Below are positions 1 through 64,000 of a DNA stretch of 64,000 bases, piece by piece (position 1 is the first letter of the stretch; the number at the start of each line of letters is the position of its first letter). A program made the translations under genes and the position numbers. The notes beneath the pieces are model-generated. The model saw only the letters and a list, made by a program, of their open reading frames with translations. It ran no database searches and was not told the DNA's origin. Source of the DNA: Thermoplasmata archaeon (GTDB lineage Archaea; Thermoplasmatota; E2; JACPAO01; JAHFTW01); assembly GCA_034667745.1 (NCBI GenBank), contig JAXDQP010000062.1:958-64957 (forward strand), written 5' to 3'.

Positions 1-1008
1 GCGCCCGTCCTCGCGGGTGAGGATTTGGATGGGGTTGGCGAGCATGAGGAACTTGATGTTCTCGTCGCGCGCCTGCACCACCTCCTCGGGGCTCGCCGTC
101 ATCTCGCGGCGGCCGCGGCGGTAGACGATATGGACCGACTTGGCCCCGAGGCGGATGGCGTTGCGGGCGACGTCCATCGCGGTGGAGCCGCCGCCGATGA
201 TGACGATGCGCTGCCCCGTGAGGTCGTCCTTCTGGCCAAGCTCCAGGCGGCGCAGCCAGTCGACGGCGTGCGTGACGCCCTTGCTGCGCTCGCCGGGGAC
301 GCGGATCTCCTTGGGGCTGTGGCAGCCGACGCCGAGGAACACGAGGTCGTGCGCCTTCTCCAGCTCGTCCAGGGTGTGGCCCTCGCCGAGGCGCCAGTTG
401 GTGGCGAACTGCACGCCCCACTCGCGCAGCTTCTCCAGCTCGCGCTCCACCACGTCGCGGGGGAGGCGGTACTCGGGGATGCCGACGGTGAGCATGCCGC
501 CCAGCTTGGGCAGCGCCTCGTAGACGGTGACGGCGTGGCCGAGGCGCGCGAGGTCGTAGGCGACCTGGAGGCCGGCGGGGCCGGAGCCGACGACGCCGAC
601 GCTCCTGCCGGTCGGCGGCGGGCGCTCGATGGCGGGCCACTGGCCGTAGTCGAAGGCGGCGCGCTTGAGGGTGCAGATGGCGATGGGCTCGCCCTTGAAG
701 CCGACGACGCAGGAGTCCTCGCACGGGTGGAAGCAGGTGCGGCCCAGCGTGCCCGGCAGCGGGTAGGTCTCCAGCGCGATGGCGAGCGACTTGTCGAAGT
801 CCGCGTTCGCGATGGCCTGGATGTACTCTGGCGCCCGCGTTAGGGCGGGGCAGGCGTAGGTGCACGGCTTGGTCTTGCAGTCGATGCAGCGCATCGCCTC
901 CGCGATGGCCAGCTTGCGCGTGTAGCCCAGGACGGCCTCGTCGTAGGTCTTGACGCGCACCGCCGGCTGCAACTCGGGAATCTTGACCCGCTCGAGAGAG
1001 ACCGCCAT
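1..1008 (-). CDS. NADPH-dependent glutamate synthase small-subunit-like (GltD/SudA family) oxidoreductase; C-terminus cut by window start
   Basis: Manual minus-strand translation from ATG at 1008 gives MAVSLERVKIPELQ..CIDCKTKPC..CP (Fe-S Cys motifs) followed by GSGPAGL Rossmann motif; continuous ORF to position 1. Not in ORF track because no stop inside window. Confidence 0.65.
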   Translation of the reverse strand, partial: MAVSLERVKIPELQPAVRVKTYDEAVLGYTRKLAIAEAMRCIDCKTKPCTYACPALTRAPEYIQAIANADFDKSLAIALETYPLPGTLGRTCFHPCEDSCVVGFKGEPIAICTLKRAAFDYGQWPAIERPPPTGRSVGVVGSGPAGLQVAYDLARLGHAVTVYEALPKLGGMLTVGIPEYRLPRDVVERELEKLREWGVQFATNWRLGEGHTLDELEKAHDLVFLGVGCHSPKEIRVPGERSKGVTHAVDWLRRLELGQKDDLTGQRIVIIGGGSTAMDVARNAIRLGAKSVHIVYRRGRREMTASPEEVVQARDENIKFLMLANPIQILTREDGR

Positions 1009-1082
1009 GCTTCCTGAGTCCAGTGGACGGCTCGCGCGATATGAGGGTGTCGTCTGGAGAGGCATCAGACGGGAGAAGGAGC

Positions 1083-1281
1083 GGAGGCCTGGGATTTCGG
1101 CGATTGAGGGGATTTGGGGAGCGTGGCGCCCACTCGCTCCACATGCAGGGATGGTTCGCCAAAGTTCAAGAGCAGGCCCGTTGGCCGCTGGGTGGCCCGC
1201 AGGTAGTGGGCGAGTTGGCTTTGACTGCGTGGTGGGTGAACGTTCCCCGAAATCTGGAAATCGCCGAAATCCCAGGCCTCC
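1083..1281. repeat. MITE-like palindromic element, type A (copy A1, ~199 bp), 23-bp terminal inverted repeats GGAGGCCTGGGATTTCGGCGATT / AATCGCCGAAATCCCAGGCCTCC
   Basis: Exact inverted repeats read at 1083-1105 and 1259-1281; related copies at 8625-8702 and 24059-24145; intergenic. Confidence 0.8.
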
Positions 1282-1285
1282 CACA

Positions 1286-1789
1286 CTAGCCAGAGAGGCC
1301 CAACTCCCACTCCTGCTCGTGCGCCCAGGGTGCCCACGGGCAGGGCTCCGGCGACTCTTCCACGAGCCGGAAGCCTGCGCGTTCGTACATCTTGCGCGCC
1401 TCCACCAAATCGCTGACGGTGTGCAGGTGGACGCCCTGGTAGCCGGCCTGCCGCGCGAAGGCCAGGGACGCGTCGAACAGCCTCCGGCCCAGGCCGGTGC
1501 CGCGTGCCCGCCTCTCGACGAGGAACCACCGGAGCTTGGCCCACCCGGGCCGGTCGGCGTCGTGGTGGATGGCGACGAAGCCCGTGATGCCCTCCGGGTC
1601 CTCGGCGACCCAGGTGCGGTCCTTGGCGGGGTCGAGGCCGTGCAGGAAGGGCGGGATGGTCTCGGCGACGTACTTGCCGAAGACGGGGCCGTAGCCGAAC
1701 TCCTCCGCATACACGGTGACCTTGCGGGTGCGCACCCACTCCATGTCGGCGGGGGTGCCGGGACGGATGCGCGCCTCGGCGGGTGTCAT
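1286..1789 (-). CDS. GNAT family N-acetyltransferase
   Basis: 167 aa; acetyl-CoA binding-like motif RRARGTGLGRRL, typical GNAT length and pattern. Confidence 0.75.
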   Translation of the reverse strand: MTPAEARIRPGTPADMEWVRTRKVTVYAEEFGYGPVFGKYVAETIPPFLHGLDPAKDRTWVAEDPEGITGFVAIHHDADRPGWAKLRWFLVERRARGTGLGRRLFDASLAFARQAGYQGVHLHTVSDLVEARKMYERAGFRLVEESPEPCPWAPWAHEQEWELGLSG

Positions 1790-1995
1790 GCCTGGACGCG
1801 GAGGGCCCGCTCCAGGCGGCGGCGCATCTTGTCGTGGCGGCGGACGGAGCCCTTGGCCTGCGCCAGCGCGCGGCTGCGCTCCTTCGAGTCGTGATGGGTG
1901 AGGAGCTTCTTCTGGTGCTCCTCCAGGCGGCGCAGCAGCTCCTGCTCCTCGGCCAGCAGTTGGCGCAGGTGCGCGTTCATCGCTTCGGGGTCCAT
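1786..1995 (-). CDS. small coiled-coil protein (DUF465/YdcH-like guess)
   Basis: Internal ATG at 1995 gives 69 aa MDPEAMNAHLRQLLAEEQELLRRLEEHQKK..; ATGA overlap with GNAT gene; longer ORF to 2118 possible. Confidence 0.4.
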   Translation of the reverse strand: MDPEAMNAHLRQLLAEEQELLRRLEEHQKKLLTHHDSKERSRALAQAKGSVRRHDKMRRRLERALRVQA

Positions 1996-2042
1996 GCCGG
2001 CGGCAAGGCCGCCTCGCTCATAACCAAGTCGGGGGCAAGGAT

Positions 2043-2446
2043 TCATCGCTTGCGCTGCGCGGCCATGCGCCCGGCCTTGAGACGCTGGTATGCGGGGTCG
2101 GCGCGCACCTTGTCCCACGCCGCCTTGAACGCCTCGGCGCTCGCCTGCTTCTGCGCGTCGGGGTCAAGCGGAAGCTCGCTCCCGTCCGCCGCCTTCTTGC
2201 GGCCGCTGCGGTGGCGCGCGTAGCGGCGGCTGCGGGTGTAGCCCATTTGTAGGAACTTGCGGCACATGTCCATCCCCGCGAAGTCCCCTTCCTTGCGATA
2301 GGCGCGGTAGCGGGCGAGGATTGCCTTGGCGCTGCGCTTGGCGATGGCTGGCGTGCGGAAGCGCCACAGTGGCAGGATGGCTTGCGTGTACGGGGGCGTG
2401 CTGAGGACGCCTTCCTCCCCGCGGCCGATGCGGTAGGCGCGCATCA
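2043..2446 (-). CDS. hypothetical basic protein (possibly DUF3253-like)
   Basis: 133 aa starting [12 protein letters not shown]; its ATG overlaps the hutU stop codon by 1 nt (TGATG), implying translational coupling; motif MCRKFLQMGYTRSRRYARHRSGRK. Confidence 0.5.
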
Positions 2447-4156
2447 CATCAGCGGCGTGCGGACCTTCTCCCTCTTCGCGACGGCCTTGGCCTTGGCGTA
2501 CCCCGCGTCGGCGTGGCGGACGATGCCCATGCCGGGGTCGGCGCGGAAGACGCGCTTGGCCTTCTCGCGCGCGAGCTTGGTGCCGTCGAGGACGACGACG
2601 ACGCCGGCGTGGGTGCTGTAGCCGATGCCGACGCCGCCGCCGTTGTGGATGTGGACCGAGTCCGCGCCCGCCGCGACGTTGAGCATGGCGTTGAGCAGCG
2701 GCCAGTCCGCGATGGCGTCGCTGCCGTCCAGCATGCCCTCGGTCTCGCGGTAGGGGCTCGCCACGCTGCCGCAGTCGAGGTGGTCGCGCGTCACGGCGAT
2801 GGGGCCAATCTCGCCCTTGCGCACGAGGTCGTTCATGGCGAGGGCGAAGCGGTCGCGCTCGCCCATGCCGAGCCAGCAGACGCGCGCCGCGAGGCCCTCC
2901 CACGGCAGGTGCTTCCCGGCGAGGTCGAGCCAGTTGTTGAGGGTGCGGTTCCTGGGGAACATCTCGCGCACGAGCTGCTCGGTGCGGCGGATGTCTTCGG
3001 GCCGGTTCTGCAGGCTGAGCCAGCGGAAGGGGCCGCGGCCCTCGCAGAACATGGGGCGGATGTAGGCTGGGACGAAGCCCGGGAAGCTGAACGCCGTGTC
3101 GCGGGCCAGGCCCCCGAGCCGCGCTCCCTCGCGGATGTTGTTGCCGTAGTCGAACACGTGGCTGCCGGCGCGGGCGAAGCCGACCATGGCCTCCACGTGG
3201 CGGGCCATCGACTCCTGCGCGAGCCTCGTGTGCTTGGCGGGGTCCTTCTGCCGCAGCGCAGCCGACGCCGCGACGGTGAGGCCGGCGGGGACGTAGCGCA
3301 GGGGGTCGTGCGCGCTCGTCTGGTCGGTCACGAGGTCCGGCTTGAACCCGGCCGCGAGCAGCGCGGGGAACGCCTCGGCCGCGTTGGCGAGGAGACCGAC
3401 CGAAAGGGGCTGCTTCGCGGCGGCGGCCTTCTCCACGAGGTCGAGCGCGAGGTCGAGGTCCTCCACGACCATGCCGAGGAAGCCGGACTCCAGGCGGCGC
3501 TGGGCGCGGGCCGGGTCCACCTCGACGCAGAGGGCGACGCCGCCGTTCATCGTGACGGCCAAGGGCTGCGCGCCCCCCATGCCGCCCAGCCCACCCGTCA
3601 GCACGGTGCGGCCGCGCAGGTCGGACTTGAAGTGGGTGCGCGCGGCGGCCGCGAACGTCTCGTAGGTCCCCTGGATGATGCCCTGCGTCCCGATGTAGCA
3701 CCAGGAGCCGGCCGTCATCTGGCCGTACATCGTGAGCCCCTCCGCCTCCAGCTTGTTGAACTCCGTCCAGTTGCTCCAGTGCGGCACGAGGTGGCTGTTG
3801 GCGATGAGGACGCGCGGCGCCTGCTCCCAGGTCGGGAAGATGGCGACCGGCTTGCCCGACTGGATGAGCAGCGTCTCGTCGTCGCCGAGCCCCGCGAGCG
3901 CCTTCTTGATGGCGGCGAGCGCCTTGGGGTTGCGCGCCGCCTTCCCGGTGCCGCCGTAGACGATGAGCTTGTCCGGCTCCTCCGCGTTGTGCAGGTTGTT
4001 CTCCAGCATCCGCAGGATGGCCTCGGTGCGCCACGACTTGCAGCGCAGCGGCGTGCGGGGGCCGGCCACGGCGGGGCGGGAGGTCGTCTTGGCGGGGCTC
4101 TTGGCGCCGGGCACGCGGTGGGGACCGGAGGCGGGCGCATAGCGGTTTCGTGCCAT
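2444..4156 (-). CDS. hutU: urocanate hydratase
   Basis: 570 aa; conserved urocanase blocks [10 protein letters not shown], DPx[15 protein letters not shown]; N-terminal start may be internal. Confidence 0.9.
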
Positions 4157-4278
4157 TCCCGGCGTCGCCCCCGAGCGCGCTGGGCCACTTGTCCGATTTG
4201 GGACACGCGTGCCCGGCGTTGTTCCCCCGTCGCCACCACCCCTATATTGTCAGCCACGCAGTTCGGGTCCCGTCGTTC

Positions 4279-5259
4279 ATGGTGGACGTTGCCGTTGTCG
4301 GCGCCCGGGGCTACCTGGGCCGGGAATTGATGCGCTGGCTGCTCCTGCACCCCGAGGTCACCTCGGTCGCGCCCATCACGAGCGGCGCGCCGGGCACGCC
4401 CTACGGCGACTCCGTGCCCGCGTTCCGGCACCGCACCGACCTCGTCATGGCGGGGCCCGCCGCCGCGCAGGACGCCGACGTCGTGTTCCTGGCCACCGAC
4501 GGCGAGGAGGCGCGCCACCACGCCGCCAGCCTCGCCGACGCCCCGCTCCTCGTCGACCTCAGCCGCGCCCACCGCGCCCAGGCCCTCGACGGCCGGGACG
4601 GCTGGACCTACGGCCTGAGCGAGTTCCTGCCGGTCCCCAAGGGCAGCCGCCGCATCGCCAACCCCGGCTGCTACCCCACCGCGACCCTGATTGCCGCCGG
4701 CCCCGCACTGAAGGCGGGCCTCTGCGAGCCCGGCCCTCTCATCAGCGACGGCAAGAGCGGCGTCTCCGGCGCCGGCGCCACGCCGCGCGGCGACCTGCAC
4801 TACCCCGAGGCCCACGACGCCGTGCGCGCCTACAAGGTCCTCGGCCACGACCACCTGGGCGAGATCCGCGGCGCCGCGGCCCGCATCGAGGGCAAGCCTC
4901 TCGCCGCTGCCCGCCCCGTCCGCTTCACGCCCCACCTCGTGCCCATGAACCGCGGCCTCCTCGCCACCGTCTACCTGCCGGTCAGCGCCTCCGCCGAGTC
5001 CGTCAAGGCGACCTACGCGCAGCACTACGCCGGCAACCCGTTCGTGCGCACCGTCGCCGAGCCCGACACGACCCACGTGCGCGGCAGCAACTACGCCGAC
5101 GTCGCCGTCGATGTGGACCCCGCCAGCGGCCTGCTGGTGGCGCGCTGCGCCATCGACAACCTCGTCAAGGGCGGCAGCGGCGCCGCCATCCAGAACATGA
5201 ACCTCGCCCTCGGCCTCGCGCCCACGCTCGGCCTCGACCGCGTCGCGGGAGGGCCCTGA
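4279..5259 (+). CDS. argC: N-acetyl-gamma-glutamyl-phosphate reductase
   Basis: Start MVDVAVVGARGYLGREL (NAD-binding GxxGxxG), catalytic GCYPT motif; upstream in-frame extension from 4150 judged spurious. Confidence 0.85.
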   Translation: MVDVAVVGARGYLGRELMRWLLLHPEVTSVAPITSGAPGTPYGDSVPAFRHRTDLVMAGPAAAQDADVVFLATDGEEARHHAASLADAPLLVDLSRAHRAQALDGRDGWTYGLSEFLPVPKGSRRIANPGCYPTATLIAAGPALKAGLCEPGPLISDGKSGVSGAGATPRGDLHYPEAHDAVRAYKVLGHDHLGEIRGAAARIEGKPLAAARPVRFTPHLVPMNRGLLATVYLPVSASAESVKATYAQHYAGNPFVRTVAEPDTTHVRGSNYADVAVDVDPASGLLVARCAIDNLVKGGSGAAIQNMNLALGLAPTLGLDRVAGGP

Positions 5260-5323
5260 TGCTGGCCAGCCGCAGCGAAGGTGCGGGTGCGCCCCGCTCG
5301 GGCAGCGCCGCAGGCGGTGCCTG

Positions 5324-6658
5324 ATGCTCCTCGGCTGGCGCCGCACGGTCGCCAAGCTTCAAGGCGACGAGCCGGCATCCCCGGCCCCGTCCGTGCCCCC
5401 GCAACGCGTCGAGGCGACCGCCGTGCCGCAGACCTACACGCTCACCGTCGTGCCCGACCGGCACCTCAACCACGTGCCCGGCTTCCGCGCCCAGGGCGTG
5501 TGGGCGCAGATCAAGAAGAAGAGCAAGGACGTCTGCCTCATCGTCAGCGACCGCCCCTCCAAGGGCGCCGCCGTCTTCACGCAGAACGCCTTCTGCGCCG
5601 CCCCCGTCACCGTCAGCCGTGAGCACGTCGAGAACGGCGACATCCGCGCCATCGTCTGCAACGCCGGCAACGCCAACGCCGTCACCGGCGAGCAGGGCCT
5701 GGCGGACGCCCGTGCGATGGCCGCCCACGCCGCCAAGGCGCTCAACCTGTCGCCCGACCAGATGATTGTGTGCAGCACCGGCATCATCGGCCGCCCGCTC
5801 CCGCTCGACAAGGTCACGAAGGGCATCGACGAGTGCGCCCGCACCCTCTACCAGGCGCAGGGCGGCGAGGCGGCCGAGGCCATCACCACGACCGACAGCC
5901 ACCCCAAGCACGTCTTCGTCGAGGTCAGCGTCGGCGGCCGCCACTTCCACATCGCCGGCATCGCCAAGGGCGCCGGCATGATTCACCCCAACATGGCCAC
6001 GATGCTGTCGTTCCTCGTGACCGACGCGCCGTTCAACGCCACGCTGCTGCAGGCGCAGCTCAAGCAGGCGGCCGACGCGACGTTCAACATGATCACCATC
6101 GACGGCGACCAGAGCACGAACGACACCTGCGCCATCATCGCCAACGGCGCCGCCGGCGGCCCGAACCTGCGCAAGGGCACCGTCGAGGCGGACGCGTTCC
6201 AGGCCGGCCTCCAGCTCGCCTGCAAGACGCTCGCCAAGCACATCGCCGGCGACGGCGAGGGCGCGACGGCCCTTCTCGAGGTGCGCGTCGAGGGCGCCAA
6301 CACCCTCCAGGACGCCCGCCTCATCGCGCGCAGCGTCGCCAAAAGCAGCCTCGTCAAGTCGGCGCTGCACGGCAAGGACCCCAACTGGGGCCGCATCGTG
6401 GCCGCCGTGGGCGCCTGCGGCGCGACCGTGGACCCCGGCAAGGTGAGCGTCCGCTTCGAGTCGAGCAAGGGCAGCGTCCCCGTCATGGACGACGGCGAGC
6501 CCCTGGGCGGCGCGAGCCTGAAGGAGGCCAACGCGGTCCTGCAGGACCACGAGGTCCGCATCCTCGTCCAGCTCGGCCTCGGCCAGCACAGCGCCGAGGC
6601 GTGGGGCTGCGACCTCTCCGAGGAGTACGTCACGTTCAACAGCGCGTACACGACGTGA
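5324..6658 (+). CDS. argJ: bifunctional glutamate N-acetyltransferase / amino-acid acetyltransferase
   Basis: 444 aa; ArgJ autoproteolysis site region ATMLSF (ATML motif), family length. Confidence 0.9.
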   Translation: MLLGWRRTVAKLQGDEPASPAPSVPPQRVEATAVPQTYTLTVVPDRHLNHVPGFRAQGVWAQIKKKSKDVCLIVSDRPSKGAAVFTQNAFCAAPVTVSREHVENGDIRAIVCNAGNANAVTGEQGLADARAMAAHAAKALNLSPDQMIVCSTGIIGRPLPLDKVTKGIDECARTLYQAQGGEAAEAITTTDSHPKHVFVEVSVGGRHFHIAGIAKGAGMIHPNMATMLSFLVTDAPFNATLLQAQLKQAADATFNMITIDGDQSTNDTCAIIANGAAGGPNLRKGTVEADAFQAGLQLACKTLAKHIAGDGEGATALLEVRVEGANTLQDARLIARSVAKSSLVKSALHGKDPNWGRIVAAVGACGATVDPGKVSVRFESSKGSVPVMDDGEPLGGASLKEANAVLQDHEVRILVQLGLGQHSAEAWGCDLSEEYVTFNSAYTT

Positions 6659-6662
6659 CCCC

Positions 6663-7430
6663 ATGGCCCAGGTCGTCCTCAAGCTCGGCGGCGCCGTCGT
6701 CCTCGACGCGGAGCAGGTGCGCATGGTGGCGCGCGACATCGACGCGCTCCTCGACGAGGGCCACACCCTCGTGCTGGTGCACGGCGGCGGCCCGCAGCTC
6801 GACAAGGCCCTCGCGGCGGCGGGCGAGCCTGCGTCCAAGATCGACGGCCTCCGGGTCACGAGCAAGAGCGCCGCCGGCATCGTCCAGACGGTGATGGATA
6901 GCATCGGCGCCGACCTCGCGGACCTGCTGGAGGACGAGGGCATCCAGGCCGAGCACGTGAACTCCGGCGAGGAGCGCCTCGCGGCGGTGGCAAAGAAGAT
7001 TCCGAACGGCGACCTCGGCCGCGTCGGCACCGTCCAGAAGTTCTCGGCGCGCGACCTGCCGGACGGCATCCCGGTCATCACCCCCGTCGGCTTCGACGGC
7101 AAAGGCCCCCTGAACGTCAACGCCGACGAGGGAGCGTGCGCCGTCGCCGCCGCGCTCAAGGCGGACTGGCTCGTCCTGGGCACCGACGTCTCCGCCGTAC
7201 GCGACCACCTGGGCGCCAGCATCGAGGAGCTGACCCCCGCCAAGGCGCGCGAGCTGATTGCGTCCAGCGCGGCGACCGGCGGCATGATTCCCAAGCTCAC
7301 GAGCGCCATCGCCGCCCTCGACGCTGGCGTCGGCCGCGTCCTCATCACCCGCCTGCAGCCCGGCACCCTGGCCGGCGCCATCCTCGACGGCAAGTGCGAG
7401 GGAACCCTCCTGCGCGGAGACGCCGCATGA
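6663..7430 (+). CDS. argB: acetylglutamate kinase
   Basis: 255 aa; amino-acid kinase fold motifs LKLGGAV, VHGGGPQ. Confidence 0.9.
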   Translation: MAQVVLKLGGAVVLDAEQVRMVARDIDALLDEGHTLVLVHGGGPQLDKALAAAGEPASKIDGLRVTSKSAAGIVQTVMDSIGADLADLLEDEGIQAEHVNSGEERLAAVAKKIPNGDLGRVGTVQKFSARDLPDGIPVITPVGFDGKGPLNVNADEGACAVAAALKADWLVLGTDVSAVRDHLGASIEELTPAKARELIASSAATGGMIPKLTSAIAALDAGVGRVLITRLQPGTLAGAILDGKCEGTLLRGDAA

Positions 7431-8623
7431 CCTACAGCCCCGCCCGCTGGGAGGCCGCCATGGCCCCCAACTACCCGACGCCCGCCCTCCAGCTCGTGAG
7501 CGGCAAGGGAGCGAAGGTCACCGACAGCGAGGGCCGCACCTACACGGACCTGCTGGCGGGCATCGCGGTCAGCAGCCTCGGCCACGCCCACCCCGCCCTC
7601 GTCCGCGCCGTCACCACGCAGGTCGGCCTCATCGCGCACACGAGCAACCTCTACGCCAACGCGCCCAGCCTGCGCCTCGCGGAGCGGTTGCAGGAGCGCA
7701 CGCGCGGCTTCTCGGCCGGCCACAAGGTCATCTTCCAGAACTCGGGCACGGAGGCCAACGAGGCCGCGCTGAAGCTCGTGCGCCGCCACGCCCACGCCCA
7801 AGGCATGCCGGACGCCGTGGTGCTGTCGTTCCAGAACTCCTTCCACGGCCGCACGGCCGGAGCCGTCCGCCTCACCGGGCAGGCGCACTATCAGGAAGGC
7901 TTCACGCCGCTGCCGGAGCAGATTGTCCACGTTCCCTTCAACGACGCGGCCGCGCTGGAGCAGGCGTTCGCGCGGCACCGCGTCTCCGGCGTCTTCTTCG
8001 AGGCCGTCCAGGGCGAGGGCGGCGTCCTCCCGCTCACGGCGGACGCGGCGCGCACGATGCAGAGGCTCTGCACGGACAACAACGCGCTCCTCGTCGCGGA
8101 CGAAATCCAGACCGGCGTCGGCCGCACGGGCAAGTTCTTCGGCTTCGAGCACGACGGCCTCGCCCCCGACGCCATCACCCTCGCCAAGGGGTTGGGCGGC
8201 GGCCTGCCGATTGGCGCCATCCTCATCCGCCCCGACCGCGCCGCCCTCCTGCCGGCCGGCACCCACGGCACCACGTTCGGCGGCAACCCCGTGGCCTGCG
8301 CCGCCGGCAACGCCGTCCTGGACGTCGTGGAGTCGGAGAACCTGGTCGGCCGCGCGACGGCGCTGGGGCGCACGTTCCAGTCCGCGCTGGCTGAGTCCGG
8401 CGTGCAGAGCCGTGGCCGTGGCCTCCTGCTGGGGCTGCCGCTTGCCGGCCCGACCGCGCCGGACGCTGTGAAGACGATGCGCGAGGCAGGCTACCTCGTC
8501 GGCCAGGCGGGGAAGTCGGTGGTCCGCATCGCGCCGCCGCTCATCATCCCCGAGGCGGACCTGCTGGGCGCCGTGCCTCACCTTGCCAAGGCGGTTCAGT
8601 CAGTCCCTGCGCCGGCCCAGTAA
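7427..8623 (+). CDS. argD: acetylornithine aminotransferase (class III PLP aminotransferase)
   Basis: ATG at 7427 overlaps argB stop (ATGA); PLP-lysine context DEIQTGVGRTGK; 398 aa. Confidence 0.9.
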   Translation: MTYSPARWEAAMAPNYPTPALQLVSGKGAKVTDSEGRTYTDLLAGIAVSSLGHAHPALVRAVTTQVGLIAHTSNLYANAPSLRLAERLQERTRGFSAGHKVIFQNSGTEANEAALKLVRRHAHAQGMPDAVVLSFQNSFHGRTAGAVRLTGQAHYQEGFTPLPEQIVHVPFNDAAALEQAFARHRVSGVFFEAVQGEGGVLPLTADAARTMQRLCTDNNALLVADEIQTGVGRTGKFFGFEHDGLAPDAITLAKGLGGGLPIGAILIRPDRAALLPAGTHGTTFGGNPVACAAGNAVLDVVESENLVGRATALGRTFQSALAESGVQSRGRGLLLGLPLAGPTAPDAVKTMREAGYLVGQAGKSVVRIAPPLIIPEADLLGAVPHLAKAVQSVPAPAQ

Positions 8624-8624
8624 G

Positions 8625-8702
8625 GGAGGCCTGGGATTTCGGCGATTTGGGGAGGTGTGGGGGATTCCTAAAATCTGGGAATCGCTGGAATCCCAGGCCT
8701 CC
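8625..8702. repeat. MITE-like palindromic element, type A (copy A2, 78 bp)
   Basis: Left arm GGAGGCCTGGGATTTCGGCGATT 8625-8647; right arm AATCGCTGGAATCCCAGGCCTCC 8680-8702; between convergent argD and regulator gene ends. Confidence 0.8.
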
Positions 8703-8712
8703 CACACTCGCC

Positions 8713-9378
8713 TTAACCGGTCTTGATGAGCCCGTTGAGGACCTCGAACGCCGGAAACAAATCGGCCTCGTCGATGAGGAAGATGTTGTCCTTGTAGCAG
8801 GAGACGACCTCGTTGAAGTTGATGCCCTTGCCCGCGAGGCTGCTGGCGAGGAACGCGAGGATGCCGGGAACGTCCTCGATGGAGTCCGGACTGCGGATGT
8901 TCAGTTCCACGAGCCCCTTGCGCGTCTTGAACGCCTCGTCGGCCATGATGGCCTCCATCTCTCCCAGGAGCGCCTCGTCGGTGATGATGGTGATGGACTC
9001 GCTGCCGTGCAGGACGTGGATGGGGTGGCTGCGGCCCTGGATGGCGGCGAGCGCCTTCTCCAGGCGCGCGAACGTCTTCCAGTTCGGGTGCGCCGTCAGC
9101 GTGGCGACCTTGGTGCGGACCTCCAGCTTCGACTTGTCCAGCACGCGCCGGATGGCGGCCTGGTAGTCGGGGCCCGCGGTCTGCGGCTTGTAGCGTCGGC
9201 ACGCCACCAGGACCGCCTCCTCGGAGCCGAGGCCGGTCTCGTCCTGGATGCGCCGCGTCAGCGCGCTCAGGTTGACGATGCCGAGGCTGAGGGCGTCGCG
9301 GACGACGGGGCGGGCGTCGATGTAGGCGCGCACCGACTGGGCGACGCTCCGGGTCTCCGGGCGCTTGCGCTTGGGCAC
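8713..9378 (-). CDS. putative transcriptional regulator, N-terminal wHTH plus C-terminal ACT-like ligand-binding domain
   Basis: 221 aa; N-terminal helix-turn-helix-like segment, C-terminal GILAFLASSLAGKGINFNEVV ACT-like pattern; embedded in arg cluster. Confidence 0.5.
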   Translation of the reverse strand: MPKRKRPETRSVAQSVRAYIDARPVVRDALSLGIVNLSALTRRIQDETGLGSEEAVLVACRRYKPQTAGPDYQAAIRRVLDKSKLEVRTKVATLTAHPNWKTFARLEKALAAIQGRSHPIHVLHGSESITIITDEALLGEMEAIMADEAFKTRKGLVELNIRSPDSIEDVPGILAFLASSLAGKGINFNEVVSCYKDNIFLIDEADLFPAFEVLNGLIKTG

Positions 9379-9392
9379 CGGTCCGGGAGCGG

Positions 9393-10790
9393 TTGTCCGA
9401 TTTTAGTCATGCCTGCCCAGGCGCGCCGAGGAATCGCCACGCGCTTCATATCCTCTCTCCCGGGATTCCGGGTGTGCCCAAGCACATCGTCCTCGCCTAC
9501 TCCGGCGGCCTCGACACCTCCGTGATGGTCCACTGGCTCAAGACCCGCCACGGCGCGAAGGTCACCTGCGCCATGCTGGACCTCGGCCAGGGCAAGGAGG
9601 CGCTCGCGGAGGCCAAGGCGCGCGCCATGGCCAACGGCGCCGCCGCCTGCATCGTGCTGCCCGCGAAGGAGGAGTTCGCCAGCGACTTCCTGGCCCCCTC
9701 CATCCGCGCCAACGCCATCTACGAGGGCGTCTACCCGCTCGCGACCGCCATCGGGCGCCCCCTCATCGCCAAGAAGCTCGTCGAGGCCGTCCAGCAGGTC
9801 GGCGGCGACGCCGTCGCGCACGGCTGCACCGGCAAGGGCAACGACCAGGTCCGCATCGAGGCCGGCGTCAAGGCGCTCCTGCCCGGCATGGTCTGCCTCG
9901 CCCCGCAGCGCAGCCACCCCATGACCCGCGTCGCGACCGTCGAGTACGCGGCCAAGCACAAGCTCCAGGTGCCGCAGCTCAAGCGCAGTACCTACTCCAC
10001 GGACGAGAACCTGTGGGGCCGCAGCATCGAGGGCGGCGACACCGAGGACCCGGCGCACGCCGTCCACGAGGACGCCTACCTGTGGACCGTTTCGCCCCAG
10101 AAGGCCCCCAACACGCCCGCCGAGATGAGCATCCAGTTCGAGGCGGGCCTCCCCGTCGCGGTCGACGGCAAGCGCATGGCCCTGTGGGACCTCGTCGCCC
10201 ACGTCGGCAAGCTCGCCGGCGCGCACGGCGTCGGCCGCATCGACCACGTCGAGAACCGCCTCGTCGGCATCAAGAGCCGCGAGATCTACGAGGCGCCCGC
10301 CGCCGTCACCATCCTGTTCGCCAAGAAGGCGCTGGAGGCGCTCACCCTCACGAAGGAGGAGATGAAGCTCAAGCCCTTCCTGGAGCAGCAGTTCGCGCAG
10401 AACGTCTACGACGGCCTCTGGTACGCGCCGGTCATGCAGGCCCTCCGCGCCGGCATCGACACCATGCAGCAGCACGTCTCCGGCACGGTCAAGGTCCAGC
10501 TCTACAAGGGCAACGTCAGCCTGCTCGGCCGCACCAGCCCGCTGTCGCTGTTCAAGGACAACCTCGCCACCTACGGCACGAAGGACGCCTTCAACCACGG
10601 CGCCAGCGAGGGCTTCATCGAGATCTGGAGCCTGCCGACCGAGACCGCGAACGCGGTGCGCCAGGGCCAGAAGAAAGCCGTCGGCGCCAAGCCGAAGGGC
10701 GCCCAGGCGGCCGTCAGCGTGGGCAAGCCCGGCAAGGACATCACCGGCGTCGTGGCCAAGGCCAAGGTGGCCCTCAAGGCGAAGGCATGA
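9393..10790 (+). CDS. argG: argininosuccinate synthase
   Basis: AYSGGLDTS PP-loop, full-length family match; true start probably the GTG at 9474 (VPKHIVLAYSGG), the 27 upstream codons look like an over-extension. Confidence 0.95.
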   Translation: MSDFSHACPGAPRNRHALHILSPGIPGVPKHIVLAYSGGLDTSVMVHWLKTRHGAKVTCAMLDLGQGKEALAEAKARAMANGAAACIVLPAKEEFASDFLAPSIRANAIYEGVYPLATAIGRPLIAKKLVEAVQQVGGDAVAHGCTGKGNDQVRIEAGVKALLPGMVCLAPQRSHPMTRVATVEYAAKHKLQVPQLKRSTYSTDENLWGRSIEGGDTEDPAHAVHEDAYLWTVSPQKAPNTPAEMSIQFEAGLPVAVDGKRMALWDLVAHVGKLAGAHGVGRIDHVENRLVGIKSREIYEAPAAVTILFAKKALEALTLTKEEMKLKPFLEQQFAQNVYDGLWYAPVMQALRAGIDTMQQHVSGTVKVQLYKGNVSLLGRTSPLSLFKDNLATYGTKDAFNHGASEGFIEIWSLPTETANAVRQGQKKAVGAKPKGAQAAVSVGKPGKDITGVVAKAKVALKAKA

Positions 10791-12223
10791 GCACGGCAGT
10801 CTGGCAGGCGCGTACCGGCTCCGGGCTGCACCCCGACCTCCTGGCCTACTCGCAGACCATCGCGGAGGACCGTCCGTTCCTGGTGCACGACCTCGCCGGC
10901 AGCAGCGCCCACGTCCTCGGCCTCGCCAAGGCGGGCCTGCTGACGAAGGACGAGGCGAAGCAGCTCCTCGCGGGCCTGCGGCTCGTGCTGCGCGACCACG
11001 AGGCCGGCACCTTCGCCCTCGACGTCGAGCTGGAGGACGTCCACATGAACGTCGAGGCCCGCCTCACCGCGCAACTCGGCGACGTGGGCCGCCGCCTGCA
11101 CACCGGGCGCTCGCGCAACGACCAGGTCGCCACCTGCATCGTCCTCTACGCGCGCGCCGGCTTGGCCCGCCTCGCCCAGGGCCTCAACGCCCTCGGCGAC
11201 GCCGTCGCCCGGCAGGCCGAGGCCAACCTGGAAACGCCGTGGGTCGCCCGCACGCACGGGATGCCCGCGCAGCCCGCCACGGTCGGCTTCCTGCTCGCCG
11301 CGCACGCGCACCGCCTCCAGGACGCGGCCAAGGCCACCCTCGCCGCGTTCGAGGCCGTCGGCGAGTCACCGCTCGGTTCCGGCGCCATCGGCGGCTCCAC
11401 GCTGCCGCTCGACCCGGCCTACACGGCGCGCCTCATGGGCCTGCGCCCGCCGCGCAGCGCGCTGCTGGCCACCGGCACCCGCGACGCCGTGCTCCTGCCG
11501 TGCCTTGCGGCGCAGCAGGCCGGCCTCGCGCTCGCCAGCCTCAGCCAGGACCTCATCGACCTGTTCAAGGAGGGCGCCCTCAAGCTGCCCCCTGGCTACA
11601 CGACGGGCTCCAGCCTGATGCCGCAGAAGCGCAACCCAGACGCGTTGGAGTTGGCGCGCGGCCGCAGCAAGGCCCTCGCAGGCCCCGCCGCCGCGGTGTC
11701 CGCCATCCTGTCGGGGCTGGGGCTGGGCTACCAGCGCGACTTCCAGCTCACCAAGCCCTACCTGGTGGCCGCCCTGGGGGACGCCGCCGCGACGGCCGAG
11801 CTTCTCGCGCCGCTCGTGGACGGGATGCAGTGCCTTCCTGCCGGCGCCGAGTGGGGCAAGCCGGGCATCGTCGCCACCGACGTCGCCGAGGCCCTCGTGC
11901 GCGCGGGCCAGCCGTTCCGCACCGCCTACGCCACCGTCGCGCAGGCGTTCGCCAAGGTGGAGTCCGGCATGACGTTCCAGGCCGCGCTTGAGGCCCAGGG
12001 CCTCTCCGCCGAGCACCTGGAGGCCGCGCTCTCGGCCTTGCAGCCGGACCCCTCCCGCCGCGCCACCGTCGGCGGCCCCGCGCCGGTCGCCGTCAAGGCC
12101 AGCCTTTCCCACTTCACTGCACAGTCCCGCGAGGTCGCCGCGCGCGTCGCCGCCGCGCAGAAGGCAGCCGAGTTGCCCCTCGACCTCCTGACCCGACCGA
12201 CCGACACCCTCCTGGAGAGCTAG
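10787..12223 (+). CDS. argH: argininosuccinate lyase
   Basis: ATG at 10787 overlaps argG stop (ATGA); fumarate-lyase signature GSSLMPQKRNPD. Confidence 0.9.
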   Translation: MSTAVWQARTGSGLHPDLLAYSQTIAEDRPFLVHDLAGSSAHVLGLAKAGLLTKDEAKQLLAGLRLVLRDHEAGTFALDVELEDVHMNVEARLTAQLGDVGRRLHTGRSRNDQVATCIVLYARAGLARLAQGLNALGDAVARQAEANLETPWVARTHGMPAQPATVGFLLAAHAHRLQDAAKATLAAFEAVGESPLGSGAIGGSTLPLDPAYTARLMGLRPPRSALLATGTRDAVLLPCLAAQQAGLALASLSQDLIDLFKEGALKLPPGYTTGSSLMPQKRNPDALELARGRSKALAGPAAAVSAILSGLGLGYQRDFQLTKPYLVAALGDAAATAELLAPLVDGMQCLPAGAEWGKPGIVATDVAEALVRAGQPFRTAYATVAQAFAKVESGMTFQAALEAQGLSAEHLEAALSALQPDPSRRATVGGPAPVAVKASLSHFTAQSREVAARVAAAQKAAELPLDLLTRPTDTLLES

Positions 12224-13237
12224 ATGACCACGACCGTCACGAAGGCCCGCGCCGCGACCGCCGCCCCCACCCCCATCCGGGCCGCCGCCGTCCCCGGCGC
12301 CCGCAGCGTCTTGGGCATGCAGGACGTCGCGCCCTACCTCGGCGAGCTGCTGGAGGACGCGATGGCGCTCAAGGCGCAGGGCCGCAAGGGGCCGCTGCCG
12401 CAGAGCCTCGCCGGCAAGGCCATCCTCATGATCTACGAGAAGAACTCGACGCGCACCCGCGTCAGCTTCGAGGTCGGCGTGCAGCGCCTGGGCGGCATCG
12501 CCATCAACCTCGACAGCCAGACCTCGCAGCTCTCGCGCGGCGAGTCGATGGAGGACACTGCACAGGTGCTGTCGCGCTACGGCCACGCGCTGGTCTACCG
12601 CGCCAACCGCCACGACTCGCTGGAGGCGCTCGCGCGCTACGCGACGGTGCCGGTCGTGAACGCGCTCACCGACAAGGAGCACCCGTGCCAGATCCTGGCC
12701 GACTGGATGACGCTGGCCGAGCACTACGGCGGCGTGGCCAAGCTCAGGGGCAAGGTGTTCTGCTACGTCGGCGACGGCAACAACATGCTCCACTCCTACC
12801 TCCTGGGCGCGGCGATGGCGGGCATGCACGTGCAGGCCGCCTGCCCCAAGGGCTACGAGCCCGACCCCGACGTCCTCGAACAGGCCAAGGCCATCGCGGC
12901 CGCCAACGGCACCCGCATCGTGGTCTTCCGCAAGCCCGAGCAGGCCCTCGACGGCGCCGACGTCGTCGCGACCGACACTTGGGTCAGCATGGGCGACGAG
13001 GCGGAGATGGTGCAGCGCCAGAAGGCGTTCGCCGGCTACACCCTCACCGAGGAGTTGCTGGCCGCCCACGCCGCGCCCGGCGCCGTCTTCCTGCACTGCC
13101 TGCCCGGCCACTGGGGCGAGGAGGCCACCTACGAACTGGCGCACGGCCCGCGCAGCCTCATCTACGACGAGGCCGAGAACCGCATGTGGGCGCAGATGGC
13201 CCTCCTGGTGCGGCTGGTCGGCGACGGGCAAGCCTAA
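12224..13237 (+). CDS. argF: ornithine carbamoyltransferase
   Basis: STRTR carbamoyl-phosphate motif, HCLP motif; starts directly after argH stop. Confidence 0.9.
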   Translation: MTTTVTKARAATAAPTPIRAAAVPGARSVLGMQDVAPYLGELLEDAMALKAQGRKGPLPQSLAGKAILMIYEKNSTRTRVSFEVGVQRLGGIAINLDSQTSQLSRGESMEDTAQVLSRYGHALVYRANRHDSLEALARYATVPVVNALTDKEHPCQILADWMTLAEHYGGVAKLRGKVFCYVGDGNNMLHSYLLGAAMAGMHVQAACPKGYEPDPDVLEQAKAIAAANGTRIVVFRKPEQALDGADVVATDTWVSMGDEAEMVQRQKAFAGYTLTEELLAAHAAPGAVFLHCLPGHWGEEATYELAHGPRSLIYDEAENRMWAQMALLVRLVGDGQA

Positions 13238-13262
13238 TCCGGCGCGGCGGGGTGGAACGCGC

Positions 13263-13895
13263 GTGCGGGTCCTGGACCTGGGGCGCATGGAATACGGCGA
13301 GTGCCTCCAGCTCCAGCACCGTCTGCGCGACGAGCGGCAGCGCGGCGAGGGCGAGGACACGCTGCTGATGGTGGAGCACCCCCCCGTGGCGACGCTGGGG
13401 CGGCGCGGCAGCCCCGACGAGGTCTTCGACAAGACGCTGCCCGTGTTCACCATCGAGCGCGGCGGCAAGGCCACTTACCACGCGCCGGGGCAACTGGTCC
13501 TCTACCCCATCGTCCACCTCGGCGAGGGGAACCGCGACGTGCGCGCCTGGGTGCAGCACCTGGAGCGCTTCGTCATCGGACTGCTGGCGGCGCACGGCAT
13601 CGCGGCGCGCATCGAGCCCGACCTGCCGGGCGTGTGGACGGGGCCGCGCAAGGTCGCGAGCATCGGCATCGCCATCCAGCACTGGGTCAGCTTCCACGGC
13701 ATCGCCGTCAACGTGACGCTGGAGCCGAAAGAGTTCGAGCGCATCGACCCCTGCGGCCTGGGCGCGCAGGTGATGACGAGCATGGCGCGCGAAGGCAGCC
13801 CAGCGACGCTTCAGGATGTGAAGCAATGGGTCGTGCAGCACGCGCCAGGGCATTTCGGTAAGTTTGTTTCAAATCGCAATCAAATCACGAATTAA
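13263..13895 (+). CDS. lipB: lipoyl(octanoyl) transferase
   Basis: 210 aa; LipB-like core (ATYHAPGQLVLYP, GIAVNV); last ~12 codons lie in an AT-rich patch. Confidence 0.8.
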   Translation: MRVLDLGRMEYGECLQLQHRLRDERQRGEGEDTLLMVEHPPVATLGRRGSPDEVFDKTLPVFTIERGGKATYHAPGQLVLYPIVHLGEGNRDVRAWVQHLERFVIGLLAAHGIAARIEPDLPGVWTGPRKVASIGIAIQHWVSFHGIAVNVTLEPKEFERIDPCGLGAQVMTSMAREGSPATLQDVKQWVVQHAPGHFGKFVSNRNQITN

Positions 13896-14079
13896 CGATT
13901 CTTAGTGATTGATTGCTCAATTGCAGTATTTTACTAAATGAATGTATAGCTCATATAGTATTTAAGATTCAAATTGACGCATGGGAAATGCGCATTGCGA
14001 TAAATTGAAGCTAAATCCAGAACAAGCGAGAACAAATCGCGCAGAAGAAAAATCTAAGGAGTGAACCTGACGGTTTCTT
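13896..14079. promoter_or_regulatory. AT-rich (~30-35% GC by eye) non-coding patch with near-palindrome CAATCAAATCAC..GTGATTGATTG; left boundary of island and upstream region of recombinase gene
   Basis: Strong compositional contrast with the surrounding high-GC DNA; palindrome read directly. Confidence 0.5.
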
Positions 14080-14104
14080 GTGGAGATTCCAGGAGTGCAG
14101 TGCA

Positions 14105-14928
14105 TGGTCCGGGTTGCGCTCTACACCCGCGTCTCGACGGAGGACCAGGCGAAGGAGGGCTTCAGCCTGGACGCCCAGCTCGACCGCCTCCGCTTCTACT
14201 CAAAGGCGCAGGGATGGGACGTCGCGGGCGAGTACGTCGACGAGGGGCACAGCGGCCGCACGACGAAGCGCCCAATGTACCAGAAGATGATGGCCGAGCG
14301 CGCCGCGTGGGATGTCCTCTTGGTCCTCAAGATGGACCGCATCCACCGCAACAGCCGCAACTTCATGGCGATGATGGACGAGCTGCGCAAGGAGCAGAAG
14401 GAGTTCGCCAGCGTCACGGAGAGCCTGGACACCGGCACCGCGATGGGCCGCTTCGTCATGGACATCATCCAGCGCATCGCGCAGCTGGAGTCGGACCAGA
14501 TTGGGGAGCGCACCTACGTCGGGATGGAGCAGAAGGCCAAGACCCGCGCCGGCAACCTGGGCAAGCCCGCGCCGTTCGGCTACCGCTACACGCCGGAGGG
14601 CCCGTTTGCCATCGTTCCAGAGGAAGCTACGTTTGTCAGGATTATGTTCGATTCATACGCGAAAGGCGAAAAAAGAGGCGATATAGCGCAAAAGTTGGTC
14701 GAAATGGGGTCGAGGACCCGGTCCGGAAAGGAGTGGGACCGCTGGGCCGTCGCTGACATTCTGCTCAACCCCACCTATGCCGGCGCCACGCAGTGGGCGG
14801 ACCAGGTGCAGCTCGACACCCACCCCGCCATCATCCCGCCGGAGCAGTTTGACGCCGTGCAGGAACGCACGAAAATGGACAGTCCGAAGGCAAACGTGAC
14901 CTTCCTGACCCGGCTCACGGTCAACTGA
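14105..14928 (+). CDS. serine recombinase (resolvase/invertase catalytic domain plus partial 'recombinase' domain; short, ~274 aa)
   Basis: N-terminus MVRVALYTRVSTEDQ (catalytic Ser in the YxRVST motif), DRIHRN; C-terminal part resembles the recombinase domain of large serine recombinases but lacks zinc ribbon and coiled coil. Confidence 0.85.
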
Positions 14929-14956
14929 AGCGACTCGGCTTGGTTAGACCATTTTG

Positions 14957-14982
14957 GTGCCATACGGGCTCCCGTATGGCAC
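14957..14982. other. perfect 26-bp palindrome GTGCCATACGGG-CT-CCCGTATGGCAC (12-2-12), candidate serine-recombinase crossover site
   Basis: Read directly; 29 bp downstream of recombinase stop; geometry matches hix/gix/res-type sites with a central dinucleotide. Confidence 0.6.
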
Positions 14983-14994
14983 TCGGAGAGAACC
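14969..14994. repeat. direct repeat copy 1 CTCCCGTATGGCACTCGGAGAGAACC (pairs with 20745-20770)
   Basis: 26 bp, 25/26 identical to the second copy, same orientation; overlaps the right half of the palindrome. Confidence 0.8.
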
Positions 14995-15083
14995 AGGGGT
15001 CCTGCCGATTGCCATACGGGGTTCCGTGCCACGTGCGGCACGACGTCCGGTATATTTGACATATTCCGGCGGCCGCGCCGGAG

Positions 15084-15090
15084 ATATTTT
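15084..15090 (+). promoter_or_regulatory. TATA-box-like element (ATATTTT) about 25-30 nt upstream of small ORF 15115
   Basis: AT-rich heptamer in GC-rich context; a second TATATTT at 15051-15057. Confidence 0.3.
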
Positions 15091-15114
15091 CTCCAGCTCG
15101 GCCGTGCAGGGGGC

Positions 15115-15207
15115 ATGGACAAGCCGTTCGGCTGGAAGGCGTGGGTCGCGTTCGGGGCCTGCTCCGTGTTTGGGCTCGGCGCCCTCGCCTGGATCTTAGT
15201 GTCCTAG
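15115..15207 (+). CDS. putative 30-aa hydrophobic peptide MDKPFGWKAWVAFGACSVFGLGALAWILVS
   Basis: ATG..TAG ORF below the ORF-track size cutoff; single predicted TM helix; TATA-like box upstream. Confidence 0.3.
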   Translation: MDKPFGWKAWVAFGACSVFGLGALAWILVS

Positions 15208-15299
15208 GCAGTGGACCGCGACGGTGACGACCCCGAGGACGGCGGTCGACGCGAGGCCGAAGGCCCAGGACGCTAGGCGGGCGACGAGCCTCTGGTTCG

Positions 15300-16255
15300 T
15301 CATTCCCACTTCCTCCAGGGCTGGAGCCAGTCGCGGAAGGTGGCGAGGCCGTAGGGGTCGCGCTTCGTCTTCTCGACCTGCTCGGCGGACCACTCGCGGA
15401 CCGCGCGGTCGGGGGCGTCCCCGGCGCCGGGCGTGGCTGCGTTGACGAGCCAACGGGTGATGCCGGAAACGATGCCCGCAGACCCGGACGCGGCCTCGAC
15501 GCCCGTGACGATGGTGTGCCGGGCCGCGTAGTCGACGCCCCCGATGAACTCGTGCCCGACCGCGCTGCCGGTGTCGGCGCTGCCAGGCCAGATGATGGGC
15601 TCGAACGGGACCTTGACCCAGTCGCCCAGGTCAAGCTGCTTCTTCTCCGTCAGTCCGTCCCATCCTACGCCTGCGCCCCAGCCGGAGCTGGAGGATTTAT
15701 CGCCCTCGAGCGGGAGATATTCTTGCGAGCTGGGTGGGGGCGGGGCGACGTCGGCGTAGTGGGCGCCTGCGGGGTCGCGGCCGAGGTCGGCGGGTGGCGC
15801 GTCGAGGAAGTCCCAGTGTCCGTCCTTGGCGTCGTCGCGCAGGCGGAGGTTCAGGTCGAGGCGCGTCTGCGCTTCGGCTGCGGCCTGCTCGGGGTCGGCG
15901 TAGGTGCCGCGCACGTAGTTGGGGCCGCGGATGAAGTCGAGGATGCCGCGCGACTGCTCCACTTGAGCGTCAATCTGCGGGAGCCACTTGGACGCGTCCT
16001 CGCTGCTGCGAACGGAGTCGGCGAGGCGGCCCGCGTTCGGGGTCCACTTGAGCAAGTCGCTCCACGAGATGCGGGACGGCGCCGGAGCGGGCCCAGGAGC
16101 GGAGGCGGGCGTGGGCTCCGGCGCAGGAGTCTCTGGCGAGGGGGAGCTCCCAGGCGCAGGAGCGGGAGGGTGTTTCTTGCGCCACCAGAGCCACCCGCCC
16201 CAGCCCGCGAGGGCGGCCGCGCCGAGGGCGGCGGCTGCGACGTCGTCGCGCTGGG
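15300..16255 (-). CDS. island protein: N-terminal TM helix, Pro-rich linker, ~250-aa C-terminal domain of unknown function; no methionine anywhere in the 318 aa, start codon unresolved
   Basis: Long in-frame ORF immediately after the stop of the 16256-16750 gene; no ATG/GTG/TTG near its 5' end, first TTG is ~70 codons in; possible non-canonical start or -1 frameshift fusion with the upstream gene. Confidence 0.45.
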
Positions 16256-16750
16256 TCAGGTGAACTTCAACTCCCCGCTGACGGCGACGCCGTTGATGCC
16301 TGCGTCGGTGCTGACGACCTGGATGGTGATGCGGTCGCCGAGGGCGGCGACAGGTTCGTTCACGGTGTCGGCTTGCGCGTCGTTGGCAGCGGCCAGGGCG
16401 GGGTGCGTCACGGTGAGCGCGGACGCCACGCCGTTGATGAAGACCGTGACGACGACGGTCTCGCCTGCGCCCAGGGCGGTGCGCAGGACGCTGCGCAACT
16501 GGCGGATGCTGCCGGCGCGCGGCATGACGTAGCTGGATACGACGCTGACGGCGCCGAAGCCGCCGAGGCTGGCGTCCGTGTAGCCCTGCGGGTGGATGTA
16601 GCAGGTGGCGGCGGCCTGGAGCAGGGCGCCGCACCCGAAGGGCTTGCCGCGCTGCGAGTTGCCGAGCTTCGGCGCAGTGACGGCCTGGTCGTCTATCTCG
16701 GCGGTCTGGATGGTCTGGCCGACGCCAGCGCCGCGCCCGATGGTGGTCAC
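16256..16750 (-). CDS. island protein, 164 aa, beta-rich, unknown function
   Basis: ATG start; overlaps next gene by 4 nt (operon-like). Confidence 0.5.
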   Translation of the reverse strand: MTTIGRGAGVGQTIQTAEIDDQAVTAPKLGNSQRGKPFGCGALLQAAATCYIHPQGYTDASLGGFGAVSVVSSYVMPRAGSIRQLRSVLRTALGAGETVVVTVFINGVASALTVTHPALAAANDAQADTVNEPVAALGDRITIQVVSTDAGINGVAVSGELKFT

Positions 16751-17073
16751 TCGTAGGCCTCCAGTTCCTCAACATAGAGGTTGCCCGAGGCGGCATCCAA
16801 GTTGACCCAGAACTCGCCTTGGATGCTCTTGCCGTCGTGCTCGTAGTCCTTCACGATGCTGCCGCCGACGGCGTCGAGGCGGACGCCGCCAGTCAGGCTG
16901 CCGCCGGGGCGGCGGCGCAGGTGCGCGGCGTTGGCCTCGTTGTTGACCACGACGAGCGCGACCCGCAGGGGGTTGAAGGGGAGAAGGAGGGTGTCGACCG
17001 TGCCGACGGCCACGTTGCCCTCGGTCTTGATGCGCACGTTGCCCTTGGCGATGAGCGCGCGGACGTCGGGCAT
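16747..17073 (-). CDS. island protein, 108 aa, unknown function
   Basis: ATG start, 4-nt overlap with downstream gene. Confidence 0.5.
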   Translation of the reverse strand: MPDVRALIAKGNVRIKTEGNVAVGTVDTLLLPFNPLRVALVVVNNEANAAHLRRRPGGSLTGGVRLDAVGGSIVKDYEHDGKSIQGEFWVNLDAASGNLYVEELEAYE

Positions 17074-17076
17074 GGC

Positions 17077-17880
17077 TTACACCTTGGTGTTGACCGGGCG
17101 GACGTAGAGGTCCACGATTTGGACCTCATTGTCGGCGGCGTCGACCAGGAAGTCCGCCGTCGGCATGACCTGGGTGCTGAAGCGCCCGAGGACGCCCAGC
17201 TGGCCCGGCTCGAACATGGCGTGCGCGACGTCGGTGCGGGTGTCGTAGCACAGCACGCCGGGGCGGTGCGTCTGGCCCGCGAAGGCGAGGCGCATGGCGA
17301 TGCCGCTCGTGCTGATGGGGAACGCGGCCAGGACGTCGTAGACGCCCTCCAGCAGCGACTCGTCGGGGGTCAGCGCGCGGTTGTTCCAGTCGTTCGCGTT
17401 CATCGCGGCGGCGGCCGTGACGGTGCGAATCCAGAACCCGCCCTTGGGGTCCACGGCCTGCACGGGGCCGTCGCAGAACTGGGTCACGATGAACTGGTCC
17501 GTGGCGGCGGCCGGGTTGTTGACGGTCTCGTAGCCGACGAGCTCGCCGGGGCGCAGGCGGATGGGCTCGCGGCGGAAGTCGTTGACGACCGGCGGGGAGC
17601 CCGGCTCGACGGTGCTGGAGAGCTTGGGGACCTCGATGGCGCTGCGCTTGTAGGTGTCGCGCAGGCTGGGGGCGACGATGCGGCAGCGGGGCTGCACGGT
17701 GGCGTCGATGCCCGCGAACACGAACGCGACGCCGGGCAGTTCGCCGGGGACGCGGTAGAAGTCGCCGCTGCTGTCGCGCTGGAACAGCGGGGACAGGGTC
17801 TCCGCGATGGCGGCGAGCGGCTGGAGCGTGGCGGCGCCGTCCTGGTTCTCGAACCAGGCGACCATGTGCTGCCGCGTCAC
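17077..17880 (-). CDS. island protein, 267 aa, beta-rich (candidate structural/capsid-like protein; speculative)
   Basis: GTG start overlapping stop of upstream 50-aa gene (GTGA); no recognisable motif. Confidence 0.5.
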   Translation of the reverse strand: MTRQHMVAWFENQDGAATLQPLAAIAETLSPLFQRDSSGDFYRVPGELPGVAFVFAGIDATVQPRCRIVAPSLRDTYKRSAIEVPKLSSTVEPGSPPVVNDFRREPIRLRPGELVGYETVNNPAAATDQFIVTQFCDGPVQAVDPKGGFWIRTVTAAAAMNANDWNNRALTPDESLLEGVYDVLAAFPISTSGIAMRLAFAGQTHRPGVLCYDTRTDVAHAMFEPGQLGVLGRFSTQVMPTADFLVDAADNEVQIVDLYVRPVNTKV

Positions 17881-18029
17881 GCGAGCACCTCCAGGGCGGC
17901 GACCACTTCAGCGGGCGCGAGGGGCTGGAGGCGGGTCAGGCCGGGGCGCTTGACGGTGCCGTCCGCGTTGTAGACGAAGCCGGTCTCGGGGTCCCAGGCC
18001 TCGCGGTCCTTGTTGAGGATGACGGGCAT
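17877..18029 (-). CDS. small island protein, 50 aa (MPVILNKDREAWDPETGFVYNADGTVKRPGL...)
   Basis: ATG..TGA ORF found by manual translation, tightly packed between neighbours (3-nt gap upstream, GTGA overlap downstream). Confidence 0.45.
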   Translation of the reverse strand: MPVILNKDREAWDPETGFVYNADGTVKRPGLTRLQPLAPAEVVAALEVLA

Positions 18030-18032
18030 GGT

Positions 18033-18329
18033 TCACCAGATTTTGCGGCCGAACACCTTCGGCGAGCGGATTTTCAGGGCGCTGGCGATGCGCTTCTGGA
18101 GGCCGCGCCCCATCACGGGGATGGCCATCTGGGCGATGTTCCGGGCGGACACGGCCTCCTTGAGGGCGGGCTTGGCGGCGTTCATGGCGCCCTGCATGTC
18201 GCCGTTCATCGCCGCCTGGACGGCAGGGGTGAACGGCTCGACGGCCTGGACGACGATGTTCGTGGCGACGGCGAGGTCGCTCCAGGACTGCTTCGGCTTG
18301 CGGGGCTTGCTGTTCTTGGGCTTGGTCAT
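18033..18329 (-). CDS. small basic island protein, 98 aa (Lys/Arg-rich N-terminus, possible nucleic-acid binding)
   Basis: MTKPKNSKPRKPKQSW..; ATG start. Confidence 0.5.
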   Translation of the reverse strand: MTKPKNSKPRKPKQSWSDLAVATNIVVQAVEPFTPAVQAAMNGDMQGAMNAAKPALKEAVSARNIAQMAIPVMGRGLQKRIASALKIRSPKVFGRKIW

Positions 18330-18351
18330 GTCAGTGGTCTCCTTGGGTGTC

Positions 18352-18457
18352 TTACTTGCCCCACGTGGGGCGGGGGGCGAGGCGGCGCTTGCACTTGTTG
18401 TAGGCGCTCTTCTTGCGGTGCAGCCCGTGGCAGTACGGGCACTTCTTCAGTTGGGCC
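18352..18457 (-). CDS. 35-aa zinc-ribbon peptide MAQLKKCPYCHGLHRKKSAYNKCKRRLAPRPTWGK
   Basis: CPxC...C spacing typical of a zinc ribbon; ORF below track cutoff, found manually. Confidence 0.4.
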
Positions 18458-18460
18458 ATG

Positions 18461-18913
18461 TCAGGCGGGTCTCCAGGTGTTTTCCTTCGTTGCGTCGTTC
18501 ATGTGGGGGACAGTGCGGAGGAACGGTTCGAGGATGGGCTTCCAGCGGGCGCCGGACTCGTAGACGCCTTGCATGGTGTCCGGGCCGAGGAAGGCCTCGA
18601 TGCGCGCCACGTTGTCCGGGCCGAAGCGCTGCGCGATGAGCGTCTTGACCTCGACCTTCGTGGCGAGGGCGGTCAGGCGCTTCTCTTCGGCCTTCTGCCA
18701 GCGCAGGGCGGCGGCGTCCGTGGGGTCCACGCCGCCGCGCATGACGCCGGGCTTCAGCAGCGCATCCAGCCGAGCGCCTAGACGCGTCTCGGCGGCTGCA
18801 ATGTCGCGGTTGACGCGGGGGATGGTGTGCAACGTGGCGATGCAGGTGTCGGTGACGCACTGGGCGAACAGGCCGATGATGAAGGCGCCGATGGTCAGCA
18901 AAACCTGGTCCAT
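18461..18913 (-). CDS. island protein, 150 aa, N-terminal hydrophobic segment (membrane-associated)
   Basis: MDQVLLTIGAFIIGLFAQCV.. hydrophobic N-terminus. Confidence 0.45.
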   Translation of the reverse strand: MDQVLLTIGAFIIGLFAQCVTDTCIATLHTIPRVNRDIAAAETRLGARLDALLKPGVMRGGVDPTDAAALRWQKAEEKRLTALATKVEVKTLIAQRFGPDNVARIEAFLGPDTMQGVYESGARWKPILEPFLRTVPHMNDATKENTWRPA

Positions 18914-19339
18914 GTTTCACAGCAAGGATTGAACAGCATTTAGCTAGCGAGGTTTTCGGCTAAACGAGCGAATACATGTGGCGAGCTTGCGCTAAACAGC
19001 GTCCCAAATGCGTTCCGTGCGTTGACCTTAAGGGGAAACGCCAGCGTTGGGGGGTTTGGGGGGCGTAGGATGGAGCACAGGATTACCTGGGCGCACAGGC
19101 GCACAAGGCGACCGGACAAGGCGGCATCCTCAGCGGCCGGACAAGGGGGAGGTATGGAGGGGGAGCACCCCTTACGGCACGGTGCTCGCTTCGCTCGCGC
19201 CCCGTCATCTTGGGCGCGCTGCTGCGCGCACCCCCGACCGAGAGGAATCCCCCGGACCCCAGCCCGGAATCGACGGCAAGGCCCCTAGGCGCGCGTCCCT
19301 TGGCTCAGAAAAGGGAAGAAGGGGGAAGAGGCGACCGGG

Positions 19340-19549
19340 CTAGGATTCGAGCCAGCGCGCGCCCTGCGGAAGGGGCTCGTTGGCGGGCCACCACCCGGCG
19401 CGGCCGTCCACGCCCGCGGCGTAGCGCACGTGGGTGTGGCTGCCGTCAGGCCAGCTGACGCGCATGGTGCGCGCCCGAGGCGTAGGGCGGGCCGGTCGGA
19501 AGTCTCGGCGGGCGAGTTGGCAGCGGCAGCTAGTCGTCTTCTTGGCCAT
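19340..19549 (-). CDS. possible small Cys-containing protein, 69 aa
   Basis: ATG ORF MAKKTTSCRCQLARRD..; weak support. Confidence 0.25.
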   Translation of the reverse strand: MAKKTTSCRCQLARRDFRPARPTPRARTMRVSWPDGSHTHVRYAAGVDGRAGWWPANEPLPQGARWLES

Positions 19550-19775
19550 CGGGGGCCTCCACTCCAGACCTAGCCGAGCTGGCGGATTTATTCCGTGCCG
19601 ACGTCGCCTTGCCCAGCTGGAGCTCCGCGAGGCGGCCCAGGCGCGAGCTCACCGAGTGATAGCTCCAGGGGCGGTCCTTGAACGCGGGGTGCTTGTAGGC
19701 GTCGAGCTTGCGGATGCGCTCGGCCAGGCTGACCGGGATGCTGATGGTGGTGCGAGGCTCCTTGCTCACCGTCAC
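19530..19775 (-). CDS. ribbon-helix-helix (CopG/Arc-like) DNA-binding protein, ~80 aa
   Basis: GTG start overlapping upstream stop (GTGA); beta-strand TTISIPVSL followed by helices LAERIRKL..; the longer 117-aa ORF is probably an over-extension. Confidence 0.45.
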   Translation of the reverse strand: MTVSKEPRTTISIPVSLAERIRKLDAYKHPAFKDRPWSYHSVSSRLGRLAELQLGKATSARNKSASSARSGVEAPDGQEDD

Positions 19776-19903
19776 ACCACCGTGGGCGCGCGGGGACAGG
19801 TGGCGTGGTAGCAGGCGCTGCACACCACGGGCTTGCTGTCGGGGTCGAGCCAGCCCGGGTGTCCGCCCCGGCAGCCAGGGCACGAGTCGCAGAAGCCGCT
19901 CAC
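19772..19903 (-). CDS. small zinc-finger protein (~43 aa: VSGFCDSCPGC...CSACYHATCP)
   Basis: Two CxxC pairs; GTG start overlapping upstream stop (GTGA). Confidence 0.4.
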   Translation of the reverse strand: MSGFCDSCPGCRGGHPGWLDPDSKPVVCSACYHATCPRAPTVV

Positions 19904-20079
19904 GCGATAGCCCCCCGGCCGATGGCGTCGAGGATGCCGGGCTTGTCGAGGAGCTTCTCGACGCGGTCGAGGAGCCGGACGCAACTGGTGAGGGTTCCTC
20001 GACACTCGACCTCGACCTGTCCGATGCGGACGGAGATGCTGTTCCCGTAGTCCGGGCGGAGCCGGGCGGCGCGGCCCAT
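19900..20079 (-). CDS. small island protein, 59 aa
   Basis: ATG at 20079 immediately after upstream stop (TGACGATG); manual translation MGRAARLRPDYGNSISVRIGQVEVECRG.. Confidence 0.4.
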   Translation of the reverse strand: MGRAARLRPDYGNSISVRIGQVEVECRGTLTSCVRLLDRVEKLLDKPGILDAIGRGAIA

Positions 20080-20081
20080 CG

Positions 20082-20249
20082 TCAGGCCCCCGGCTTGCGC
20101 CAGCTGTTGCCGCCGTGCTGGCGGCAGTCGTTGTAGCTCAGGAGCTCGTAGGTCTCCGAGTTGCGCGACCAGGTGCAGCCGCAGGGCGCGGTGACCTGCT
20201 CCTCCTTGGCGGCCTTGGGGTGGAACGCCTTGCGCAGCAGGCCCTTCAC
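20082..20249 (-). CDS. small Cys-containing island protein, 55 aa
   Basis: GTG start overlapping stop of 20246 gene (GTGA); VKGLLRKAFHPKAAKEEQVTAPCGCTW.. Confidence 0.35.
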   Translation of the reverse strand: MKGLLRKAFHPKAAKEEQVTAPCGCTWSRNSETYELLSYNDCRQHGGNSWRKPGA

Positions 20250-20719
20250 TGCGACGCCCCCGGCACAGGGAGGTCCGAGTCCGAGTCCGTCAGGGGTCGT
20301 GCGACGCTCACGACTGTGAGGTGGAACGTCTTCTTCAGGCCCCGGCCTTCGCTGTGGATATCCAGGACGACGTTGCCGCTCCAGTCGGGGCCGCTGCGCA
20401 CGATGACGTCACGCAGGGAGACGGCCGCCGGGAGGCTCAGGATTTCCCAGACGCTCTCACGGGCGGTGCCTACTTCCAGGAAGGTCGCCACCGCGTACTT
20501 GGTGACGGCCTTCGAGCTCACGATGTTCCCGTTGTCGTCGTGGTTGGCGATGGTGTGCGGGATGCCCTGGGGGCCGTAGCCCTTCACGTCCACCAGGACG
20601 ACGCGCTGGGGCGTGCTCTCCGGCTGGAAGAACGTGGGCTTCGCCTTGTCGGGGAGGTTCAGGCCCGCGAGCCACGCGCCACGGTCAAGGGTCTTCTGTT
20701 CAGGGGTCGTCTCTTGCAT
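20246..20719 (-). CDS. island protein, ~157 aa (ATG at 20719; alternative GTG at 20758 lies inside the direct repeat)
   Basis: MQETTPEQKTLDRGAWLAGLNLP..; unknown function. Confidence 0.5.
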   Translation of the reverse strand: MQETTPEQKTLDRGAWLAGLNLPDKAKPTFFQPESTPQRVVLVDVKGYGPQGIPHTIANHDDNGNIVSSKAVTKYAVATFLEVGTARESVWEILSLPAAVSLRDVIVRSGPDWSGNVVLDIHSEGRGLKKTFHLTVVSVARPLTDSDSDLPVPGASQ

Positions 20720-20744
20720 ACGGTTCGCTCCAAATTGGCTCGAA

Positions 20745-20770
20745 CTCCCGTATGGCACTCGAAGAGAACC
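20745..20770. repeat. direct repeat copy 2 CTCCCGTATGGCACTCGAAGAGAACC
   Basis: 25/26 identity with 14969-14994, same orientation; the sequence to its left does not match the left palindrome half. Confidence 0.8.
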
Positions 20771-20792
20771 GCATTTTTCCCGTAGATTTTGC

Positions 20793-21176
20793 TCATTTTT
20801 GTGCAGAACTGGCCAAAATCATCAGGATGTCCGCTTCCAACTGGCTCAGCAGCCGGGTGAGGAACAGGTAGACCAAGGTGAGGAGGCCGGTGAGCGCGCC
20901 GGCCACGCGAACGGCGGCGGTGACGACCGGGGTTGCCTGTGAGAGTCCGGGGACGAAGTTGGCCGCCAGGCCGACGACGGTGCCGGCGAAGCCCAGGTAG
21001 AGCAGCACGAGGGCGCCGGTGCGGACGCGGTCCCAGCGGCGCAGGCTTGCGGCGCGCTCGTGCAGGAGGCTGTCGCGGCCGCGGCTGCCCAGCTCGAGGG
21101 CCTGCAGGATGTGCCCATAGCGGCTGTGCAATAGCCACTGGAGGCGGGACTCGTAGGGGTACACGCGGCCGGCAAG
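20793..21176 (-). CDS. small membrane protein (two predicted TM helices); start uncertain (TTG/GTG)
   Basis: C-terminal part GALVLLYLGFAGTVVGLAANFV..VVTAAVRVAGALTGLLTLVYLFL hydrophobic; no internal ATG. Confidence 0.4.
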   Translation of the reverse strand, partial: LAGRVYPYESRLQWLLHSRYGHILQALELGSRGRDSLLHERAASLRRWDRVRTGALVLLYLGFAGTVVGLAANFVPGLSQATPVVTAAVRVAGALTGLLTLVYLFLTRLLSQLEADILMILASSAQK

Positions 21177-21399
21177 GGGGGCGCGGAGATGGGGTTGCCG
21201 CTCCGTTGCGTCGGGAGCAAAAGGGGGAGAAGGGGGAAGATTGGGGTGGTCACGCCAGGCGTTCGGTGTATTCCCATTCGCTGGTGACCACACGGATCCA
21301 GACGTAGCTGTCCATGCGATGCCTCCCATTTCCTTGGGGCGCCGACGGCCTCCCAGCCGTGCGACAGAGTCGCGGGGCGTCCCGAGGGAAACCGGACTA

Positions 21400-21596
21400 T
21401 GCGTTGCGTGATTTAAGGCGTTCCAAGCGAAGCGACGGTGCCGATGCAACACCACCCAGAAATGTTCCCGTGCAGTTATAAGATTTATAAATAAATGGGA
21501 GCAACTTTGCATCAAAGCATTTGATTCGCGCAAAAGCGCAACGACACGACTGATTCTCAATCAGCGAAATTCAATCTGAATCCGCAAATCTGTTCA
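21400..21596. promoter_or_regulatory. AT-rich patch with TTTATTTATAAATC TATA-like box on the minus strand; right boundary of island
   Basis: Composition contrast; TATA-like sequence read directly. Confidence 0.45.
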
Positions 21597-21863
21597 TCAG
21601 TCGAGCAGCGTGAACAGGACGTCATCCTGCCCCACGTCGAACACGCCCAGCCGCGCGCCCGCGTCGAGCCAGCCGTGCGCGTAGTTGACCTGCGCGAACG
21701 CGTTCACGAAGTCGCCCTGGGCGTGGAAGTGCTGCGCGTCGGCGTAGTAGCGCTTGGCCATGTCGAGGAAGTTGTCGGCGATCTTGGCCGCGAAGGACTT
21801 CGGCGGCGCCACGACCTTGACCTTCTCGAAGGCGCGCCGCGTGGTGTCGAGGTACTTCCCCAT
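21597..21863 (-). CDS. small conserved archaeal protein, 88 aa (DUF357-like guess)
   Basis: MGKYLDTTRRAFEKVKVV..YYADAQHFHAQGDFVNAFAQVNYAHGWLDAGARLG; 29-nt gap after the HerA-like gene, same strand. Confidence 0.5.
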   Translation of the reverse strand: MGKYLDTTRRAFEKVKVVAPPKSFAAKIADNFLDMAKRYYADAQHFHAQGDFVNAFAQVNYAHGWLDAGARLGVFDVGQDDVLFTLLD

Positions 21864-21892
21864 CTTCTCCGCGGAAATCTCCCTCTGCGGGG

Positions 21893-23992
21893 TCAACGCC
21901 ACAGCCGGCGCAAGGTGGAGCGGGTCTTTTGCCGTTCCTGCTGCAGCAGGCGGTGGTAGGTGCAGCCCGCCTGCTCGGGGCAGCGGATGCAGGCCGGTCC
22001 CTCCGGCAGGCAGGCGTTCTCCGCGATCTCCAGCAGCAGCCGCAGGCGGGCGTCGGGGTCGCGGTGGTGTGACGCCTCGAGGTCGCCGACGATGGCGACG
22101 GTGCGCGCGGGGTCCTGGTCTGGCCCCACGAGGCCGATGCGGGAGGCGACGCGGTGGATGTCCTTGGCGTCCCCGGCGGTCCAGCTCTTGCGGACCTTGT
22201 GGGCGAGGAACGCGTCGTCCGGGATGAGGCGGCGCGGGGAGCGGGGCAGCGTCTGGAACTCGACCTCGGGCGCCTGGACCGGGAGGACCGGCTTGGGGCG
22301 CGCGGGCGGCGCGATGGCCGGGGCAGCGGGCGAGGCAGCGGGAGCCGGTGGGACGGGCGCAGGCGGGGGTTGGAACGCGCTGGGCGGCGTCCACACCGGC
22401 GCCACGGGCTTCGGCGGGTCAACACTCGGGGCCGGGTTCAGGGGCGCGCGGGGCGCAGGGGGCGGCAGAACGGGCGCCTGGGGCGCTTCGCCATCGTCCT
22501 CCTCTTCGTCCTCGTCCGACTCCTGGTGCAGCACGGACACGGAGCGGCCGCCGTGGCGCGTCAGGCGGGGGCGCACCGACACGAAGACCGGCTGCGTGAG
22601 GCCGCCACCCGCCACGAGGGCCTCCCCCACGGCGAGGCGCTGGATTTCATCGGCGACCTCCGCCGAGATGCCCTCGACGCTCTGGACGATGGCCTTGAGG
22701 TCATTCGGGTTCGTGACCTTCAGCACGACCTGGGTGTTGCACTGCGACAGCACGTTCTTGTCGATCTTCGCCGGGCGCTGGCTCACGATGACGAGGCCCA
22801 TGCCGAATTTGCGGCCCTCCGAGGCCACGGTGCGGATGATGGCTCCGCTCACGGCGTTGCCCACGTTCCTTTCCGGGCAGAAGTTGTGCGCCTCCTCCAC
22901 CACGAGGATGTGCGCGGGAATCTCGCCGCGCTTGCGCGCCTCCCAGAGCATGTTCGCGATTCGCGTGACGACGATCTCCTGGATGTCGGGGTTGACACCC
23001 TTGAGGTTCACGATGGTGCACTGGCCCGGCGCGACCAGCTCCTTGACGGGGGTGCCGCGGATGTCGAAGACCTTCGTGGACTCCAGGACCTCGAGGGCGT
23101 TGAGGACGTTCCACTTGGCGTTCGATTTGTTGCGCGCGACGCCGTCCATGATGTCGCGCAGCGTGTAGGCGGGGAGATGCTCCTTGATCTCCTTGATGGC
23201 CTGGTAGAGCACGCCCACCTGGCCGCCGGAGAGCTTGCCGCCCAGCAGGTCCACGATGTCGCGGCCCTCCAGGTTCATGCCCTCCAGCACCAGGCGCTGC
23301 GCTTCGGGGTTGAGCTGGACGTCGAGGGCGTACTCCTTGACCTGCTTGGCGAACGACTTGGGCTTCACCTTGTAGCGCGCCATCGCCTCCAGCTCGCCCT
23401 CGTCGAGGTTGGGGCTCCGCAGGGAGCCGTACTCGCCGTGCGGGTCGAGGATGACCAGCGGCACGTTGGCCTTGATGAGCTCCTCCAGGATGACCGCGAC
23501 GGTGTAGGATTTGCCGGCGCCGGTCTTCGCCAGCACCGAGAGGTGCTTCTGCGCCACCGTGTCCATGGAGAGCGCGACGGGAATCTTGCTGCCCTTGACG
23601 AAGCCGAGGTAGGCGCCGCCCTCCGCCGACTGCTCCAGCCCCAGCACGGTCGTGACGAGGCGGTCGTCGGCGTTGTAGACCGGCACCCCGGCGCGGAACG
23701 GCGTGCGCGGCGTCTGGATGCGGCCCTGCTGGTCCTGGTAGCCGATGACGCGCACGCCGGCCGAGAGCTGGTCCTCGGCATCGGCGGCCAGCCCCTCGGG
23801 AATCGCGACGGCCTGCTCGTAGCTCAGGCTGCTGCGCCGCAGGACGGCGTCGACCTGCGCCAGGACGCGGTGGCCCTCGGACTCCACCTCGACGTAGTCC
23901 AGGCGCTTGAGCCCGGAGTCCCCCACGGCGATGTCGAACGCGGTGCTCGACACGTTGCCGTAGATGATGCCGACCTGGCGGCGCAGGGCCAT
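21893..23992 (-). CDS. HerA-like (DUF87/FtsK-HerA superfamily) ATPase with N-terminal HAS-barrel-like region, Pro-rich linker and C-terminal Cys-cluster domain
   Basis: Walker A LAKTGAGKS, Walker B HILVVEEAH; acidic patch DEDEEEDDGE then ~80 aa Pro-rich; C-terminus ..ACLPEGPACIRCPEQAGC.. Confidence 0.8.
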   Translation of the reverse strand: MALRRQVGIIYGNVSSTAFDIAVGDSGLKRLDYVEVESEGHRVLAQVDAVLRRSSLSYEQAVAIPEGLAADAEDQLSAGVRVIGYQDQQGRIQTPRTPFRAGVPVYNADDRLVTTVLGLEQSAEGGAYLGFVKGSKIPVALSMDTVAQKHLSVLAKTGAGKSYTVAVILEELIKANVPLVILDPHGEYGSLRSPNLDEGELEAMARYKVKPKSFAKQVKEYALDVQLNPEAQRLVLEGMNLEGRDIVDLLGGKLSGGQVGVLYQAIKEIKEHLPAYTLRDIMDGVARNKSNAKWNVLNALEVLESTKVFDIRGTPVKELVAPGQCTIVNLKGVNPDIQEIVVTRIANMLWEARKRGEIPAHILVVEEAHNFCPERNVGNAVSGAIIRTVASEGRKFGMGLVIVSQRPAKIDKNVLSQCNTQVVLKVTNPNDLKAIVQSVEGISAEVADEIQRLAVGEALVAGGGLTQPVFVSVRPRLTRHGGRSVSVLHQESDEDEEEDDGEAPQAPVLPPPAPRAPLNPAPSVDPPKPVAPVWTPPSAFQPPPAPVPPAPAASPAAPAIAPPARPKPVLPVQAPEVEFQTLPRSPRRLIPDDAFLAHKVRKSWTAGDAKDIHRVASRIGLVGPDQDPARTVAIVGDLEASHHRDPDARLRLLLEIAENACLPEGPACIRCPEQAGCTYHRLLQQERQKTRSTLRRLWR

Positions 23993-24058
23993 CAGGAGAC
24001 CACTCCTGGAGGTCCTATATCAGGCCGCCCAAATGGACCTAGGAGGGCCGCCGGGAAC

Positions 24059-24145
24059 GGAGGCCTGGGATTCCAGCGATTTCAGAGTTTAGGAAACCTG
24101 GGCCAAGTCTTCGCAATCCCAAATCACCGCAACCCTCCGGCCTCC
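24059..24145. repeat. MITE-like palindromic element, type A (copy A3, degenerate right arm)
   Basis: Left arm GGAGGCCTGGGATTCCAGCGATT is the exact reverse complement of the A2 right arm; right arm only partially conserved (..CCGGCCTCC). Confidence 0.6.
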
Positions 24146-24171
24146 CCGCACGCGGGAGGAAAAACCTCGCG

Positions 24172-24420
24172 TTAGGCGAGCGTCTCGAGCTGGGACATGA
24201 TGTTCCAGACGAGGGTGCGGCCGTGCAGGGGGATGTTGGGGTCGTTGGCCATGTCGTCCAGGGTGCCGATGGCCTTGGCCTTGCGGACGTCGAGGGGCTC
24301 GCCCTGGTTGGTGAGGAGGGCCTTGATCTGCTCCGCGGCGCGGCGGATGTTGCGGGGGACGCTGGTGTCCTCGACGAGCATGTCCAAGCCGGTCGTGATG
24401 TTCTGGATGCGCGACGCCAT
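24172..24420 (-). CDS. small conserved archaeal protein, 82 aa (UPF0147-like guess)
   Basis: MASRIQNITTGLDMLVEDTSVPRNIRRAAEQIKALL..; located 56 nt downstream of hef. Confidence 0.45.
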   Translation of the reverse strand: MASRIQNITTGLDMLVEDTSVPRNIRRAAEQIKALLTNQGEPLDVRKAKAIGTLDDMANDPNIPLHGRTLVWNIMSQLETLA

Positions 24421-24476
24421 GAAAACGACCCCAGGAGCGGATGCCCCTTGACGGGTCGCGCGACGGAAGGGGCCTC

Positions 24477-26786
24477 TTAAGCCGTTTCGGTGTGCCGACC
24501 CGTTGCCGCGCGCACGCGGCGGCCCTCCAGCTCCAGGATGCGGCGCATCTCGCTGGCCTTCGCGCCGCCGATGCCCTCGACCTCGGCGAGCTCGGCGACG
24601 GTGGCGGCGAAGACGCGGTGGGCGCTGCCGAAGTGGTCGAGCAGGCGCTGCGCCAGCACCTCGCTGACGCCCGGCAGCCCCGCGACCAGGAAGATGCGCA
24701 GGTCGTCGTCGCTCGCGGGCTTGCCGGGACGGACCGCGATCTTGCGCCCCTCGCGCTCCTGCTCGCGCTTGGCGGCGGCGTGCAGGAAGCGCGCGGTCTC
24801 GAGGCCGTCGCGGGTCTGGAGGACGGGGATGCCGTAGTCCACGCTGACGGAGGCGAGGGCGCCCAGGATGGCCTCCGGGCTGAGGTTGCGGTGGCCGTGC
24901 AGCGACTCGCCCTCCAGGATGAGGAATGGGCGCGGGTAGGCCTTGAGCTGCCGCAGCTGCTCGAAGAGGCGGCCGTCGACGAGGGACTCCACGAAGTCGG
25001 CGCAGGTCTTGCGCTCGACGGCGACGCGGTCGCTCAGGATGAAGTCCGCGACGTCCAGTTGCCGCGCCTCCAGGGCGCACCCAAGCTCGTGCAGGTGGCG
25101 GACGACCGCGCCGGACTGCTCGCGGTGGTCGAACAGCACCTTGGGGCCGGGCGGCATGGAGGCGGATGCGGGGGGGGCGTGCTGCTGGCCGAGTGTCGTC
25201 TGGCCGGTGGGGCGGGCGGGCAGCGGCGGCAGGGGCGCGATGGGGACGCGGGCGATGGTGCCCCGCAGGGAGTGCAGTTCGCGCACCATCTCCTGCTCCT
25301 TGCGGCGGGCGGACCAGTGCGCGGCCTCGTCCTGCGTGCCCTTCGTCATCAGCACGACGACGCGGCCCTCGCGCTGGCGCCCGGTGCGGCCGCGGCGCTG
25401 GATGGCCCGGATTTCGCTCGGGATGGGCTCGAAGAAGACCACGAGGTCCGTCTCGGGGATGTCGAGCCCCTCCTCCGCGACGCTGGTGGCCACCAGGACG
25501 TTGTGCCCGCCGGCGCGGAAGCGGTCGAGGGTCTCCTTCTGCTCCTTCTGGGTCATGCCGTCCTGGCCGCCGCGCTTGCCCTGCCCGACGAACAGGACGG
25601 GCTTGACGCCAGGGAGCTTGGAGAGCGCGTCCACGACGGCCTCGCAGGTGGAGCGGTAGTGCGTGAAGACGATGCAGCGCGCGGTGGGCGCCGCCTCGAT
25701 GTACTCCTTGACGAGGACGCCGGTGCGCGCCAGCTTGGGGTTCTCCGAGGTGTCGAAGCGCGCGATGTGGTACGCCTCGTTGACGCGCGGGTCCTCCGCG
25801 ATGGAGCGGCTGGCCTTCGTCGCCTTGGGGCCTTGCGCCTCGCCGCGCATCCCCTCGACGTACTCGATGAACGCGGCCGAGCCCTGCGTCTCGACCTGCT
25901 CGATGGCGTGCTGGAGCTTGAGCGCCTGCGCCTGGAGACTCATGGCTTGGAACAGGGAGGGGTCCGGGTTCGGCAACTGGCTCAGCTTGCCCTGGAGGAT
26001 GCCGGCCAACTCCAGCAGCTCGCGGCGGTTGGGCTTGCTGCCGATGGTCTTGAGGACGCCGAGCCCCTTCAGCGTCCGCACGCGCTCGGCGAGGGCCTCG
26101 TGCAGCTTGCCGCTGACCCGCGCCATCGCGGGCGGCAGGGGCAGCGTCTCCCACTCCATCTGCACCGTCTGGACGTAGGGGGCGACGTCGGCGTCGGCGG
26201 GGGTGCGGATCTCGACGAAGGGAAGCCCGAGGTTCTGGCGCACCTCGTCGATCTTGCGCACGTCGTGGCCGGGGCTCGCGGTGAGGCCGAGGCGGCGGCC
26301 CTTGGGGTGCCGGCGCTGCAGCTCCTGGCCGATGAAGGCATACGGATAGTCGCCGACAGCGCGGTGGGCCTCGTCGAACACCACCCAGTCGAGCGCGGCG
26401 AGGTCGAGGCGGCCGCCCACGAGGTCGTTCTGCACGACCTGGGGCGTGGCGCACACGAGCCCCTCGTCCCTGTAGGCCGCGGCGCGCCTGTCGGGTGACT
26501 GGGTGCCGGTGAGGCCGTGCACGCGGCCGGCCCACGGCTCGGCCAGGACGGAGGCGAAGAACCGTTGGTGCTGCTCGACCAGGGGCCGCGTCGGGGCAAG
26601 CAGGAGCACGCGCTTGGCGCCGGCCTGGAGCGCGTCGGCGATGGCCAGCAGCGCGACGATGGTCTTGCCCATCCCCGTCGGCAGCACGACGAGCGTGTCG
26701 CCTTTCTGCGCGATGCGGGCCAGGTTCGCCTGGTAGCCGCGGAACTCCACCGTCTCCGCCTTAAGGAGGGGGTGGACCACATGCAC
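24477..26786 (-). CDS. hef: Hef helicase/nuclease (SF2 helicase + XPF/ERCC4 nuclease + HhH2)
   Basis: 769 aa; helicase motifs PTGMGKT, DEAH-like VFDEAHR, C-terminal ERCC4 nuclease block VAVERKTCADFV and HhH region. Confidence 0.9.
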   Translation of the reverse strand: MHVVHPLLKAETVEFRGYQANLARIAQKGDTLVVLPTGMGKTIVALLAIADALQAGAKRVLLLAPTRPLVEQHQRFFASVLAEPWAGRVHGLTGTQSPDRRAAAYRDEGLVCATPQVVQNDLVGGRLDLAALDWVVFDEAHRAVGDYPYAFIGQELQRRHPKGRRLGLTASPGHDVRKIDEVRQNLGLPFVEIRTPADADVAPYVQTVQMEWETLPLPPAMARVSGKLHEALAERVRTLKGLGVLKTIGSKPNRRELLELAGILQGKLSQLPNPDPSLFQAMSLQAQALKLQHAIEQVETQGSAAFIEYVEGMRGEAQGPKATKASRSIAEDPRVNEAYHIARFDTSENPKLARTGVLVKEYIEAAPTARCIVFTHYRSTCEAVVDALSKLPGVKPVLFVGQGKRGGQDGMTQKEQKETLDRFRAGGHNVLVATSVAEEGLDIPETDLVVFFEPIPSEIRAIQRRGRTGRQREGRVVVLMTKGTQDEAAHWSARRKEQEMVRELHSLRGTIARVPIAPLPPLPARPTGQTTLGQQHAPPASASMPPGPKVLFDHREQSGAVVRHLHELGCALEARQLDVADFILSDRVAVERKTCADFVESLVDGRLFEQLRQLKAYPRPFLILEGESLHGHRNLSPEAILGALASVSVDYGIPVLQTRDGLETARFLHAAAKREQEREGRKIAVRPGKPASDDDLRIFLVAGLPGVSEVLAQRLLDHFGSAHRVFAATVAELAEVEGIGGAKASEMRRILELEGRRVRAATGRHTETA

Positions 26787-26858
26787 GGCCGTTCCAAGAC
26801 CGGCGCCGGGATGAAGGATTCGCCTCGGGGAGAAAATGCGGCGAAACCATTCCTGGGC

Positions 26859-27854
26859 TCAGGGCTGGAGGCGGTCCAGGTTCGCCGGGTCCGGCCGCAG
26901 CCTCCCCTCCTCGATGCGGTGCACCAGCTCGACAAGCGCCTCGTTGACCGGCGCCTCCAGGCCGTGCTCCCGCGCGGTGGCGACGATGTGGCCGTTCAGG
27001 AACTCCACCTCGGTCCTCTGGCCGCGCTCCAGGCTCTGCAGGCTGCTCGACTTGTGCCGCCCCTGCCGCCGCCCGATGGCGCGCAGCATCAGGTGGCGGC
27101 CGGGGAGGGGCGTGGCGAACATCCAGGGCCGGAACCCCGCGACGGGCTCGAACCTGACGCCCGCCGCGTGGCCCGCGCGGTGGCCCTCCTCCACGATGGC
27201 GAGGAAGGCGGCGCGGGCGCGGCGGTCCTCCAGCAGCCTCGCCAGCTGCTCGCCGGCGGCCACGCCCAGGGTCGAGATGCAGCTGTTGATGAGCAGCTTG
27301 CTCCACTTGACGCCCAGCATGTTCGCGCTGACCGACACGGGCGCCGCGGGGGCCAGCAAGGTTGCCGCCGAGCGCACGGCCTGGCTTGGCGCGCCGCGCG
27401 GCCAGGGTCCCAGGATGAGGTGGCCCGCGCCGGTCTGGGCGCTCATGCCTGGGCCCAGCAGGGTCGCGGGGAGGCTGACGGTGCACTCCACGTGTCGCGC
27501 GCCGGCGATGGCGGCAAGCTTGTCGCCAAGCACGCCGTTTTGGAGTGTGACGACGGGCGCGTCGGGCCGCACCGCCGCCAGCCAGTGCCGCAGCGCGGGC
27601 GCGGCGTCGGCGCACTTGGTGGCCAGCACCAGCGCGCGGGCCTGGGCCCGGACGTCGCCGGGGTGGGCCACCGTGGGGACCGTGGCGCGCAGGACGGCGC
27701 CGCGCTCGTCCGTCGCCTCCAGCCCCGAGGCGGCGAGGTGGGCGGCGGCCTCCTCGGTGCGGCAGGCGAGCAGGGTGGGGGTGCCCGCTGCGTGCAGGCG
27801 CGCCGCCACGAGGACGCCGAGCGCGCCGGGGCCGACGACGAGCACGGGGTCCAC
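26859..27854 (-). CDS. 2-dehydropantoate 2-reductase family (ApbA/PanE-like) oxidoreductase
   Basis: 331 aa; N-terminal Rossmann VLVVGPGALG, family-typical length. Confidence 0.65.
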   Translation of the reverse strand: MDPVLVVGPGALGVLVAARLHAAGTPTLLACRTEEAAAHLAASGLEATDERGAVLRATVPTVAHPGDVRAQARALVLATKCADAAPALRHWLAAVRPDAPVVTLQNGVLGDKLAAIAGARHVECTVSLPATLLGPGMSAQTGAGHLILGPWPRGAPSQAVRSAATLLAPAAPVSVSANMLGVKWSKLLINSCISTLGVAAGEQLARLLEDRRARAAFLAIVEEGHRAGHAAGVRFEPVAGFRPWMFATPLPGRHLMLRAIGRRQGRHKSSSLQSLERGQRTEVEFLNGHIVATAREHGLEAPVNEALVELVHRIEEGRLRPDPANLDRLQP

Positions 27855-28013
27855 GCCGCCGCAGCCCGCGCGCGGGGGAAAAGGGCGCCGACCCGCGTCG
27901 ACCCCCCCTTGATTTCACTTCGAACGGTCAAGTAGGGGAGGCCAGTCCGACGGTCGTTGACGGTCGTTTCACCCCTCCCGGGCCAAGGATTCTCCCCCCA
28001 GGACGGCATCTAG

Positions 28014-30128
28014 ATGCAGCCGATGGCCCCCGTCCAGCTCACCGTCCAGGACGCCCAGCTCGCGGCGAAGTGGGACTCGTTCCTGCAGGACTACACGAAG
28101 TCCCAGATCCAGCAGGCGGCGCTCGACTTCCCGGAGACCCGCAGCGTCACGGTCGCCTTCAACGACATCCAGCTGCGCGACCCCGACCTCGCCAACTACC
28201 TCCTGCACAAGCCCACCCAGTCCCTCCGCCTCGGCGCCCAGGTCCTGCACCAAGTGGACGTCACCGTGGACCCGCGGCCCAAGCTGCACCTGCGCATCAA
28301 CGGCCTGCCGGACTCGCAGCGCATCATCCCGCGCAACCTGCGGGCCGAGCACCTGGGGAAGTTCCTCGCCGTCGAGGGGCTCGTCAAGAAGGTCACCGAG
28401 GTGCGCCCCACCGTGCAGGAGGCGGTCTTCGAGTGCAAGGTGTGCACCACCCAGGTCCGCATCCTCCAGGACGACGAATTCCTCCAGGAGCCGGTCCTCT
28501 GCGAGACCTGTGACGCGCAGCGGCCGTGGCGCTTCGTCGAGGAGGACAGCCGCTACCTGGACCACCAAAAAGTCGAGATCCAGGAGGCGCCCGAGGGATT
28601 GCGCGGCGGCAGCCAGCCCGAGCGCCTCACCATCCACCTCACCGACGATTTGGTGCACAAGGTCGCGCCCGGCGACCGCATCCGCATCAACGGCATCCTC
28701 ACGACGCAGGCGCGCCGCCAGGGCAGCCAGAAGCGCGTCGAGTTCAACAAGATCCTGAACGGCGTCAGCATCGAGGTGCAGCAGCAGGAGTTTAGCGAGG
28801 TGCAGTACACCGCCGAGGAGGAGGACGAAATCTGCACCCTCGGCGAGGACCCGCGCATCTACGACCGCCTGCGCGCCAGCTTCGCCCCGACCATCTACGG
28901 CCTCGACGTGGAGAAGGACGCGCTCATCCTGAGCCTGTTCGGCGGCGTCGAGAAGACCTACAAGGACGGCAGCCGCAGCCGTGGCGACATCCACGTCCTC
29001 CTGGTCGGCGACCCCGGTGTCGCCAAGTCGCAGCTCCTTCGCTACCTCTCCAAGCTCGCCCCGCGCGCCATCTTCACGAGCGGCAAGGGCGCGAGCGCGG
29101 CCGGCCTCACCGCCGCCGCCGTGAAGGACGAGTTCGGCGAGGGCCAGTGGACCCTGGAGGCCGGCGCGCTCGTTCTGGCCGACAAGGGCATCGCCTGCAT
29201 CGACGAACTGGACAAGATGGACAAGAACGACCAGTCTTCGATGCACCAGGCGATGGAGCAGCAGGAAATCTCCATCGCGAAGGCCGGCATCTCGGCCACC
29301 CTGAAGTCGCGCTGCGCGGTCATCGGCGCCGCGAACCCCAAGCTGGGCCGCTTCGACGAGTTCACCCCCATCCACGAGCAGATCAACATGCCGCCGGCCC
29401 TCCTGAGCCGCTTCGACCTCATCTTCAGCCTGCTCGACAAGCCCGGCCGCGACAAGGACAGCCAGCTCGCGGGGCATCTCCTGAAGACCCACCAGGCGGG
29501 CGAGGTGCGCGAGCACCGCATGGCCCACCCCGGCGGCGCCTACACGATGGAGGACGAGGAGCGGCTGATGCAGCGCGTCAAGCCGGACCTCAGCGCGGAG
29601 CTGCTGCGCAAGTACGTCGCCTACGCCAAGCGCAACGTCTTCCCCGTCCTCTCGGAGGAGGCGCTCGAGACCATCAAGCAGTACTACGTCAACCTCCGCA
29701 ACAGCGGCGACGGCAGCATCCCCTTCACCGCCCGCCAGCTCGAGGCGTTCGTGCGCCTCGCCGAGGCAAGCGCCCGCATCCGCCTCAGCCAGGAGGCCGG
29801 CCTGGAGGATGCCCAGCGCGCCATCCGCATCGTCGAGTCCTACCTGCGCAGCGTCGGCGTGGACCGCGAGACCGGCAAGTTCGACATCGACGTCATCGCC
29901 ACCGGCGTCAGCCACAGCCAGCACGACCGCATGCGCATCCTCCTGGACGTCGTGCGGACCCTGGCCAAGAACGACAAGGGCTACGCGGCGGAGGACGACA
30001 TCGTGCGCGAGGCGAGCAAGCAGGGCATCGCGCCCGACCTGGCCCGCAAGAGCCTGGAGACGATGCACCGCAACGGCACCATCTTCGCGAAGGGCGGCGC
30101 CGGCAAGTACGCTCCCCTCAGCAACTGA
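28014..30128 (+). CDS. mcm: minichromosome maintenance (MCM) replicative helicase
   Basis: 704 aa; Walker A DPGVAKSQ, Walker B CIDELDKM, arginine finger SRFDL, zinc motif C..C..C..C in the N-terminal domain. Confidence 0.95.
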   Translation: MQPMAPVQLTVQDAQLAAKWDSFLQDYTKSQIQQAALDFPETRSVTVAFNDIQLRDPDLANYLLHKPTQSLRLGAQVLHQVDVTVDPRPKLHLRINGLPDSQRIIPRNLRAEHLGKFLAVEGLVKKVTEVRPTVQEAVFECKVCTTQVRILQDDEFLQEPVLCETCDAQRPWRFVEEDSRYLDHQKVEIQEAPEGLRGGSQPERLTIHLTDDLVHKVAPGDRIRINGILTTQARRQGSQKRVEFNKILNGVSIEVQQQEFSEVQYTAEEEDEICTLGEDPRIYDRLRASFAPTIYGLDVEKDALILSLFGGVEKTYKDGSRSRGDIHVLLVGDPGVAKSQLLRYLSKLAPRAIFTSGKGASAAGLTAAAVKDEFGEGQWTLEAGALVLADKGIACIDELDKMDKNDQSSMHQAMEQQEISIAKAGISATLKSRCAVIGAANPKLGRFDEFTPIHEQINMPPALLSRFDLIFSLLDKPGRDKDSQLAGHLLKTHQAGEVREHRMAHPGGAYTMEDEERLMQRVKPDLSAELLRKYVAYAKRNVFPVLSEEALETIKQYYVNLRNSGDGSIPFTARQLEAFVRLAEASARIRLSQEAGLEDAQRAIRIVESYLRSVGVDRETGKFDIDVIATGVSHSQHDRMRILLDVVRTLAKNDKGYAAEDDIVREASKQGIAPDLARKSLETMHRNGTIFAKGGAGKYAPLSN

Positions 30129-30137
30129 CCAGTCTGA

Positions 30138-30242
30138 ACAGGGATTTCGGGGATTCCGGGGACCTTCGGTCATCCCTGTGCGATGTAAATAGGGAATTCA
30201 GTGGTTCCAGGAAACTCTCCCCGGAATCCCCGAAATCCCTGT
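30138..30242. repeat. MITE-like palindromic element, type B (copy B1, 105 bp), perfect 25-bp inverted repeats ACAGGGATTTCGGGGATTCCGGGGA
   Basis: Arms at 30138-30162 and 30218-30242 are exact reverse complements; 10 nt after MCM stop. Confidence 0.85.
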
Positions 30243-30318
30243 CCGGCTGGGGGGAGGGACCCGGCCTCATCCCTCCCCGTTATGTAGGGGTCCCTCGTAG
30301 GAAAAACCGAAGGAAACC

Positions 30319-30621
30319 GTGTTCGCCGTCAAGAACTACCAGCAAGGGCTCCAGCGCCTCCTGGCCGCGTGCGACGAGGAGCTTCTCGGCACCCGCCACA
30401 GCGAGGGCAAGTTCCGGCTGGACGTGGCGCCGAACTTCTACGACGGCATGCGCGTGGGGGCGCCCGAGCTGGGCCACTACCTGAAGTCCTGCACCGTGGC
30501 GAACCTGGTGGGGCCGCGCACCGTCGGCGTCGCGGTCGAGCTGGGCCTCGTGGACCCCGGCAACGTCCTCACCGTGGGGGGCGTCCCGCACGCGCAGGTG
30601 CTGGTGATGGACCTCTCATGA
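30319..30621 (+). CDS. hypothetical protein, 100 aa, co-transcribed with NMD3
   Basis: ATG ORF whose stop overlaps the NMD3 start (ATGA). Confidence 0.4.
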   Translation: MFAVKNYQQGLQRLLAACDEELLGTRHSEGKFRLDVAPNFYDGMRVGAPELGHYLKSCTVANLVGPRTVGVAVELGLVDPGNVLTVGGVPHAQVLVMDLS

Positions 30622-31679
30622 TGCAGACCTGCGTGGAGTGCGGCGCCCAGGTGCCCAAGCTCATCGGCGGCTGCTGCCCGGACTGCTTCGTCAAGAAGGA
30701 GGCCCTCCTGATGGTCCCCGAGGTGCTGGACGTGGAGCTGTGCGCGCACTGCGACGCCCGCCACGTCGGCGCCCACTGGTTCGACCCCGACGAGGGCGTG
30801 CCGCTGTCGCACATCCGCGAGGAGGCCCTGCGGGGCTCCGTGCGGGTGCATCCCCTGGTGCGCAGCGCCGACGTGGAGATCGTGGAGCGGGTGCAGGACG
30901 AGCGCAACTTCCAGCACACCGTCCGCCTCGCGGGCGACGTCGAGGGCGTGCCCGTCCACGGCGAGTCGAAGGCCCTGGTGCGGATGCGCAAGAGCGTCTG
31001 CGACCGCTGCAGCCGCATGTTCGGCGGCTACTACGCGGCCATCATCCAGCTGCGCGGCAACCAGCGCGACGCGCGCCCCGAGGAGATCAAGCGGGCGCAC
31101 AAGGTCATCGGCGACGAGATGGACCGCCTGCGCGCCTCCGGCAACCGGCAGGCGTTCCTCACCAAGTCCGGCCCCGTCCCGGGCGGCTTCGACTACTACA
31201 TCGGCGACATCGAGGCGGCGCGCATCATCTCCAAGCTCATCGCCTCCCGCCTCTTCGCCACCGTGCAGGAGACGGCCAAGCTGGCGGGCCGCAAGGAGGG
31301 CGAGGACATCTACCGCGTCACCTTCCTGGTCCGCATCGCCCTCTACTCGACCGGCGACTTCGCCCGGCGCGGCGCCGAGGGCCTCGTGCAGGTGCTCCAG
31401 ATCGACAAGGGCAAGGTCCTGGTCTACGACATGGGCACCCACCGCCGCGACAAGGTCCCGGAGGAGGAGTTGCGCCGCCTGGGCGGCCCGGAGCTCCTGA
31501 AGGAGGCCGTCCTGGTGAGCCAGGACTCGGGAAACCTGCAGGTCTTGGACCCGGTGTCCCTCCATACCGTGGACCTGCCCCGGCCAGAAGGCTACGTGGC
31601 CGATGGAGCCACAATTTGGGTGCTTCGGCACGAGGAACGGCTGTTCGTTCCCCCGGTCCTGCCTGCACACCTGAAATGA
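30618..31679 (+). CDS. NMD3 family protein (ribosomal large-subunit export/biogenesis factor homolog)
   Basis: N-terminal double zinc ribbon CVECG..CCPDC..CAHCD and later CDRC; family length ~350 aa; upstream in-frame extension from 30369 rejected. Confidence 0.75.
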   Translation: MMQTCVECGAQVPKLIGGCCPDCFVKKEALLMVPEVLDVELCAHCDARHVGAHWFDPDEGVPLSHIREEALRGSVRVHPLVRSADVEIVERVQDERNFQHTVRLAGDVEGVPVHGESKALVRMRKSVCDRCSRMFGGYYAAIIQLRGNQRDARPEEIKRAHKVIGDEMDRLRASGNRQAFLTKSGPVPGGFDYYIGDIEAARIISKLIASRLFATVQETAKLAGRKEGEDIYRVTFLVRIALYSTGDFARRGAEGLVQVLQIDKGKVLVYDMGTHRRDKVPEEELRRLGGPELLKEAVLVSQDSGNLQVLDPVSLHTVDLPRPEGYVADGATIWVLRHEERLFVPPVLPAHLK

Positions 31680-31730
31680 TTTATATAGGTCTGGCAGCAA
31701 ACCAAGCTCGTCCCTGGGAGTCCGCCGCTT

Positions 31731-32120
31731 TTGACCCAACGAATCCTGACCCTCGAAGACTTGGCAATGGCTGTCTCCAACCGAATCGGCATCGACGAGG
31801 AGGACGCCATGCGCGACGCGAACTTCGTGATGGACATCTTCGGCTTCGACGACCGCGTCATCGACAACGTCCTGGAGCCCGAGGACCGCCAGCTCTTCTA
31901 CATCCTCGAGGAGGAGGGCATGCTCACCACCGAGCGCGAGGAGACCACCCTCTACGACGGCCGCGAGTGGCGCACCCACTACTGGCTGTTCAAGAAGAAC
32001 CAGGTCTTCCTCATGTCGGAGGAGGAGCGCGAGGTCCGCCGCCGCAAGAAGGCGCAGCCGACCGAGGCCACCGTCTACACCCAGATCCCTGACGAGATGT
32101 GGGCCAGCCGGCAAATCTGA
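31731..32120 (+). CDS. conserved hypothetical acidic protein, 129 aa
   Basis: ATG ORF; unknown function. Confidence 0.4.
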   Translation: MTQRILTLEDLAMAVSNRIGIDEEDAMRDANFVMDIFGFDDRVIDNVLEPEDRQLFYILEEEGMLTTEREETTLYDGREWRTHYWLFKKNQVFLMSEEEREVRRRKKAQPTEATVYTQIPDEMWASRQI

Positions 32121-32193
32121 GCCCGCGCCCGCGCTCCCACTTTCACCCCTCTCCCCAACATCCCTTTTTCGCTCCAATCCCTGCCGGGTCCCG

Positions 32194-34176
32194 GTGCGAC
32201 TTCCCTACGCCCCCCGGCCCGGCCAGGAGGAGATGGGCGCCGCCATCGAGGCCGCCCAGAAGGAGGGCATGCACCTCCTGGTGGAGGCGGGCACCGGCAC
32301 CGGCAAGACCATCATCGCCCTCAGCGCCACGCTCGCCACGACGGACCGCGACGCCCGTCGCCTCGTCTACGCCACCCGCACCAACAGCCAGCAGAGCCAG
32401 GTCGTGGCCGAGCACAGCGCCCTCCAGGACGCCGGCCAGGCGCCCGGCCTTCTCATCCCCTTCATGGGCCGGCGCCAGTACTGCCCGCTGCTGCGGCTCA
32501 AGGACGAGTTCAAGGACGGCACCCCCGAGGAGCTGGGCCGCCTCTGCCGCGACGCCAAGCGCAAGGCGCTCCAGCAGCACGAGACCGGCAAGCCCGTCGA
32601 CGGCCACTGCCCCTTCTACCTCAAGCTGCTCCAGGACGGCCCCGACCCCGTCGAGGCGCTCCTCTCGGAGGGCGGCCTGGACGGCGGCCGGCTGGCGGCG
32701 CGCATCGAGCAGGCGGGCTCCTGCCCCTACGAGGCCCTCAAGCTCCTGATGCCCAAGGCGCGCACCGTCGTCGTGCCCTACATCTTCCTCCTCGACGACC
32801 GCCTGCGCGGCACGCTCTTCGAGTGGATGGGGACCAGCGCAACCGAGTGCCACCTCATCGTCGACGAGGCGCACAACCTCCCCGACGCGGCGCGCAGCCA
32901 CCACAGCCCGAAGCTCACCCGGGGCACGCTGCAGAGGGCGCAGAAGGAGGCCGAGGAGTACGGCGACCCGCAACTGGCCAAGCTGACCCTCACGACCAGC
33001 GTCCTCGACGCCCTGCTCGGCGCCCTGCACGACCTCGCGGACGAGCACGTGCGCGACGGCGAGGACGGCCTCGTCCCCCCCGACGGCCTCGACGAGGCCC
33101 TGATGCGCCGCCTGCGCCTGCCGACCCCCGCCATCCAGCGCATCGCCACCGACCTGGAGCGCTGGGGCGAGACCATCCGCGAGGACCGCCGCGCCAAGGG
33201 CCGCCTGCCCCGCAGCCACCTCGGCGCCATCGGCGCGTTCCTGAGCTTCTGGATGGCCAGCCGCGACGAGCCCTACGTCCAGCTCGTGGCGGGCGGCGAC
33301 AACCCCAGCCTGGAGATGTTCCTGCTCGACCCCGCCGCCGTCCTCGGCTGGCTCGGCGAGTTCCACAGCACGACCCACATGAGCGGCACCCTCGCCCCGC
33401 TGGAGGACCACCGCACCCTCTGCGGCCTCGACGCCGCGGGCACCACGCAGAAGGTGCTGCCCAGCGCGTTCCCCGCCGGCAACCTGCGCATCTACGGCCT
33501 CGAGGGGGTGCACCGCCGCTTCGAGGCCATCCAGCGCGACCCCGGCCTCGTGGCGCGGCAGCAGGAGGTCGCCCGCGAGGCGCTGCGCCGCTGCCCCGGC
33601 CGCACGGCCCTCTTCTTCCCGAGCCACCAGATGCTGCACGACTACCTCGAGGAGGGGTTCCTGCACGGCACCGGGCGCCAGCTCCACGTCGAGGAGCCGG
33701 AGGCCAGCACCGCCGACCTCGTCCGCCTCGTCGGCCGCTTCAAGGAGGACCCGTCGGGCAAGGCGCTGCTGCTCGGCGTCCTGGGGGGCCGCCTGTCCGA
33801 GGGCATGGACTTCCCGGGCAAGGCGATGGAGCACCTGCTCATCTTCGGCATCCCCTACCCGCGGCCGTCGGCGCGCGGCCAGGCGCTCATCCACCACTAT
33901 GACCGCAAGGCCGGCAACGGCTGGCAGGTCGCCGTCCACAACCCGGTCGGGCGGACGCTGCGGCAGGCCGTCGGGCGCCTGATTCGCGGCCCTGACGACA
34001 CCGGGACGGCCATTGTCCTTGACGACCGCGTCGTGCGGTTCCACGCCCACCTGAAGGGGCTGCGGATGGTCGCGGAGGTCGGGCAGATGGAGCCGCCGGG
34101 GGCCTCTTCCGATGCCGGCGATTCCTACCGCACCGCCGACACCCTCGCCAGGAAGGCCCCTCCTGGAGTGACATAA
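32194..34176 (+). CDS. xpd: XPD/Rad3-family 5'-3' DNA helicase with Fe-S cluster domain
   Basis: GTG start; Walker A EAGTGTGKT, DEAH box VDEAHNL, four Cys (YCPLL, CRDAK, CPFY, CPYEAL). Confidence 0.9.
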   Translation: MRLPYAPRPGQEEMGAAIEAAQKEGMHLLVEAGTGTGKTIIALSATLATTDRDARRLVYATRTNSQQSQVVAEHSALQDAGQAPGLLIPFMGRRQYCPLLRLKDEFKDGTPEELGRLCRDAKRKALQQHETGKPVDGHCPFYLKLLQDGPDPVEALLSEGGLDGGRLAARIEQAGSCPYEALKLLMPKARTVVVPYIFLLDDRLRGTLFEWMGTSATECHLIVDEAHNLPDAARSHHSPKLTRGTLQRAQKEAEEYGDPQLAKLTLTTSVLDALLGALHDLADEHVRDGEDGLVPPDGLDEALMRRLRLPTPAIQRIATDLERWGETIREDRRAKGRLPRSHLGAIGAFLSFWMASRDEPYVQLVAGGDNPSLEMFLLDPAAVLGWLGEFHSTTHMSGTLAPLEDHRTLCGLDAAGTTQKVLPSAFPAGNLRIYGLEGVHRRFEAIQRDPGLVARQQEVAREALRRCPGRTALFFPSHQMLHDYLEEGFLHGTGRQLHVEEPEASTADLVRLVGRFKEDPSGKALLLGVLGGRLSEGMDFPGKAMEHLLIFGIPYPRPSARGQALIHHYDRKAGNGWQVAVHNPVGRTLRQAVGRLIRGPDDTGTAIVLDDRVVRFHAHLKGLRMVAEVGQMEPPGASSDAGDSYRTADTLARKAPPGVT

Positions 34177-34284
34177 AAGACAACCCCTTTATATGCACGA
34201 GAAATGGAGGTCAATACGGAAGCGGTGTGCTGGAACTTTTGAGTGCATCCCATCCCCTCCTCGTGAGGCCAGTGCCCCTTCCTC

Positions 34285-34320
34285 GGTGAGTGTGCCGGCG
34301 TCAAACCCGGCACACTCACC
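34285..34320. terminator. perfect 14-bp stem hairpin GGTGAGTGTGCCGG-(8 nt)-CCGGCACACTCACC followed by T-rich tract on + strand; candidate terminator for xpd, possibly bidirectional with pyrI
   Basis: Read directly; followed by TTAATTCTCTCTCGCAATTTTCT. Confidence 0.5.
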
Positions 34321-34430
34321 GTTAATTCTCTCTCGCAATTTTCTAAGCGTCGCTACGCAACTTTCTGAACGAGGTCCGCAGGACACAGGCGCCTCGCCGA
34401 AGGGCTGCATCCAAGTGCGGGACGCACCCG

Positions 34431-34721
34431 CTACCAGCGCTTCTTCTCCGCGATGTCGTAGTTGCGGATGACGCTCAGGGTGCCGCGCTTGCTGATGGCC
34501 TGCACCTTGCGGATGTCCTCGGGGCTCAGCTCGACGTCCTCGAACTTCAGCACGTCCTTCTGGCCGCTGCGGCCGCTGGGAAGGTTCATGCTGAGGCTGA
34601 CGACCTTGCTGCTGCCCTGCACGGGGTGGCCGAGCGCCTGGATGATGGCGAGCGCCTTGCCGGGCTCGATGTGGTCGAGGACGGTCCCGTTGCGGATGGG
34701 GACGATCTTGAACTCCTTCAT
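34431..34721 (-). pseudogene. pyrI: aspartate carbamoyltransferase regulatory chain, allosteric domain only (zinc domain missing)
   Basis: 96 aa aligning to the PyrI N-terminal domain (IRNGTVLDHI, NLPSGRSGQKDVLKFE, IRNYDI) and terminating where the C4 zinc domain should begin; no Zn-domain coding sequence in any frame downstream. Confidence 0.6.
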
Positions 34722-35602
34722 GCGTCACCCAGGAGCGCGGAGAGGACTGCCATGCGGACGGGCACGGCATTCCGGGCTTGGTCAAAATACTTGGCCGCGG
34801 GGTGGGCGTCCACGTCGGCGGCAATCTCGTCGATGCGCGGCAGCGGGTGCATGACGATGGCCCGGCTCTTCGTGCGCTGCAGCAGCGCCGCGTCGATGCG
34901 CAGGGTGCCCTTGACCTGCTCGTAGGCGGCGGCGTCGGGGAAGCGCTCCTTCTGGATGCGCGTCATGTACAGCACGTCGCAGGTGGCCGCGGCCTCCTCC
35001 AGGGTCATCGTGCGGATGCCCTTGCCGACCTCGGCCGGCAACTCCAGGCCTGGCGCGGCGACGGAGACCGGGTGGGCGCCGAGGCGGCGCAGCGCGGGGA
35101 CGAGGCTGTGGACGGTCCGGCCGAACTTGAGGTCCCCCACGAGCGCGACCTCCAGGTCCTCGATGCCGCCCTTGCACTCCTCCATCGTGTAGAGGTCCAG
35201 CAGCGTCTGCGTCGGGTGCTCGCCGGGGCCGTCGCCGGCGTTGACGATGGGGACGCTGCTCACGGCGGCCGCGCGCTTGGCCGCGCCCTCGACGGGGTGG
35301 CGCATCACGATGAGGTCGGAGTAGCCCGCCAGCATCCGGATCGTGTCCTCCAGCGTCTCGCCCTTCGCGCTGCTCGTCGTCGCCGGGTCGGAGAAGCCGA
35401 TGACGCGGGCGCCGAGGCGGTGCGCGGCGGCCTCGAAGCTCAGCCGCGTGCGGGTGCTCGGCTCGAAGAATGCCGTGCAGACGATGCGGCCGTCCAGGAC
35501 GTGCCGCTGCTCCCGCATCCCCTTCTGCATCTCGCGGGCCCGGCGGATGAAGGAACGCAGGTCCTCGTCGCTCAGGTCATGGATGCTGGCGAGGTGCTTC
35601 AT
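34718..35602 (-). CDS. pyrB: aspartate carbamoyltransferase catalytic chain
   Basis: STRTR motif, HPLP motif; ATG at 35602; ATGA overlap with pyrI. Confidence 0.9.
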   Translation of the reverse strand: MKHLASIHDLSDEDLRSFIRRAREMQKGMREQRHVLDGRIVCTAFFEPSTRTRLSFEAAAHRLGARVIGFSDPATTSSAKGETLEDTIRMLAGYSDLIVMRHPVEGAAKRAAAVSSVPIVNAGDGPGEHPTQTLLDLYTMEECKGGIEDLEVALVGDLKFGRTVHSLVPALRRLGAHPVSVAAPGLELPAEVGKGIRTMTLEEAAATCDVLYMTRIQKERFPDAAAYEQVKGTLRIDAALLQRTKSRAIVMHPLPRIDEIAADVDAHPAAKYFDQARNAVPVRMAVLSALLGDA

Positions 35603-35627
35603 GGCCCACCCGGTTGCGTTTGCGCGA

Positions 35628-35700
35628 TAGCCCCGACCGGATTCGAACCGATGCCAAAAGCTCCAGAGGCTCCTATCCTTGACCACTAGACTACGGGGCT
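35628..35700 (-). tRNA. tRNA-Gln (anticodon CTG)
   Basis: Manual cloverleaf: A1-U72 acceptor AGCCCCG/CGGGGCT, anticodon loop CTCTGGA, T-loop TTCGAAT; 73 nt, CCA not encoded. Confidence 0.75.
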
Positions 35701-35907
35701 TTGTATCTCGTTTCGGTGCTGACCCACCGGCTTTGGGATAGGAACACGTGGAGCTTGGAGGACCAAGTCCAGTGGTCAACTTCGGCCACACAAGACCCCC
35801 ATATAAGGAAAATGGACCTGTGAACGACGCCCGCGCCGTCCACCGCCCCCTTGCCCAGATGCGGCATGGCCATCGCTAGGCAGGAGATGTCATCCAGGTG
35901 CGACAAC

Positions 35908-36300
35908 TTAGGGCGCTGTGCCGACTTGGCGCAAGACAATCTCCTCGGTTTGGCCCACCAGTAGGCAGACGGACCATCCGCAGGAAATGATGGCGCAGAT
36001 GCCATTGAACGTCCATGTGCCGCTGCCGACGCTGAAGTTCGGCACCCAGACATGCGCGCCGATGCCAAACCGGCTCGACTCGGGCCGAACCGGGACCAGG
36101 GGAAGAGGCTCGCTGCCCTCCGTCTTCAGGACACAAGGTCCGCTCACCACGCAGATGTCCACACCATAGCTTTGGCATTCCACGGCGACCGTGATATGGT
36201 CGATGATGTCCGACGGGTTGGGCAGGGGAGGCGTTTCCGCGGAGACGGAGGGGAGGAAGACAATGAGTCCGACCAAGGCCATGCAGGCAGAGCCACGCAT
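35908..36300 (-). CDS. small secreted protein, 130 aa, with signal peptide
   Basis: MRGSACMALVGLIVFLPSVSA signal; Cys-containing. Confidence 0.45.
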   Translation of the reverse strand: MRGSACMALVGLIVFLPSVSAETPPLPNPSDIIDHITVAVECQSYGVDICVVSGPCVLKTEGSEPLPLVPVRPESSRFGIGAHVWVPNFSVGSGTWTFNGICAIISCGWSVCLLVGQTEEIVLRQVGTAP

Positions 36301-36350
36301 GGTTCTGCATCAAATGCACTCAGACCTTAAGCTTACGCTGGCGGATTTTG

Positions 36351-37226
36351 TCAAGTCCTAAGGGAAAACTCTCTGACTTCCCTTCCCTGAACAATCCCCG
36401 TCTGGACCGCCATCGTCCCGCCGCTGGATGACTGCATCACCGCACCTCCATGTGCGGCAAGGGTGCCCGCGTTCCCAACGTAGCTCAACAGGACGGTGTC
36501 GGTGACGTTGGCCCAGACGGAGTGGCCCGCGTTGACCTGATGCAAACGGCCGGGTTCCGTGAACGCGCCCGGCTGGGACGCCGTTGCTTCGCCGCCTCCG
36601 ATGTAGTCGTACACATCCATGCCCCCGCGGAAAACGTGGTATTGGACAGCTGGAGGGGAAGATTGGTCGTCAATCTGGCCCATCAGCGCGCTGAAACCCA
36701 ACTGGGCAAACGCGTCGGCAACGGTCTGGCTGTTGACAATCAGTTCAAGGACGTAGAAGTCGGGTCGGGTGGTGGGGTCTGGCGACGCGACGCTGCTGGG
36801 GACCAGCGCAGGAACCCAGAACTCGGAAATCTGGAAGTTCTTCACGACGGTTTGATTGTCGAGCACGATGGAATCGCAGGAGAACAGGTTAAGGTTGCCT
36901 TGCACGAAGCTGCTGCCCGCCACAGGGTTGGGCGAGTAGCCTTCGGGGAGCAGTGCCTTCACCTTCGATGCCTCTGCCGTGACGTGCGTGGCGTAGCCGA
37001 AGCAATCGTTCATCTCGAATCGGTGCGGAACCGGGGGCGGGAGCGAACAGGTGGGCACGCCGGCCTCCGGACATTTCGGCGGCGTTGTGGTGGGGGACGT
37101 CGTCGGCGTGGGGCCGCTGGACATGGTCTGCGTCGGGTCCGGCTTGGCGTGGTTCGTGCAGCCGGCAAGCAGTACGACAGTGGCCAGCAGCAGGGAAGTG
37201 ATATGGCGGGGAGGAGGGCTGATCAC
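36351..37226 (-). CDS. lipoprotein with Thr/Pro-rich linker
   Basis: Signal plus lipobox LLAGC, then PTPTTSPTTTPP linker. Confidence 0.55.
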   Translation of the reverse strand: MISPPPRHITSLLLATVVLLAGCTNHAKPDPTQTMSSGPTPTTSPTTTPPKCPEAGVPTCSLPPPVPHRFEMNDCFGYATHVTAEASKVKALLPEGYSPNPVAGSSFVQGNLNLFSCDSIVLDNQTVVKNFQISEFWVPALVPSSVASPDPTTRPDFYVLELIVNSQTVADAFAQLGFSALMGQIDDQSSPPAVQYHVFRGGMDVYDYIGGGEATASQPGAFTEPGRLHQVNAGHSVWANVTDTVLLSYVGNAGTLAAHGGAVMQSSSGGTMAVQTGIVQGREVREFSLRT

Positions 37227-38950
37227 GTTAGGCCTCGGGAGCCGGCGGATTGGGTGCTGGCGGCGCTGGCAAAACGGGGATTGGTTTGCGGCAATAAACC
37301 CGCTTCCGCTTGAAGGGGCATGGCTTCACCGCCGGGCTTGCCCGTGAGCGCCCTGCGGGCATCCAGGAGCGCCATCGCCTGGGCGCGGATGGCCCAAAAT
37401 GTTTGGCGTCCGGCAGGAACGCGTTCGAGGACCCCTTGGCGTTCCATCAGGTGGATGTGGTAAGAAAGTCCACTCCTACCTGAGGTGTGCGGGATCTGGG
37501 CAACCAAGTCCCGGAAGGCAACGGGTCGACCGGCGTCCCGCAAGATGTCCAGGAGCGCCCCCCGCAGCGGATGGTTGGCGTGCGCCAGCACCACCTGGTG
37601 GAGCTCAGACACTTTGGCGGTCGCGCCGACGCCAAGGGGCGCGAAATGCTGGCGGTGGCCTTGCTGGTAGACTTGGATATGGCCACCTTTTTGGAGGATG
37701 GCGATGTGGAAGGCGAGCGTGGTCTTCCGGATGCCGAATTCCGCGGCAAGCTGCGTCGCGGTTGTCCCAGGGGATTCCTGAATCTTGCGCAGCATGCAAA
37801 CCCGCGTGGGATGATGCAGGGCTTGGGCGCGGTTGCGGCCCAGTACGACCAACCGAAGGTCACGGCCCAGGGATGTGAAGGCCAAAGTCAGCCACGCGAC
37901 GAGGCCGATTCCGCCCACGACTGCAAGGCCTTCTCCCAAGCGGGAACCGAGGACGCGCAATCCGTCGATGCCAAGGAACGTCGCGGTTCCGTTAAGGCGC
38001 CAATGGGAGCCGGCTCCATCGTAGGTTCCCTTCATGTGGAAGTCGCCAACAGCCTGGACGAGGCCAATGCGGGAGGAGTACCTGGCATCGACATCGGTGC
38101 GAGTCACATCTGTGAAGGCCATGTCGCCTCGGATTGCGCCGTCGAAGTCGCCCAGAAGAAGGTTCCACAGGCTTCCGCGGTCCTGATGGAGTTGCAGTGT
38201 CACCGCATTCGGCGAAGCAATCACCACATAGGTTTGGTCATAGACGCCCCCCGCCGTGTAAACGGTGGGTTCGTCGGCCGTGAGGCCTGAGCGCGGGGAA
38301 AAACCGGTGGAGATCTCGCGGTGGAGTTGGCCATTGTCGAGGATAACCCGAGCGCCGTAGGTAATGCCAAGGAAGGCTCCGGCAAGGGACTGGGGGCCCG
38401 GCTGGTCGCGGTGGAGACGTCCGAATGGAGCCTGGGCACGGGCCAAGGTGACGGGTTCATGGAGATGGTGGGGGAAGCCAGGTGGAATCTCAACGGACTG
38501 CATTCCGTTCAGGTTTAGCTGGAGGTCTTGGGCATCGGCCTGATAGGGCCGGAATTCGATGGTGGCGGGCGTCTGCTCAGAGAGGATTGTGACGTTCCCG
38601 GTGAATGGGAAATCCTCCAGCATTTGTTCCGGCAATGGAGCGTTTGCCTCCGAGTTTCCAATGGGGTTTTGGCGCGAGGTGGTGACCTGGAGGATGGGGT
38701 CTGTCACGACCTGGACGCGGGCGCCTTGCACGGCAAACGCGGCGGTGACAGTGCCGTTGTGCCAAGCCGAGTTGTAGATGACACCGTGCAGGGAAGCACG
38801 GCCTTGCAGGGTGCCAGTGAGGGTGAAGGTGCCCGTTGAATCGACCGTCCCAGCCAGGGGAAAATGGGACTCGGACGCGCCGTTCGCAGGCAAGGCCACC
38901 GCCAGGATGGCCAGCAGGAGCAAGGTGGACGACCAATGGTTGCCCGTCAT
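37223..38950 (-). CDS. membrane-anchored regulator: N-terminal signal/anchor, ~420-aa extracytoplasmic beta-rich domain, one TM helix, cytoplasmic tandem winged-helix DNA-binding domains
   Basis: Start MTGNHWSSTLLLLAILAVALPANG; TM GLAVVGGIGLVAWLTLAFTSLG; wHTH-like segments ..TTATQLAAEFGIRKTTLAFHIAILQKGGHI.. and ..LLDILRDAGRPVAFRDLVAQI..LSYHIHLMERQGVLERV; TATA-like box about 19-25 nt upstream of the ATG. Confidence 0.55.
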   Translation of the reverse strand: MTGNHWSSTLLLLAILAVALPANGASESHFPLAGTVDSTGTFTLTGTLQGRASLHGVIYNSAWHNGTVTAAFAVQGARVQVVTDPILQVTTSRQNPIGNSEANAPLPEQMLEDFPFTGNVTILSEQTPATIEFRPYQADAQDLQLNLNGMQSVEIPPGFPHHLHEPVTLARAQAPFGRLHRDQPGPQSLAGAFLGITYGARVILDNGQLHREISTGFSPRSGLTADEPTVYTAGGVYDQTYVVIASPNAVTLQLHQDRGSLWNLLLGDFDGAIRGDMAFTDVTRTDVDARYSSRIGLVQAVGDFHMKGTYDGAGSHWRLNGTATFLGIDGLRVLGSRLGEGLAVVGGIGLVAWLTLAFTSLGRDLRLVVLGRNRAQALHHPTRVCMLRKIQESPGTTATQLAAEFGIRKTTLAFHIAILQKGGHIQVYQQGHRQHFAPLGVGATAKVSELHQVVLAHANHPLRGALLDILRDAGRPVAFRDLVAQIPHTSGRSGLSYHIHLMERQGVLERVPAGRQTFWAIRAQAMALLDARRALTGKPGGEAMPLQAEAGLLPQTNPRFASAASTQSAGSRGLT

Positions 38951-38965
38951 GTTCCGGGGCTTCCA

Positions 38966-38978
38966 CCCGTCAGTCCGT
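38966..38978 (-). promoter_or_regulatory. TATA-box-like element (AAATATA on minus strand) about 19-25 nt upstream of the 38950 start; suggests a leaderless transcript
   Basis: Read directly from sequence. Confidence 0.35.
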
Positions 38979-39111
38979 ATATTTGTCTTGGCGTGACGGG
39001 ACTCCGATGGCGACAGCATGTGGCAAAAACCACCAGGCTGTGGTATTATGCCACTGACCCTTGGCTTGGCTTTGGATGTCTGGCCTCGCGACCGACACGG
39101 AGACCCAAACC

Positions 39112-40251
39112 ATGCATCGACCCAACACCCCACAAACCCCCCGGACCGCCGCCAAGGTTGGCGCCGCCATCTTTTTGGCCGCCACCCTGGCCGCCATTCC
39201 GACCTCGCAAGCGTTCCAAACTGTGCAGGCCAGGGACCAGGCGCTCGTCAAGGTCTGGAACACGCTTTGCAACCCAGTCCAGATTGCCGCCGCGCCGCCG
39301 AACGGGCCGCCAACTCCTGGAAACGGCCCACCTCCGCCGGGCGCGAACGCCCTTGGTGCAGGCTACCGTCCCGTCTATTGCCAGAACACGAATGACCTCA
39401 TCCGCTTCCTCCGTGGCGGCGGCGGGCCAGGCCCATGCCAAGGTGACTTGGCAGTGTCGAACCTCTGCGGCCTGGACGCGGACCCCCTTGTTGCCTTCGC
39501 AGGTGGCCTCGTTGGCAGCGGCCTAGGCTGCGCCCAAAACGCGCCTGGCCCCGACGGGGGAGAGGGCAACCTCGGTCTTCTTGATGGCATGGCGCAATAC
39601 AGTGTGGGCGGCTTCGTCACCTACAAGAATCCCTGCGGCGACCTAACCCTCCCCACACCGCTCATTCCAGCCGGGTTTGACTTGGGCACCATCACTACGC
39701 CCCCGTTTGGGGCGCCCCGATTCACTCTTGACACGGGGTGCCAACACGAGCCCGGGAAGGCGTTTGCGTGGGACTACAACTTCAACATGGCCTTGGACGT
39801 TGGGCTTGCGGTCTATTCCGGCCAAGCCCCGTTCTACCTGGCCGGCTCCTCGGTCACTCTCCACATCACGCCGACGACGTTCTCCGTCAACGGAGGCGGC
39901 GGTGGGGACACGGAGGAAGGCTGCGTGGGCACGGAGCTTGCAGACCAAGCCATCAAGGCCAACCTCCTGATGACCCAGGCCAACGCGTACGTGAAGGCCA
40001 AGGCATGGCCCGTTGACGGGGATGTCCGCTACCTCAAACTCTCGACGGGTGACTGGCTGCTGGACTTTCCCGGGCACGGCCTCGGCACCCTGGACTTTTC
40101 GGAGACGATTGCGTCCGACGTCATCCACGTGGGCACGACCAAGTTCAGCTTCGAGGCGACCTGGGTCGTGCTGCAGACCTGCCCGGCCACCACCACGGTT
40201 TGCGCCGGTGGCGTGGTTTGGGAACGCGGCGACAGCCTCGTGACAACGTAG
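39112..40251 (+). CDS. secreted Cys/Gly-rich protein, 379 aa
   Basis: Signal peptide ..AAIFLAATLAAIPTSQA; many Cys; no recognisable catalytic motif. Confidence 0.5.
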   Translation: MHRPNTPQTPRTAAKVGAAIFLAATLAAIPTSQAFQTVQARDQALVKVWNTLCNPVQIAAAPPNGPPTPGNGPPPPGANALGAGYRPVYCQNTNDLIRFLRGGGGPGPCQGDLAVSNLCGLDADPLVAFAGGLVGSGLGCAQNAPGPDGGEGNLGLLDGMAQYSVGGFVTYKNPCGDLTLPTPLIPAGFDLGTITTPPFGAPRFTLDTGCQHEPGKAFAWDYNFNMALDVGLAVYSGQAPFYLAGSSVTLHITPTTFSVNGGGGGDTEEGCVGTELADQAIKANLLMTQANAYVKAKAWPVDGDVRYLKLSTGDWLLDFPGHGLGTLDFSETIASDVIHVGTTKFSFEATWVVLQTCPATTTVCAGGVVWERGDSLVTT

Positions 40252-40388
40252 GCCGAGAGGGGTTCAACTCTTTTCCTTCTTTTCCGAAAATCTGGAGTTC
40301 CATGCTGCACCGTGAAGCCATTGTCCGCACGCCAAAGCCTCTGCCGCAGCGAAGCAAGCTTTATCTTCCTGCTTCGGAAACGCGGTTC

Positions 40389-41258
40389 ATGCGGGAATCG
40401 TCGTGGCGTTTCGGCGTTCCCTTGCTTTTTCTGACGCTTGCCGTCTCGGGATGCGCGGGCGCCCCGCACGTCAATTCCGGCGCTCGTTCCTCTCCCCTGA
40501 ACGAATGGGACTACATCCTCCCCCATCAGCACGGGGCCTATGCGCTTCGTTACGAAATCAGTGGTCCCAAAGACCAAGAGTGCCGTGGGCACCAGGTCTG
40601 GTACCAGGCGAACAACCACTATGGCATCGATCAGTTGGTCTACCAGGAAGGCGGGGACTTGGGCGGCTCCTACGGCGAGCCTGCCGTCCACGCCCAGGTT
40701 GGGCCGTTGCTTGACACGCGCGATGACACCGGGACGGGAACCATCAACGTCAACCAGACGCTGACCTTCAGGCTCGACCCGGCCCGCGGCGCCTACGTCT
40801 CCTATTTCGGCAACCTCACGGCTGCGGACCCCGCGTTCGCCGCCAACTTCAATCTCCCCAACTCGCTTGAGCTCCACGTCCGTTGCCCCGCGGGAACCAC
40901 CATCAAGCTGCTGGGCGTTGGAACGGAGTCCATGCCGGTCCTGCTTGGGACCCTGAAAGGCGCTGCAACCGCGTCCCAGAGGGAACGGTTCGGCAGTGAC
41001 GTGGTTGTCCAAGGCAGCGCAAGCAAGACGTTCACCTCCGCGATGGTTTCTTTCCGGCTCGAGAGCGTCTCTGGGCTGAACGGTGCCGGGCTTGTCATGA
41101 TGAACCACCCAGCGCGGCAAGAAGCCTGGCCGATGTACAGCCTCCTTTCCAAGGAGTTCACGGACGGGCCGGGCGACTATTCCATCACAATCAATGATGC
41201 GCGGCCTGAAGGCCATTTCTTTGCCATTGCCATCGGGTTCAACCCGCCTGAAAGGTGA
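40389..41258 (+). CDS. lipoprotein, 289 aa
   Basis: Signal plus lipobox LTLAVSGC. Confidence 0.5.
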   Translation: MRESSWRFGVPLLFLTLAVSGCAGAPHVNSGARSSPLNEWDYILPHQHGAYALRYEISGPKDQECRGHQVWYQANNHYGIDQLVYQEGGDLGGSYGEPAVHAQVGPLLDTRDDTGTGTINVNQTLTFRLDPARGAYVSYFGNLTAADPAFAANFNLPNSLELHVRCPAGTTIKLLGVGTESMPVLLGTLKGAATASQRERFGSDVVVQGSASKTFTSAMVSFRLESVSGLNGAGLVMMNHPARQEAWPMYSLLSKEFTDGPGDYSITINDARPEGHFFAIAIGFNPPER

Positions 41259-41314
41259 CCGGAAGTTGTTGGTGGCCACAATCGGTTCTTGGAGGTCGTG
41301 TGTGGCCGCTTCGA

Positions 41315-41388
41315 TGGGCCTGGCCGGAATCGAACCGGCGACCTGCGCTTTGTAAGAGCGCCGTCATGAACCCCTAGACCACAGGCCC
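41315..41388 (-). tRNA. tRNA-Val (anticodon TAC)
   Basis: Manual cloverleaf: acceptor GGGCCTG/CAGGCCC, anticodon stem GCGCT/AGCGC with loop CTTACAA, T-arm GCCGG-TTCGATT-CCGGC; 74 nt. Confidence 0.85.
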
Positions 41389-41442
41389 GGGGCATGGGCC
41401 ACGCGGGGGACGCGATAAGCCATCCGCTGCCCGGGCGTCCGC

Positions 41443-42132
41443 CTAGTTGCCGGTGGGGCGCACGACGCCCTGCGTGTAGAGCAGGACGAGGAACGTGATG
41501 CAGAGCGTGAGGGCGATGCCGTAGGCGACCTTGCTCCAGCGCAGCACCTTGCGGCCGTCGAGCTGGCCGAACGGGAGGAGGTTGAGCAGGCAGAGGCCGC
41601 CGTTGGCGGTCGCGACGAGCGCCATCATGCGGGGCAGCGGGGCGTCGGGGTTGACGGCGAGGGCGAAGGGGAAGGCGATGGCGCCGATGAGGAGGTTGGT
41701 GCCGGGGCCGACGAGGCTGATGATGCCGTTCTCGCGGCGCGTCACCTGGCCCTGGATGACGACGGCGCCGGGGGCGGCGGCGAGCACGCCGATGCCCATG
41801 GCGAGCAGGAGGCTGATGATGAGGCCGGTGAACTGCGCGCGGAACTCGGCCCAGTGGCCGTAGCGCTGCGCGACGACCTTGTGCGCCAGCTCGTGCAGGA
41901 CGAAGCCGGAGCCGATGGCCATCAGCGAGTCCAGCAGGAGGGCGGGGGAGGGGAGGTTGTCGAAGCGGTAGGGGTTGCCGAAGCCGTCCTTGAGGACGAG
42001 GGCGAGGCACACGGTGAGGATGGCGATGGCGCCCGCGATGTGCAGCACCTCCTGCAGGCTGAACGTGATGCGGGGGCGCCCCGCGTGGGGCTTGGGCTGC
42101 GGGACGTAGAAGGGGTTGTAGGCGGGCCTCAC
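41443..42132 (-). CDS. M50-family (site-2-protease-like) membrane zinc metalloprotease
   Basis: HELAH zinc motif within TM region, multiple TM helices, LDG motif. Confidence 0.8.
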   Translation of the reverse strand: MRPAYNPFYVPQPKPHAGRPRITFSLQEVLHIAGAIAILTVCLALVLKDGFGNPYRFDNLPSPALLLDSLMAIGSGFVLHELAHKVVAQRYGHWAEFRAQFTGLIISLLLAMGIGVLAAAPGAVVIQGQVTRRENGIISLVGPGTNLLIGAIAFPFALAVNPDAPLPRMMALVATANGGLCLLNLLPFGQLDGRKVLRWSKVAYGIALTLCITFLVLLYTQGVVRPTGN

Positions 42133-43280
42133 CCGAACACCCGGAAGATGTAGAGGCCGGTCAGGAAGTTGCCGACGATGGCGCCGAGGTTGGTCAGCGC
42201 CGTCACGAGGAGGATGCGCACGACGCCGTTGCGCCAGAACTCGCCTAGGGTCTCAATCTGCTTGATGGCCTGGAAGTCGGCCACCTTCGGGGTGCGGACC
42301 TTCGCCTCGACGAGGCCCGCGAACCAGCCGGAGGCCAGCACGGGGTGGAAGATCTTGGTGGGCGCCGCGACGGCCGCCGTCAGGATGGAGAGGGGGTGGC
42401 CGAACGCGATGGCCGCGCCCGCGGCCGCGCCGATGCTGGTGAACAGGATGTAGGCGAGCAGGCTGCTCTTGAGGTGCTCGACCTGGCTCGTCACCAGCAG
42501 GTAGGCGAGGCCGGCGGCCAGGATGAGCGGCAGGGCGTAGGCGAAGACGCGGCCGAACGTGACGCGCTTCTTCGGCAGCGTGAGCAGGCCCTCGCGGGGG
42601 GGAATCCTGCTCGGGGACTCCAGCAGCCTGCGGATGCCGGCGAGGTGCCCGGCCCCCACCACGGCCACGAGGGGGCCGAAGGCGGCGCGCTCCTTGATGT
42701 GGCTCGCCATGAAGGAGTCGCGCTCGTCAATGAGGGCAATCTTGACCACGGGAGCGAACTTGGCGAACTGCTCCGTCATCTCCGTGATGGCGTCCTGCTC
42801 CAGCAGCTTCTCGACGTCCACGGGCTCGCGCTGGCCCGGCGTCAGGACCTGCCGCATGACGTTCCAGAACAGGCGCAGCTTGGCCCAGCCGCCCATCGCG
42901 CCGAAGCCGCGCTTGAGGGTGATGGCGACCTCGCGGTCGATGAGGACCACCTCGGCGCCGACCTCCTCCGCCACCTCGACGGCGCGCAGCAATTCGGTGC
43001 CGGGGGGGACGCCGGTCTCGCGGCCCATGCTGCCCTGCATCGCCGACAGGTAGAGCTGGAGCAGGAAGAGGTGCTGCTTCTTCTGGCGGATGACCTGGAT
43101 GATGTCGGTGTTCTGCCACGCCTCGGGGTCGCGCAGGGCCTTGAGGCGGCCCGGGTCGAGCTCGACCAGGACCTGCTTGGGGCGCTGCGCGCGGATGGTG
43201 CCCTCGACCTCGGCCACGCTGGTGGCGCTGACGTGGGCGGTGCCGACGACGGTGACGCCGCCCGGCAAGGTCTCAATCAC
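42129..43280 (-). CDS. TraB/PrgY-family protein
   Basis: GTG at 43280; GTAHVS motif, C-terminal TM helices; the upstream part of the long ORF (to 43889) is antisense junk. Confidence 0.7.
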   Translation of the reverse strand: MIETLPGGVTVVGTAHVSATSVAEVEGTIRAQRPKQVLVELDPGRLKALRDPEAWQNTDIIQVIRQKKQHLFLLQLYLSAMQGSMGRETGVPPGTELLRAVEVAEEVGAEVVLIDREVAITLKRGFGAMGGWAKLRLFWNVMRQVLTPGQREPVDVEKLLEQDAITEMTEQFAKFAPVVKIALIDERDSFMASHIKERAAFGPLVAVVGAGHLAGIRRLLESPSRIPPREGLLTLPKKRVTFGRVFAYALPLILAAGLAYLLVTSQVEHLKSSLLAYILFTSIGAAAGAAIAFGHPLSILTAAVAAPTKIFHPVLASGWFAGLVEAKVRTPKVADFQAIKQIETLGEFWRNGVVRILLVTALTNLGAIVGNFLTGLYIFRVFG

Positions 43281-43405
43281 GGACAGCGCACGCAAACGGG
43301 GGCACGATATGACGGTGTTGGATGGATGGCCGGCGCTGGCGGTCCACGCCACAACGCGCGCCGCCGTTGCCCATCCTTTAAGACCGGGCCTTCTGTCCGC
43401 GACGC

Positions 43406-44012
43406 CATGGGAGCCATCATCGTGACCGGGATCCCCGGCGTGGGGAAGACCACGGTCATGGAGGCCGCCGCCAAGGCGCGCGACCTGCGCATCGCCGTCT
43501 ACGGCAGCGTCATGTTCGAGGTCGCGAGCGCCAAGGGAATCGTGCAGTCGCGCGACGAGATGCGCAAGCTCCCCGCCGAGACGCAGAAGGCCATCCAGAA
43601 GGACGCCGCCAAGCGCATCGCCGGCATGGGCGACGTCATCGTGGACACCCACTGCTCCATCAAGACGCCCACCGGCTACCTCCCCGGCCTGCCCGCCTGG
43701 GTCCTCACCGAGCTTGAGCCGACCGCCATCGTCCTCGTCGAGGCGGACCCGAAGGAGATCCTGCGCCGCCGCCAGGGGGACGCCACCCGCAAGCGCGACG
43801 ACGACACCCTGGAGGCCATCGCGGAGCACCAGGAGTACAACCGCCGCTTCGCCGCCGCCTACGCCACCCTCACCGGCGCCACCGTCCACACCGTCCAGAA
43901 CAAGGACGGCGGCGTCGAGGCGGCGCTGGCGCAGATGATGCCCGTCCTCGGCTCCGCGCCCAAGCCCGGCGCCAAGGCGAAGGCCAAGCCCGCCACCGTG
44001 GGGGCGCGCTGA
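43406..44012 (+). CDS. adk: adenylate kinase, archaeal type
   Basis: P-loop GIPGVGKTT; archaeal AdkA-like length ~200 aa; part of the conserved adk-DUF106-cmk block. Confidence 0.85.
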
Positions 44013-44701
44013 TGGCGGCGGCTCCGGCCCGCAAGGGCGGCGCGGGGAACTTCCTGAACATCATCGGCATCGTCGCCGTGTTCTTCGTCCTCTTCAACGC
44101 CGGCCTGCGCAACCAGCTCGGCACCTGGGCCGGCTACGCCCTCGACCCCGCCATCGGCTTCGGCGGGCGCTTCCCCGTCCTCACCATCCTGCTGGCGGGC
44201 GCCATCCTGGTGGCCGCGACGACGGTGCTGCGCCACTTCACCACCGACTGGATCGAGACCGCGCGCACGCAGGCGTTCAGCCGCCACTACCAGAAGGAGA
44301 TGATGGCGGCGCGCAAGGAGAACAACACCTACAAGATCAAGAAGCTCACGGAGGCGCAGCCGGAGATGATGAAGCGCAGCCAGGAGATGAACAGCAAGCA
44401 GCTCAAGACCATGCCCATCACGATGCTGGTCGCGGTGCCGCTGTTCGCCTGGGTCAGCACCTTCCTCGGCCGCCTCGACTACACGTGGTACTCCGCGCCG
44501 TGGAACCCGAGCGTGGACATGTTCACCACCAACGGCATCCTGCCGTTCGGCGCGCACGGCTCCAGCCTGTTCCAGCACTGGATCCTGCTCTACATGACGC
44601 TCAGCATCCCGCTCGGCGCGCTCATCCAGAAGACGATGAAGTACTTCGCCTGGAAGGAGCGCTGGCAGAAGCGGCACCAGCACGGGGCCGCCAGCCCATG
44701 A
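44012..44701 (+). CDS. DUF106-family membrane protein (archaeal YidC/Oxa1-like insertase homolog)
   Basis: ATGA overlap with adk; three TM helices, KKL..AQPEMMK..Q amphipathic region; conserved position between adk and cmk. Confidence 0.7.
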   Translation: MAAAPARKGGAGNFLNIIGIVAVFFVLFNAGLRNQLGTWAGYALDPAIGFGGRFPVLTILLAGAILVAATTVLRHFTTDWIETARTQAFSRHYQKEMMAARKENNTYKIKKLTEAQPEMMKRSQEMNSKQLKTMPITMLVAVPLFAWVSTFLGRLDYTWYSAPWNPSVDMFTTNGILPFGAHGSSLFQHWILLYMTLSIPLGALIQKTMKYFAWKERWQKRHQHGAASP

Positions 44702-45255
44702 GCGGCGCCCACGCCGCCACCGTCACCGTCGGGGGCCTGCCCGGCACCGGCACCAGCACGCTGTGCAAGCTGCTGGAGCAGGAGCTTGGCCTGCCCTACC
44801 ACTACGCGGGCGCCCTGTTCCGCGCGGAGGCGCAGCGCCGCGGCATGAGCCTCGCCGAGTTCGGCGCCCTCAGCCAACGCGACCCCAGCATCGACGAGGC
44901 GCTCGACGACCGCCAGATTGGCCTCCTGCGCAAGGGCGGCATCGTCCTGGAGGGCCGCCTGTCGGGCTGGCTCGCGCACCGCCACAAGATTCCCGCCTTC
45001 AAGGTCTGGGTCACCTGCGAGCCGAAGGAGCGCATCCGCCGCATCGTGCAGCGCGACGGGGGCGACGAGACGGCGCAGCAGGCATCCACGGAGAAACGCG
45101 AGGCCAGCGAGGCGGACCGGTACCGCCGCTACTACGGCGCCGACCTGAACGACCTCGCGCGCTACGACCTCGTGCTGGACTCCACGACGGCGACCCCGCA
45201 GGAGCTGGCCGCGCAGGTCAAGCAGGCCCTCGCGCGGCAGGTGGCCAAGGCGTGA
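44698..45255 (+). CDS. cmk: cytidylate kinase, archaeal type
   Basis: P-loop GLPGTGTST; ATGA overlap with upstream gene. Confidence 0.85.
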   Translation: MSGAHAATVTVGGLPGTGTSTLCKLLEQELGLPYHYAGALFRAEAQRRGMSLAEFGALSQRDPSIDEALDDRQIGLLRKGGIVLEGRLSGWLAHRHKIPAFKVWVTCEPKERIRRIVQRDGGDETAQQASTEKREASEADRYRRYYGADLNDLARYDLVLDSTTATPQELAAQVKQALARQVAKA

Positions 45256-45265
45256 CCGAACTGAA

Positions 45266-45349
45266 ACAGGGATTCCGGGGATTTCGGGGACGCTCGTCCA
45301 CCTGCCTAGAGAGAGGCGCCAAGCTCCCCGAAATCCCCGGAATCCCTGT
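45266..45349. repeat. MITE-like palindromic element, type B (copy B2, 84 bp), perfect 25-bp inverted repeats ACAGGGATTCCGGGGATTTCGGGGA
   Basis: Arms 45266-45290 and 45325-45349 are exact reverse complements; the two 10-mers are in swapped order relative to B1. Confidence 0.85.
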
Positions 45350-45367
45350 TTCGTCGGGGGTCAGGGC

Positions 45368-46393
45368 GTGAGCGCCATGCCCCCCGGTCCCGTCCGCTCG
45401 GGGATGCTCCCGGCCGAGCGCCCGCGCAAGCGCCTCGTCCGGATGGCCGCCGAGACCGACGACAAGTACGGCAAGCGCCCCGAGGACCGCACCATGGCCG
45501 AACTCATGGCCGCAGGGGTCGTCCCGCTCGACAAGCCCGCAGGCCCCACGAGCCACCAGGTCGCGGCCTGGATGAAGGGCGTCCTGGAGGTCGAGGAGGT
45601 CGGCCACGGCGGCACGCTCGACCCCAACGTGACGGGCGCGCTGCCGGTGACCATCAACGGCGCCGTCAAGTCCGTCGGCGCTCTCCTGTCGGCCGGCAAG
45701 GAGTACGTCAGCCTGCTGCGCCTGCACGAGCCGCGCCCCGAGTCGGAGGTGCGCCGCGTCGCCGCCCAGTTCGTCGGGAAGATCAACCAGACGCCGCCCG
45801 TGCGCTCCGCCGTCGCGCGCAAGCCCCGCATCCGGCGCGTGTACTACCTCGACGTCCTGGAGTGCACCGAGCGCGACGTCCTGTTCCGCGTCGGCTGCCA
45901 GGCGGGCACCTACATCCGCAACCTCTGCGTGGACATGGGCCGCTCGCTCGGGACGCGGGGCCACATGCAGGAGCTGCGCCGCACCCGCACCGGCCTCTTC
46001 ACCGAGCAGGACCTCGTGACGCTGCACGACTGCCTCGACGCGCGCATCTTCTGGCAGCAGGACCCCAGCGACGAGGTCGCCCTGCGCCGCTGCGTGAAGC
46101 CCGTCGAGGCCGTCACGGCGCACCTCAACAGCATCACCCTGCGCGACTCCGCGGTGGACGCCGTCTGCCACGGCGCGCCGCTCGCGGTCATCGGCGTGGC
46201 CAGCCTGGACGCCGGCATCGAGGCGGGCGAGCCCGTCGCGCTCCTGAGCCTCAAGGGCGAACTGGTCGCGCTGGCGGAGGCCAAGATGACGAGCCGGCAG
46301 GTGCTGGACGAGGAGAAGGGCATCGCCGCCACGCCCAGCCGCGTCGTGCTGCGCAAGGGCACCTACCCGCGCACCTGGAAGAGCAAGGAGTAG
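45368..46393 (+). CDS. cbf5: tRNA/rRNA pseudouridine synthase Cbf5 (TruB family, with PUA domain)
   Basis: Catalytic GTLDP motif (HGGTLDPNVTG), C-terminal PUA-like region. Confidence 0.9.
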   Translation: MSAMPPGPVRSGMLPAERPRKRLVRMAAETDDKYGKRPEDRTMAELMAAGVVPLDKPAGPTSHQVAAWMKGVLEVEEVGHGGTLDPNVTGALPVTINGAVKSVGALLSAGKEYVSLLRLHEPRPESEVRRVAAQFVGKINQTPPVRSAVARKPRIRRVYYLDVLECTERDVLFRVGCQAGTYIRNLCVDMGRSLGTRGHMQELRRTRTGLFTEQDLVTLHDCLDARIFWQQDPSDEVALRRCVKPVEAVTAHLNSITLRDSAVDAVCHGAPLAVIGVASLDAGIEAGEPVALLSLKGELVALAEAKMTSRQVLDEEKGIAATPSRVVLRKGTYPRTWKSKE

Positions 46394-46400
46394 GCGCGCC

Positions 46401-47336
46401 GTGCTGGACTACGCCCAGGAGCACCTCGCGGCCTGGACGTTGGCGCTGCTCGCGGGCGCCGCCTGCCGCGTCACGGGCCGCTCCGGCTGGCGCGCCGTGG
46501 GCTTCGGCCTGATGACCGTCCCGCTGTGGCTGACGCTGCTCGGCATCCTCGCGTCCCTCGCGCCGCTGCTGCAGGGCGGCACCGTCCTGGGCGCGGCGAG
46601 CACCTTCGACCTGTCGAACCAGGCCATCTCCGCCATCCTCCGGAACATCGGCTATCTTGGCGCCGGGTTCATCCTGTGGGCGACGGAGGGCGACTGGCGG
46701 CGCGCCGACCTGCGGCCGCTGGCACGCGAGCTTGGCCAGATTGTGCCGACGTGGCGCACGGAGGGACGGTCCGCCGCCGTGGGCGCGGCGCTCATCCCGC
46801 TCCTGCTGCTGGGCAACTACATCGTCGTCCGGCTGACGAGCAACGTCCCGCAGATCAACAACGGCGACGACTCGCTCTACTTCACCAACATGACCCTCTA
46901 CCACGCGCTGCTCCTGAGCGCGGCGGCGGCGCTGGGGGAGGAGCTGCTGTTCCGGGGCCTCCTGCAGGGGCTCCTGCTCCATGGGATGCGCGGCCTCGGG
47001 CGCTGGCCCAGCGTCCTGCTCGCCATCGTGGGGCAGGCCCTCGTCTTCGGCTTCGCGCACGCCGGGTACGGCAACTTCGCGCACGTGCTGTTCCCCGCCT
47101 TGTTCGGCCTGCTGGCGGGGGCCTTGGCGCTGCGCTTCGGGCTGTGGAGCGCCATCGCGCTGCACTTCCTGGCGGACTTCTACATCTTCGGGCTGGAGGC
47201 CGGCAGCCGCTCGGCGTGGGTGCTGAACCTCGTCAACGGCGTCGCGTTCGCCAACCTGGCCCTCGCCATCGTCCTCGCCGTCGTTCCCCCCGTCCAATGG
47301 GTGCGCAGGTGGCTTGCGCGCAGGGCTTTGGGATGA
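46401..47336 (+). CDS. CPBP-family (CAAX protease / Abi) intramembrane metalloprotease
   Basis: EELLFRG motif, FGFAHAGY and HFLADF conserved His motifs, multi-TM. Confidence 0.8.
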   Translation: MLDYAQEHLAAWTLALLAGAACRVTGRSGWRAVGFGLMTVPLWLTLLGILASLAPLLQGGTVLGAASTFDLSNQAISAILRNIGYLGAGFILWATEGDWRRADLRPLARELGQIVPTWRTEGRSAAVGAALIPLLLLGNYIVVRLTSNVPQINNGDDSLYFTNMTLYHALLLSAAAALGEELLFRGLLQGLLLHGMRGLGRWPSVLLAIVGQALVFGFAHAGYGNFAHVLFPALFGLLAGALALRFGLWSAIALHFLADFYIFGLEAGSRSAWVLNLVNGVAFANLALAIVLAVVPPVQWVRRWLARRALG

Positions 47337-47453
47337 GCGCCGAGGGTCGTTGGGCGCGCAGCAGCGCGGCCGACGCCGAGCGAAGCGAGGGGACCTCGAA
47401 GCTCCACCTCCGCCGCGACGCACGCGCGGCGCGTGCGTCGCTGGCGGATGGAG

Positions 47454-47539
47454 CGCCGAGGGTGAGATTTGAACTCACGCGGGAGTTTCCCCCCACAAGC
47501 TTTCCAGGCTTGCGCCTTACCGGTCTAGACTACCTCGGC
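47454..47539 (-). tRNA. tRNA-Ser (anticodon GGA), class II with long variable arm
   Basis: Manual cloverleaf: acceptor GCCGAGG/CCTCGGC, anticodon stem CAAGC/GCTTG with loop CTGGAAA, 17-nt variable arm, T-arm GTGAG-TTCAAAT-CTCAC; 86 nt. Confidence 0.8.
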
Positions 47540-47618
47540 AACGGATGGCCAGGGGAGCGCCCCCGGACGCCGCGCGCACACCGCCCGGCTATTTAACGGG
47601 AAAGGGAGTCGGCGCGGC

Positions 47619-48299
47619 GTGGCTTGGCTCTGGCAGGCGATGCGGCCGTGGTCGATGCCCATCCTGCGCGCCGTCTTCCGCATCCGCGTGGAGGGGCGCA
47701 GGCACATCCCGAAGAAGGGCGCGGCCATCCTGGCCAGCAACCACCTGTCGGCGCTCGACCACGTCGTTCTGCCGGCGGTGACGCGGCGCACCATCATCAA
47801 CATCAGCAAGGCAGAGCACTTCGACAAGCCGTTCAAGGCGTGGTTCTTCCGCAACTGGGGCGTCATCCGCCTAGTGCGCGGCAGCGGCGACCAGGTGGCG
47901 CTGGAGGCGGCGAAGAAGGCGCTGCGCGAGGGCAACCTGTTCGCCATCTACCCCGAGGGCACGCGCAGCCTCGACGGCAAACTGCACAAGGGCCACACCG
48001 GCGTCGCGCGCCTCGCGCTGGAGCTGAAGGTCCCCGTCATCCCGGTCGCGATGGTCGGCACGTTCGAGGCTAAGCCGAAGGGCGGCAAGACGAAGTATTT
48101 CTCCAAGACGGCCGCCATCGTTGGCCCGCCGCTCGACTTCTCCGCCCACTGGGGCAAGCAGAACGACAAGGAGGTGTGCCGCAAGGTCACCGACGAGGTC
48201 ATGCGCGCCCTCCAGAAGCTTTCGGGGCAGGAGTACGTGGACGAGTACCAGCACAACCCTGCGGTCCCGAGCCACGCGGCGCCCGCCAAGGCGAAGTGA
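47619..48299 (+). CDS. plsC: 1-acyl-sn-glycerol-3-phosphate acyltransferase (PlsC/LPLAT family)
   Basis: HxxxxD motif NHLSALD, EGTR motif, 226 aa. Confidence 0.8.
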   Translation: MAWLWQAMRPWSMPILRAVFRIRVEGRRHIPKKGAAILASNHLSALDHVVLPAVTRRTIINISKAEHFDKPFKAWFFRNWGVIRLVRGSGDQVALEAAKKALREGNLFAIYPEGTRSLDGKLHKGHTGVARLALELKVPVIPVAMVGTFEAKPKGGKTKYFSKTAAIVGPPLDFSAHWGKQNDKEVCRKVTDEVMRALQKLSGQEYVDEYQHNPAVPSHAAPAKAK

Positions 48300-48647
48300 A
48301 TGGCCGTTACGTTCTGGGGCCGCCGGGGCGACCCGGAAACCTTGGACGCGCTGGCGTTCCTGCGGCAGCAGCGCTACGGCGCCGACCGGGTGCTGGACCT
48401 CGACCGCACGCCGCCGACCGCCGCCGAGATGGAGTTGCTTCGCAAAGGCCTGGGCGACCTGCGCGCCGCCGTGGACCCGAAGCATCCTGACGCGGCCGCC
48501 CCTCCCGACGAGGCCTTGCCCGCGTGGCTCGCCGCCGACCCGCGCCGCATCCGCTCGCCGCTGCTGCTGACGCCCAAGGGCGCCCTGGCCGGCTTCCGTG
48601 AGCAGAAGTGGCGCGCCTTCCTGGACATCGGCAAGGGCCGCTCCTAG
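48300..48647 (+). CDS. ArsC/Spx-like thioredoxin-fold protein (no catalytic Cys seen)
   Basis: 115 aa; family-like length and spacing; weak. Confidence 0.4.
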   Translation: MAVTFWGRRGDPETLDALAFLRQQRYGADRVLDLDRTPPTAAEMELLRKGLGDLRAAVDPKHPDAAAPPDEALPAWLAADPRRIRSPLLLTPKGALAGFREQKWRAFLDIGKGRS

Positions 48648-48648
48648 C

Positions 48649-49695
48649 CTACGTCGTCCCCAGGATATAGATGAGGATGAGGTCGAGGACGAAGAGGGCC
48701 ACGACCATCGCCTCCAGGAACGTCGAGCGGCGGTGGTGCGTCTCCTCCTCCGCCAACTGGAACATGTCCTCCAAGGTCCCCATCTTGCCCGCGACGGCGC
48801 GCTCCCAACTGTCGAGGTGGAACGCGGCACGCAGGTGGCCGTGCAGCTTGGCGAGGTACCAGTCGCCGAACATCTTGCCGGTGTCGTGCAGGTTGTCCGT
48901 CAGGCGCGCGAAGTCGACCCGCAGCGCCGACATCCCCTTCAGCGTCGAGCGGGCGGAGCGGAAGATGCCGCCGCGCGCCCACAGCCGGTCGAGGCTCAGG
49001 AACGCCTTGTCGAGCTGCTGGTCGAGGTAGGCGTCGTAGGTGCGGAACTCCAGCAGCTCCAGGTTCGCGAGCTCCATCACGTCGAGGGCGTCCTCGTAGC
49101 TTCCCTCGCGCCCCACCAGGACCGCGTTGTCCCACCCGATGATGGCGGCGTCGTTGTGGTAGTAGCGGAAGGTGTGCTTGAGCGCGGTGTCCACGATGGC
49201 GTCGCTGAGGCTTCCCTCGGGCTCGCCCGCGACGAGGGCCGCCAGCGCGGGGCGGTGCGTCCGGAGCAGCTCATCGGGCGGCGGCGCCTCCGACAGGCAG
49301 TAGACCGTGTAGCGCTCCGGCTCGATCTCCACCGGGTAGGGCTCGACGCGGGCGTCCTGCAGCCCGGCGCGCACCTTGCCGAACCACGCAAGGGCAGACT
49401 CCTCCAGCGACTTCCCGTCGATGCGGAGCGCGTGCGGCAGCGCGGCCAGGCCCGCCCAGTCGGTCTCGGGGACGAGGATGCGCAGCCGCAGGGCGACCAC
49501 GCCCACCTGGTGTACCCGCACCTCGACGCGGCAGCCCGGCTCGTCGAAGGCGACCTCCAGCGGCTCGGGGAAGCTGGCGTAGGGTGGCGCGGCGGAGCGC
49601 GTCACGAGCGGCGCGGGCGCGGGGGCGCGGCCCAGGAGGGAGGGGATGCGGGAGAGGTCCAGCTCGGAGCCGGCGTCGAACAGGGTGAAGTGCAC
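48649..49695 (-). CDS. DUF155/RMD1-like protein with C-terminal TM helix
   Basis: Coding part judged to begin at the GTG at 49695 (VHFTLFDAGSELDLS..); C-terminal hydrophobic FLEAMVVALFVLDLILIYILG; upstream part of the track ORF is antisense to nfo. Confidence 0.5.
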   Translation of the reverse strand: MHFTLFDAGSELDLSRIPSLLGRAPAPAPLVTRSAAPPYASFPEPLEVAFDEPGCRVEVRVHQVGVVALRLRILVPETDWAGLAALPHALRIDGKSLEESALAWFGKVRAGLQDARVEPYPVEIEPERYTVYCLSEAPPPDELLRTHRPALAALVAGEPEGSLSDAIVDTALKHTFRYYHNDAAIIGWDNAVLVGREGSYEDALDVMELANLELLEFRTYDAYLDQQLDKAFLSLDRLWARGGIFRSARSTLKGMSALRVDFARLTDNLHDTGKMFGDWYLAKLHGHLRAAFHLDSWERAVAGKMGTLEDMFQLAEEETHHRRSTFLEAMVVALFVLDLILIYILGTT

Positions 49696-49788
49696 CAGTT
49701 CGCCGCGCACGGGGGCGGGATGGGCGGGCGTGCCATCAAGGCATGGGTCGCCACATGCGCTTTGTAGGGCAGCGGGGCTGGCGGCGCG

Positions 49789-50652
49789 ATGATGCGCATC
49801 GGCGCCCACAACTCGATTGCCGGCGGGATGCACAACGCCGTCGCGGAGTGCCTCTCTATCGGCGGCGACGCGATGCAGGTCTTCTGCAAGAACCAGCGCC
49901 AGTGGACGGCCAAGCCGCTCGCGCCCGAGGACGTCAAGCTGTTCAAGGACGCCGTCGCCGCCGCCAAGATCGGCCCCGTCATGGTGCACGACTCCTACCT
50001 CATCAACATGGCCCACCCCGACCCCGCCAAGCGCGAGGCGAGCCGCCTGGCGTTCCTGCACGAGCTGGAGCGCACCGAGGCGCTGGGCATCCAGTACCTC
50101 AACTTCCACCCCGGCAGCCACGTGCACGAGGACAAGAAGATGCGCGACGACCGGGCCCACCGCGACACCTGCCTCGACAACCTCGCGGCGGCGATGGCGC
50201 AGTGCATCGACGAGACCAAGGGCTACAAGGCCAAGCTGGTCATCGAGAACGCGGCGGGCCAGGGCACCAACGTCGGCAACTCCTGGGAGGAGATTGGCCG
50301 CCTCGTGGACGCCGTGGCCAGCCCCCGCGTCGGCGTCACCGTGGACACGCAGCACTCGTGGGCGTGCGGCTACGACTGGCGCGACCACTACGACGAGTGC
50401 TGGGACGGCTTCGACTCCGCCATCGGCCTGAAGTGGCTCGTCGCGTTCCACCTCAACGACTCCAAGCAGCCGTGCGGCGCCCGCGTGGACCGCCACGACA
50501 CCGTCGGCGAGGGCCTGCTGGGCCTGGAGTTCTTCCGCACCCTGGTCAACGACCGGCGCTTCGACGACCGCGTCGGCTACCTGGAGACGCCGGAGGGGCC
50601 GGACTCCTGGCGCAAGGAGATTGCCCTGCTGCGCTCCCTCCGCGCGGCCTGA
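49789..50652 (+). CDS. nfo: endonuclease IV (AP endonuclease, TIM-barrel xylose-isomerase-like)
   Basis: 287 aa; metal-binding His/Asp/Glu pattern (HDSYLIN, NFHPGSH, ENAAGQG, HLNDS). Confidence 0.9.
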   Translation: MMRIGAHNSIAGGMHNAVAECLSIGGDAMQVFCKNQRQWTAKPLAPEDVKLFKDAVAAAKIGPVMVHDSYLINMAHPDPAKREASRLAFLHELERTEALGIQYLNFHPGSHVHEDKKMRDDRAHRDTCLDNLAAAMAQCIDETKGYKAKLVIENAAGQGTNVGNSWEEIGRLVDAVASPRVGVTVDTQHSWACGYDWRDHYDECWDGFDSAIGLKWLVAFHLNDSKQPCGARVDRHDTVGEGLLGLEFFRTLVNDRRFDDRVGYLETPEGPDSWRKEIALLRSLRAA

Positions 50653-50704
50653 CGCAGGCTCCCGGTCTGCGCGAGTGGGCCGCACCAGTCCGTCCCACAG
50701 CGCA

Positions 50705-51065
50705 CATGAAGACCCTTGGGTGCCAATCCACGGCCATGTCCCCCCAAGGCGACAAGTCCTCCTACACGTCGAAGCAGAAGCGCCAGGCCCGCCACATCGA
50801 GCAGTCGGTGAAGAAGCGCGGCGGGTCGTCCAAGAAGGCGGCCCGCATCGCCTACGCCACCGTCAACAAGCAGGACGGCGGCGGCAAGAAGTCGGGCGCC
50901 GGCCGCGGCAAGCGCCGCAGCACCGCCTCGTCGCGCAAGGGGGGCCGCAAGGGCGGCAAGGCGGCCAGCCGCAAGGCCTCGGGCCGCAGCACCCGCTCCA
51001 CCCGCACCTCGCGCTCGAGCCGCACCACCCGGCCGGCGCGCTCCAAGTCGTCCCGCTCGCGCTAG
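50705..51065 (+). CDS. highly basic Ser/Arg/Lys-rich low-complexity protein (~120 aa)
   Basis: ..KSSYTSKQKRQARHIEQSVKKRGGSSKKAARIAYATVNKQDGGGKKSG.. then an SR/K-rich tail; start ATG 50705 or 50735. Confidence 0.5.
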
Positions 51066-51108
51066 GCGTCCCTGAAGCCCCTAATGCCCCGGCGGCCAAG
51101 CGCTGCCC

Positions 51109-51465
51109 ATGGCAACCACCCGCAGGCTGTCCACCGCCAGCCGCAAGAAGAGCTCCCGCACCCCCTCGCGCAGCGCCCGCGGCACCCGCCCGGCGCGCCG
51201 CACCGCCAAGAGCGTCGGCAAGGGCAAGACGGCCAAGCGCGGCAACACGCGCCCGTCCCGCAAGAGCGCCAGCCGCAAGGCCTCCACGCGCCGTTCCCGC
51301 CCCGCCCAGCGCGAGCAGCTTGAGTTCATCGAGCTGCCCGCCTCCGGCTCCTCGGGGTCGTCGTGGGAGCCCGACTCCTACACCCCCAAGGCCGAGCTGG
51401 CGCCGGTCAAGGAGGAGCGCAAGGAGAGCAAGGGCTTCTTCGGCAGCCTCTTCGGCGGCCGGTAG
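51109..51465 (+). CDS. second basic Ser/Arg/Lys/Thr-rich low-complexity protein, 118 aa
   Basis: MATTRRLSTASRKKSSRTPSRSARGTRPARR..; C-terminal acidic/hydrophobic end ..KGFFGSLFGGR. Confidence 0.5.
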   Translation: MATTRRLSTASRKKSSRTPSRSARGTRPARRTAKSVGKGKTAKRGNTRPSRKSASRKASTRRSRPAQREQLEFIELPASGSSGSSWEPDSYTPKAELAPVKEERKESKGFFGSLFGGR

Positions 51466-51466
51466 C

Positions 51467-51934
51467 CTAAGCGTCGAACTTGACGCCCTGCTGGATGACC
51501 AACACGGTCAGAGCCGGCTCCGCCGTCGCGTTTGCGTAGATGGGAGAGGGCTCACCGCGCGCCCCCGGGCCGGGCGTGAGCGTGACCGCCAGCGTGCAGG
51601 TCTGCGTCCCGCCGACGGCGACCGTGGATGGACCCCAGACAGTGGCGTCCAATCCCGCGCGCAGCGCCCACGCGATGCCGACCTTCGTTCCCGCGGGCGC
51701 GCCGCGCGCGTCGAGATCGAACAGGGCCACCGAGGGCGCGGCCGGGTCCAGGTCAAGCCAACTGTGGCGCTCGCGTCCGTGCGCGAAGCCGTAGGTGTTG
51801 TTCACGCGCAGCACCAGGACCGCGTCGTGCGGCTCGTCGCCGTCGAGGGCATGGCACGCCACGCGCGGGTCGCTGGGGAGGGACGGGGCGGCGCAGCCTG
51901 CCAGCAGCAGCGCAAGCGCCGCCGCGCGCAGCAC
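51467..51934 (-). CDS. small lipoprotein (~155 aa), GTG start
   Basis: Lipobox LLLAGC near N-terminus after GTG at 51934 with upstream GGAG; longer track ORF N-terminus looks spurious. Confidence 0.4.
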   Translation of the reverse strand: MLRAAALALLLAGCAAPSLPSDPRVACHALDGDEPHDAVLVLRVNNTYGFAHGRERHSWLDLDPAAPSVALFDLDARGAPAGTKVGIAWALRAGLDATVWGPSTVAVGGTQTCTLAVTLTPGPGARGEPSPIYANATAEPALTVLVIQQGVKFDA

Positions 51935-51936
51935 GC

Positions 51937-52560
51937 CTACTCCTTCGGCTTCGTGGAGAGTTCGGCGAACGCCATCTTCCCGCTGAGGCGGTTGACCTTC
52001 GCCCACACGGTCTGGCCGACCTGGCCGCCGGGCACGATGAAGAAGTAGCCCTCGTAGGCGCCCTTGCCCTCGCCGCGCTGGCCGGGCTGCGTCAGGCGCA
52101 CCTCGTAGACGCCGCCCTCCTTGACGGCGGCCTCCTGGCGGCGCGCCTTGCGGGCCTTGATGGGGGTGTGCGCGCCGCACGCCTCGCAGCGCAGGATGGT
52201 GACGCGGCCGTCCTTCTCCAGGTGGGTGTCGGGGGCGCCGCACTCGACGCAGCGCACGTAGGTCTCGACGTAGTCCTCCAGCACGGCGCGCATCTTGCTC
52301 TCCGGCACCTTGCCGGTGAAGACGAGGCGGTCGCCGTCGACGCTGCCGGCCGTGCCGATCTGCGACAGCAGGAACTTGGCCATGTGGTCCTGGTCGCGGC
52401 GGGTCGCCGTCAGCATCTCCTTGAAGTTGCGCAGGAGGGTCATGCGGCCCTCGGGGATGACCTCGGGGCGGGGCAGCGCCCAGCGGTCCTTGTTGCCGAC
52501 GTTCTCCGGGAGCGTCGAGCGGGCCTTCTTCAGGAGCGCGAGGTAGTCGTTCTGGTCCAT
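51937..52560 (-). CDS. translation initiation factor aIF2 beta subunit with C-terminal TRAM-like domain extension
   Basis: aIF2-beta core (YLALLKKA.., C4 zinc finger CVECG..CEACGA) then ~60 aa ..GGVYEVRLTQPGQRGEGKGAYEGYFFIVPGGQVGQTVWAKVNRLSGKMAFAEL resembling a TRAM domain. Confidence 0.75.
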   Translation of the reverse strand: MDQNDYLALLKKARSTLPENVGNKDRWALPRPEVIPEGRMTLLRNFKEMLTATRRDQDHMAKFLLSQIGTAGSVDGDRLVFTGKVPESKMRAVLEDYVETYVRCVECGAPDTHLEKDGRVTILRCEACGAHTPIKARKARRQEAAVKEGGVYEVRLTQPGQRGEGKGAYEGYFFIVPGGQVGQTVWAKVNRLSGKMAFAELSTKPKE

Positions 52561-52606
52561 GCCGTGCGGACAGGACGCATCCCTATAAGGTGCGGGGTTG
52601 GCGTCT

Positions 52607-53170
52607 TCAGCAGGTCTTCAGCGTGAGCCCGGCGGGCGGCTCGCCCTGCCCCTGCGCGACCACCCAGAGCGCGAAGGCGCCGTGGAACGCCCCTTGCGGC
52701 CGGAGCCCGATGGCCCACGCCCCGGGCGCCGCGCCGGGGACGCTGATGACGGTGACGGCGTCGTGGGCGGCGTTGACGGGGACCGGCCCGGCCATCTGCG
52801 TGCCGGCCGGGAAGTGCGCGTCGCCGGAGGGCCCGCTGACGTCCATGGAGAGCCAGCCCTGGTCCGTGGAGGCGTTGAGCTGGAAGCGGATGGACGTCAC
52901 GCCCTTGGGCGCCGCCAGCATGGCCCCCGGGAACGGGCAGCGGGCGGGGTCGTCCGGGACCTTGAGCGCCCCCACGGCCGCCTGGCCTGCGGCGGTGAGG
53001 GTGCCGGCAAGGGTCGTGCTGGCGGACCACGCAGGCGGGATTTCGGCCGCGCCGGTGTCTTTGTCGGGGCTAGGCGTGGCGGTCGCGGACGGGGCGGGGA
53101 TGGGGGGCGGGGCGGCGCAGCCGGCCAGGAGGGCGGCAACCAGCAGAACCGCGGGCCATGCGGAGGGCAT
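52607..53170 (-). CDS. lipoprotein, ~188 aa
   Basis: MPSAWPAVLLVAALLAGC lipobox; Ala/Pro-rich linker. Confidence 0.45.
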   Translation of the reverse strand: MPSAWPAVLLVAALLAGCAAPPPIPAPSATATPSPDKDTGAAEIPPAWSASTTLAGTLTAAGQAAVGALKVPDDPARCPFPGAMLAAPKGVTSIRFQLNASTDQGWLSMDVSGPSGDAHFPAGTQMAGPVPVNAAHDAVTVISVPGAAPGAWAIGLRPQGAFHGAFALWVVAQGQGEPPAGLTLKTC

Positions 53171-53262
53171 GGTTCCAAAGCCGCCGGCACGCAACTTAAG
53201 GATTCAGGCCGCCCGGGGAAAGGATTGGCCCATTGCTTTGCCGAGCCGTCGCGAACCTTCGC

Positions 53263-54912
53263 TCAGGCGGCCGCGACCGGTTCGGGGCCCTCGTTCAGGA
53301 CGCCCTTCTCGGCGAGCGCGGCGCGGACCAGGCCCACGAAGAGCGGGCCTGGCTTCTGCGGGCGGCTGTTGAACTCAGGGTGGAACTGGCCGCCGATGAA
53401 GTACGGGTGCTGACTGCGCGGCAGCTCCATGACCTCCATGATGGGGCGGTCGGGCATGCGGCCCGAGAACACCATGCCCGCCTTCTCCATGCGCGCGACG
53501 TACTCGGGGTTCATCTCGTAGCGGTGGCGGTGGCGCTCGCTCACCACGTCGCTGCCGTACAGTTCCGCCGCGAGGCTGCCGGGCGCCAGGACGCACTCGT
53601 AGCTGCCCAGCCGCATCGTGCCGCCAAGCTCCGCGATCTCGTACTGCTCCGGCAGGATGCAGATGACGGGGTGCGCCGTGTTGACGTCCATCTCGGTCGA
53701 GTTGGCGCCGGGGAGGCCGCACAGGTTGCGCGCGAACTCCACGATGGCGAGCTGGAAGCCAAGGCAGATGCCGAGGAAGGGCACCTGGTTCTCGCGGGCG
53801 TGCTGCACGGCGCGCACCTTCCCCTCGGTGCCGCGGCTGCCGAAGCCGGGGCCGACCAGGATGGCGTCGGCCTCCTTCAGCTTCCGCCACGCCTCGCTGT
53901 CGTCGCTCTCCAGGTCCTCGCCCTCGACGTAGGCGATCTTGACCTTGGTGTCGAGGCTGGCGCCGGCGTGCCGGAGGGCCTCGTTGATGCTGAGGTAGGA
54001 GTCGCTCAGGTCGGTGTACTTGCCGACGAAGGCGACGGTGACGGTGTGGCTGGGGTTGACGATGCGGTCCACCAGCTCGCGCCACGCCTGCAGGTCGGGC
54101 GCCTTGGCCTTGACCTTGAGGCGCCTGAGGATGGTCTCGGGGACGCCCTGCTCCTCCAGGATGAGGGGGACCTCGTAGATGCTGCGCGCGTCGTGGGCCG
54201 AGATGACGGCGGCCTCGTCCACGTCGCAGAAGCTCGCGATTTTCTCGCGGATTTCGGGGTGGAGCGGCTGCGTGCTGCGGCAGACAATCATGTCCGGGTG
54301 CAGGCCGATGGACTTGAGGTCGCGCACGGTGTGCTGCGTTGGCTTGGTCTTCTGCTCCCCGACGGCGCCGACCACGGGCACCAGGCTCGTGTGGATGAGG
54401 AAGAGGTTCTCGTGGCCGACCTCACGGTGGAGCTGGCGGATGGCCTCCAGGAACGGGGCGCTCTCGATGTCGCCCACGGTGCCGCCGACCTCGACGAGGC
54501 AGACGTCTGCGCCGGAGGTCTTCGCCACGCGCTTGATCCACTCGCGAATCTCGTTCGTGATGTGCGGGACGATTTGGACGGTCTTGCCGAGGTAGTCGCC
54601 GCGGCGCTCCTTGTCGATGACTGACTTGTAGACCTTCCCGGTCGTGATGTTGTTGTCCCGCGTCAGCGGGATGTCGAGGAAGCGCTCGTAGTTTCCCAGG
54701 TCGAGGTCGGCCTCGCCGCCGTCGTTGAGGACGAACACCTCGCCGTGCTCGAACGGGTTCATGGTCCCCGCGTCCGAGTTGAGGTAGGGGTCAATCTTGA
54801 CGGCGGTGAGGCTCACGCCGCGGGCCTTGAGGAGCGTGCCGATGGAGCTGGTGGTGATGCCCTTGCCCAGCCCAGAAAGGACCCCGCCCGTGACGACGAT
54901 GTACTTCGTCAT
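53263..54912 (-). CDS. pyrG: CTP synthase
   Basis: 549 aa; N-terminal [13 protein letters not shown]-loop, glutamine amidotransferase Cys in GICLGFQ. Confidence 0.95.
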
Positions 54913-54988
54913 ACGCTACGGGAACCTCCCTACGCTAGCGCTCCATTTAGGGTTTGGCCAGGCGGCCGCCACGCCTGCGCCCACGGAA

Positions 54989-57900
54989 CTAGGGCGACCA
55001 CAGCGAGACCGTCCCCGGCAGTTGGCCCAGGCTGGCCTCGAAGCTGCCGCCGCCCGCCGGGAGGTCCAGCGCGCCGACGACGATGCGGCCGTCCGCGAGG
55101 GCCGCGCCGCCCAGGACGCCGCCTCCCGCGTCCAGCGAGACCGCCTCGCGGCCGGTGTGGAGGTCGTAGGCCTTGAGCTGCCCCGCGTAGGAGCCAATCC
55201 AGGCGAGGCCGTTGCCGATGGCCACCGGCGCGAAGGCCGTCGAGGGCAGGGACTGCTCCCACAGCAGGTCGCCGGTCGCCGCGTCGAAGCCGGCGATGCG
55301 GTCCGCGTCCGTGGAGCTGATGACCTCGACGCCGTCCGCGTAGCCGCCGGAGCCGACCAAGGCGGTGCGCATCTCCAGCAGGTGGCTGCCGTGCAGGAGC
55401 GCGCCGGTGCCGAGGTCCACCGCCCACGCGGGCCCGTGCTTCTCGGAGGCCAGGACGACGGGGCGGCCCGCCACGACGGCGAGGTGCGGGGTGCCGCTGA
55501 GGTCGCGGTTCATGGCGCGCGTCACCTCCGGCGTCGTCTCCTGGTTCGTGTCGTAGGGGAAGAAGCGGTGGCTCCAGACGAGGTGGCCGTCGGCGCGGTC
55601 GAGCGCGAGCAGGGAGTCCATCGTGGCGGGCTGGCCGGTGTCCGTGCCGGGGCTGGTGCCGACGACGACGAGGCCGCTGCCGCCGGGCGCAAGCGGCGAG
55701 GCCCAGACGCGGGCGCCGGAGTTCGGCTGCGGCGCGGTGGGCACTTGCCACACGAGCGCGCCGGTGGCGGGCACCAGGCGGGCGACGTAGCCACGGTCGG
55801 CATCGACGCCAACGAAGAGGTCGCCGCCCTGCACGGTGGGGCTGGCCCACAGGCGGCCGGTGAACGCGTGGCTCCACGCGATGGCGCCCGTGTCGGCGCG
55901 GAGCGCGTAGAGGGTGGGGCCGGCGCCCACGAGAACAAGGCCGTCGGACAGCGAGGCCGACCCGTCGACGGGCGCGGGCAGCGTGGTGCGCCACACGACG
56001 GCGCCGGTGGCGGCGTTGAGGGCGTACATCGACTTGCCCCAGGTGCCGACGTAGACGCGCCCGTCCACGACGGCGGGCGTGGCCGTGACGCTGCCGTCAA
56101 CGTGCGCGCGCCAGCGCAGGGTCACGCCGGGGGCGGTCGGGCTGGGCAGCGTCGGGTCGGGGTTGCTGCGGGTGTTCCAGCTGTCGCGCCCGTACTGCGG
56201 CCAACCGGTTGCCTCGGCAGGCGGGTCCACGGTTGCGATGGGAAGCGGTGAGGGGACGCTCGCGGAGGGCGTCACCGAGAGCGTGTCGAAGCGCGCCGTC
56301 GGCCCCGTGAACGGGTCCTCGAACGAGGCGCCAAGCGTGTAGCCGACGCCCGCGACAAGGTAGCGTTGCGCCGTGAGGTCGATGGTGGTTCCCTGCACGG
56401 CCTCCGCGACGACGGTGCGGTTGAGCCAGAGATGCACGAGCGGCCCCACTGTCGCGACGGTGCCGGCGCCCTGCACGCGCAGGTCGTACCAGCCGGACTC
56501 CTGCACCACGACGGGGGACTCCAGGAAGCCGAAGTCGGTGAACTTCCAGCCAGGGCCCTCCGCCGCGCCGCCCGAATGGACGCGGGCTGCGGCGCCGGTG
56601 AAGGTGAGCGGTGGCGGGCTGCCGTCGATGCGCAGGTCGGACAGGACGACGGGGCCGCCCACGGCGCGGTAGGTCACGGTGCGCTGGCCGCCGGGCAGGT
56701 CGAAGGGCGTGAGGCGGGGCCGCGCGACGGGTCCCGCCACGAGGGCGTCCTGCGCAAGCACCCCATCGACGTCCACCTGGACGCGCTGGCGCACGTTCAG
56801 CTCCGGCGGCGTGGCCACCATCGCGAGCAGGTCGCCGGGGCCGCCCATCCACGCGAACTGGAAGCTGCGCGACTGGCCCGCCGCCAGCGTGAAGGGGCCG
56901 CCGGGGAAGGTCGAGGCGGCGCCGGTGCGGACCACGTCGAGGATGAGGTTGCGGTCCTCGGTGCTGCTTGCGGCGTCGTTGGTGAACGAGATGCGCAGGA
57001 GGTGGTCGCCGCTGGGCAGGATGGGCGCCGCGTAGTCCGCGAACGCCGCACTGGCCACTGCCACCGTGTAGACGAGGGCGCCATCGACCCGGACCTGCAT
57101 CTGCGGCCAGGCGCCGCCAAGCGGGGTGCCGCGCGCCACGATGGTCAGCGGGTTGGTGCCGTCGCCGGCGACGTGGTCCTCGACGTAGCCGTTCGTCCAC
57201 AGGTTCCACGCCGCGCCTCCGCTGGCGCTGCCGGTGAGCACCTTGCCGCCCGTGCTCTTCACGGCGAACGCCTCGGCCTCGAGCGAGCCGGGGCTGCCGG
57301 GCGGCGGCGGGGGAGGGGGCGGTGGCGGAGGCGGCGAGCCGCTGCACGCCGTCGTCGGGGTCGCGGAGGGCCAGGTGTAGCCGCCGGAGAGCGCCGCGGC
57401 TCCGCCGGTGGAGCGGGCGCGGAAATCGACCTTGGAGCCGGGCGTCACGTGAAAGCTCGCGGCCCACCCGCCCCACGACTGCTTGGTGAGCGCGGTCCAG
57501 GTCGCAGGGCAGCCGGCGCGGGCATCGACGCCGGCGAGGGGCTGGTTGGCGTTGACGCTCGCCTGCACCCACCACTCGTTGCCCTGCACGCCCGAGAACG
57601 TGGCCGTGAAGTTGCCGCTGGGTGGCGGGGGCGGCGGTGGGGGTGGCGGAGGCGGGGGAGGCGTGCCGCACTGCTCTACGGCGCCGGGGTGCGTGAACCA
57701 GCAGCTCTCGAAGTTGCTCGCCCCGCCGGGGAACGAGGCGCGGAAGCGGACCTGGTTGCCGGGCTCGACGTGGAAGCTGCCGGCCCACCAGGTGTGGTCG
57801 CTGGTCCAGGCCTGGGGCGAGAGCGCGACCCAGGGGCCGCCGGTGTCCATCGCCTGCACGCTGGAGGCCGTCGCGCCGTCCATGCCGCCGAGGCGGACCT

Positions 57901-58049
57901 GCACCCACCACTCGTTGCCGCCGCCGTCCGCGAACGACACGGTGCGTCCGTTGGGCATCGCCTGCGGATGGTTGGCGGTGGCGGGGAACGCGAACGCCAG
58001 GAGGAGAAAAGCCAAGATGGCGGCCGCTGGGCGCGCGCGTCGTCCCCGC
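54989..58049 (-). CDS. large secreted multidomain protein: signal peptide, two related ~100-aa domains (GNEWWVQ..) separated by poly-Pro linkers, carbohydrate-binding-like module, C-terminal PQQ-type beta-propeller repeats
   Basis: Signal MRGRRARPAAAILAFLLLAFAFPATA; PPPPPPPPPPPPPP runs; repeated GNEWWVQ blocks; propeller repeats YALNAATGAVVWR / YALRADTGAIAWSH / LVWQV / LLWEQ; the ORF-track N-terminal extension rejected. Confidence 0.65.
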
Positions 58050-58161
58050 ATGCGCCCCGATTGGCGACCGCAGGCCGAATCCGCATCCCTATGGGCAACC
58101 CTAGGGCTGCAAAGGTGGGGGGTTCCGCAACCGTTTTCCACCACCGCGCCCGCTCTGCCCT

Positions 58162-58950
58162 GTGCGGGCCTTCCTCCTCGCGGCGCTCCTGCTGGCGGGC
58201 TGCCTGTCGCCGCCCGCCGCTCCCGCAGGCCCAGCAGCCGTGACGGGGCCGGCGACCCATGCGTGGGGCCTGTCGGAGTGCGCCTTCGCCATCGCGCGCG
58301 TCGCCGTGCCCGCGGCCGCCCTCCAGCAGCTCCTTCCAGAGGGGTTCGCGCCCGCGCCGTCCGACCTGCCCGGCGCCGCGGGGGCGCCCGGCGCGGAGCT
58401 GCACCTCGACGCCTACGTGTGCAAGGCCGGCGTGGGCCTCGACGGCTCACCGCTGCGGGAGGTGCAGTACGGCTCCTACTATGTTCCCGCGATTCCGCCG
58501 GCTGCCCTCAAGGAACCCGGCTACGACGCCTATTTCGTGAAACTCCAGCACCTCGTCCCCGACGCGGCCCGGCGCGAGGTCCTAGCGGCAGGCGGCCTGC
58601 CCGCGCTCAACGGCTCGGCCACGGTCACCTCTCTGGGGCCGCGTTGGACGGCCCACCTCGCTCTGGGCGGCGCCGGCGGCTTCTCGCTCGACGGCGTCGC
58701 GCAGCCCGCCACCCCGCAGGGTGCGCCGCTGCCCTTCATCGAGTACACGCCGCTCGCGAAGGGCGGCCTCGCCCGCTGGCACGCGCGGCTGCACGACGCC
58801 ACGCTGGCCTCCGGCGACGGCGTCCTCCGGCTGGCGCCCGGGAAGATGCGCGACCTGGTGGGCGCCGAAGAGGTCCCGGTGCGGTTCCTGGCGGGAACGT
58901 GGAACCTCGACCACGCGGACGTCACGTTCCCGCTGCCTTGGCCGCGCTGA
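58162..58950 (+). CDS. lipoprotein, 262 aa
   Basis: MRAFLLAALLLAGC lipobox. Confidence 0.5.
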   Translation: MRAFLLAALLLAGCLSPPAAPAGPAAVTGPATHAWGLSECAFAIARVAVPAAALQQLLPEGFAPAPSDLPGAAGAPGAELHLDAYVCKAGVGLDGSPLREVQYGSYYVPAIPPAALKEPGYDAYFVKLQHLVPDAARREVLAAGGLPALNGSATVTSLGPRWTAHLALGGAGGFSLDGVAQPATPQGAPLPFIEYTPLAKGGLARWHARLHDATLASGDGVLRLAPGKMRDLVGAEEVPVRFLAGTWNLDHADVTFPLPWPR

Positions 58951-58952
58951 GG

Positions 58953-59585
58953 TCAGTCGGCGGCGCGGCGCACCGGCGCGACCGGGCGGGCAGGCCGGTT
59001 GGCGCGCTCCTCGTGGCCCTCGCGTGCCGGCTCGCGCACCTGCTTCATGGCGTTGCTCCACGCCACGAGCTGGCCGAGCATCGTGTCGAGGATGCCCGCG
59101 TGGTGCGGCAGCGGCTTGAACGTGCGGTAGCTCTCGAAGTCCGTCGCGAGGCTAAGGGCGACCTGGGCGCGCACGGTGGCGACCTGGACCTCGGCCATGA
59201 CGAGGCGCAGGTGCTCGACGGCGCGGACGCCGCCCATGCTGCCGTACGAGACGAACCCCGCCGCCTTGTTGTTCCATTCCTTGTAGAGGAAGTCGATGGC
59301 GTTCTTGAGCGCGCCAGGGATGCCGTGGTTGTACTCGGGGGTCACGAAAACGAAGCCGTCGTACTGCGCGACCTTCGCGGCCCAGGCGATGGTGTGCGGC
59401 CGGTTGTGCTGGCCCAGCGACGGCGGCAGCGGCTCGTCCAGGAGGGGGAGGCCCTGCTCGGCAAGGTCGACCAACTCGAACTCGGCGTCGGTGCGCTGGC
59501 TGGCCAATTCGTGGACCCACCTGGCGACGGCCTCGCCATTGCGGCCGGGGCGCGTGCTGCCAAGGATGACTGCGATGCGGGGCAT
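58953..59585 (-). CDS. NADPH-dependent FMN reductase family flavoprotein
   Basis: MPRIAVILGSTRPGRNGEAVA.. flavodoxin-like N-terminus, TPEYNHGIPGALKNAIDF motif. Confidence 0.8.
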   Translation of the reverse strand: MPRIAVILGSTRPGRNGEAVARWVHELASQRTDAEFELVDLAEQGLPLLDEPLPPSLGQHNRPHTIAWAAKVAQYDGFVFVTPEYNHGIPGALKNAIDFLYKEWNNKAAGFVSYGSMGGVRAVEHLRLVMAEVQVATVRAQVALSLATDFESYRTFKPLPHHAGILDTMLGQLVAWSNAMKQVREPAREGHEERANRPARPVAPVRRAAD

Positions 59586-59642
59586 AGCCGGTGCCGAGCG
59601 GTTTCTTGAATTAAGGCTGCCACTCCCGGCAAGGGAAGCGGC

Positions 59643-60209
59643 TCAGGCCCGTGGGAGCCACGCCTCGACGAGCAGCGCGACGCCCGCGACGGCGAACGCG
59701 GTGGCCGCCGTCCAGCGCAGGGCCTTGGGCGGCAGCCGCGCCAGCACCTTGGCGCCGAGCAGCGCGGCCAGCAGGGCGCTCAGGGCGAGGGCGACGAACG
59801 CGCCGATGCCCACCAGCCAGGCGTTGCCGCTCGCCGCCAGCGTCGCGGTCGCTAACTGCGTCTTGTCGCCCATCTCGGCGAGCAGGATGGCGGCGAAGGC
59901 GCCCACGAACGAGGCCTTCGGCGTCGCGGCCTCCCCGCCGTCGCCCTTGTTGCGCAGCGCGAGCGCGGCCATCGCGAGGAACAGGAGGCCCGCCGCCGTG
60001 CGCAGGAGCCTCGCCGGCACGTAGGCGGCCAGCGCCGCGCCCAGCGTGCAGGCGAGGACGGTGAGGATGGCGAAGGCGGCCCACGCGCCCAGCACGACGC
60101 CGGTGGCGCGGCCGCGCGAGGCCAGGAGGGCCACGGCCAGCTGCGTCTTGTCGCCCAGCTCCGCCACGAAGACGACGGCGAAGGCGAGCAGCAGGTCGCT
60201 GGCGGCCAC
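59643..60209 (-). CDS. GDT1/TMEM165 (UPF0016) family cation transporter
   Basis: Two E-x-G-D-K-T motifs (ELGDKTQLA, EMGDKTQLA), 6 TM. Confidence 0.85.
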   Translation of the reverse strand: MAASDLLLAFAVVFVAELGDKTQLAVALLASRGRATGVVLGAWAAFAILTVLACTLGAALAAYVPARLLRTAAGLLFLAMAALALRNKGDGGEAATPKASFVGAFAAILLAEMGDKTQLATATLAASGNAWLVGIGAFVALALSALLAALLGAKVLARLPPKALRWTAATAFAVAGVALLVEAWLPRA

Positions 60210-60251
60210 GCTGCGGCCAGGGGGTGGCGCGGAAAGGCGCTTCGGCTAGGG

Positions 60252-60605
60252 CTAGCGGGAGTCGCGGGAGGAGTTGCGGCTGCGGCCGTTGCCTTCGCCA
60301 CTGTCCTCGTCGCTGTCGCGGCGCTCGACGCCGAACACGAGCTTGAGGTTCACCTTGTAGGAGGTGATGCGGCCGTCCTCGCACTGCACGCTCATCGCCT
60401 CGACGTGCGCGCCCGTGATGCCGCGCGTGGTCTGGCGGGCGTCCTCGAGGGCGTTCTGGACCGCCTCCTCGAAGCTGCGGCTGGAGCTGCTGACCAGCTC
60501 GACGACCTTGGCGGTGCGGTGGTCGTGCGTGGCGCTGTCGGACTGGCGGATGGTCTGCGTGGAGGGCATGGCGGTGACCGGCCCGGCGATGGGCGCCTCC
60601 GGCAT
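60252..60605 (-). CDS. dodecin-family flavin-binding protein with N- and C-terminal extensions
   Basis: Core KVVELVSSSSRSFEEAVQNALEDARQTTRGITGAHVEAMSVQCEDGRITSYKVNLKLVF matches the dodecin pattern; tail is Ser/Arg/Asp-rich. Confidence 0.7.
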   Translation of the reverse strand: MPEAPIAGPVTAMPSTQTIRQSDSATHDHRTAKVVELVSSSSRSFEEAVQNALEDARQTTRGITGAHVEAMSVQCEDGRITSYKVNLKLVFGVERRDSDEDSGEGNGRSRNSSRDSR

Positions 60606-60672
60606 GAATCCAGGAACGGGCCTGACATGTGGGGGCGGCGCCGTTTTCTACGCCACGCGCCTCGGCGCGGCC

Positions 60673-61113
60673 ATGCCAGTGACCGCCATCCAGCTGCGCT
60701 CCATCGAGGCGCGGCGCTTCAGCGACCCCGTCCCCAACCAGCAGATCCGCATCGACCACAACTCGACGCTGACACTGGTGGCGCGCGAGGCCGACGACCG
60801 CCTCCGGGTCGAGTTCGGCTACACCACGAGCTACGGGCCACTAGGCGTCATCAAGATCGAGGGCACGCTCTCCTTCACCGACCCCACGGCGGGCGCGGCG
60901 GCGGACGCGTGGGCGACCTCGCGCAACCTGCCGCCCGAGATGGCGCAGCAGGTGCACGGCGCCGTCATGGGCATGGCCGTCCCCGAGGCGGTCGGCCTCG
61001 CGAAGGAGCTGCGCCTGCCGCCCCCGATTCCCCTGCCGCAGATCCAGTTCCAGGCCCCCGCGGCGCCCGCCAAGCCCAAGGCGGACTCCTTCGGCTCGCC
61101 CGAAGTGGGATAG
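60673..61113 (+). CDS. hypothetical protein, ~146 aa, with Pro/Ala-rich C-terminus
   Basis: ATG at 60673; upstream part of the track ORF is antisense to the dodecin gene. Confidence 0.4.
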   Translation: MPVTAIQLRSIEARRFSDPVPNQQIRIDHNSTLTLVAREADDRLRVEFGYTTSYGPLGVIKIEGTLSFTDPTAGAAADAWATSRNLPPEMAQQVHGAVMGMAVPEAVGLAKELRLPPPIPLPQIQFQAPAAPAKPKADSFGSPEVG

Positions 61114-61171
61114 CCGCAGCAGACCGGAAACCCCTAAAGGCTCCACAGGAGTCGCCTTCCTGTAGATTCGC

Positions 61172-61711
61172 ATGGCGGAAACCGAGACGCTGCAAGCCGA
61201 CGACCCGCGCGCCGAGCTGCGCCGCGAGCAGGACCGCCTCGCCAAGCTCTGGCAGGCGTACAAGAACCAGGAGGACGAGCTGGAGCAGCTGCGCCGCGAG
61301 CGCCCCGTCCTGGTCGAGACCGTCGCCGAGCAGGACCGCGCCATCGCCGGCCTCCGCCGCGAGCAGGCCGCCCTCAAGGAGGCCGCCGGCTTCAAGGACC
61401 GGCACGAGGAGTCCGACCGCCGCAACCGCGTCCTCCTGATCGAGGTCGAGAACCTGAACCGCGAGGTGCGCGCCGCCAACCAGGCCGTCGCCGCCCACCA
61501 GAAGGACCTCGCCGACAAGACCGCGCAGCTCGAGGCGGACCTCCGCAAGGAGCAGGAGCGCCTCGCGAAGCTGTTCAAGGTCTACGAGGAGCAGGAGCAG
61601 GAAGTCGCGGCTGCCAAGGCCCGCCTGGAGAAATGGGAGTCCTGGTTCAGCCGCATGGAGCCCGCCATCGTCGCGCTCCCCAAGTTCTTCGCCGACGCGC
61701 CGCGCGCCTGA
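61172..61711 (+). CDS. coiled-coil protein, 179 aa
   Basis: Heptad-like charged repeats (ELRREQDRLAKLWQAYKNQEDELEQLRRE..). Confidence 0.5.
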   Translation: MAETETLQADDPRAELRREQDRLAKLWQAYKNQEDELEQLRRERPVLVETVAEQDRAIAGLRREQAALKEAAGFKDRHEESDRRNRVLLIEVENLNREVRAANQAVAAHQKDLADKTAQLEADLRKEQERLAKLFKVYEEQEQEVAAAKARLEKWESWFSRMEPAIVALPKFFADAPRA

Positions 61712-61801
61712 CGCCCAACCAGACGGGTGGAGTCGGCAGGAGCAGCGAGAAGGACGGCTCCTTCTAGGCCGTGCCTCGCTCGCTCGCTTGGCAGCGCTGT
61801 C

Positions 61802-62338
61802 CTACTTTCCGTTGGCAGCGCGCTCCAAGGCGGCGACGTCGAGTTTCTTCATGTCCATCATGGCCGCGTACGCCCGCGCCGCCCTCTTGGGGTCCGGGTC
61901 CACGAGGAGCTCGAACATGCGGGTGGGGACAATCTGCCACGAGGCGCCGAACTTGTCCTTGAGCCAACCACACTGCTCGGCATCCGGCACCGCGGAGAGG
62001 GCCTTCCAGTAGCGGTCGACCTCGGCCTGGTCCTTGCAGGGAACGTAGAAGGAGACGGCCTCGTTCAGGTGGAAGTAGGGGCCGCCGTTGAGGGCCATGA
62101 ACTTGCGCCCCATGAGGGTGAACTCGACGAGGACCGTGTCCCCCTTCTTGCCAGCCGGGTAGTCGCTTGGCGCCGGCACAACGCGGTCGAGGCTGGACTC
62201 CGGGAAGACGGAGACGTAGAACCTCGCCGCCTTCTCGGCCTGGCCGTCGAACCACAGGCAAGGGGTGACGGTGTCCAAGCCTTGGGACGGCTTGGTCTGC
62301 TTGGCCTGCGTCGTGGACGCCGTCTTGGTTGGAGCCAT
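61802..62338 (-). CDS. VOC-family protein (PhnB-like / 3-demethylubiquinone-9 3-methyltransferase-domain family)
   Basis: ..VTPCLWFDGQAEKAARFY..MGRKFMALNGGP..QCGWLKDKFGASWQI pattern typical of this glyoxalase-fold family; start ATG 62338 chosen. Confidence 0.75.
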   Translation of the reverse strand: MAPTKTASTTQAKQTKPSQGLDTVTPCLWFDGQAEKAARFYVSVFPESSLDRVVPAPSDYPAGKKGDTVLVEFTLMGRKFMALNGGPYFHLNEAVSFYVPCKDQAEVDRYWKALSAVPDAEQCGWLKDKFGASWQIVPTRMFELLVDPDPKRAARAYAAMMDMKKLDVAALERAANGK

Positions 62339-62445
62339 GGGGGTCGCCGGGCGGCGATTCATTGGGCGGCGATAAGCCCGAGGGTTGCGACCGGCCGTGG
62401 AAGAGAGGTAAATAGAACGCGACCTTCGGCCCCGCGGCACACGTC

Positions 62446-62919
62446 ATGGCTTCAAAGAAAGAAGGCACCACCTCATCGAAGAAAGCACGGGACGACGGGG
62501 ACGGCGCTCGGACACGCAAGCCGGCCAAGGCGGCGACGCCCAGCGACCACGCCACAGTCAACGCCTGGATTGCCGCGGTGGCCCCTGAGCGCCGCGCCAT
62601 CATCAAGCGCATCGACCGAATCCTGCGCGACGAGATTCCGGACGTCGTGCGCACCACGAAATGGCGCAAGCCCAGCGAACCCCTGGGCACCCCCTTCTAC
62701 GGGCGCCCCGGCCACGGGTGGGTCGCGATGGTCCACTCCCTCAAGCACGAGATGCGCGTGACGTTCTTCGACGGCGCCAAGCTGGACCCGCCGCTGCCCG
62801 TGGCGGGCAACGCGGGCACGCGCCGCGTCGACATCACGGGCCCGGACGACTTCGACGAAGACCAACTCCGCTCGTGGGCAAGGCAAGCCGCGAAGCTAGA
62901 GGGTTGGGCGCACGTGTAG
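62446..62919 (+). CDS. DUF1801 (YdhG-like) domain protein with basic N-terminal tail
   Basis: 157 aa; TKWRKPSEPLGTPFYGRPGHGWVAMVHSLKHEMRVTFFDGAKL pattern. Confidence 0.7.
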   Translation: MASKKEGTTSSKKARDDGDGARTRKPAKAATPSDHATVNAWIAAVAPERRAIIKRIDRILRDEIPDVVRTTKWRKPSEPLGTPFYGRPGHGWVAMVHSLKHEMRVTFFDGAKLDPPLPVAGNAGTRRVDITGPDDFDEDQLRSWARQAAKLEGWAHV

Positions 62920-62953
62920 TGGGGGAGGCCTATTTGCGGGCAAATCCGTCAGG

Positions 62954-64000
62954 CTAGCGAATCTTCGAGCCGGGCGGCACCTTGCGCTGCGGCTCCAGCA
63001 CCGCGACGGTGGTGCCGTCGTCGGCGGCGAGGACCATGCCCTGCGACTCGACGCCGCGCAGCAGCGCAGGCTGGAGGTTGGCGACGAACGCCACCGTCTT
63101 GCCCACCAGTTCGTCGGGCTTGTAGTGGGCCTTGAGGCCCGCGACGACCTGACGCTCGCCCAGTTCGCCCACATCGAGCTTGAGGACGTAGAGCTTGTCT
63201 GCCTTCGGGTGCGGCTCGACGGACTTCACGGTGGCCAGGCGAAGTTGGACGCGCTGAAACTCGTCGATGGTGATGGTGGCGGGCGCTGCGGCCGGACCAT
63301 CCGCGGATTTTGCGGAGGGTGCGGATTTTGCGGGGCTCTGCGGGCTCGGCGCGCCCTGCGGTTGGGCGGGGGTGGATTCTTGCGGGATGTCGGTCGCCTC
63401 CAGTTTGCGGAAGAGGGCCTTGGGCTCCGCGAGGGGCTTGCCCGATTGGAGGGGGAGCCCCGCGGCGGACCAGGGCTGGTCGTGGACGCTGCCGGACTCG
63501 CCGAGCATCTCCCACAGTTGCTGCGCGGCGGTCGGGAGGTAGGGCGCCATGTAGACGCTGAGCGCCTTCAGCAGGCGCAGGAGGCTGTGCAGGTTGGCCT
63601 CGGCCTCGGGGCGGTCGGTCTTGAACTTCGCCCACGGCTGCTGCTCCTGCATCCACTGGTTGCCCTGCGCGGCGAGCGCCATGATGCGCCGCATGCCGGG
63701 GCGGAGCTGGACGGAGCCGAGGTGGAGGGCGAGGTCGTCGCCGCAGGCGTGGATGGCAGCCGTCACCTTGCCGTTGAACGGGTCGGCGGGGGCGGCCGGC
63801 GGGTCGGGGATGCGGCCGACGTTCTTCTGCGTGAAGCTGAGGACGCGGTGCGCGAGGTTGCCGAGGGTGCCGACCAGCTCGTCGTTGACCTTGGCGAGGA
63901 AGTCCTCCCACACCCAGTCGGCGTCGCGGCCCTCGGGCATGTTGATGCTGAGGTAGTAGCGCACGGCGTCGGCCTGGAAGCGGTCGAGGATGTCGTGCAC
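62954..64000 (-). CDS. metG: methionine--tRNA ligase, C-terminal portion (anticodon-binding domain plus EMAP-like tRNA-binding domain); N-terminus beyond window end
   Basis: ..LGNLAHRVLSF.. anticodon-binding region, C-terminal OB-fold block VLKLDVGELGERQVVAGL..; ORF runs to position 64000 without a start. Confidence 0.85.
   Translation of the reverse strand: MHDILDRFQADAVRYYLSINMPEGRDADWVWEDFLAKVNDELVGTLGNLAHRVLSFTQKNVGRIPDPPAAPADPFNGKVTAAIHACGDDLALHLGSVQLRPGMRRIMALAAQGNQWMQEQQPWAKFKTDRPEAEANLHSLLRLLKALSVYMAPYLPTAAQQLWEMLGESGSVHDQPWSAAGLPLQSGKPLAEPKALFRKLEATDIPQESTPAQPQGAPSPQSPAKSAPSAKSADGPAAAPATITIDEFQRVQLRLATVKSVEPHPKADKLYVLKLDVGELGERQVVAGLKAHYKPDELVGKTVAFVANLQPALLRGVESQGMVLAADDGTTVAVLEPQRKVPPGSKIR

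Follow-up and report, generated by a model that had tools for sequence, protein, structure and literature searches.

What are two short palindromes with flawless arms doing at junctions between housekeeping genes of a Thermoplasmata archaeon? In the window, the whole 64,000-nucleotide stretch that was analysed, one (B1) lies behind mcm and the other (B2) between cmk and cbf5. An earlier note, made from the sequence alone, read them as MITE-like insertions and held that perfect arms imply either recent mobility or selection for a hairpin. We consider that B1 and B2 are probably copies of a short (~110–125 bp), non-coding, palindromic, MITE-like foldback mobile element, part of a larger group that proliferated in a GC-rich (~70%) clade of uncultured Thermoplasmatota.

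Anatomy of the elements and their arms

An inverted-repeat search confirmed both elements, the arms of each being 100% complementary. The B2 arms were found where they had been described, at 45266-45349, and proved longer by 3 nt on each side (45263-45290 / 45325-45352). The elements and neighbouring genes are as follows:

1083-1281: type-A element A1, with 42-nt arms, 81% complementary, and a 115-nt interior
8619-8708: type-A element A2, between convergent aminotransferase and ACT-domain genes, at a synteny breakpoint
28014-30128, + strand: mcm (MCM by Pfam), with its TGA stop codon at this end
30126-30250: element B1
30138-30162, + strand: B1 left arm, 25 nt, 100% complementary, also recovered by a skeleton scan
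30163-30217: B1 loop, 55 nt, lower in GC
30218-30242, - strand: B1 right arm, perfect reverse complement of the B1 left arm
30319-30621: DUF424 gene (Pfam)
End at 45255: cmk, cytidylate kinase (Pfam)
45253-45363: element B2
45263-45290, + strand: B2 left arm, 28 nt, 100% complementary
45291-45324: B2 loop, 34 nt
45325-45352, - strand: B2 right arm, perfect reverse complement of the B2 left arm
45368-46393, + strand: cbf5 (Pfam), with a GTG start at 45368

B1 measures ~125 bp and B2 ~111 bp, and neither holds an ORF of its own. The outer tip of B1 is TGACC at 30126-30130; its outer inverted repeat (CCAGTCTGA / CCGGCTGG) is imperfect and reaches 30250, and its right tip differs from GGTCA. B2 carries both tips, TGACC at 45253-45257 and GGTCA at 45359-45363. 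The two loops are unrelated to each other. Similarity of the B1 loop to its right flank was not significant (213 of 2000 shuffles reached the score), and positions 45293-45313 of the B2 loop are weakly similar to the cmk 3' end read in reverse complement (16/21 positions; 20 of 2000 shuffles reached the score).

The arms had been described as two 10-mers. These overlap by one G, so the true period is 9 nt, and TRF reports a period of 9 with 2.4 copies. Each arm reads CAGGGATTY CGGGGATTY CGGGGA, that is, three hexamer boxes of the form C-R-S-N-G-A at 9-nt spacing. The left arm of B1 is composed of ACA GGGATTTCG GGGATTCCG GGGA, or, in the box frame, CAGGGATTT CGGGGATTC CGGGGA; that of B2 is composed of GAAACA GGGATTCCG GGGATTTCG GGGA. 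From the outside inward, the arm consists of a (T)GACC tip, a short stretch of variable sequence that closes with CGAA(A/C), two 9-mers C-R-S-N-G-A-N-N-N and a third C-R-S-N-G-A box, followed by a loop of arbitrary sequence (9-157 nt) and the mirror-image arm. This layout recurs in six or more sequence families of the clade, among them CACAGATTN, CACGAATTN, CACCGAGAN and CGCGGANNN, and the number of boxes is fixed at three per arm in all families.

Across 14 elements, arm-to-arm identity was 95% in the boxes, ~50–57% in the 3-nt spacers and ~30% at the ninth position. B1 and B2, with their perfect arms, are thus exceptions in the group, since elsewhere the boxes match between arms and the spacers do not. 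This also bears on the proposed "module swapping". The order of units is indeed swapped, with the T-unit before the C-unit in both arms of B1 and the reverse in both arms of B2. Swapping is nevertheless not the best reading, since the variable ninth base normally differs between the arms in relatives; B1 and B2 are better read as the two possible homogenised versions of an element with differing arms. An element of the relatives' type, with (C,T) on the left and (T,C) on the right, would become (C,T)/(C,T), as in B2, or (T,C)/(T,C), as in B1. Flawless arms would then stem from recent origin or from copying of one arm onto the other within the element, perhaps by template switching or repair within the quasi-palindrome.

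The motif GGGATTYCGG is found at 13 places in the window, where 0.46 would be expected (13 was reached in 0 of 100 shuffles), and 8 of the 13 occurrences fall in B1 and B2. As had been suggested, this core is also present in both type-A elements, and A and B are related subfamilies whose first two units agree at 16 of 18 positions. The genes adjoining A2 differ in all three genomes compared.

Empty sites, duplications and turnover in the clade

The earlier note had proposed looking for empty sites at orthologous intergenic regions, and sister genomes (MCM 96% and Cbf5 89–91% identical to those of the window) lack the element at both positions. The mcm-DUF424 spacer is 190 nt long in the window; in L252 (MCM 96%), L256 and L253 it measures 65, 48 and 124 nt, respectively, and the element is absent from all three. 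At the other site, the stretch corresponding to B2 is missing in L251 (Cbf5 91%) and L257 (89%), whose cmk and cbf5 genes share 4 nt (GTGA). The notion that the cmk-cbf5 spacer normally holds ribosomal-protein genes thus does not apply in this lineage, whose ancestral state is the direct 4-nt overlap. An exact-sequence look-up of the window Cbf5 found nothing on record. On sequence comparison, both window copies are shown to have inserted after the split from the sister genomes, and the empty orthologous sites support MITE-like insertions; these are not conserved RNA genes.

The empty B2 site in L251 and L257 reads GGCCAAGGCGTGAGCGCGG and contains a single GGCGTGA; the window has two copies, one on each side of the element:

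45249-45255, + strand: left copy of the target GGCGTGA, the end of cmk including its stop codon
45365-45371, + strand: right copy of the target GGCGTGA, containing the GTG start of cbf5 (45368), located by alignment

Insertion took place within the GTGA shared by the cmk stop and the cbf5 start, with duplication of GGCGTGA. Because the duplicate stands on both sides of B2, both genes are intact: cmk keeps its stop codon and cbf5 its GTG. The duplication is 4–9 bp long, depending on where the element end is placed. At B1, comparison of the window with the orthologous spacers revealed no recognisable target duplication. The mcm stop codon is TGA in the window and TAA or TAG in relatives, and the TGA of the element tip now serves as the stop codon of both mcm and cmk. 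Since the tips carry stop codons, genes tolerate insertion at their ends and even at overlapping stop/start junctions.

Besides the two type-B and two type-A copies in the window, further copies of the same family were found at L014, L018 and L110 (all in one sister MAG, DATLBS01), L042 (JBHELM01), L153 and L131, all of them intergenic. A scan of a genome collection with the degenerate query MCWGGGATTYCGGSGATT gave at least 120 matches, nearly all due to chance, and the real ones among the matches listed were L014, L018, L110 and L042. A metagenome scan with GGGATTNCGGGGATTNCGGGGA returned mostly 9-mer minisatellites, L153 and L131 being the relevant loci among the matches listed. Strict inverted pairs numbered seven in 148 kb of the clade, zero in 817 kb of unrelated genomes and zero in 59 kb of more distant relatives.

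Locus L260 holds a CACAGATT-family insertion between perfect 9-bp direct repeats (GGCGAAGCC) at a site unoccupied in both the window and L252. At L260, too, the stop codons of both convergent genes come from the two tips. The same locus has one CACGGATT-family copy in frame inside the argF N-terminus. Single junctions were also occupied by different families: the G family in the window and the CACGAA family in L250 at cmk/cbf5, and, at the end of the ACT gene, type A in the window, CACGAA in L260 and CACCGAG in L261. This could reflect in-situ replacement instead of independent transposition. Elements L131 and L292 have differing arms, with common tips and different boxes, and loops are not conserved within a family.

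Mobilisation and competing explanations

An enzyme acting in trans would recognise the three phased hexamer boxes of each arm and insert the element by a staggered cut of ~7–9 bp, in the style of a DDE transposase. The search for a cognate transposase or IS with these ends, which the earlier note had recommended, found none, either in the window or in the loci retrieved. Neither the window nor ~230 kb of clade loci has arm pairs spaced as in an IS (all pairs are at most ~210 nt apart), the gene tables of the compared clade loci contain no transposase Pfam, and a 5.6-kb island between two tRNAs, considered as a transposase source, yielded HTH_20 as its sole Pfam match. L279, where inverted CACGAA arrays lie 6.1 kb apart, was rejected as an autonomous element because its genes all lie on one strand and its arrays sit at a gene start and within an ORF.

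We regard as unlikely a different mode of movement, in which a single-copy HUH/Y1 enzyme (RAYT or IS200-like TnpA) mobilises REPIN-like elements in the form of single-stranded hairpins, with the stem boxes as its binding repeats, by analogy with Rep on hairpin-stem repeats. Like the REP/REPIN-RAYT systems of bacteria, the elements are dense extragenic palindromes in operon spacers, form doublets that fold into long hairpins, fall into several families per genome and contain no transposase or other gene, and the common tips and different boxes of L131 and L292 would suit such a system. A REP unit, however, is in itself a small palindrome, marked by a GTAG or CGTC tag (PMC3733652), whereas the arms here, in an archaeal host, are tandem 9-mers rather than 20–40 nt imperfect palindromes with either tag. 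Moreover, the direct repeats of 7 and 9 bp that flank two insertions are not a product of IS200/IS605-type chemistry, and no RAYT gene was seen in the loci examined.

It is quite improbable that the elements are host-selected RNA hairpins (mRNA 3'-end stabilisers, processing sites, terminators or translation uncouplers between cistrons) whose perfection is kept by selection. Their position directly after stop codons within co-directional gene pairs would suit this role, as would the very stable predicted folds (-73 to -81 kcal/mol, z-scores -5 to -10) and the better folding of type-A elements on the + strand. Against it, close relatives have the same junctions without the element, loops are mutually unrelated, mismatches recur every 9 nt family-wide, and one copy lies in frame within argF. 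Of the 10 elements whose sense strand is known, the antisense RNA was more stable in six and the sense RNA in three, with one tie. No Rfam match rose above noise (a miRNA-like hairpin in B1 scored ~22 bits, where the gathering score is 50), and B2 lacks an intrinsic terminator of the hairpin-plus-T-run type, its right arm being followed only by TTT. The features of a structured non-coding RNA gene, namely conserved position and sequence, a known family and strand-specific pairing (G-U on the sense strand only), were not found. Of the two causes first offered for the perfect arms, insertion is borne out and hairpin selection is not supported, given spacers at 50–57% against boxes at 95% and no sense-strand bias. 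Any effect of the hairpin (~-72 kcal/mol) on polycistronic mRNA would be a by-product.

The same arrays, mostly single, occur just upstream of genes in many IMG/VR viral contigs, for example with TTATCCACA-like starts. Dozens of viral contigs, of 29–70% GC, carry arrays of this kind, and the 24-mer CACAGATTTCACAGATGACACAGA of L018, from the archaeal sister MAG, is identical in four IMG/VR contigs of 54–66% GC. When the arrays were compared with annotated phages by BLAST, the results were confined to unannotated faecal contigs and chance similarities. The viral occurrences, the conserved boxes with freely varying spacers and the three boxes per arm in every family would fit operator-, iteron- or centromere-like arrays of sites bound by a DNA-binding protein of host or viral origin, with dispersal secondary. 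We give this reading as little credence as the RNA hairpins: no common gene adjoins the arrays in viral contigs (no family in more than four loci), the G family has no viral match, and the sites come and go at housekeeping gene junctions between archaeal sister genomes. Doubtful, too, is a wider proposal in which three boxes per arm at 9-bp phasing form the recognition array of a novel transposition or DNA-binding enzyme and the elements circulate between archaea and viruses. On that view arms might also grow by capturing target duplications, the two flanking duplications seen being 7–9 bp long, like the 9-bp unit. Finally, perfect long palindromes are a known class of assembly artefact, and chimeric fold-back joins in metagenome assembly might mimic such elements. 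That origin is extremely improbable here, as the elements lie inside a 64-kb contig with intact syntenic genes on either side, both reading frames are intact thanks to the duplicated target, and related copies occur in independent NCBI and JGI assemblies.

Relation to known elements and significance

The preferred interpretation, a MITE-like foldback element, places B1 and B2 closest to prokaryotic MITEs such as Correia/NEMIS of Neisseria, the Sulfolobus SM-type and haloarchaeal IS-derived elements. Like these, they are short (<300 bp), non-coding and intergenic, with terminal inverted repeats, multiple dispersed copies and variable presence between relatives, a flanking direct repeat (in two cases, B2 and the L260 insertion, none being recognisable at B1) and functional signals supplied to the host, here stop codons. 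They differ in having no known parental IS (no autonomous element with the same ends in the window or ~230 kb of clade loci), arms of three phased hexamer boxes instead of a unique TIR, many sequence families with one architecture and common tips, and loops that vary within a family.

Eukaryotic Foldback (FB) transposons have arms of short tandem subrepeats hundreds of bp long and a middle that is variable or absent; the inverted arms here resemble this organisation, in much shorter form and in another domain of hosts. Rickettsia palindromic elements can likewise lie in frame in coding genes, as does the argF copy of L260, although copies here are mostly intergenic and show no relation in sequence or architecture. 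Integron attC sites, imperfect palindromes of 60–140 bp, likewise follow stop codons directly and combine conserved ends with a variable centre. Our elements, in contrast, lie between housekeeping genes (mcm, DUF424, cmk, cbf5), with no cassette array or integrase context, and on a coarse check of core sites the attC boxes RYYYAAC/GTTRRRY were seen in one arm only (L018, ACCTAAC).

No prior description was found in the literature searched, including by arm sequences, and the group is apparently undescribed. Small non-autonomous repeats of archaea have been poorly catalogued so far, and that literature contains no report of any in these soil Thermoplasmatota. Unusual features are the modular three-box arms across many families, the tips with their stop codons, the repeated occupation of one junction by different families and the location at a synteny breakpoint. 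Circulation between archaea and viruses, if true, would be the first sighting of a cross-domain superfamily of foldback elements with a new mobilising protein. For genome annotation, the elements can cause gene-call errors, of which extended N-termini and the in-frame argF insertion were seen here. In addition, they can serve as strain-level markers for these MAGs and as a starting point in the search for the responsible enzyme.

Arms and register of the two type-B elements

A repeat search recovered both type-B elements with inverted arms as perfect as the earlier note had described them:

30138-30162 and 30218-30242: arms of B1, the element between mcm and the DUF424 gene; 25 nt, 100% complementary, 55-nt loop
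45263-45290 and 45325-45352: arms of B2, the element between cmk and cbf5; 28 nt, 100% complementary, 34-nt loop

Pfam identified the flanking genes as MCM, DUF424, cytidylate kinase and Cbf5. The GC content of the window is 69.7%, and for both its Cbf5 and its MCM, uncultured Thermoplasmata/Thermoplasmatota MAGs encode proteins of 96% identity. The motif GGGATTYCGG is present in the window in 13 copies, compared with 0.46 expected by chance. In register, the arm of B1 and B2 reads CAGGGATTY CGGGGATTY CGGGGA. The description of the arm as two 10-mers was correct in its repeated units and not in their length: since the two 10-mers share one overlapping base, the true period is 9 nt. The reversed order of the two 9-mer variants (T-unit and C-unit) between B1 and B2 was seen on both arms. 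The arms of the two type-A elements of the window (1083-1281 and 8619-8708) agree with the type-B arms at 16 of 18 positions over the first two units and differ at their outer ends; the proposed relationship is thereby upheld, and types A and B are sister subfamilies.

Filled sites, empty sites and arm tips

Orthologous loci in relatives, designated here by L-numbers, were obtained via protein homologues.

Spacer between mcm and the DUF424 gene
Window: 190 nt; holds B1
L252 (DATLBS010000007): 65 nt; MCM 96% identical; no element
L256: 48 nt; MCM 82% identical; no element
L253: 124 nt; MCM 86% identical; no element

These spacers have a promoter-like block, GCCTCATCCCTCCCCGTTATGTAGGGG, in common, and B1 lies between this block and the mcm stop codon; comparison with the relatives' spacers revealed no clear flanking duplication at B1. 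In L251 (DATLBS010000016, Cbf5 91%) and L257 (DATAAI01, Cbf5 89%), cmk and cbf5 have a 4-nt overlap, GTGA, and therefore the 112-nt spacer of the window is derived. The empty site reads GGCCAAGGCGTGAGCGCGG, and GGCGTGA occurs in the window once before B2 (45249-45255, at the end of cmk) and once after it (45365-45371, including the GTG start of cbf5). Judged from sequence, this pair is the signature expected of a target duplication, measuring 9 bp, 7 bp or about 4–5 bp depending on whether the element is taken to end with CC..., GACC... or TGACC.... Because GGCGTGA is duplicated, both cmk and cbf5 would have outlived an insertion into their overlap. A second clear case comes from the relative L260 (JGI Ga0467070_0000341): a member of the CACAGATT family, situated between argF and an LplA-like gene, has the 9-bp sequence GGCGAAGCC repeated without mismatch on its two sides (13/15 over 15 bp); the same junction in the window and L252 is a 20–25-nt spacer lacking the element.

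B1 and B2 are thus best read as MITE-like insertions, as the earlier note had proposed, rather than conserved structured RNA genes, the alternative it had named: their orthologous sites in sister genomes are empty. At gathering score, Rfam returned tRNAs only, and a cut-off of E ≤ 1 added nothing beyond miRNA-like hairpin noise, below threshold, at B1; B2 has no hairpin followed by a T-run.

Two small features were seen beside the elements. Directly after B1, an additional hairpin, GGGGAGGGA...TCCCTCCCC (30251-30278), has its 5′ half within about 12 nt missing from the L252 spacer, and has the look of an addition copied from a template, being complementary to downstream sequence that was already there. 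Part of the B2 loop (45293-45313) matches the reverse complement of the last cmk codons (45229-45249) at 16 of 21 positions, a score reached by ~1% of shuffles; this likeness may be fortuitous or may have been left by the way the element inserted.

Many arms end in the same tip, TGACC, and the TGA stops of mcm and of cmk in the window both lie within such a tip; the mcm stop codon of relatives is TAA or TAG. In L260, the space between two convergent genes is taken up exactly by a CACGAA-family element (10670-10831; families are named by box sequence), whose tips (TGACC and the mirror CGTCA) provide both stop codons, and the argF/LplA-like insertion likewise has the new stop within the inserted DNA. 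Also in L260, an entire palindrome of the CACGGATT family (about 6985-7060, minus strand) forms part of the reading frame of argF (ornithine carbamoyltransferase), in its N-terminal region; the argF product has 355 aa, compared with 338–343 aa in three relatives, with ~13 residues added by the palindrome. The adenylate kinase call of L250 (438-1217) is ~59 aa longer than that of L251; apparently, a palindromic element (452-545) lying ahead of the true start was taken into the predicted gene. As this call illustrates, the palindromic repeats of this clade lead to annotation errors.

A shared architecture across sequence families

The G family, with GGGATTYCGG-type arms, has further intergenic copies at unrelated sites, and many more palindromes in the same clade combine an identical layout with different box sequences.

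Distribution of the G family and other families
G family: L014, L018 and L110 (sister MAG DATLBS01); L042 (JBHELM01); L153 and L131 (metagenome contigs)
CACAGATTN family: L018, L251, L260
CACGAATTN family: L042, L250, L260
CACCGAGAN family: L250, L261
CGCGGANNN family: L014, L252
CGCCGATTN family: L250

With the first box as the point of alignment, every arm consists of two 9-mers, C-R-S-N-G-A-N-N-N, and a third box, C-R-S-N-G-A; outward of the first box lies CGAA(A/C), followed after 0–25 nt by (T)GAC(C/G). A strict search for three-box arrays in inverted orientation, which misses some families, found 7 pairs in 148 kb of the close clade, 0 in 59 kb of more distant relatives and 0 in 817 kb of unrelated prokaryotic loci. 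With the missed families included, the density is ~1 element per 10 kb.

Some arrangements depart from the simple form. The metagenome contig Ga0079218_10408634 (L131, ~90-300) carries a G-type left arm and, at a distance, a CGCGAA-type right arm, both tipped (GACCGAA / TTCGGTC), with a CACGGAA array in between; this element is either chimeric or nested. Three near-identical contigs from different samples (L205, L224 and L228; GC about 0.43) carry AGAAACTTG CGGGGATTG CGGGGATTG CGGGGA ... TCTCCG CAATCTCCG CAATCTCCG CAAGTTTCT, a three-box palindrome in a low-GC organism as well.

We compared left arms with reverse-complemented right arms in 14 elements. Identity was 0.95 in the hexamer boxes and 0.57 in the 3-nt spacers, falling to 0.29–0.36 at the ninth position. 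The four G copies outside the window mismatch at all eight variable positions, and B1 and B2 match at all four of theirs; perfect arms are thus the exception. This bears on the module swapping proposed in the earlier note. In L153 and L110, the order is (C,T) on the left arm and (T,C) on the right; if either arm served as template for the other, the result would be (C,T)/(C,T), as in B2, or (T,C)/(T,C), as in B1. Since such an arm pair could yield either form, we infer that the swap reflects the homogenisation of a quasi-palindrome with two alternative outcomes, or else recent formation, and not shuffled modules.

Exact searches of IMG/VR with CACGAATTNCACGAATTNCACGAA and CACAGATTNCACAGANNNCACAGA matched 25 and 37 stretches, respectively, on contigs of 29–70% GC. 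These 62 stretches of viral contigs (L262-L323) carry exact 3×9-mer CACAGA and CACGAA arrays, mostly single, intergenic and near gene starts; the G family had no viral match in IMG/VR. TTATC precedes some arrays, and the joined sequence reads TTATCCACA, the DnaA-box consensus. Short-loop palindromic pairs resembling the archaeal elements were found in L296, L323, L306, L310, L311, L313, L318, L287 and L274, and the 24-mer CACAGATTTCACAGATGACACAGA of an archaeal arm (L018) is identical in four of these contigs (L310, L311, L313 and L318). L292 has hetero-arm elements, CACAGA on the left and CACGAA on the right. No common neighbouring gene was found among the array-bearing contigs.

Turnover and relation to known elements

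Different families occupy the same junction across sister genomes. Between cmk and cbf5, the window has a G element, L250 (Cbf5 96%) a CACGAA element, and L251 and L257 nothing; at the ACT gene end, the window has a type-A element, L260 a CACGAA and L261 a CACCGAG element. The L250 elements are absent from the corresponding window sites. The type-A element at 8619-8708 lies exactly at the junction where the window lacks 6.1 kb held by L260 (10660-16817, from the ACT-domain gene to the aminotransferase), a stretch of three genes, one encoding a 1463-aa Cu-oxidase-like protein; in L261, the gene neighbouring this junction is different again. Synteny is also broken, elsewhere, at the site of one L252 element.

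A separate lower-GC segment was also observed in the window:

35628-35700, minus strand: tRNA-Gln
35701-41312: 5.6-kb segment, GC 0.60–0.66
37226-39133, minus strand: 636-aa ORF with HTH_20, the only Pfam match of the segment
41315-41388, minus strand: tRNA-Val

Because the two tRNA genes are adjacent in L252 and L258, this segment is a window-specific island; no integrase was recognised in it.

The element hairpins are very stable as predicted RNA folds, which would suit the strong selection for a hairpin that the earlier note had considered. However, in the ten elements whose sense strand is known, the sense strand was more stable in three, the antisense in six and one was tied, and spacer mismatches at a regular period argue against a selected continuous helix. 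The search for a cognate transposase or IS likewise yielded no transposase domain among the genes listed for the retrieved loci and no arm pairs at IS-like distance. REPs and REPINs are defined by a small palindrome that bears the tag GTAG or CGTC (PMC3733652), and the elements do not conform to this definition. No earlier description of them, arm sequences included, was found in the literature searched; its coverage was incomplete, and this negative result does not in itself prove novelty.

The elements resemble MITEs in being short, non-coding, bounded by TIRs and insertion-polymorphic, with a duplication in two cases, and REPINs in genomic habit, but differ from both in their phased three-box arms, tips common to many sequence families and non-conserved loops.

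Follow-up and report, generated by a model that had tools for sequence, protein, structure and literature searches.

How does a cue at the surface of an archaeal cell reach the chromosome? Very little is known about such outside-to-chromosome signalling in archaea, and the locus described here raises the question directly. It lies on a contig of a Thermoplasmata archaeon (GCA_034667745.1, JAXDQP010000062.1), of which a 64 kb stretch (the window) was analysed, between the genes for tRNA-Gln(CTG) (35628-35700, minus strand) and tRNA-Val(TAC) (41315-41388, minus strand). An earlier note had placed five genes here, each encoding a product with a signal peptide or a lipobox, and this was confirmed by ARAGORN, Rfam and ORF inspection. 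Three genes are read on the minus strand: gene C (37223-38950) encodes a predicted type-I transmembrane transcription regulator of 575 aa, gene B (36351-37226, GTG start) a predicted lipoprotein of 291 aa, and gene A (35908-36300) a small secreted protein of 130 aa with a signal peptide and 7 Cys, as previously described for this position. The 4-nt overlap that had been reported between C and B is real (GTGA). On the plus strand and divergent from C follow gene D (39076 or 39112 to 40251), for a secreted Cys/Gly-rich protein with a signal peptide (10 Cys, 13.7% Gly), and gene E (40389-41258), for an orphan lipoprotein of 289 aa.

Long spurious ORFs abound on either strand of the window, so the five frames might be by-products of high G+C rather than genes. 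We consider this scarcely credible. All five called frames follow the coding pattern GC3>GC1>GC2, numerous homologs of C and B preserve both architecture and gene order, and the AF2 models of the two proteins are confident; for A, B and C the spurious-ORF reading is already contradicted. Genes D and E, though without homologs, encode export signals and are preceded by TATA-like elements at the distance one would expect. Some starts differ from the JGI gene calls, in which B lacks 71 residues and E has 29 too many. The long B start, which includes the lipobox, is backed by homologs. Gene D probably starts at ATG 39076 (391 aa), which sits 27 nt after a TATTAT element.

Is this cluster native to its site? 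To answer this, we compared the tRNA-Val/tRNA-Gln site in two related genomes. In both, the two tRNA genes are neighbours and the block is absent, with a 112-bp spacer in L009 and 26 bp between the tRNAs in L010. The block has a GC content of 0.628 versus 0.704, and its GC3 of 0.73-0.78 stands against 0.96-1.00 in the flanks. Because the tRNAs are adjacent in the two relatives and GC3 contrasts with the flanks, the block of about 5.5 kb (35815-41314; the left limit is approximate, just past the conserved tRNA-Gln promoter TATA) is an insertion of horizontally acquired foreign DNA between native tRNA flanks. The suggested island-like acquisition is thus borne out by synteny and composition, but not by the marks of a tRNA-targeting element: none of the five block genes encodes an integrase, no att or direct repeats were found, and the best tRNA-like match in a search for tRNA-derived border repeats scores inside the shuffle range. 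Just past tRNA-Val we also observed an M50 site-2-protease-like gene (41443-42132), whose location is unchanged in L009 and L010.

Since gene C encodes the putative regulator, we analysed its product in detail. A hydrophobic stretch spans residues 7-26 and is followed by an ectodomain (residues 24-340; 37931-38881, minus strand), a single transmembrane helix (residues ~341-362; 37865-37930, minus strand; Kyte-Doolittle 1.93) and two ArsR-type winged helices, at residues ~376-440 (37631-37825, minus strand) and ~455-523 (37382-37588, minus strand). Signal peptide and transmembrane calls rest on hydropathy, charge and sequon statistics. Among the 29 aligned sequences of the C family, the transmembrane helix is present in all 29, K+R is higher after the helix than before it in 25, and the N-terminal part has N-glycosylation sequons at four times the density. 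These statistics support an N-out/C-in topology, and with it the proposed arrangement of a signal/anchor, one transmembrane helix and a cytoplasmic winged-helix pair. The ectodomain, however, comprises ~317 aa and not the ~420 aa given before. It is predicted to be all-beta with 18 strands, and its AF2 model is confident (pLDDT 93.4, pTM 0.89). No annotated family could be assigned: its sequence matched nothing in Pfam or PDB, and Foldseek retrieved no neighbour of the fold in PDB and BFVD (TM ≤ 0.13).

The two winged helices had been proposed before and are well supported. C matches Pfam HTH_20 with 44.4 bits (cutoff 27) in two stretches, the first at residues 380-423 (E 1.6e-11) and the second within the second winged helix. 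The family profile likewise matches ArsR/SmtB structures in two separate regions, with YgaV, ArsR and SmtB found for the first domain and ArsR-family structures for profile region 456-545. Two other curated cutoffs are not reached (HTH_5, 21.5 versus 22; NCBIfam HTH_metalloreg, 46.7 versus 55). Both domains bear the ArsR/SmtB signature of recognition helix and wing, including the conserved HL..L...G motif (H415, L419, H498, G506). Whereas members of the ArsR/SmtB family are ~100 aa long, soluble and homodimeric and have metal sites, C carries two copies fused in one membrane-anchored chain, which suggests that the tandem may act as an intramolecular pseudo-dimer. Winged helices also mediate protein contacts and the targets of C are candidates only; the pair might therefore tether DNA or a partner to the membrane, for instance in DNA uptake, in segregation or in building a surface structure, instead of regulating genes. 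The retained recognition-helix-and-wing signature with its HL..L...G motif argues against such a role, as does the position of C at a divergent promoter, typical for autoregulated regulators, and we regard it as quite improbable.

A candidate partner of C is its overlapping neighbour B. Using the archaeal lipobox definition [L/V/I][A/S/T/V/I][G/A/S]C after a hydrophobic signal region (PMC12462473), both B (LAGC, residues 20-23, with Cys23) and E (VSGC, residues 19-22) are predicted lipoproteins. In B the lipobox is followed by a Thr/Pro-rich linker and a globular domain of ~225 aa. When the AF2 model of B (pLDDT 79) was compared with PDB by Foldseek, 24 chains of the acetoacetate decarboxylase (ADC) family were retrieved (E 9e-11 to 3e-08, probability 1.0, TM 0.51-0.67), and the model displays the double-barrel ADC fold. 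B itself did not match Pfam ADC (PF06314), weak matches were obtained for 5 of 22 B relatives (best E 0.0014), and an N-terminal motif of B aligns with the ADC-like superfamily (ADC, MppR, Sbi00515). B differs from that superfamily in its predicted export and lipid anchor and in the conserved lysine required for Schiff-base chemistry: no conserved Lys column exists in the globular domain across nine regulator-linked B proteins. Since no lysine is conserved, B probably binds something rather than catalyses. Its two conserved Cys probably form a disulfide.

Next, we asked how much of the block recurs elsewhere. The regulator family comprises 58 cluster representatives at E<1e-10, with conserved full-length architecture. 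In all nine other independent loci examined, the regulator has an adjacent B homolog, versus none in two pyrB loci used as control. In seven of the nine, B is directly downstream of C, six times with the 4-nt overlap; two distant loci are rearranged such that B does not follow C immediately. A small Cys-containing protein with a signal peptide occupies the position of A in L003, L004, L007, L008 and L090, and the A-position proteins have a weak motif in common (GVxEWxPN...WxFxGxC). For D, neither relatives nor a family were found in sequence and domain searches, nor did such searches reveal relatives of E. Thus, the five genes, for which the earlier note had proposed a search in other archaea, do not make up a conserved module; what recurs is a module of three genes, the regulator C, the overlapping lipoprotein B and, weakly, the small secreted Cys protein A. 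The genes divergent from C differ from locus to locus, and elsewhere the regulator is surrounded mainly by genes for secreted Cys-rich proteins, for lipoproteins and for large surface proteins.

Such surroundings could also mean that a mobile element carries the block as cargo for surface remodelling (adhesion, exclusion of viruses or competitors). C would then be the element's own regulator, and the other four proteins effectors and not sensor parts. The foreign composition and the tRNA site fit this, every block product is predicted to be exported, large adhesin-like proteins flank C-B in other loci, and in L005 an integrase and tRNA-Arg adjoin the C-B pair. However, searches of viral contigs, PHROGs and PADLOC gave no match beyond generic winged-helix similarity, and B is tied to C far more tightly than any other neighbour, usually through the 4-nt overlap, which is more what one would expect of a subunit than of a target. 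We judge the cargo reading unlikely.

We then inspected the region between C and D for signs of regulation. It measures 126 bp. A TATA-like AAATATA element of the C-B-A operon (38978-38984, minus strand) has its 3' edge 27 nt before the C ATG, which implies a likely leaderless mRNA. The previously suggested TATA box and leaderless transcript are supported by this, and also by the spacing of 22-27 nt kept in five to six of seven loci, with equivalents in L002, L003, L005 and L007. Two palindromes 20 bp apart, GTGG-N6-CCAC (39020-39033) and GTGG-N7-CCAC (39040-39054), form a candidate operator (39020-39054), the second covering the TATTAT of gene D. GTGG/CCAC-type sites occur seven times in 64 kb versus ~4 expected, two of them in the C/D intergenic region, for a motif that was picked after inspection. 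No shared operator motif was seen in the other regulator loci. C probably controls the neighbouring genes for secreted proteins; the case for D and E as targets is one of position, because both are without homologs and the divergent genes vary between loci.

Taken together, we favour, with moderate confidence, the view that the region encodes a co-component transmembrane regulator gained by horizontal transfer, one that resembles VtrA/VtrC and ToxR/ToxS by analogy and not by homology. The core of the block would be the three-gene operon C-B-A, probably leaderless, in which B is translationally coupled to C through the GTGA overlap. Cleavage of the signal peptide of C would leave the 317-aa all-beta domain outside the cell, the single helix would span the membrane, and the two ArsR-type winged helices, as a built-in pseudo-dimer, would bind DNA at the membrane. 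B, held at the surface by its lipid anchor, would contribute an acetoacetate-decarboxylase-like barrel, and the ectodomain of C paired with B, possibly also with A, would form the receptor. An extracellular or envelope cue may then alter operator occupancy by the winged-helix pair in the divergent region, and so control C-B-A itself and the divergent genes D and E.

The same parts could be read differently. C might be a latent membrane-tethered regulator from which signal-triggered proteolysis near or in the transmembrane helix frees the tandem winged-helix fragment, while B or A shields or exposes the cleavage site, as in ToxS-ToxR and anti-sigma cascades. Such a release would suit C, which is tethered by one membrane pass and has a long ectodomain as well as a candidate partner, and the M50 gene beyond tRNA-Val could supply the protease. 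But that gene is native and lies outside the block, in the same place in the two relatives that lack the block, and no protease gene accompanies C-B in other loci. Moreover, site-2 proteases usually cut N-in/C-out helices, which is opposite to the orientation predicted for the helix of C. Release by proteolysis thus appears improbable to us.

A bolder version of the co-component reading can be put forward tentatively. The cassette may be the first archaeal co-component surface receptor, in which a type-I regulator with a new beta-fold ectodomain has a catalytically dead lipoprotein of ADC fold as its ligand-binding co-receptor. It may move between Thermoplasmatota genomes with changing secreted or adhesin genes under its control, and would then be a "sense and display" module for the cell surface that can be passed on. 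The C family offers a defined unit of two or three proteins with confident structure models, from which two predictions follow: the ectodomain should touch the lipoprotein, and the tandem winged helices should bind a short divergent promoter. The acetoacetate-decarboxylase fold would here have been given an exported, lipid-anchored role. Independently of its function, the locus is a clean example of genes recently inserted between a pair of tRNA genes, here in a soil-type Thermoplasmatota lineage that has not been cultured.

How does this system compare with those already known? Membrane-bound regulators are not rare in archaeal genomes: a census found at least one transmembrane transcription regulator (TTR) in 367 of 404 archaeal species, single-pass forms with HTH being the commonest type (PMC10269533). 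The earlier note's view of C as a kind rarely described in archaea consequently holds for experiments but not for genomes. With its predicted DNA-binding domain and predicted transmembrane region, C is a predicted member of the TTR class as defined there (a DNA-binding domain plus at least one transmembrane helix), whose members act on transcription from within the membrane; the census describes neither the C family nor its ectodomain or lipoprotein linkage. ArnR and ArnR1 are one-component regulators of surface-structure genes in Sulfolobus acidocaldarius (PMC6396743). They are the only membrane-bound archaeal regulators known to have been studied. Like C, ArnR is archaeal, membrane-bound and one-component. 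But its HTH is N-terminal, its two transmembrane helices are C-terminal, and it has HAMP-like and sensor regions, an architecture that C does not share, and both ArnR and ArnR1 are without an ectodomain. ArnR also lacks a signal peptide and a partner lipoprotein; the C system has all three.

A close likeness is to the co-component regulators VtrA/VtrC, ToxR/ToxS and TcpP/TcpH, which are described from enteric bacteria only, with archaea not mentioned (PMC9214523). As in these systems, the gene for a single-pass membrane transcription factor overlaps the next one downstream, whose product is an extracytoplasmic beta-barrel partner anchored to the membrane; here the link shows in the GTGA overlap and conserved adjacency. 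In both cases, too, the cassettes evolve fast and lie in acquired regions beside genes for exported proteins. The bacterial pair forms an obligate heterodimer through its extracytoplasmic domains, a pairing of the kind proposed here for C and B. The parts differ. The bacterial factor has one N-terminal OmpR/ToxR-type winged helix and a C-terminal periplasmic sensor of the VtrA/ToxR fold; C has neither and shows the reverse order behind a signal peptide, with two ArsR-type winged helices. The bacterial partner is a lipocalin-like eight-stranded barrel with a transmembrane helix, whereas the predicted fold of B is ADC-like and its anchor a lipid. The design of a regulator with an overlapping extracytoplasmic partner would thus have arisen independently of the enteric-bacterial systems, from other folds, and by this analogy the C-B-A unit is likely an archaeal counterpart of the bacterial ToxR/ToxS-type surface sensors.

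The window is part of an 88-kb contig belonging to an uncultured archaeon with about 70% G+C (JGI 3300044739; NCBI name "Thermoplasmata archaeon"). ARAGORN and Rfam placed two minus-strand tRNA genes, tRNA-Gln(CTG) at 35628-35700 and tRNA-Val(TAC) at 41315-41388. Together with gene inspection, they confirmed that the two tRNAs enclose five genes with a signal peptide or lipobox, as an earlier note made from the sequence had described. Three lie on the minus strand: gene A (35908-36300; 130 aa, signal peptide, seven Cys), the lipoprotein gene B (36351-37226; 291 aa, GTG start, lipobox LAGC) and gene C, which encodes a 575-aa membrane regulator (37223-38950) and overlaps B by 4 nt (GTGA). Divergently, on the plus strand, gene D (likely start 39076, end 40251) encodes a protein with a signal peptide, ten Cys and 13.7% Gly, and gene E (40389-41258) a 289-aa lipoprotein with the lipobox VSGC. 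All five show the GC-phase pattern of genuine coding sequence. The tRNA-bounded region has housekeeping genes at either end: XPD helicase and pyrB/pyrI at one, and at the other an M50-type peptidase, TraB and several kinases. The earlier observation was confirmed and most of its interpretation survives, with domain size, module size and rarity corrected.

The public call of B begins at an internal Met (Met72), yielding 220 aa and leaving out the lipobox-bearing N-terminus. Since every B homolog carries a signal region and lipobox at the same N-terminal position, the longer B of the first reading is the right one. For E, the public call (40302-41258) uses an upstream Met and gives 318 aa, 29 residues beyond the likely start. 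ATG 39076 of D is located 27 nt after TATTAT and is the likelier start because this spacing equals that of C. As B and E illustrate, start-codon calls for exported proteins seem unreliable in this GC-rich genome.

In the closest available genome, GCA_035526765.1 (PyrB 84%, XPD 88% identical), the order is TraB, M50, tRNA-Val, a 112-bp spacer, tRNA-Gln, pyrB, pyrI and XPD, and in a second relative (PyrB 73%) tRNA-Val and tRNA-Gln are 26 bp apart. GC3 is 0.73-0.78 in all five genes of the block versus 0.96-1.00 in five flanking genes, and overall G+C is 0.628 versus 0.704. The adjoining tRNAs in the relatives and this compositional contrast demonstrate that the block was gained in this lineage by a clean insertion, which is among the strongest new results. 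Its uniform GC3 suggests one type of donor for all five genes. GCA_035526765.1 also has a C-B pair of its own, which shares 41% identity and occurs on another contig with different surroundings. The proposed island-like acquisition is thus upheld by the empty site in two relatives and by the GC3 contrast. However, we found no integrase, direct repeats or above-chance tRNA fragment at the block, and no tRNA-derived border repeat exceeded shuffle expectation. Inside D (39812-39829, plus strand), 16/18 positions match the 3' end of tRNA-Val in inverted orientation; the score falls within the range of shuffled controls, and the match is probably due to chance. One main alternative to the receptor model favoured below is a surface-remodelling cassette of a mobile element, in which B, A, D and E would be effectors.

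The M50-type peptidase and TraB (41443-43295, minus strand) beside tRNA-Val keep this position in the relatives without the block, so their closeness to C is coincidental. As a native neighbour in such genomes, the M50 protease was ruled out as a partner of C.

Besides a hydrophobic stretch at its N-terminus (residues 7-26), C has one more hydrophobic helix at about 341-362. The ectodomain between signal peptide and helix is therefore about 317 aa long, not about 420 aa as first estimated. Pfam HTH_20 scored over threshold with two matched stretches, both after the helix, and comparison of the family profile with solved structures gave ArsR/SmtB-family matches in separate regions (about 380-446 and 456-545), which bears out the two winged-helix domains behind the transmembrane helix. 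Topology was assessed with three family-wide statistics (hydropathy, charge, sequons) on 29 aligned C-family members. The helix was present in all 29, with a hydropathy of at least 1.71. Lys and Arg were more frequent in the 15 residues after the helix than before it in 25 members (mean 2.6 versus 1.3), and N-X-S/T sequons, at 1.05 versus 0.26 per 100 aa, were fourfold denser in the N-terminal part. These statistics agree with a predicted ectodomain outside and winged helices in the cytoplasm, the orientation on which the earlier note had staked its reading of C. The ectodomain was modelled confidently and has no known relative; this prediction is among the strongest new results. The other main alternative concerns how C would act, namely through signal-triggered proteolytic release of its DNA-binding part.

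Word-index searches for C with the single sequence and with a profile returned essentially the query alone. When 1.84 billion cluster representatives were scanned exhaustively with HMMER, 264 proteins matched at E<=1e-3, of which 58 reached E<=1e-10 and 11 reached E<=1e-30; the closest is 41% identical and many align over their full length. The alignment has a common plan of signal peptide, ectodomain, helix and two winged helices, sometimes with a third C-terminal extension, and the membrane-proximal part of the ectodomain is best conserved. The few named members are proteins of Thermoplasmatota MAGs annotated as hypothetical or ArsR-family, and the clusters examined hold 1-3 sequences. For one full-length member (P0014), encoded on a 421-kb contig, NCBI gives no label beyond "bacterium"; either the family may also occur outside archaea or the label may be uninformative. 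Weaker matches keep the helix and tandem winged helices with different N-terminal domains, which points to a wider archaeal class with exchangeable ectodomains. By its published definition, the class of transmembrane transcription regulators includes proteins like C; 367 of 404 surveyed archaeal species have such regulators (PMC10269533). The view that such proteins are rarely described in archaea therefore holds for experiments, which cover ArnR and ArnR1 only (PMC10269533, PMC6396743), but not for their occurrence.

We retrieved nine independent loci for C-family members, plus two control loci without the regulator. A B homolog lay downstream of the regulator with a 4-nt overlap in six of the nine and directly followed it in one; in the two most distant loci it was divergent-adjacent or two genes upstream, and the two controls contained none. 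This invariant linkage of regulator and lipoprotein is among the strongest new results. In most loci, a small signal-peptide Cys protein sharing a weak motif with A follows B, so the conserved unit is C-B, usually plus A. A conserved five-gene module was not recovered: no homologs of D and E were detected in Pfam, NCBIfam, PHROGs, PADLOC, PDB, viral contigs or metagenome contigs, nor among the neighbours of other C-family members. The genes on the other side of C-B vary between loci and are mostly exported, comprising Cys-rich proteins, lipoproteins and large CARDB/PKD/TSP3/fn3 surface proteins.

Two of these loci showed further features. In L005 (9896-13195), a C-B pair with a truncated B (193 aa) adjoins tRNA-Arg(GCG) and the gene of a phage-type integrase, which hints at C-B cassettes at tRNA-linked integration sites elsewhere too. 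Near the C-B pair of the nearest relative (L002, 11701-16107), an EVE-domain gene and one for a 1007-aa protein that weakly matches family-B DNA polymerases may belong to a mobile element.

The globular part of B, modelled with AF2 from 22 sequences (pLDDT 79, pTM 0.79), resembles structures of the acetoacetate decarboxylase (ADC) family (MppR, ADC, Sbi00515, Swit_4259; probability 1.0, TM up to 0.67). Pfam ADC matches were weak and occurred in 5 of the 22 relatives. This predicted fold was unexpected and also ranks among the strongest new results. In an hhalign comparison with ADC, used to place the catalytic lysine, the N-terminal motif alone aligned. What the nine regulator-linked B proteins share is a DNxTV motif, two Cys and some aromatic and glycine residues, but no lysine in the globular domain. 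This makes a Schiff-base enzyme unlikely; B more likely binds something or serves as a scaffold. Most database matches of the B family belong to a stand-alone subfamily, which, in contrast to regulator-linked B, has a conserved Lys in a YFVKL motif. The window itself encodes a stand-alone paralog without an adjoining regulator (58162-58950, plus strand; 262 aa, lipobox LAGC, native codon usage, GC3 0.90). A divergent ORF (54989-58090, minus strand) overlaps the 5' end of the paralog gene and encodes a large secreted protein that combines a PQQ/BamB-like beta-propeller, a CBM60 carbohydrate-binding module and poly-proline linkers.

The end of the TATA-like AAATATA of C (38978-38984, minus strand) is 27 nt upstream of the ATG. 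Loci L002, L003, L005 and L007 have a comparable element 22-27 nt upstream of the start, L008 has a weak one and L004 has none. A wider pattern, CCAAGA..(A/T)TATA.GGAC, is common to the window and L002. In archaea, the centre of the TATA box is some 26-27 nt upstream of the transcription start, so this spacing supports the leaderless C mRNA suggested earlier. The 126-bp C-D intergenic region contains the palindromes GTGG-N6-CCAC and GTGG-N7-CCAC, 20 bp apart, the second covering the TATA box of D. Across the window there are only seven sites of this type, versus about four expected. Because the motif was picked after inspection, we treat the pair as a candidate operator only. No operator motif common to the C-family loci was found.

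We favour a regulatory system in which the C ectodomain would form a receptor with B and perhaps A, the fused winged-helix pair would bind the divergent promoter region, and the neighbouring exported-protein genes would be the regulated output. In VtrA/VtrC and ToxR/ToxS, a partner barrel binds the ligand and is an obligate dimer partner of the regulator's outer domain (PMC9214523). Like these regulators, C is paired tightly, usually by overlap, with an exported partner. It differs from them in its reversed domain order, in a DNA-binding unit made of two fused ArsR-type domains, and in a partner that is a lipid-anchored barrel predicted to be ADC-like. We thus regard C-B as a probable analog of the bacterial co-component systems, not as a member.
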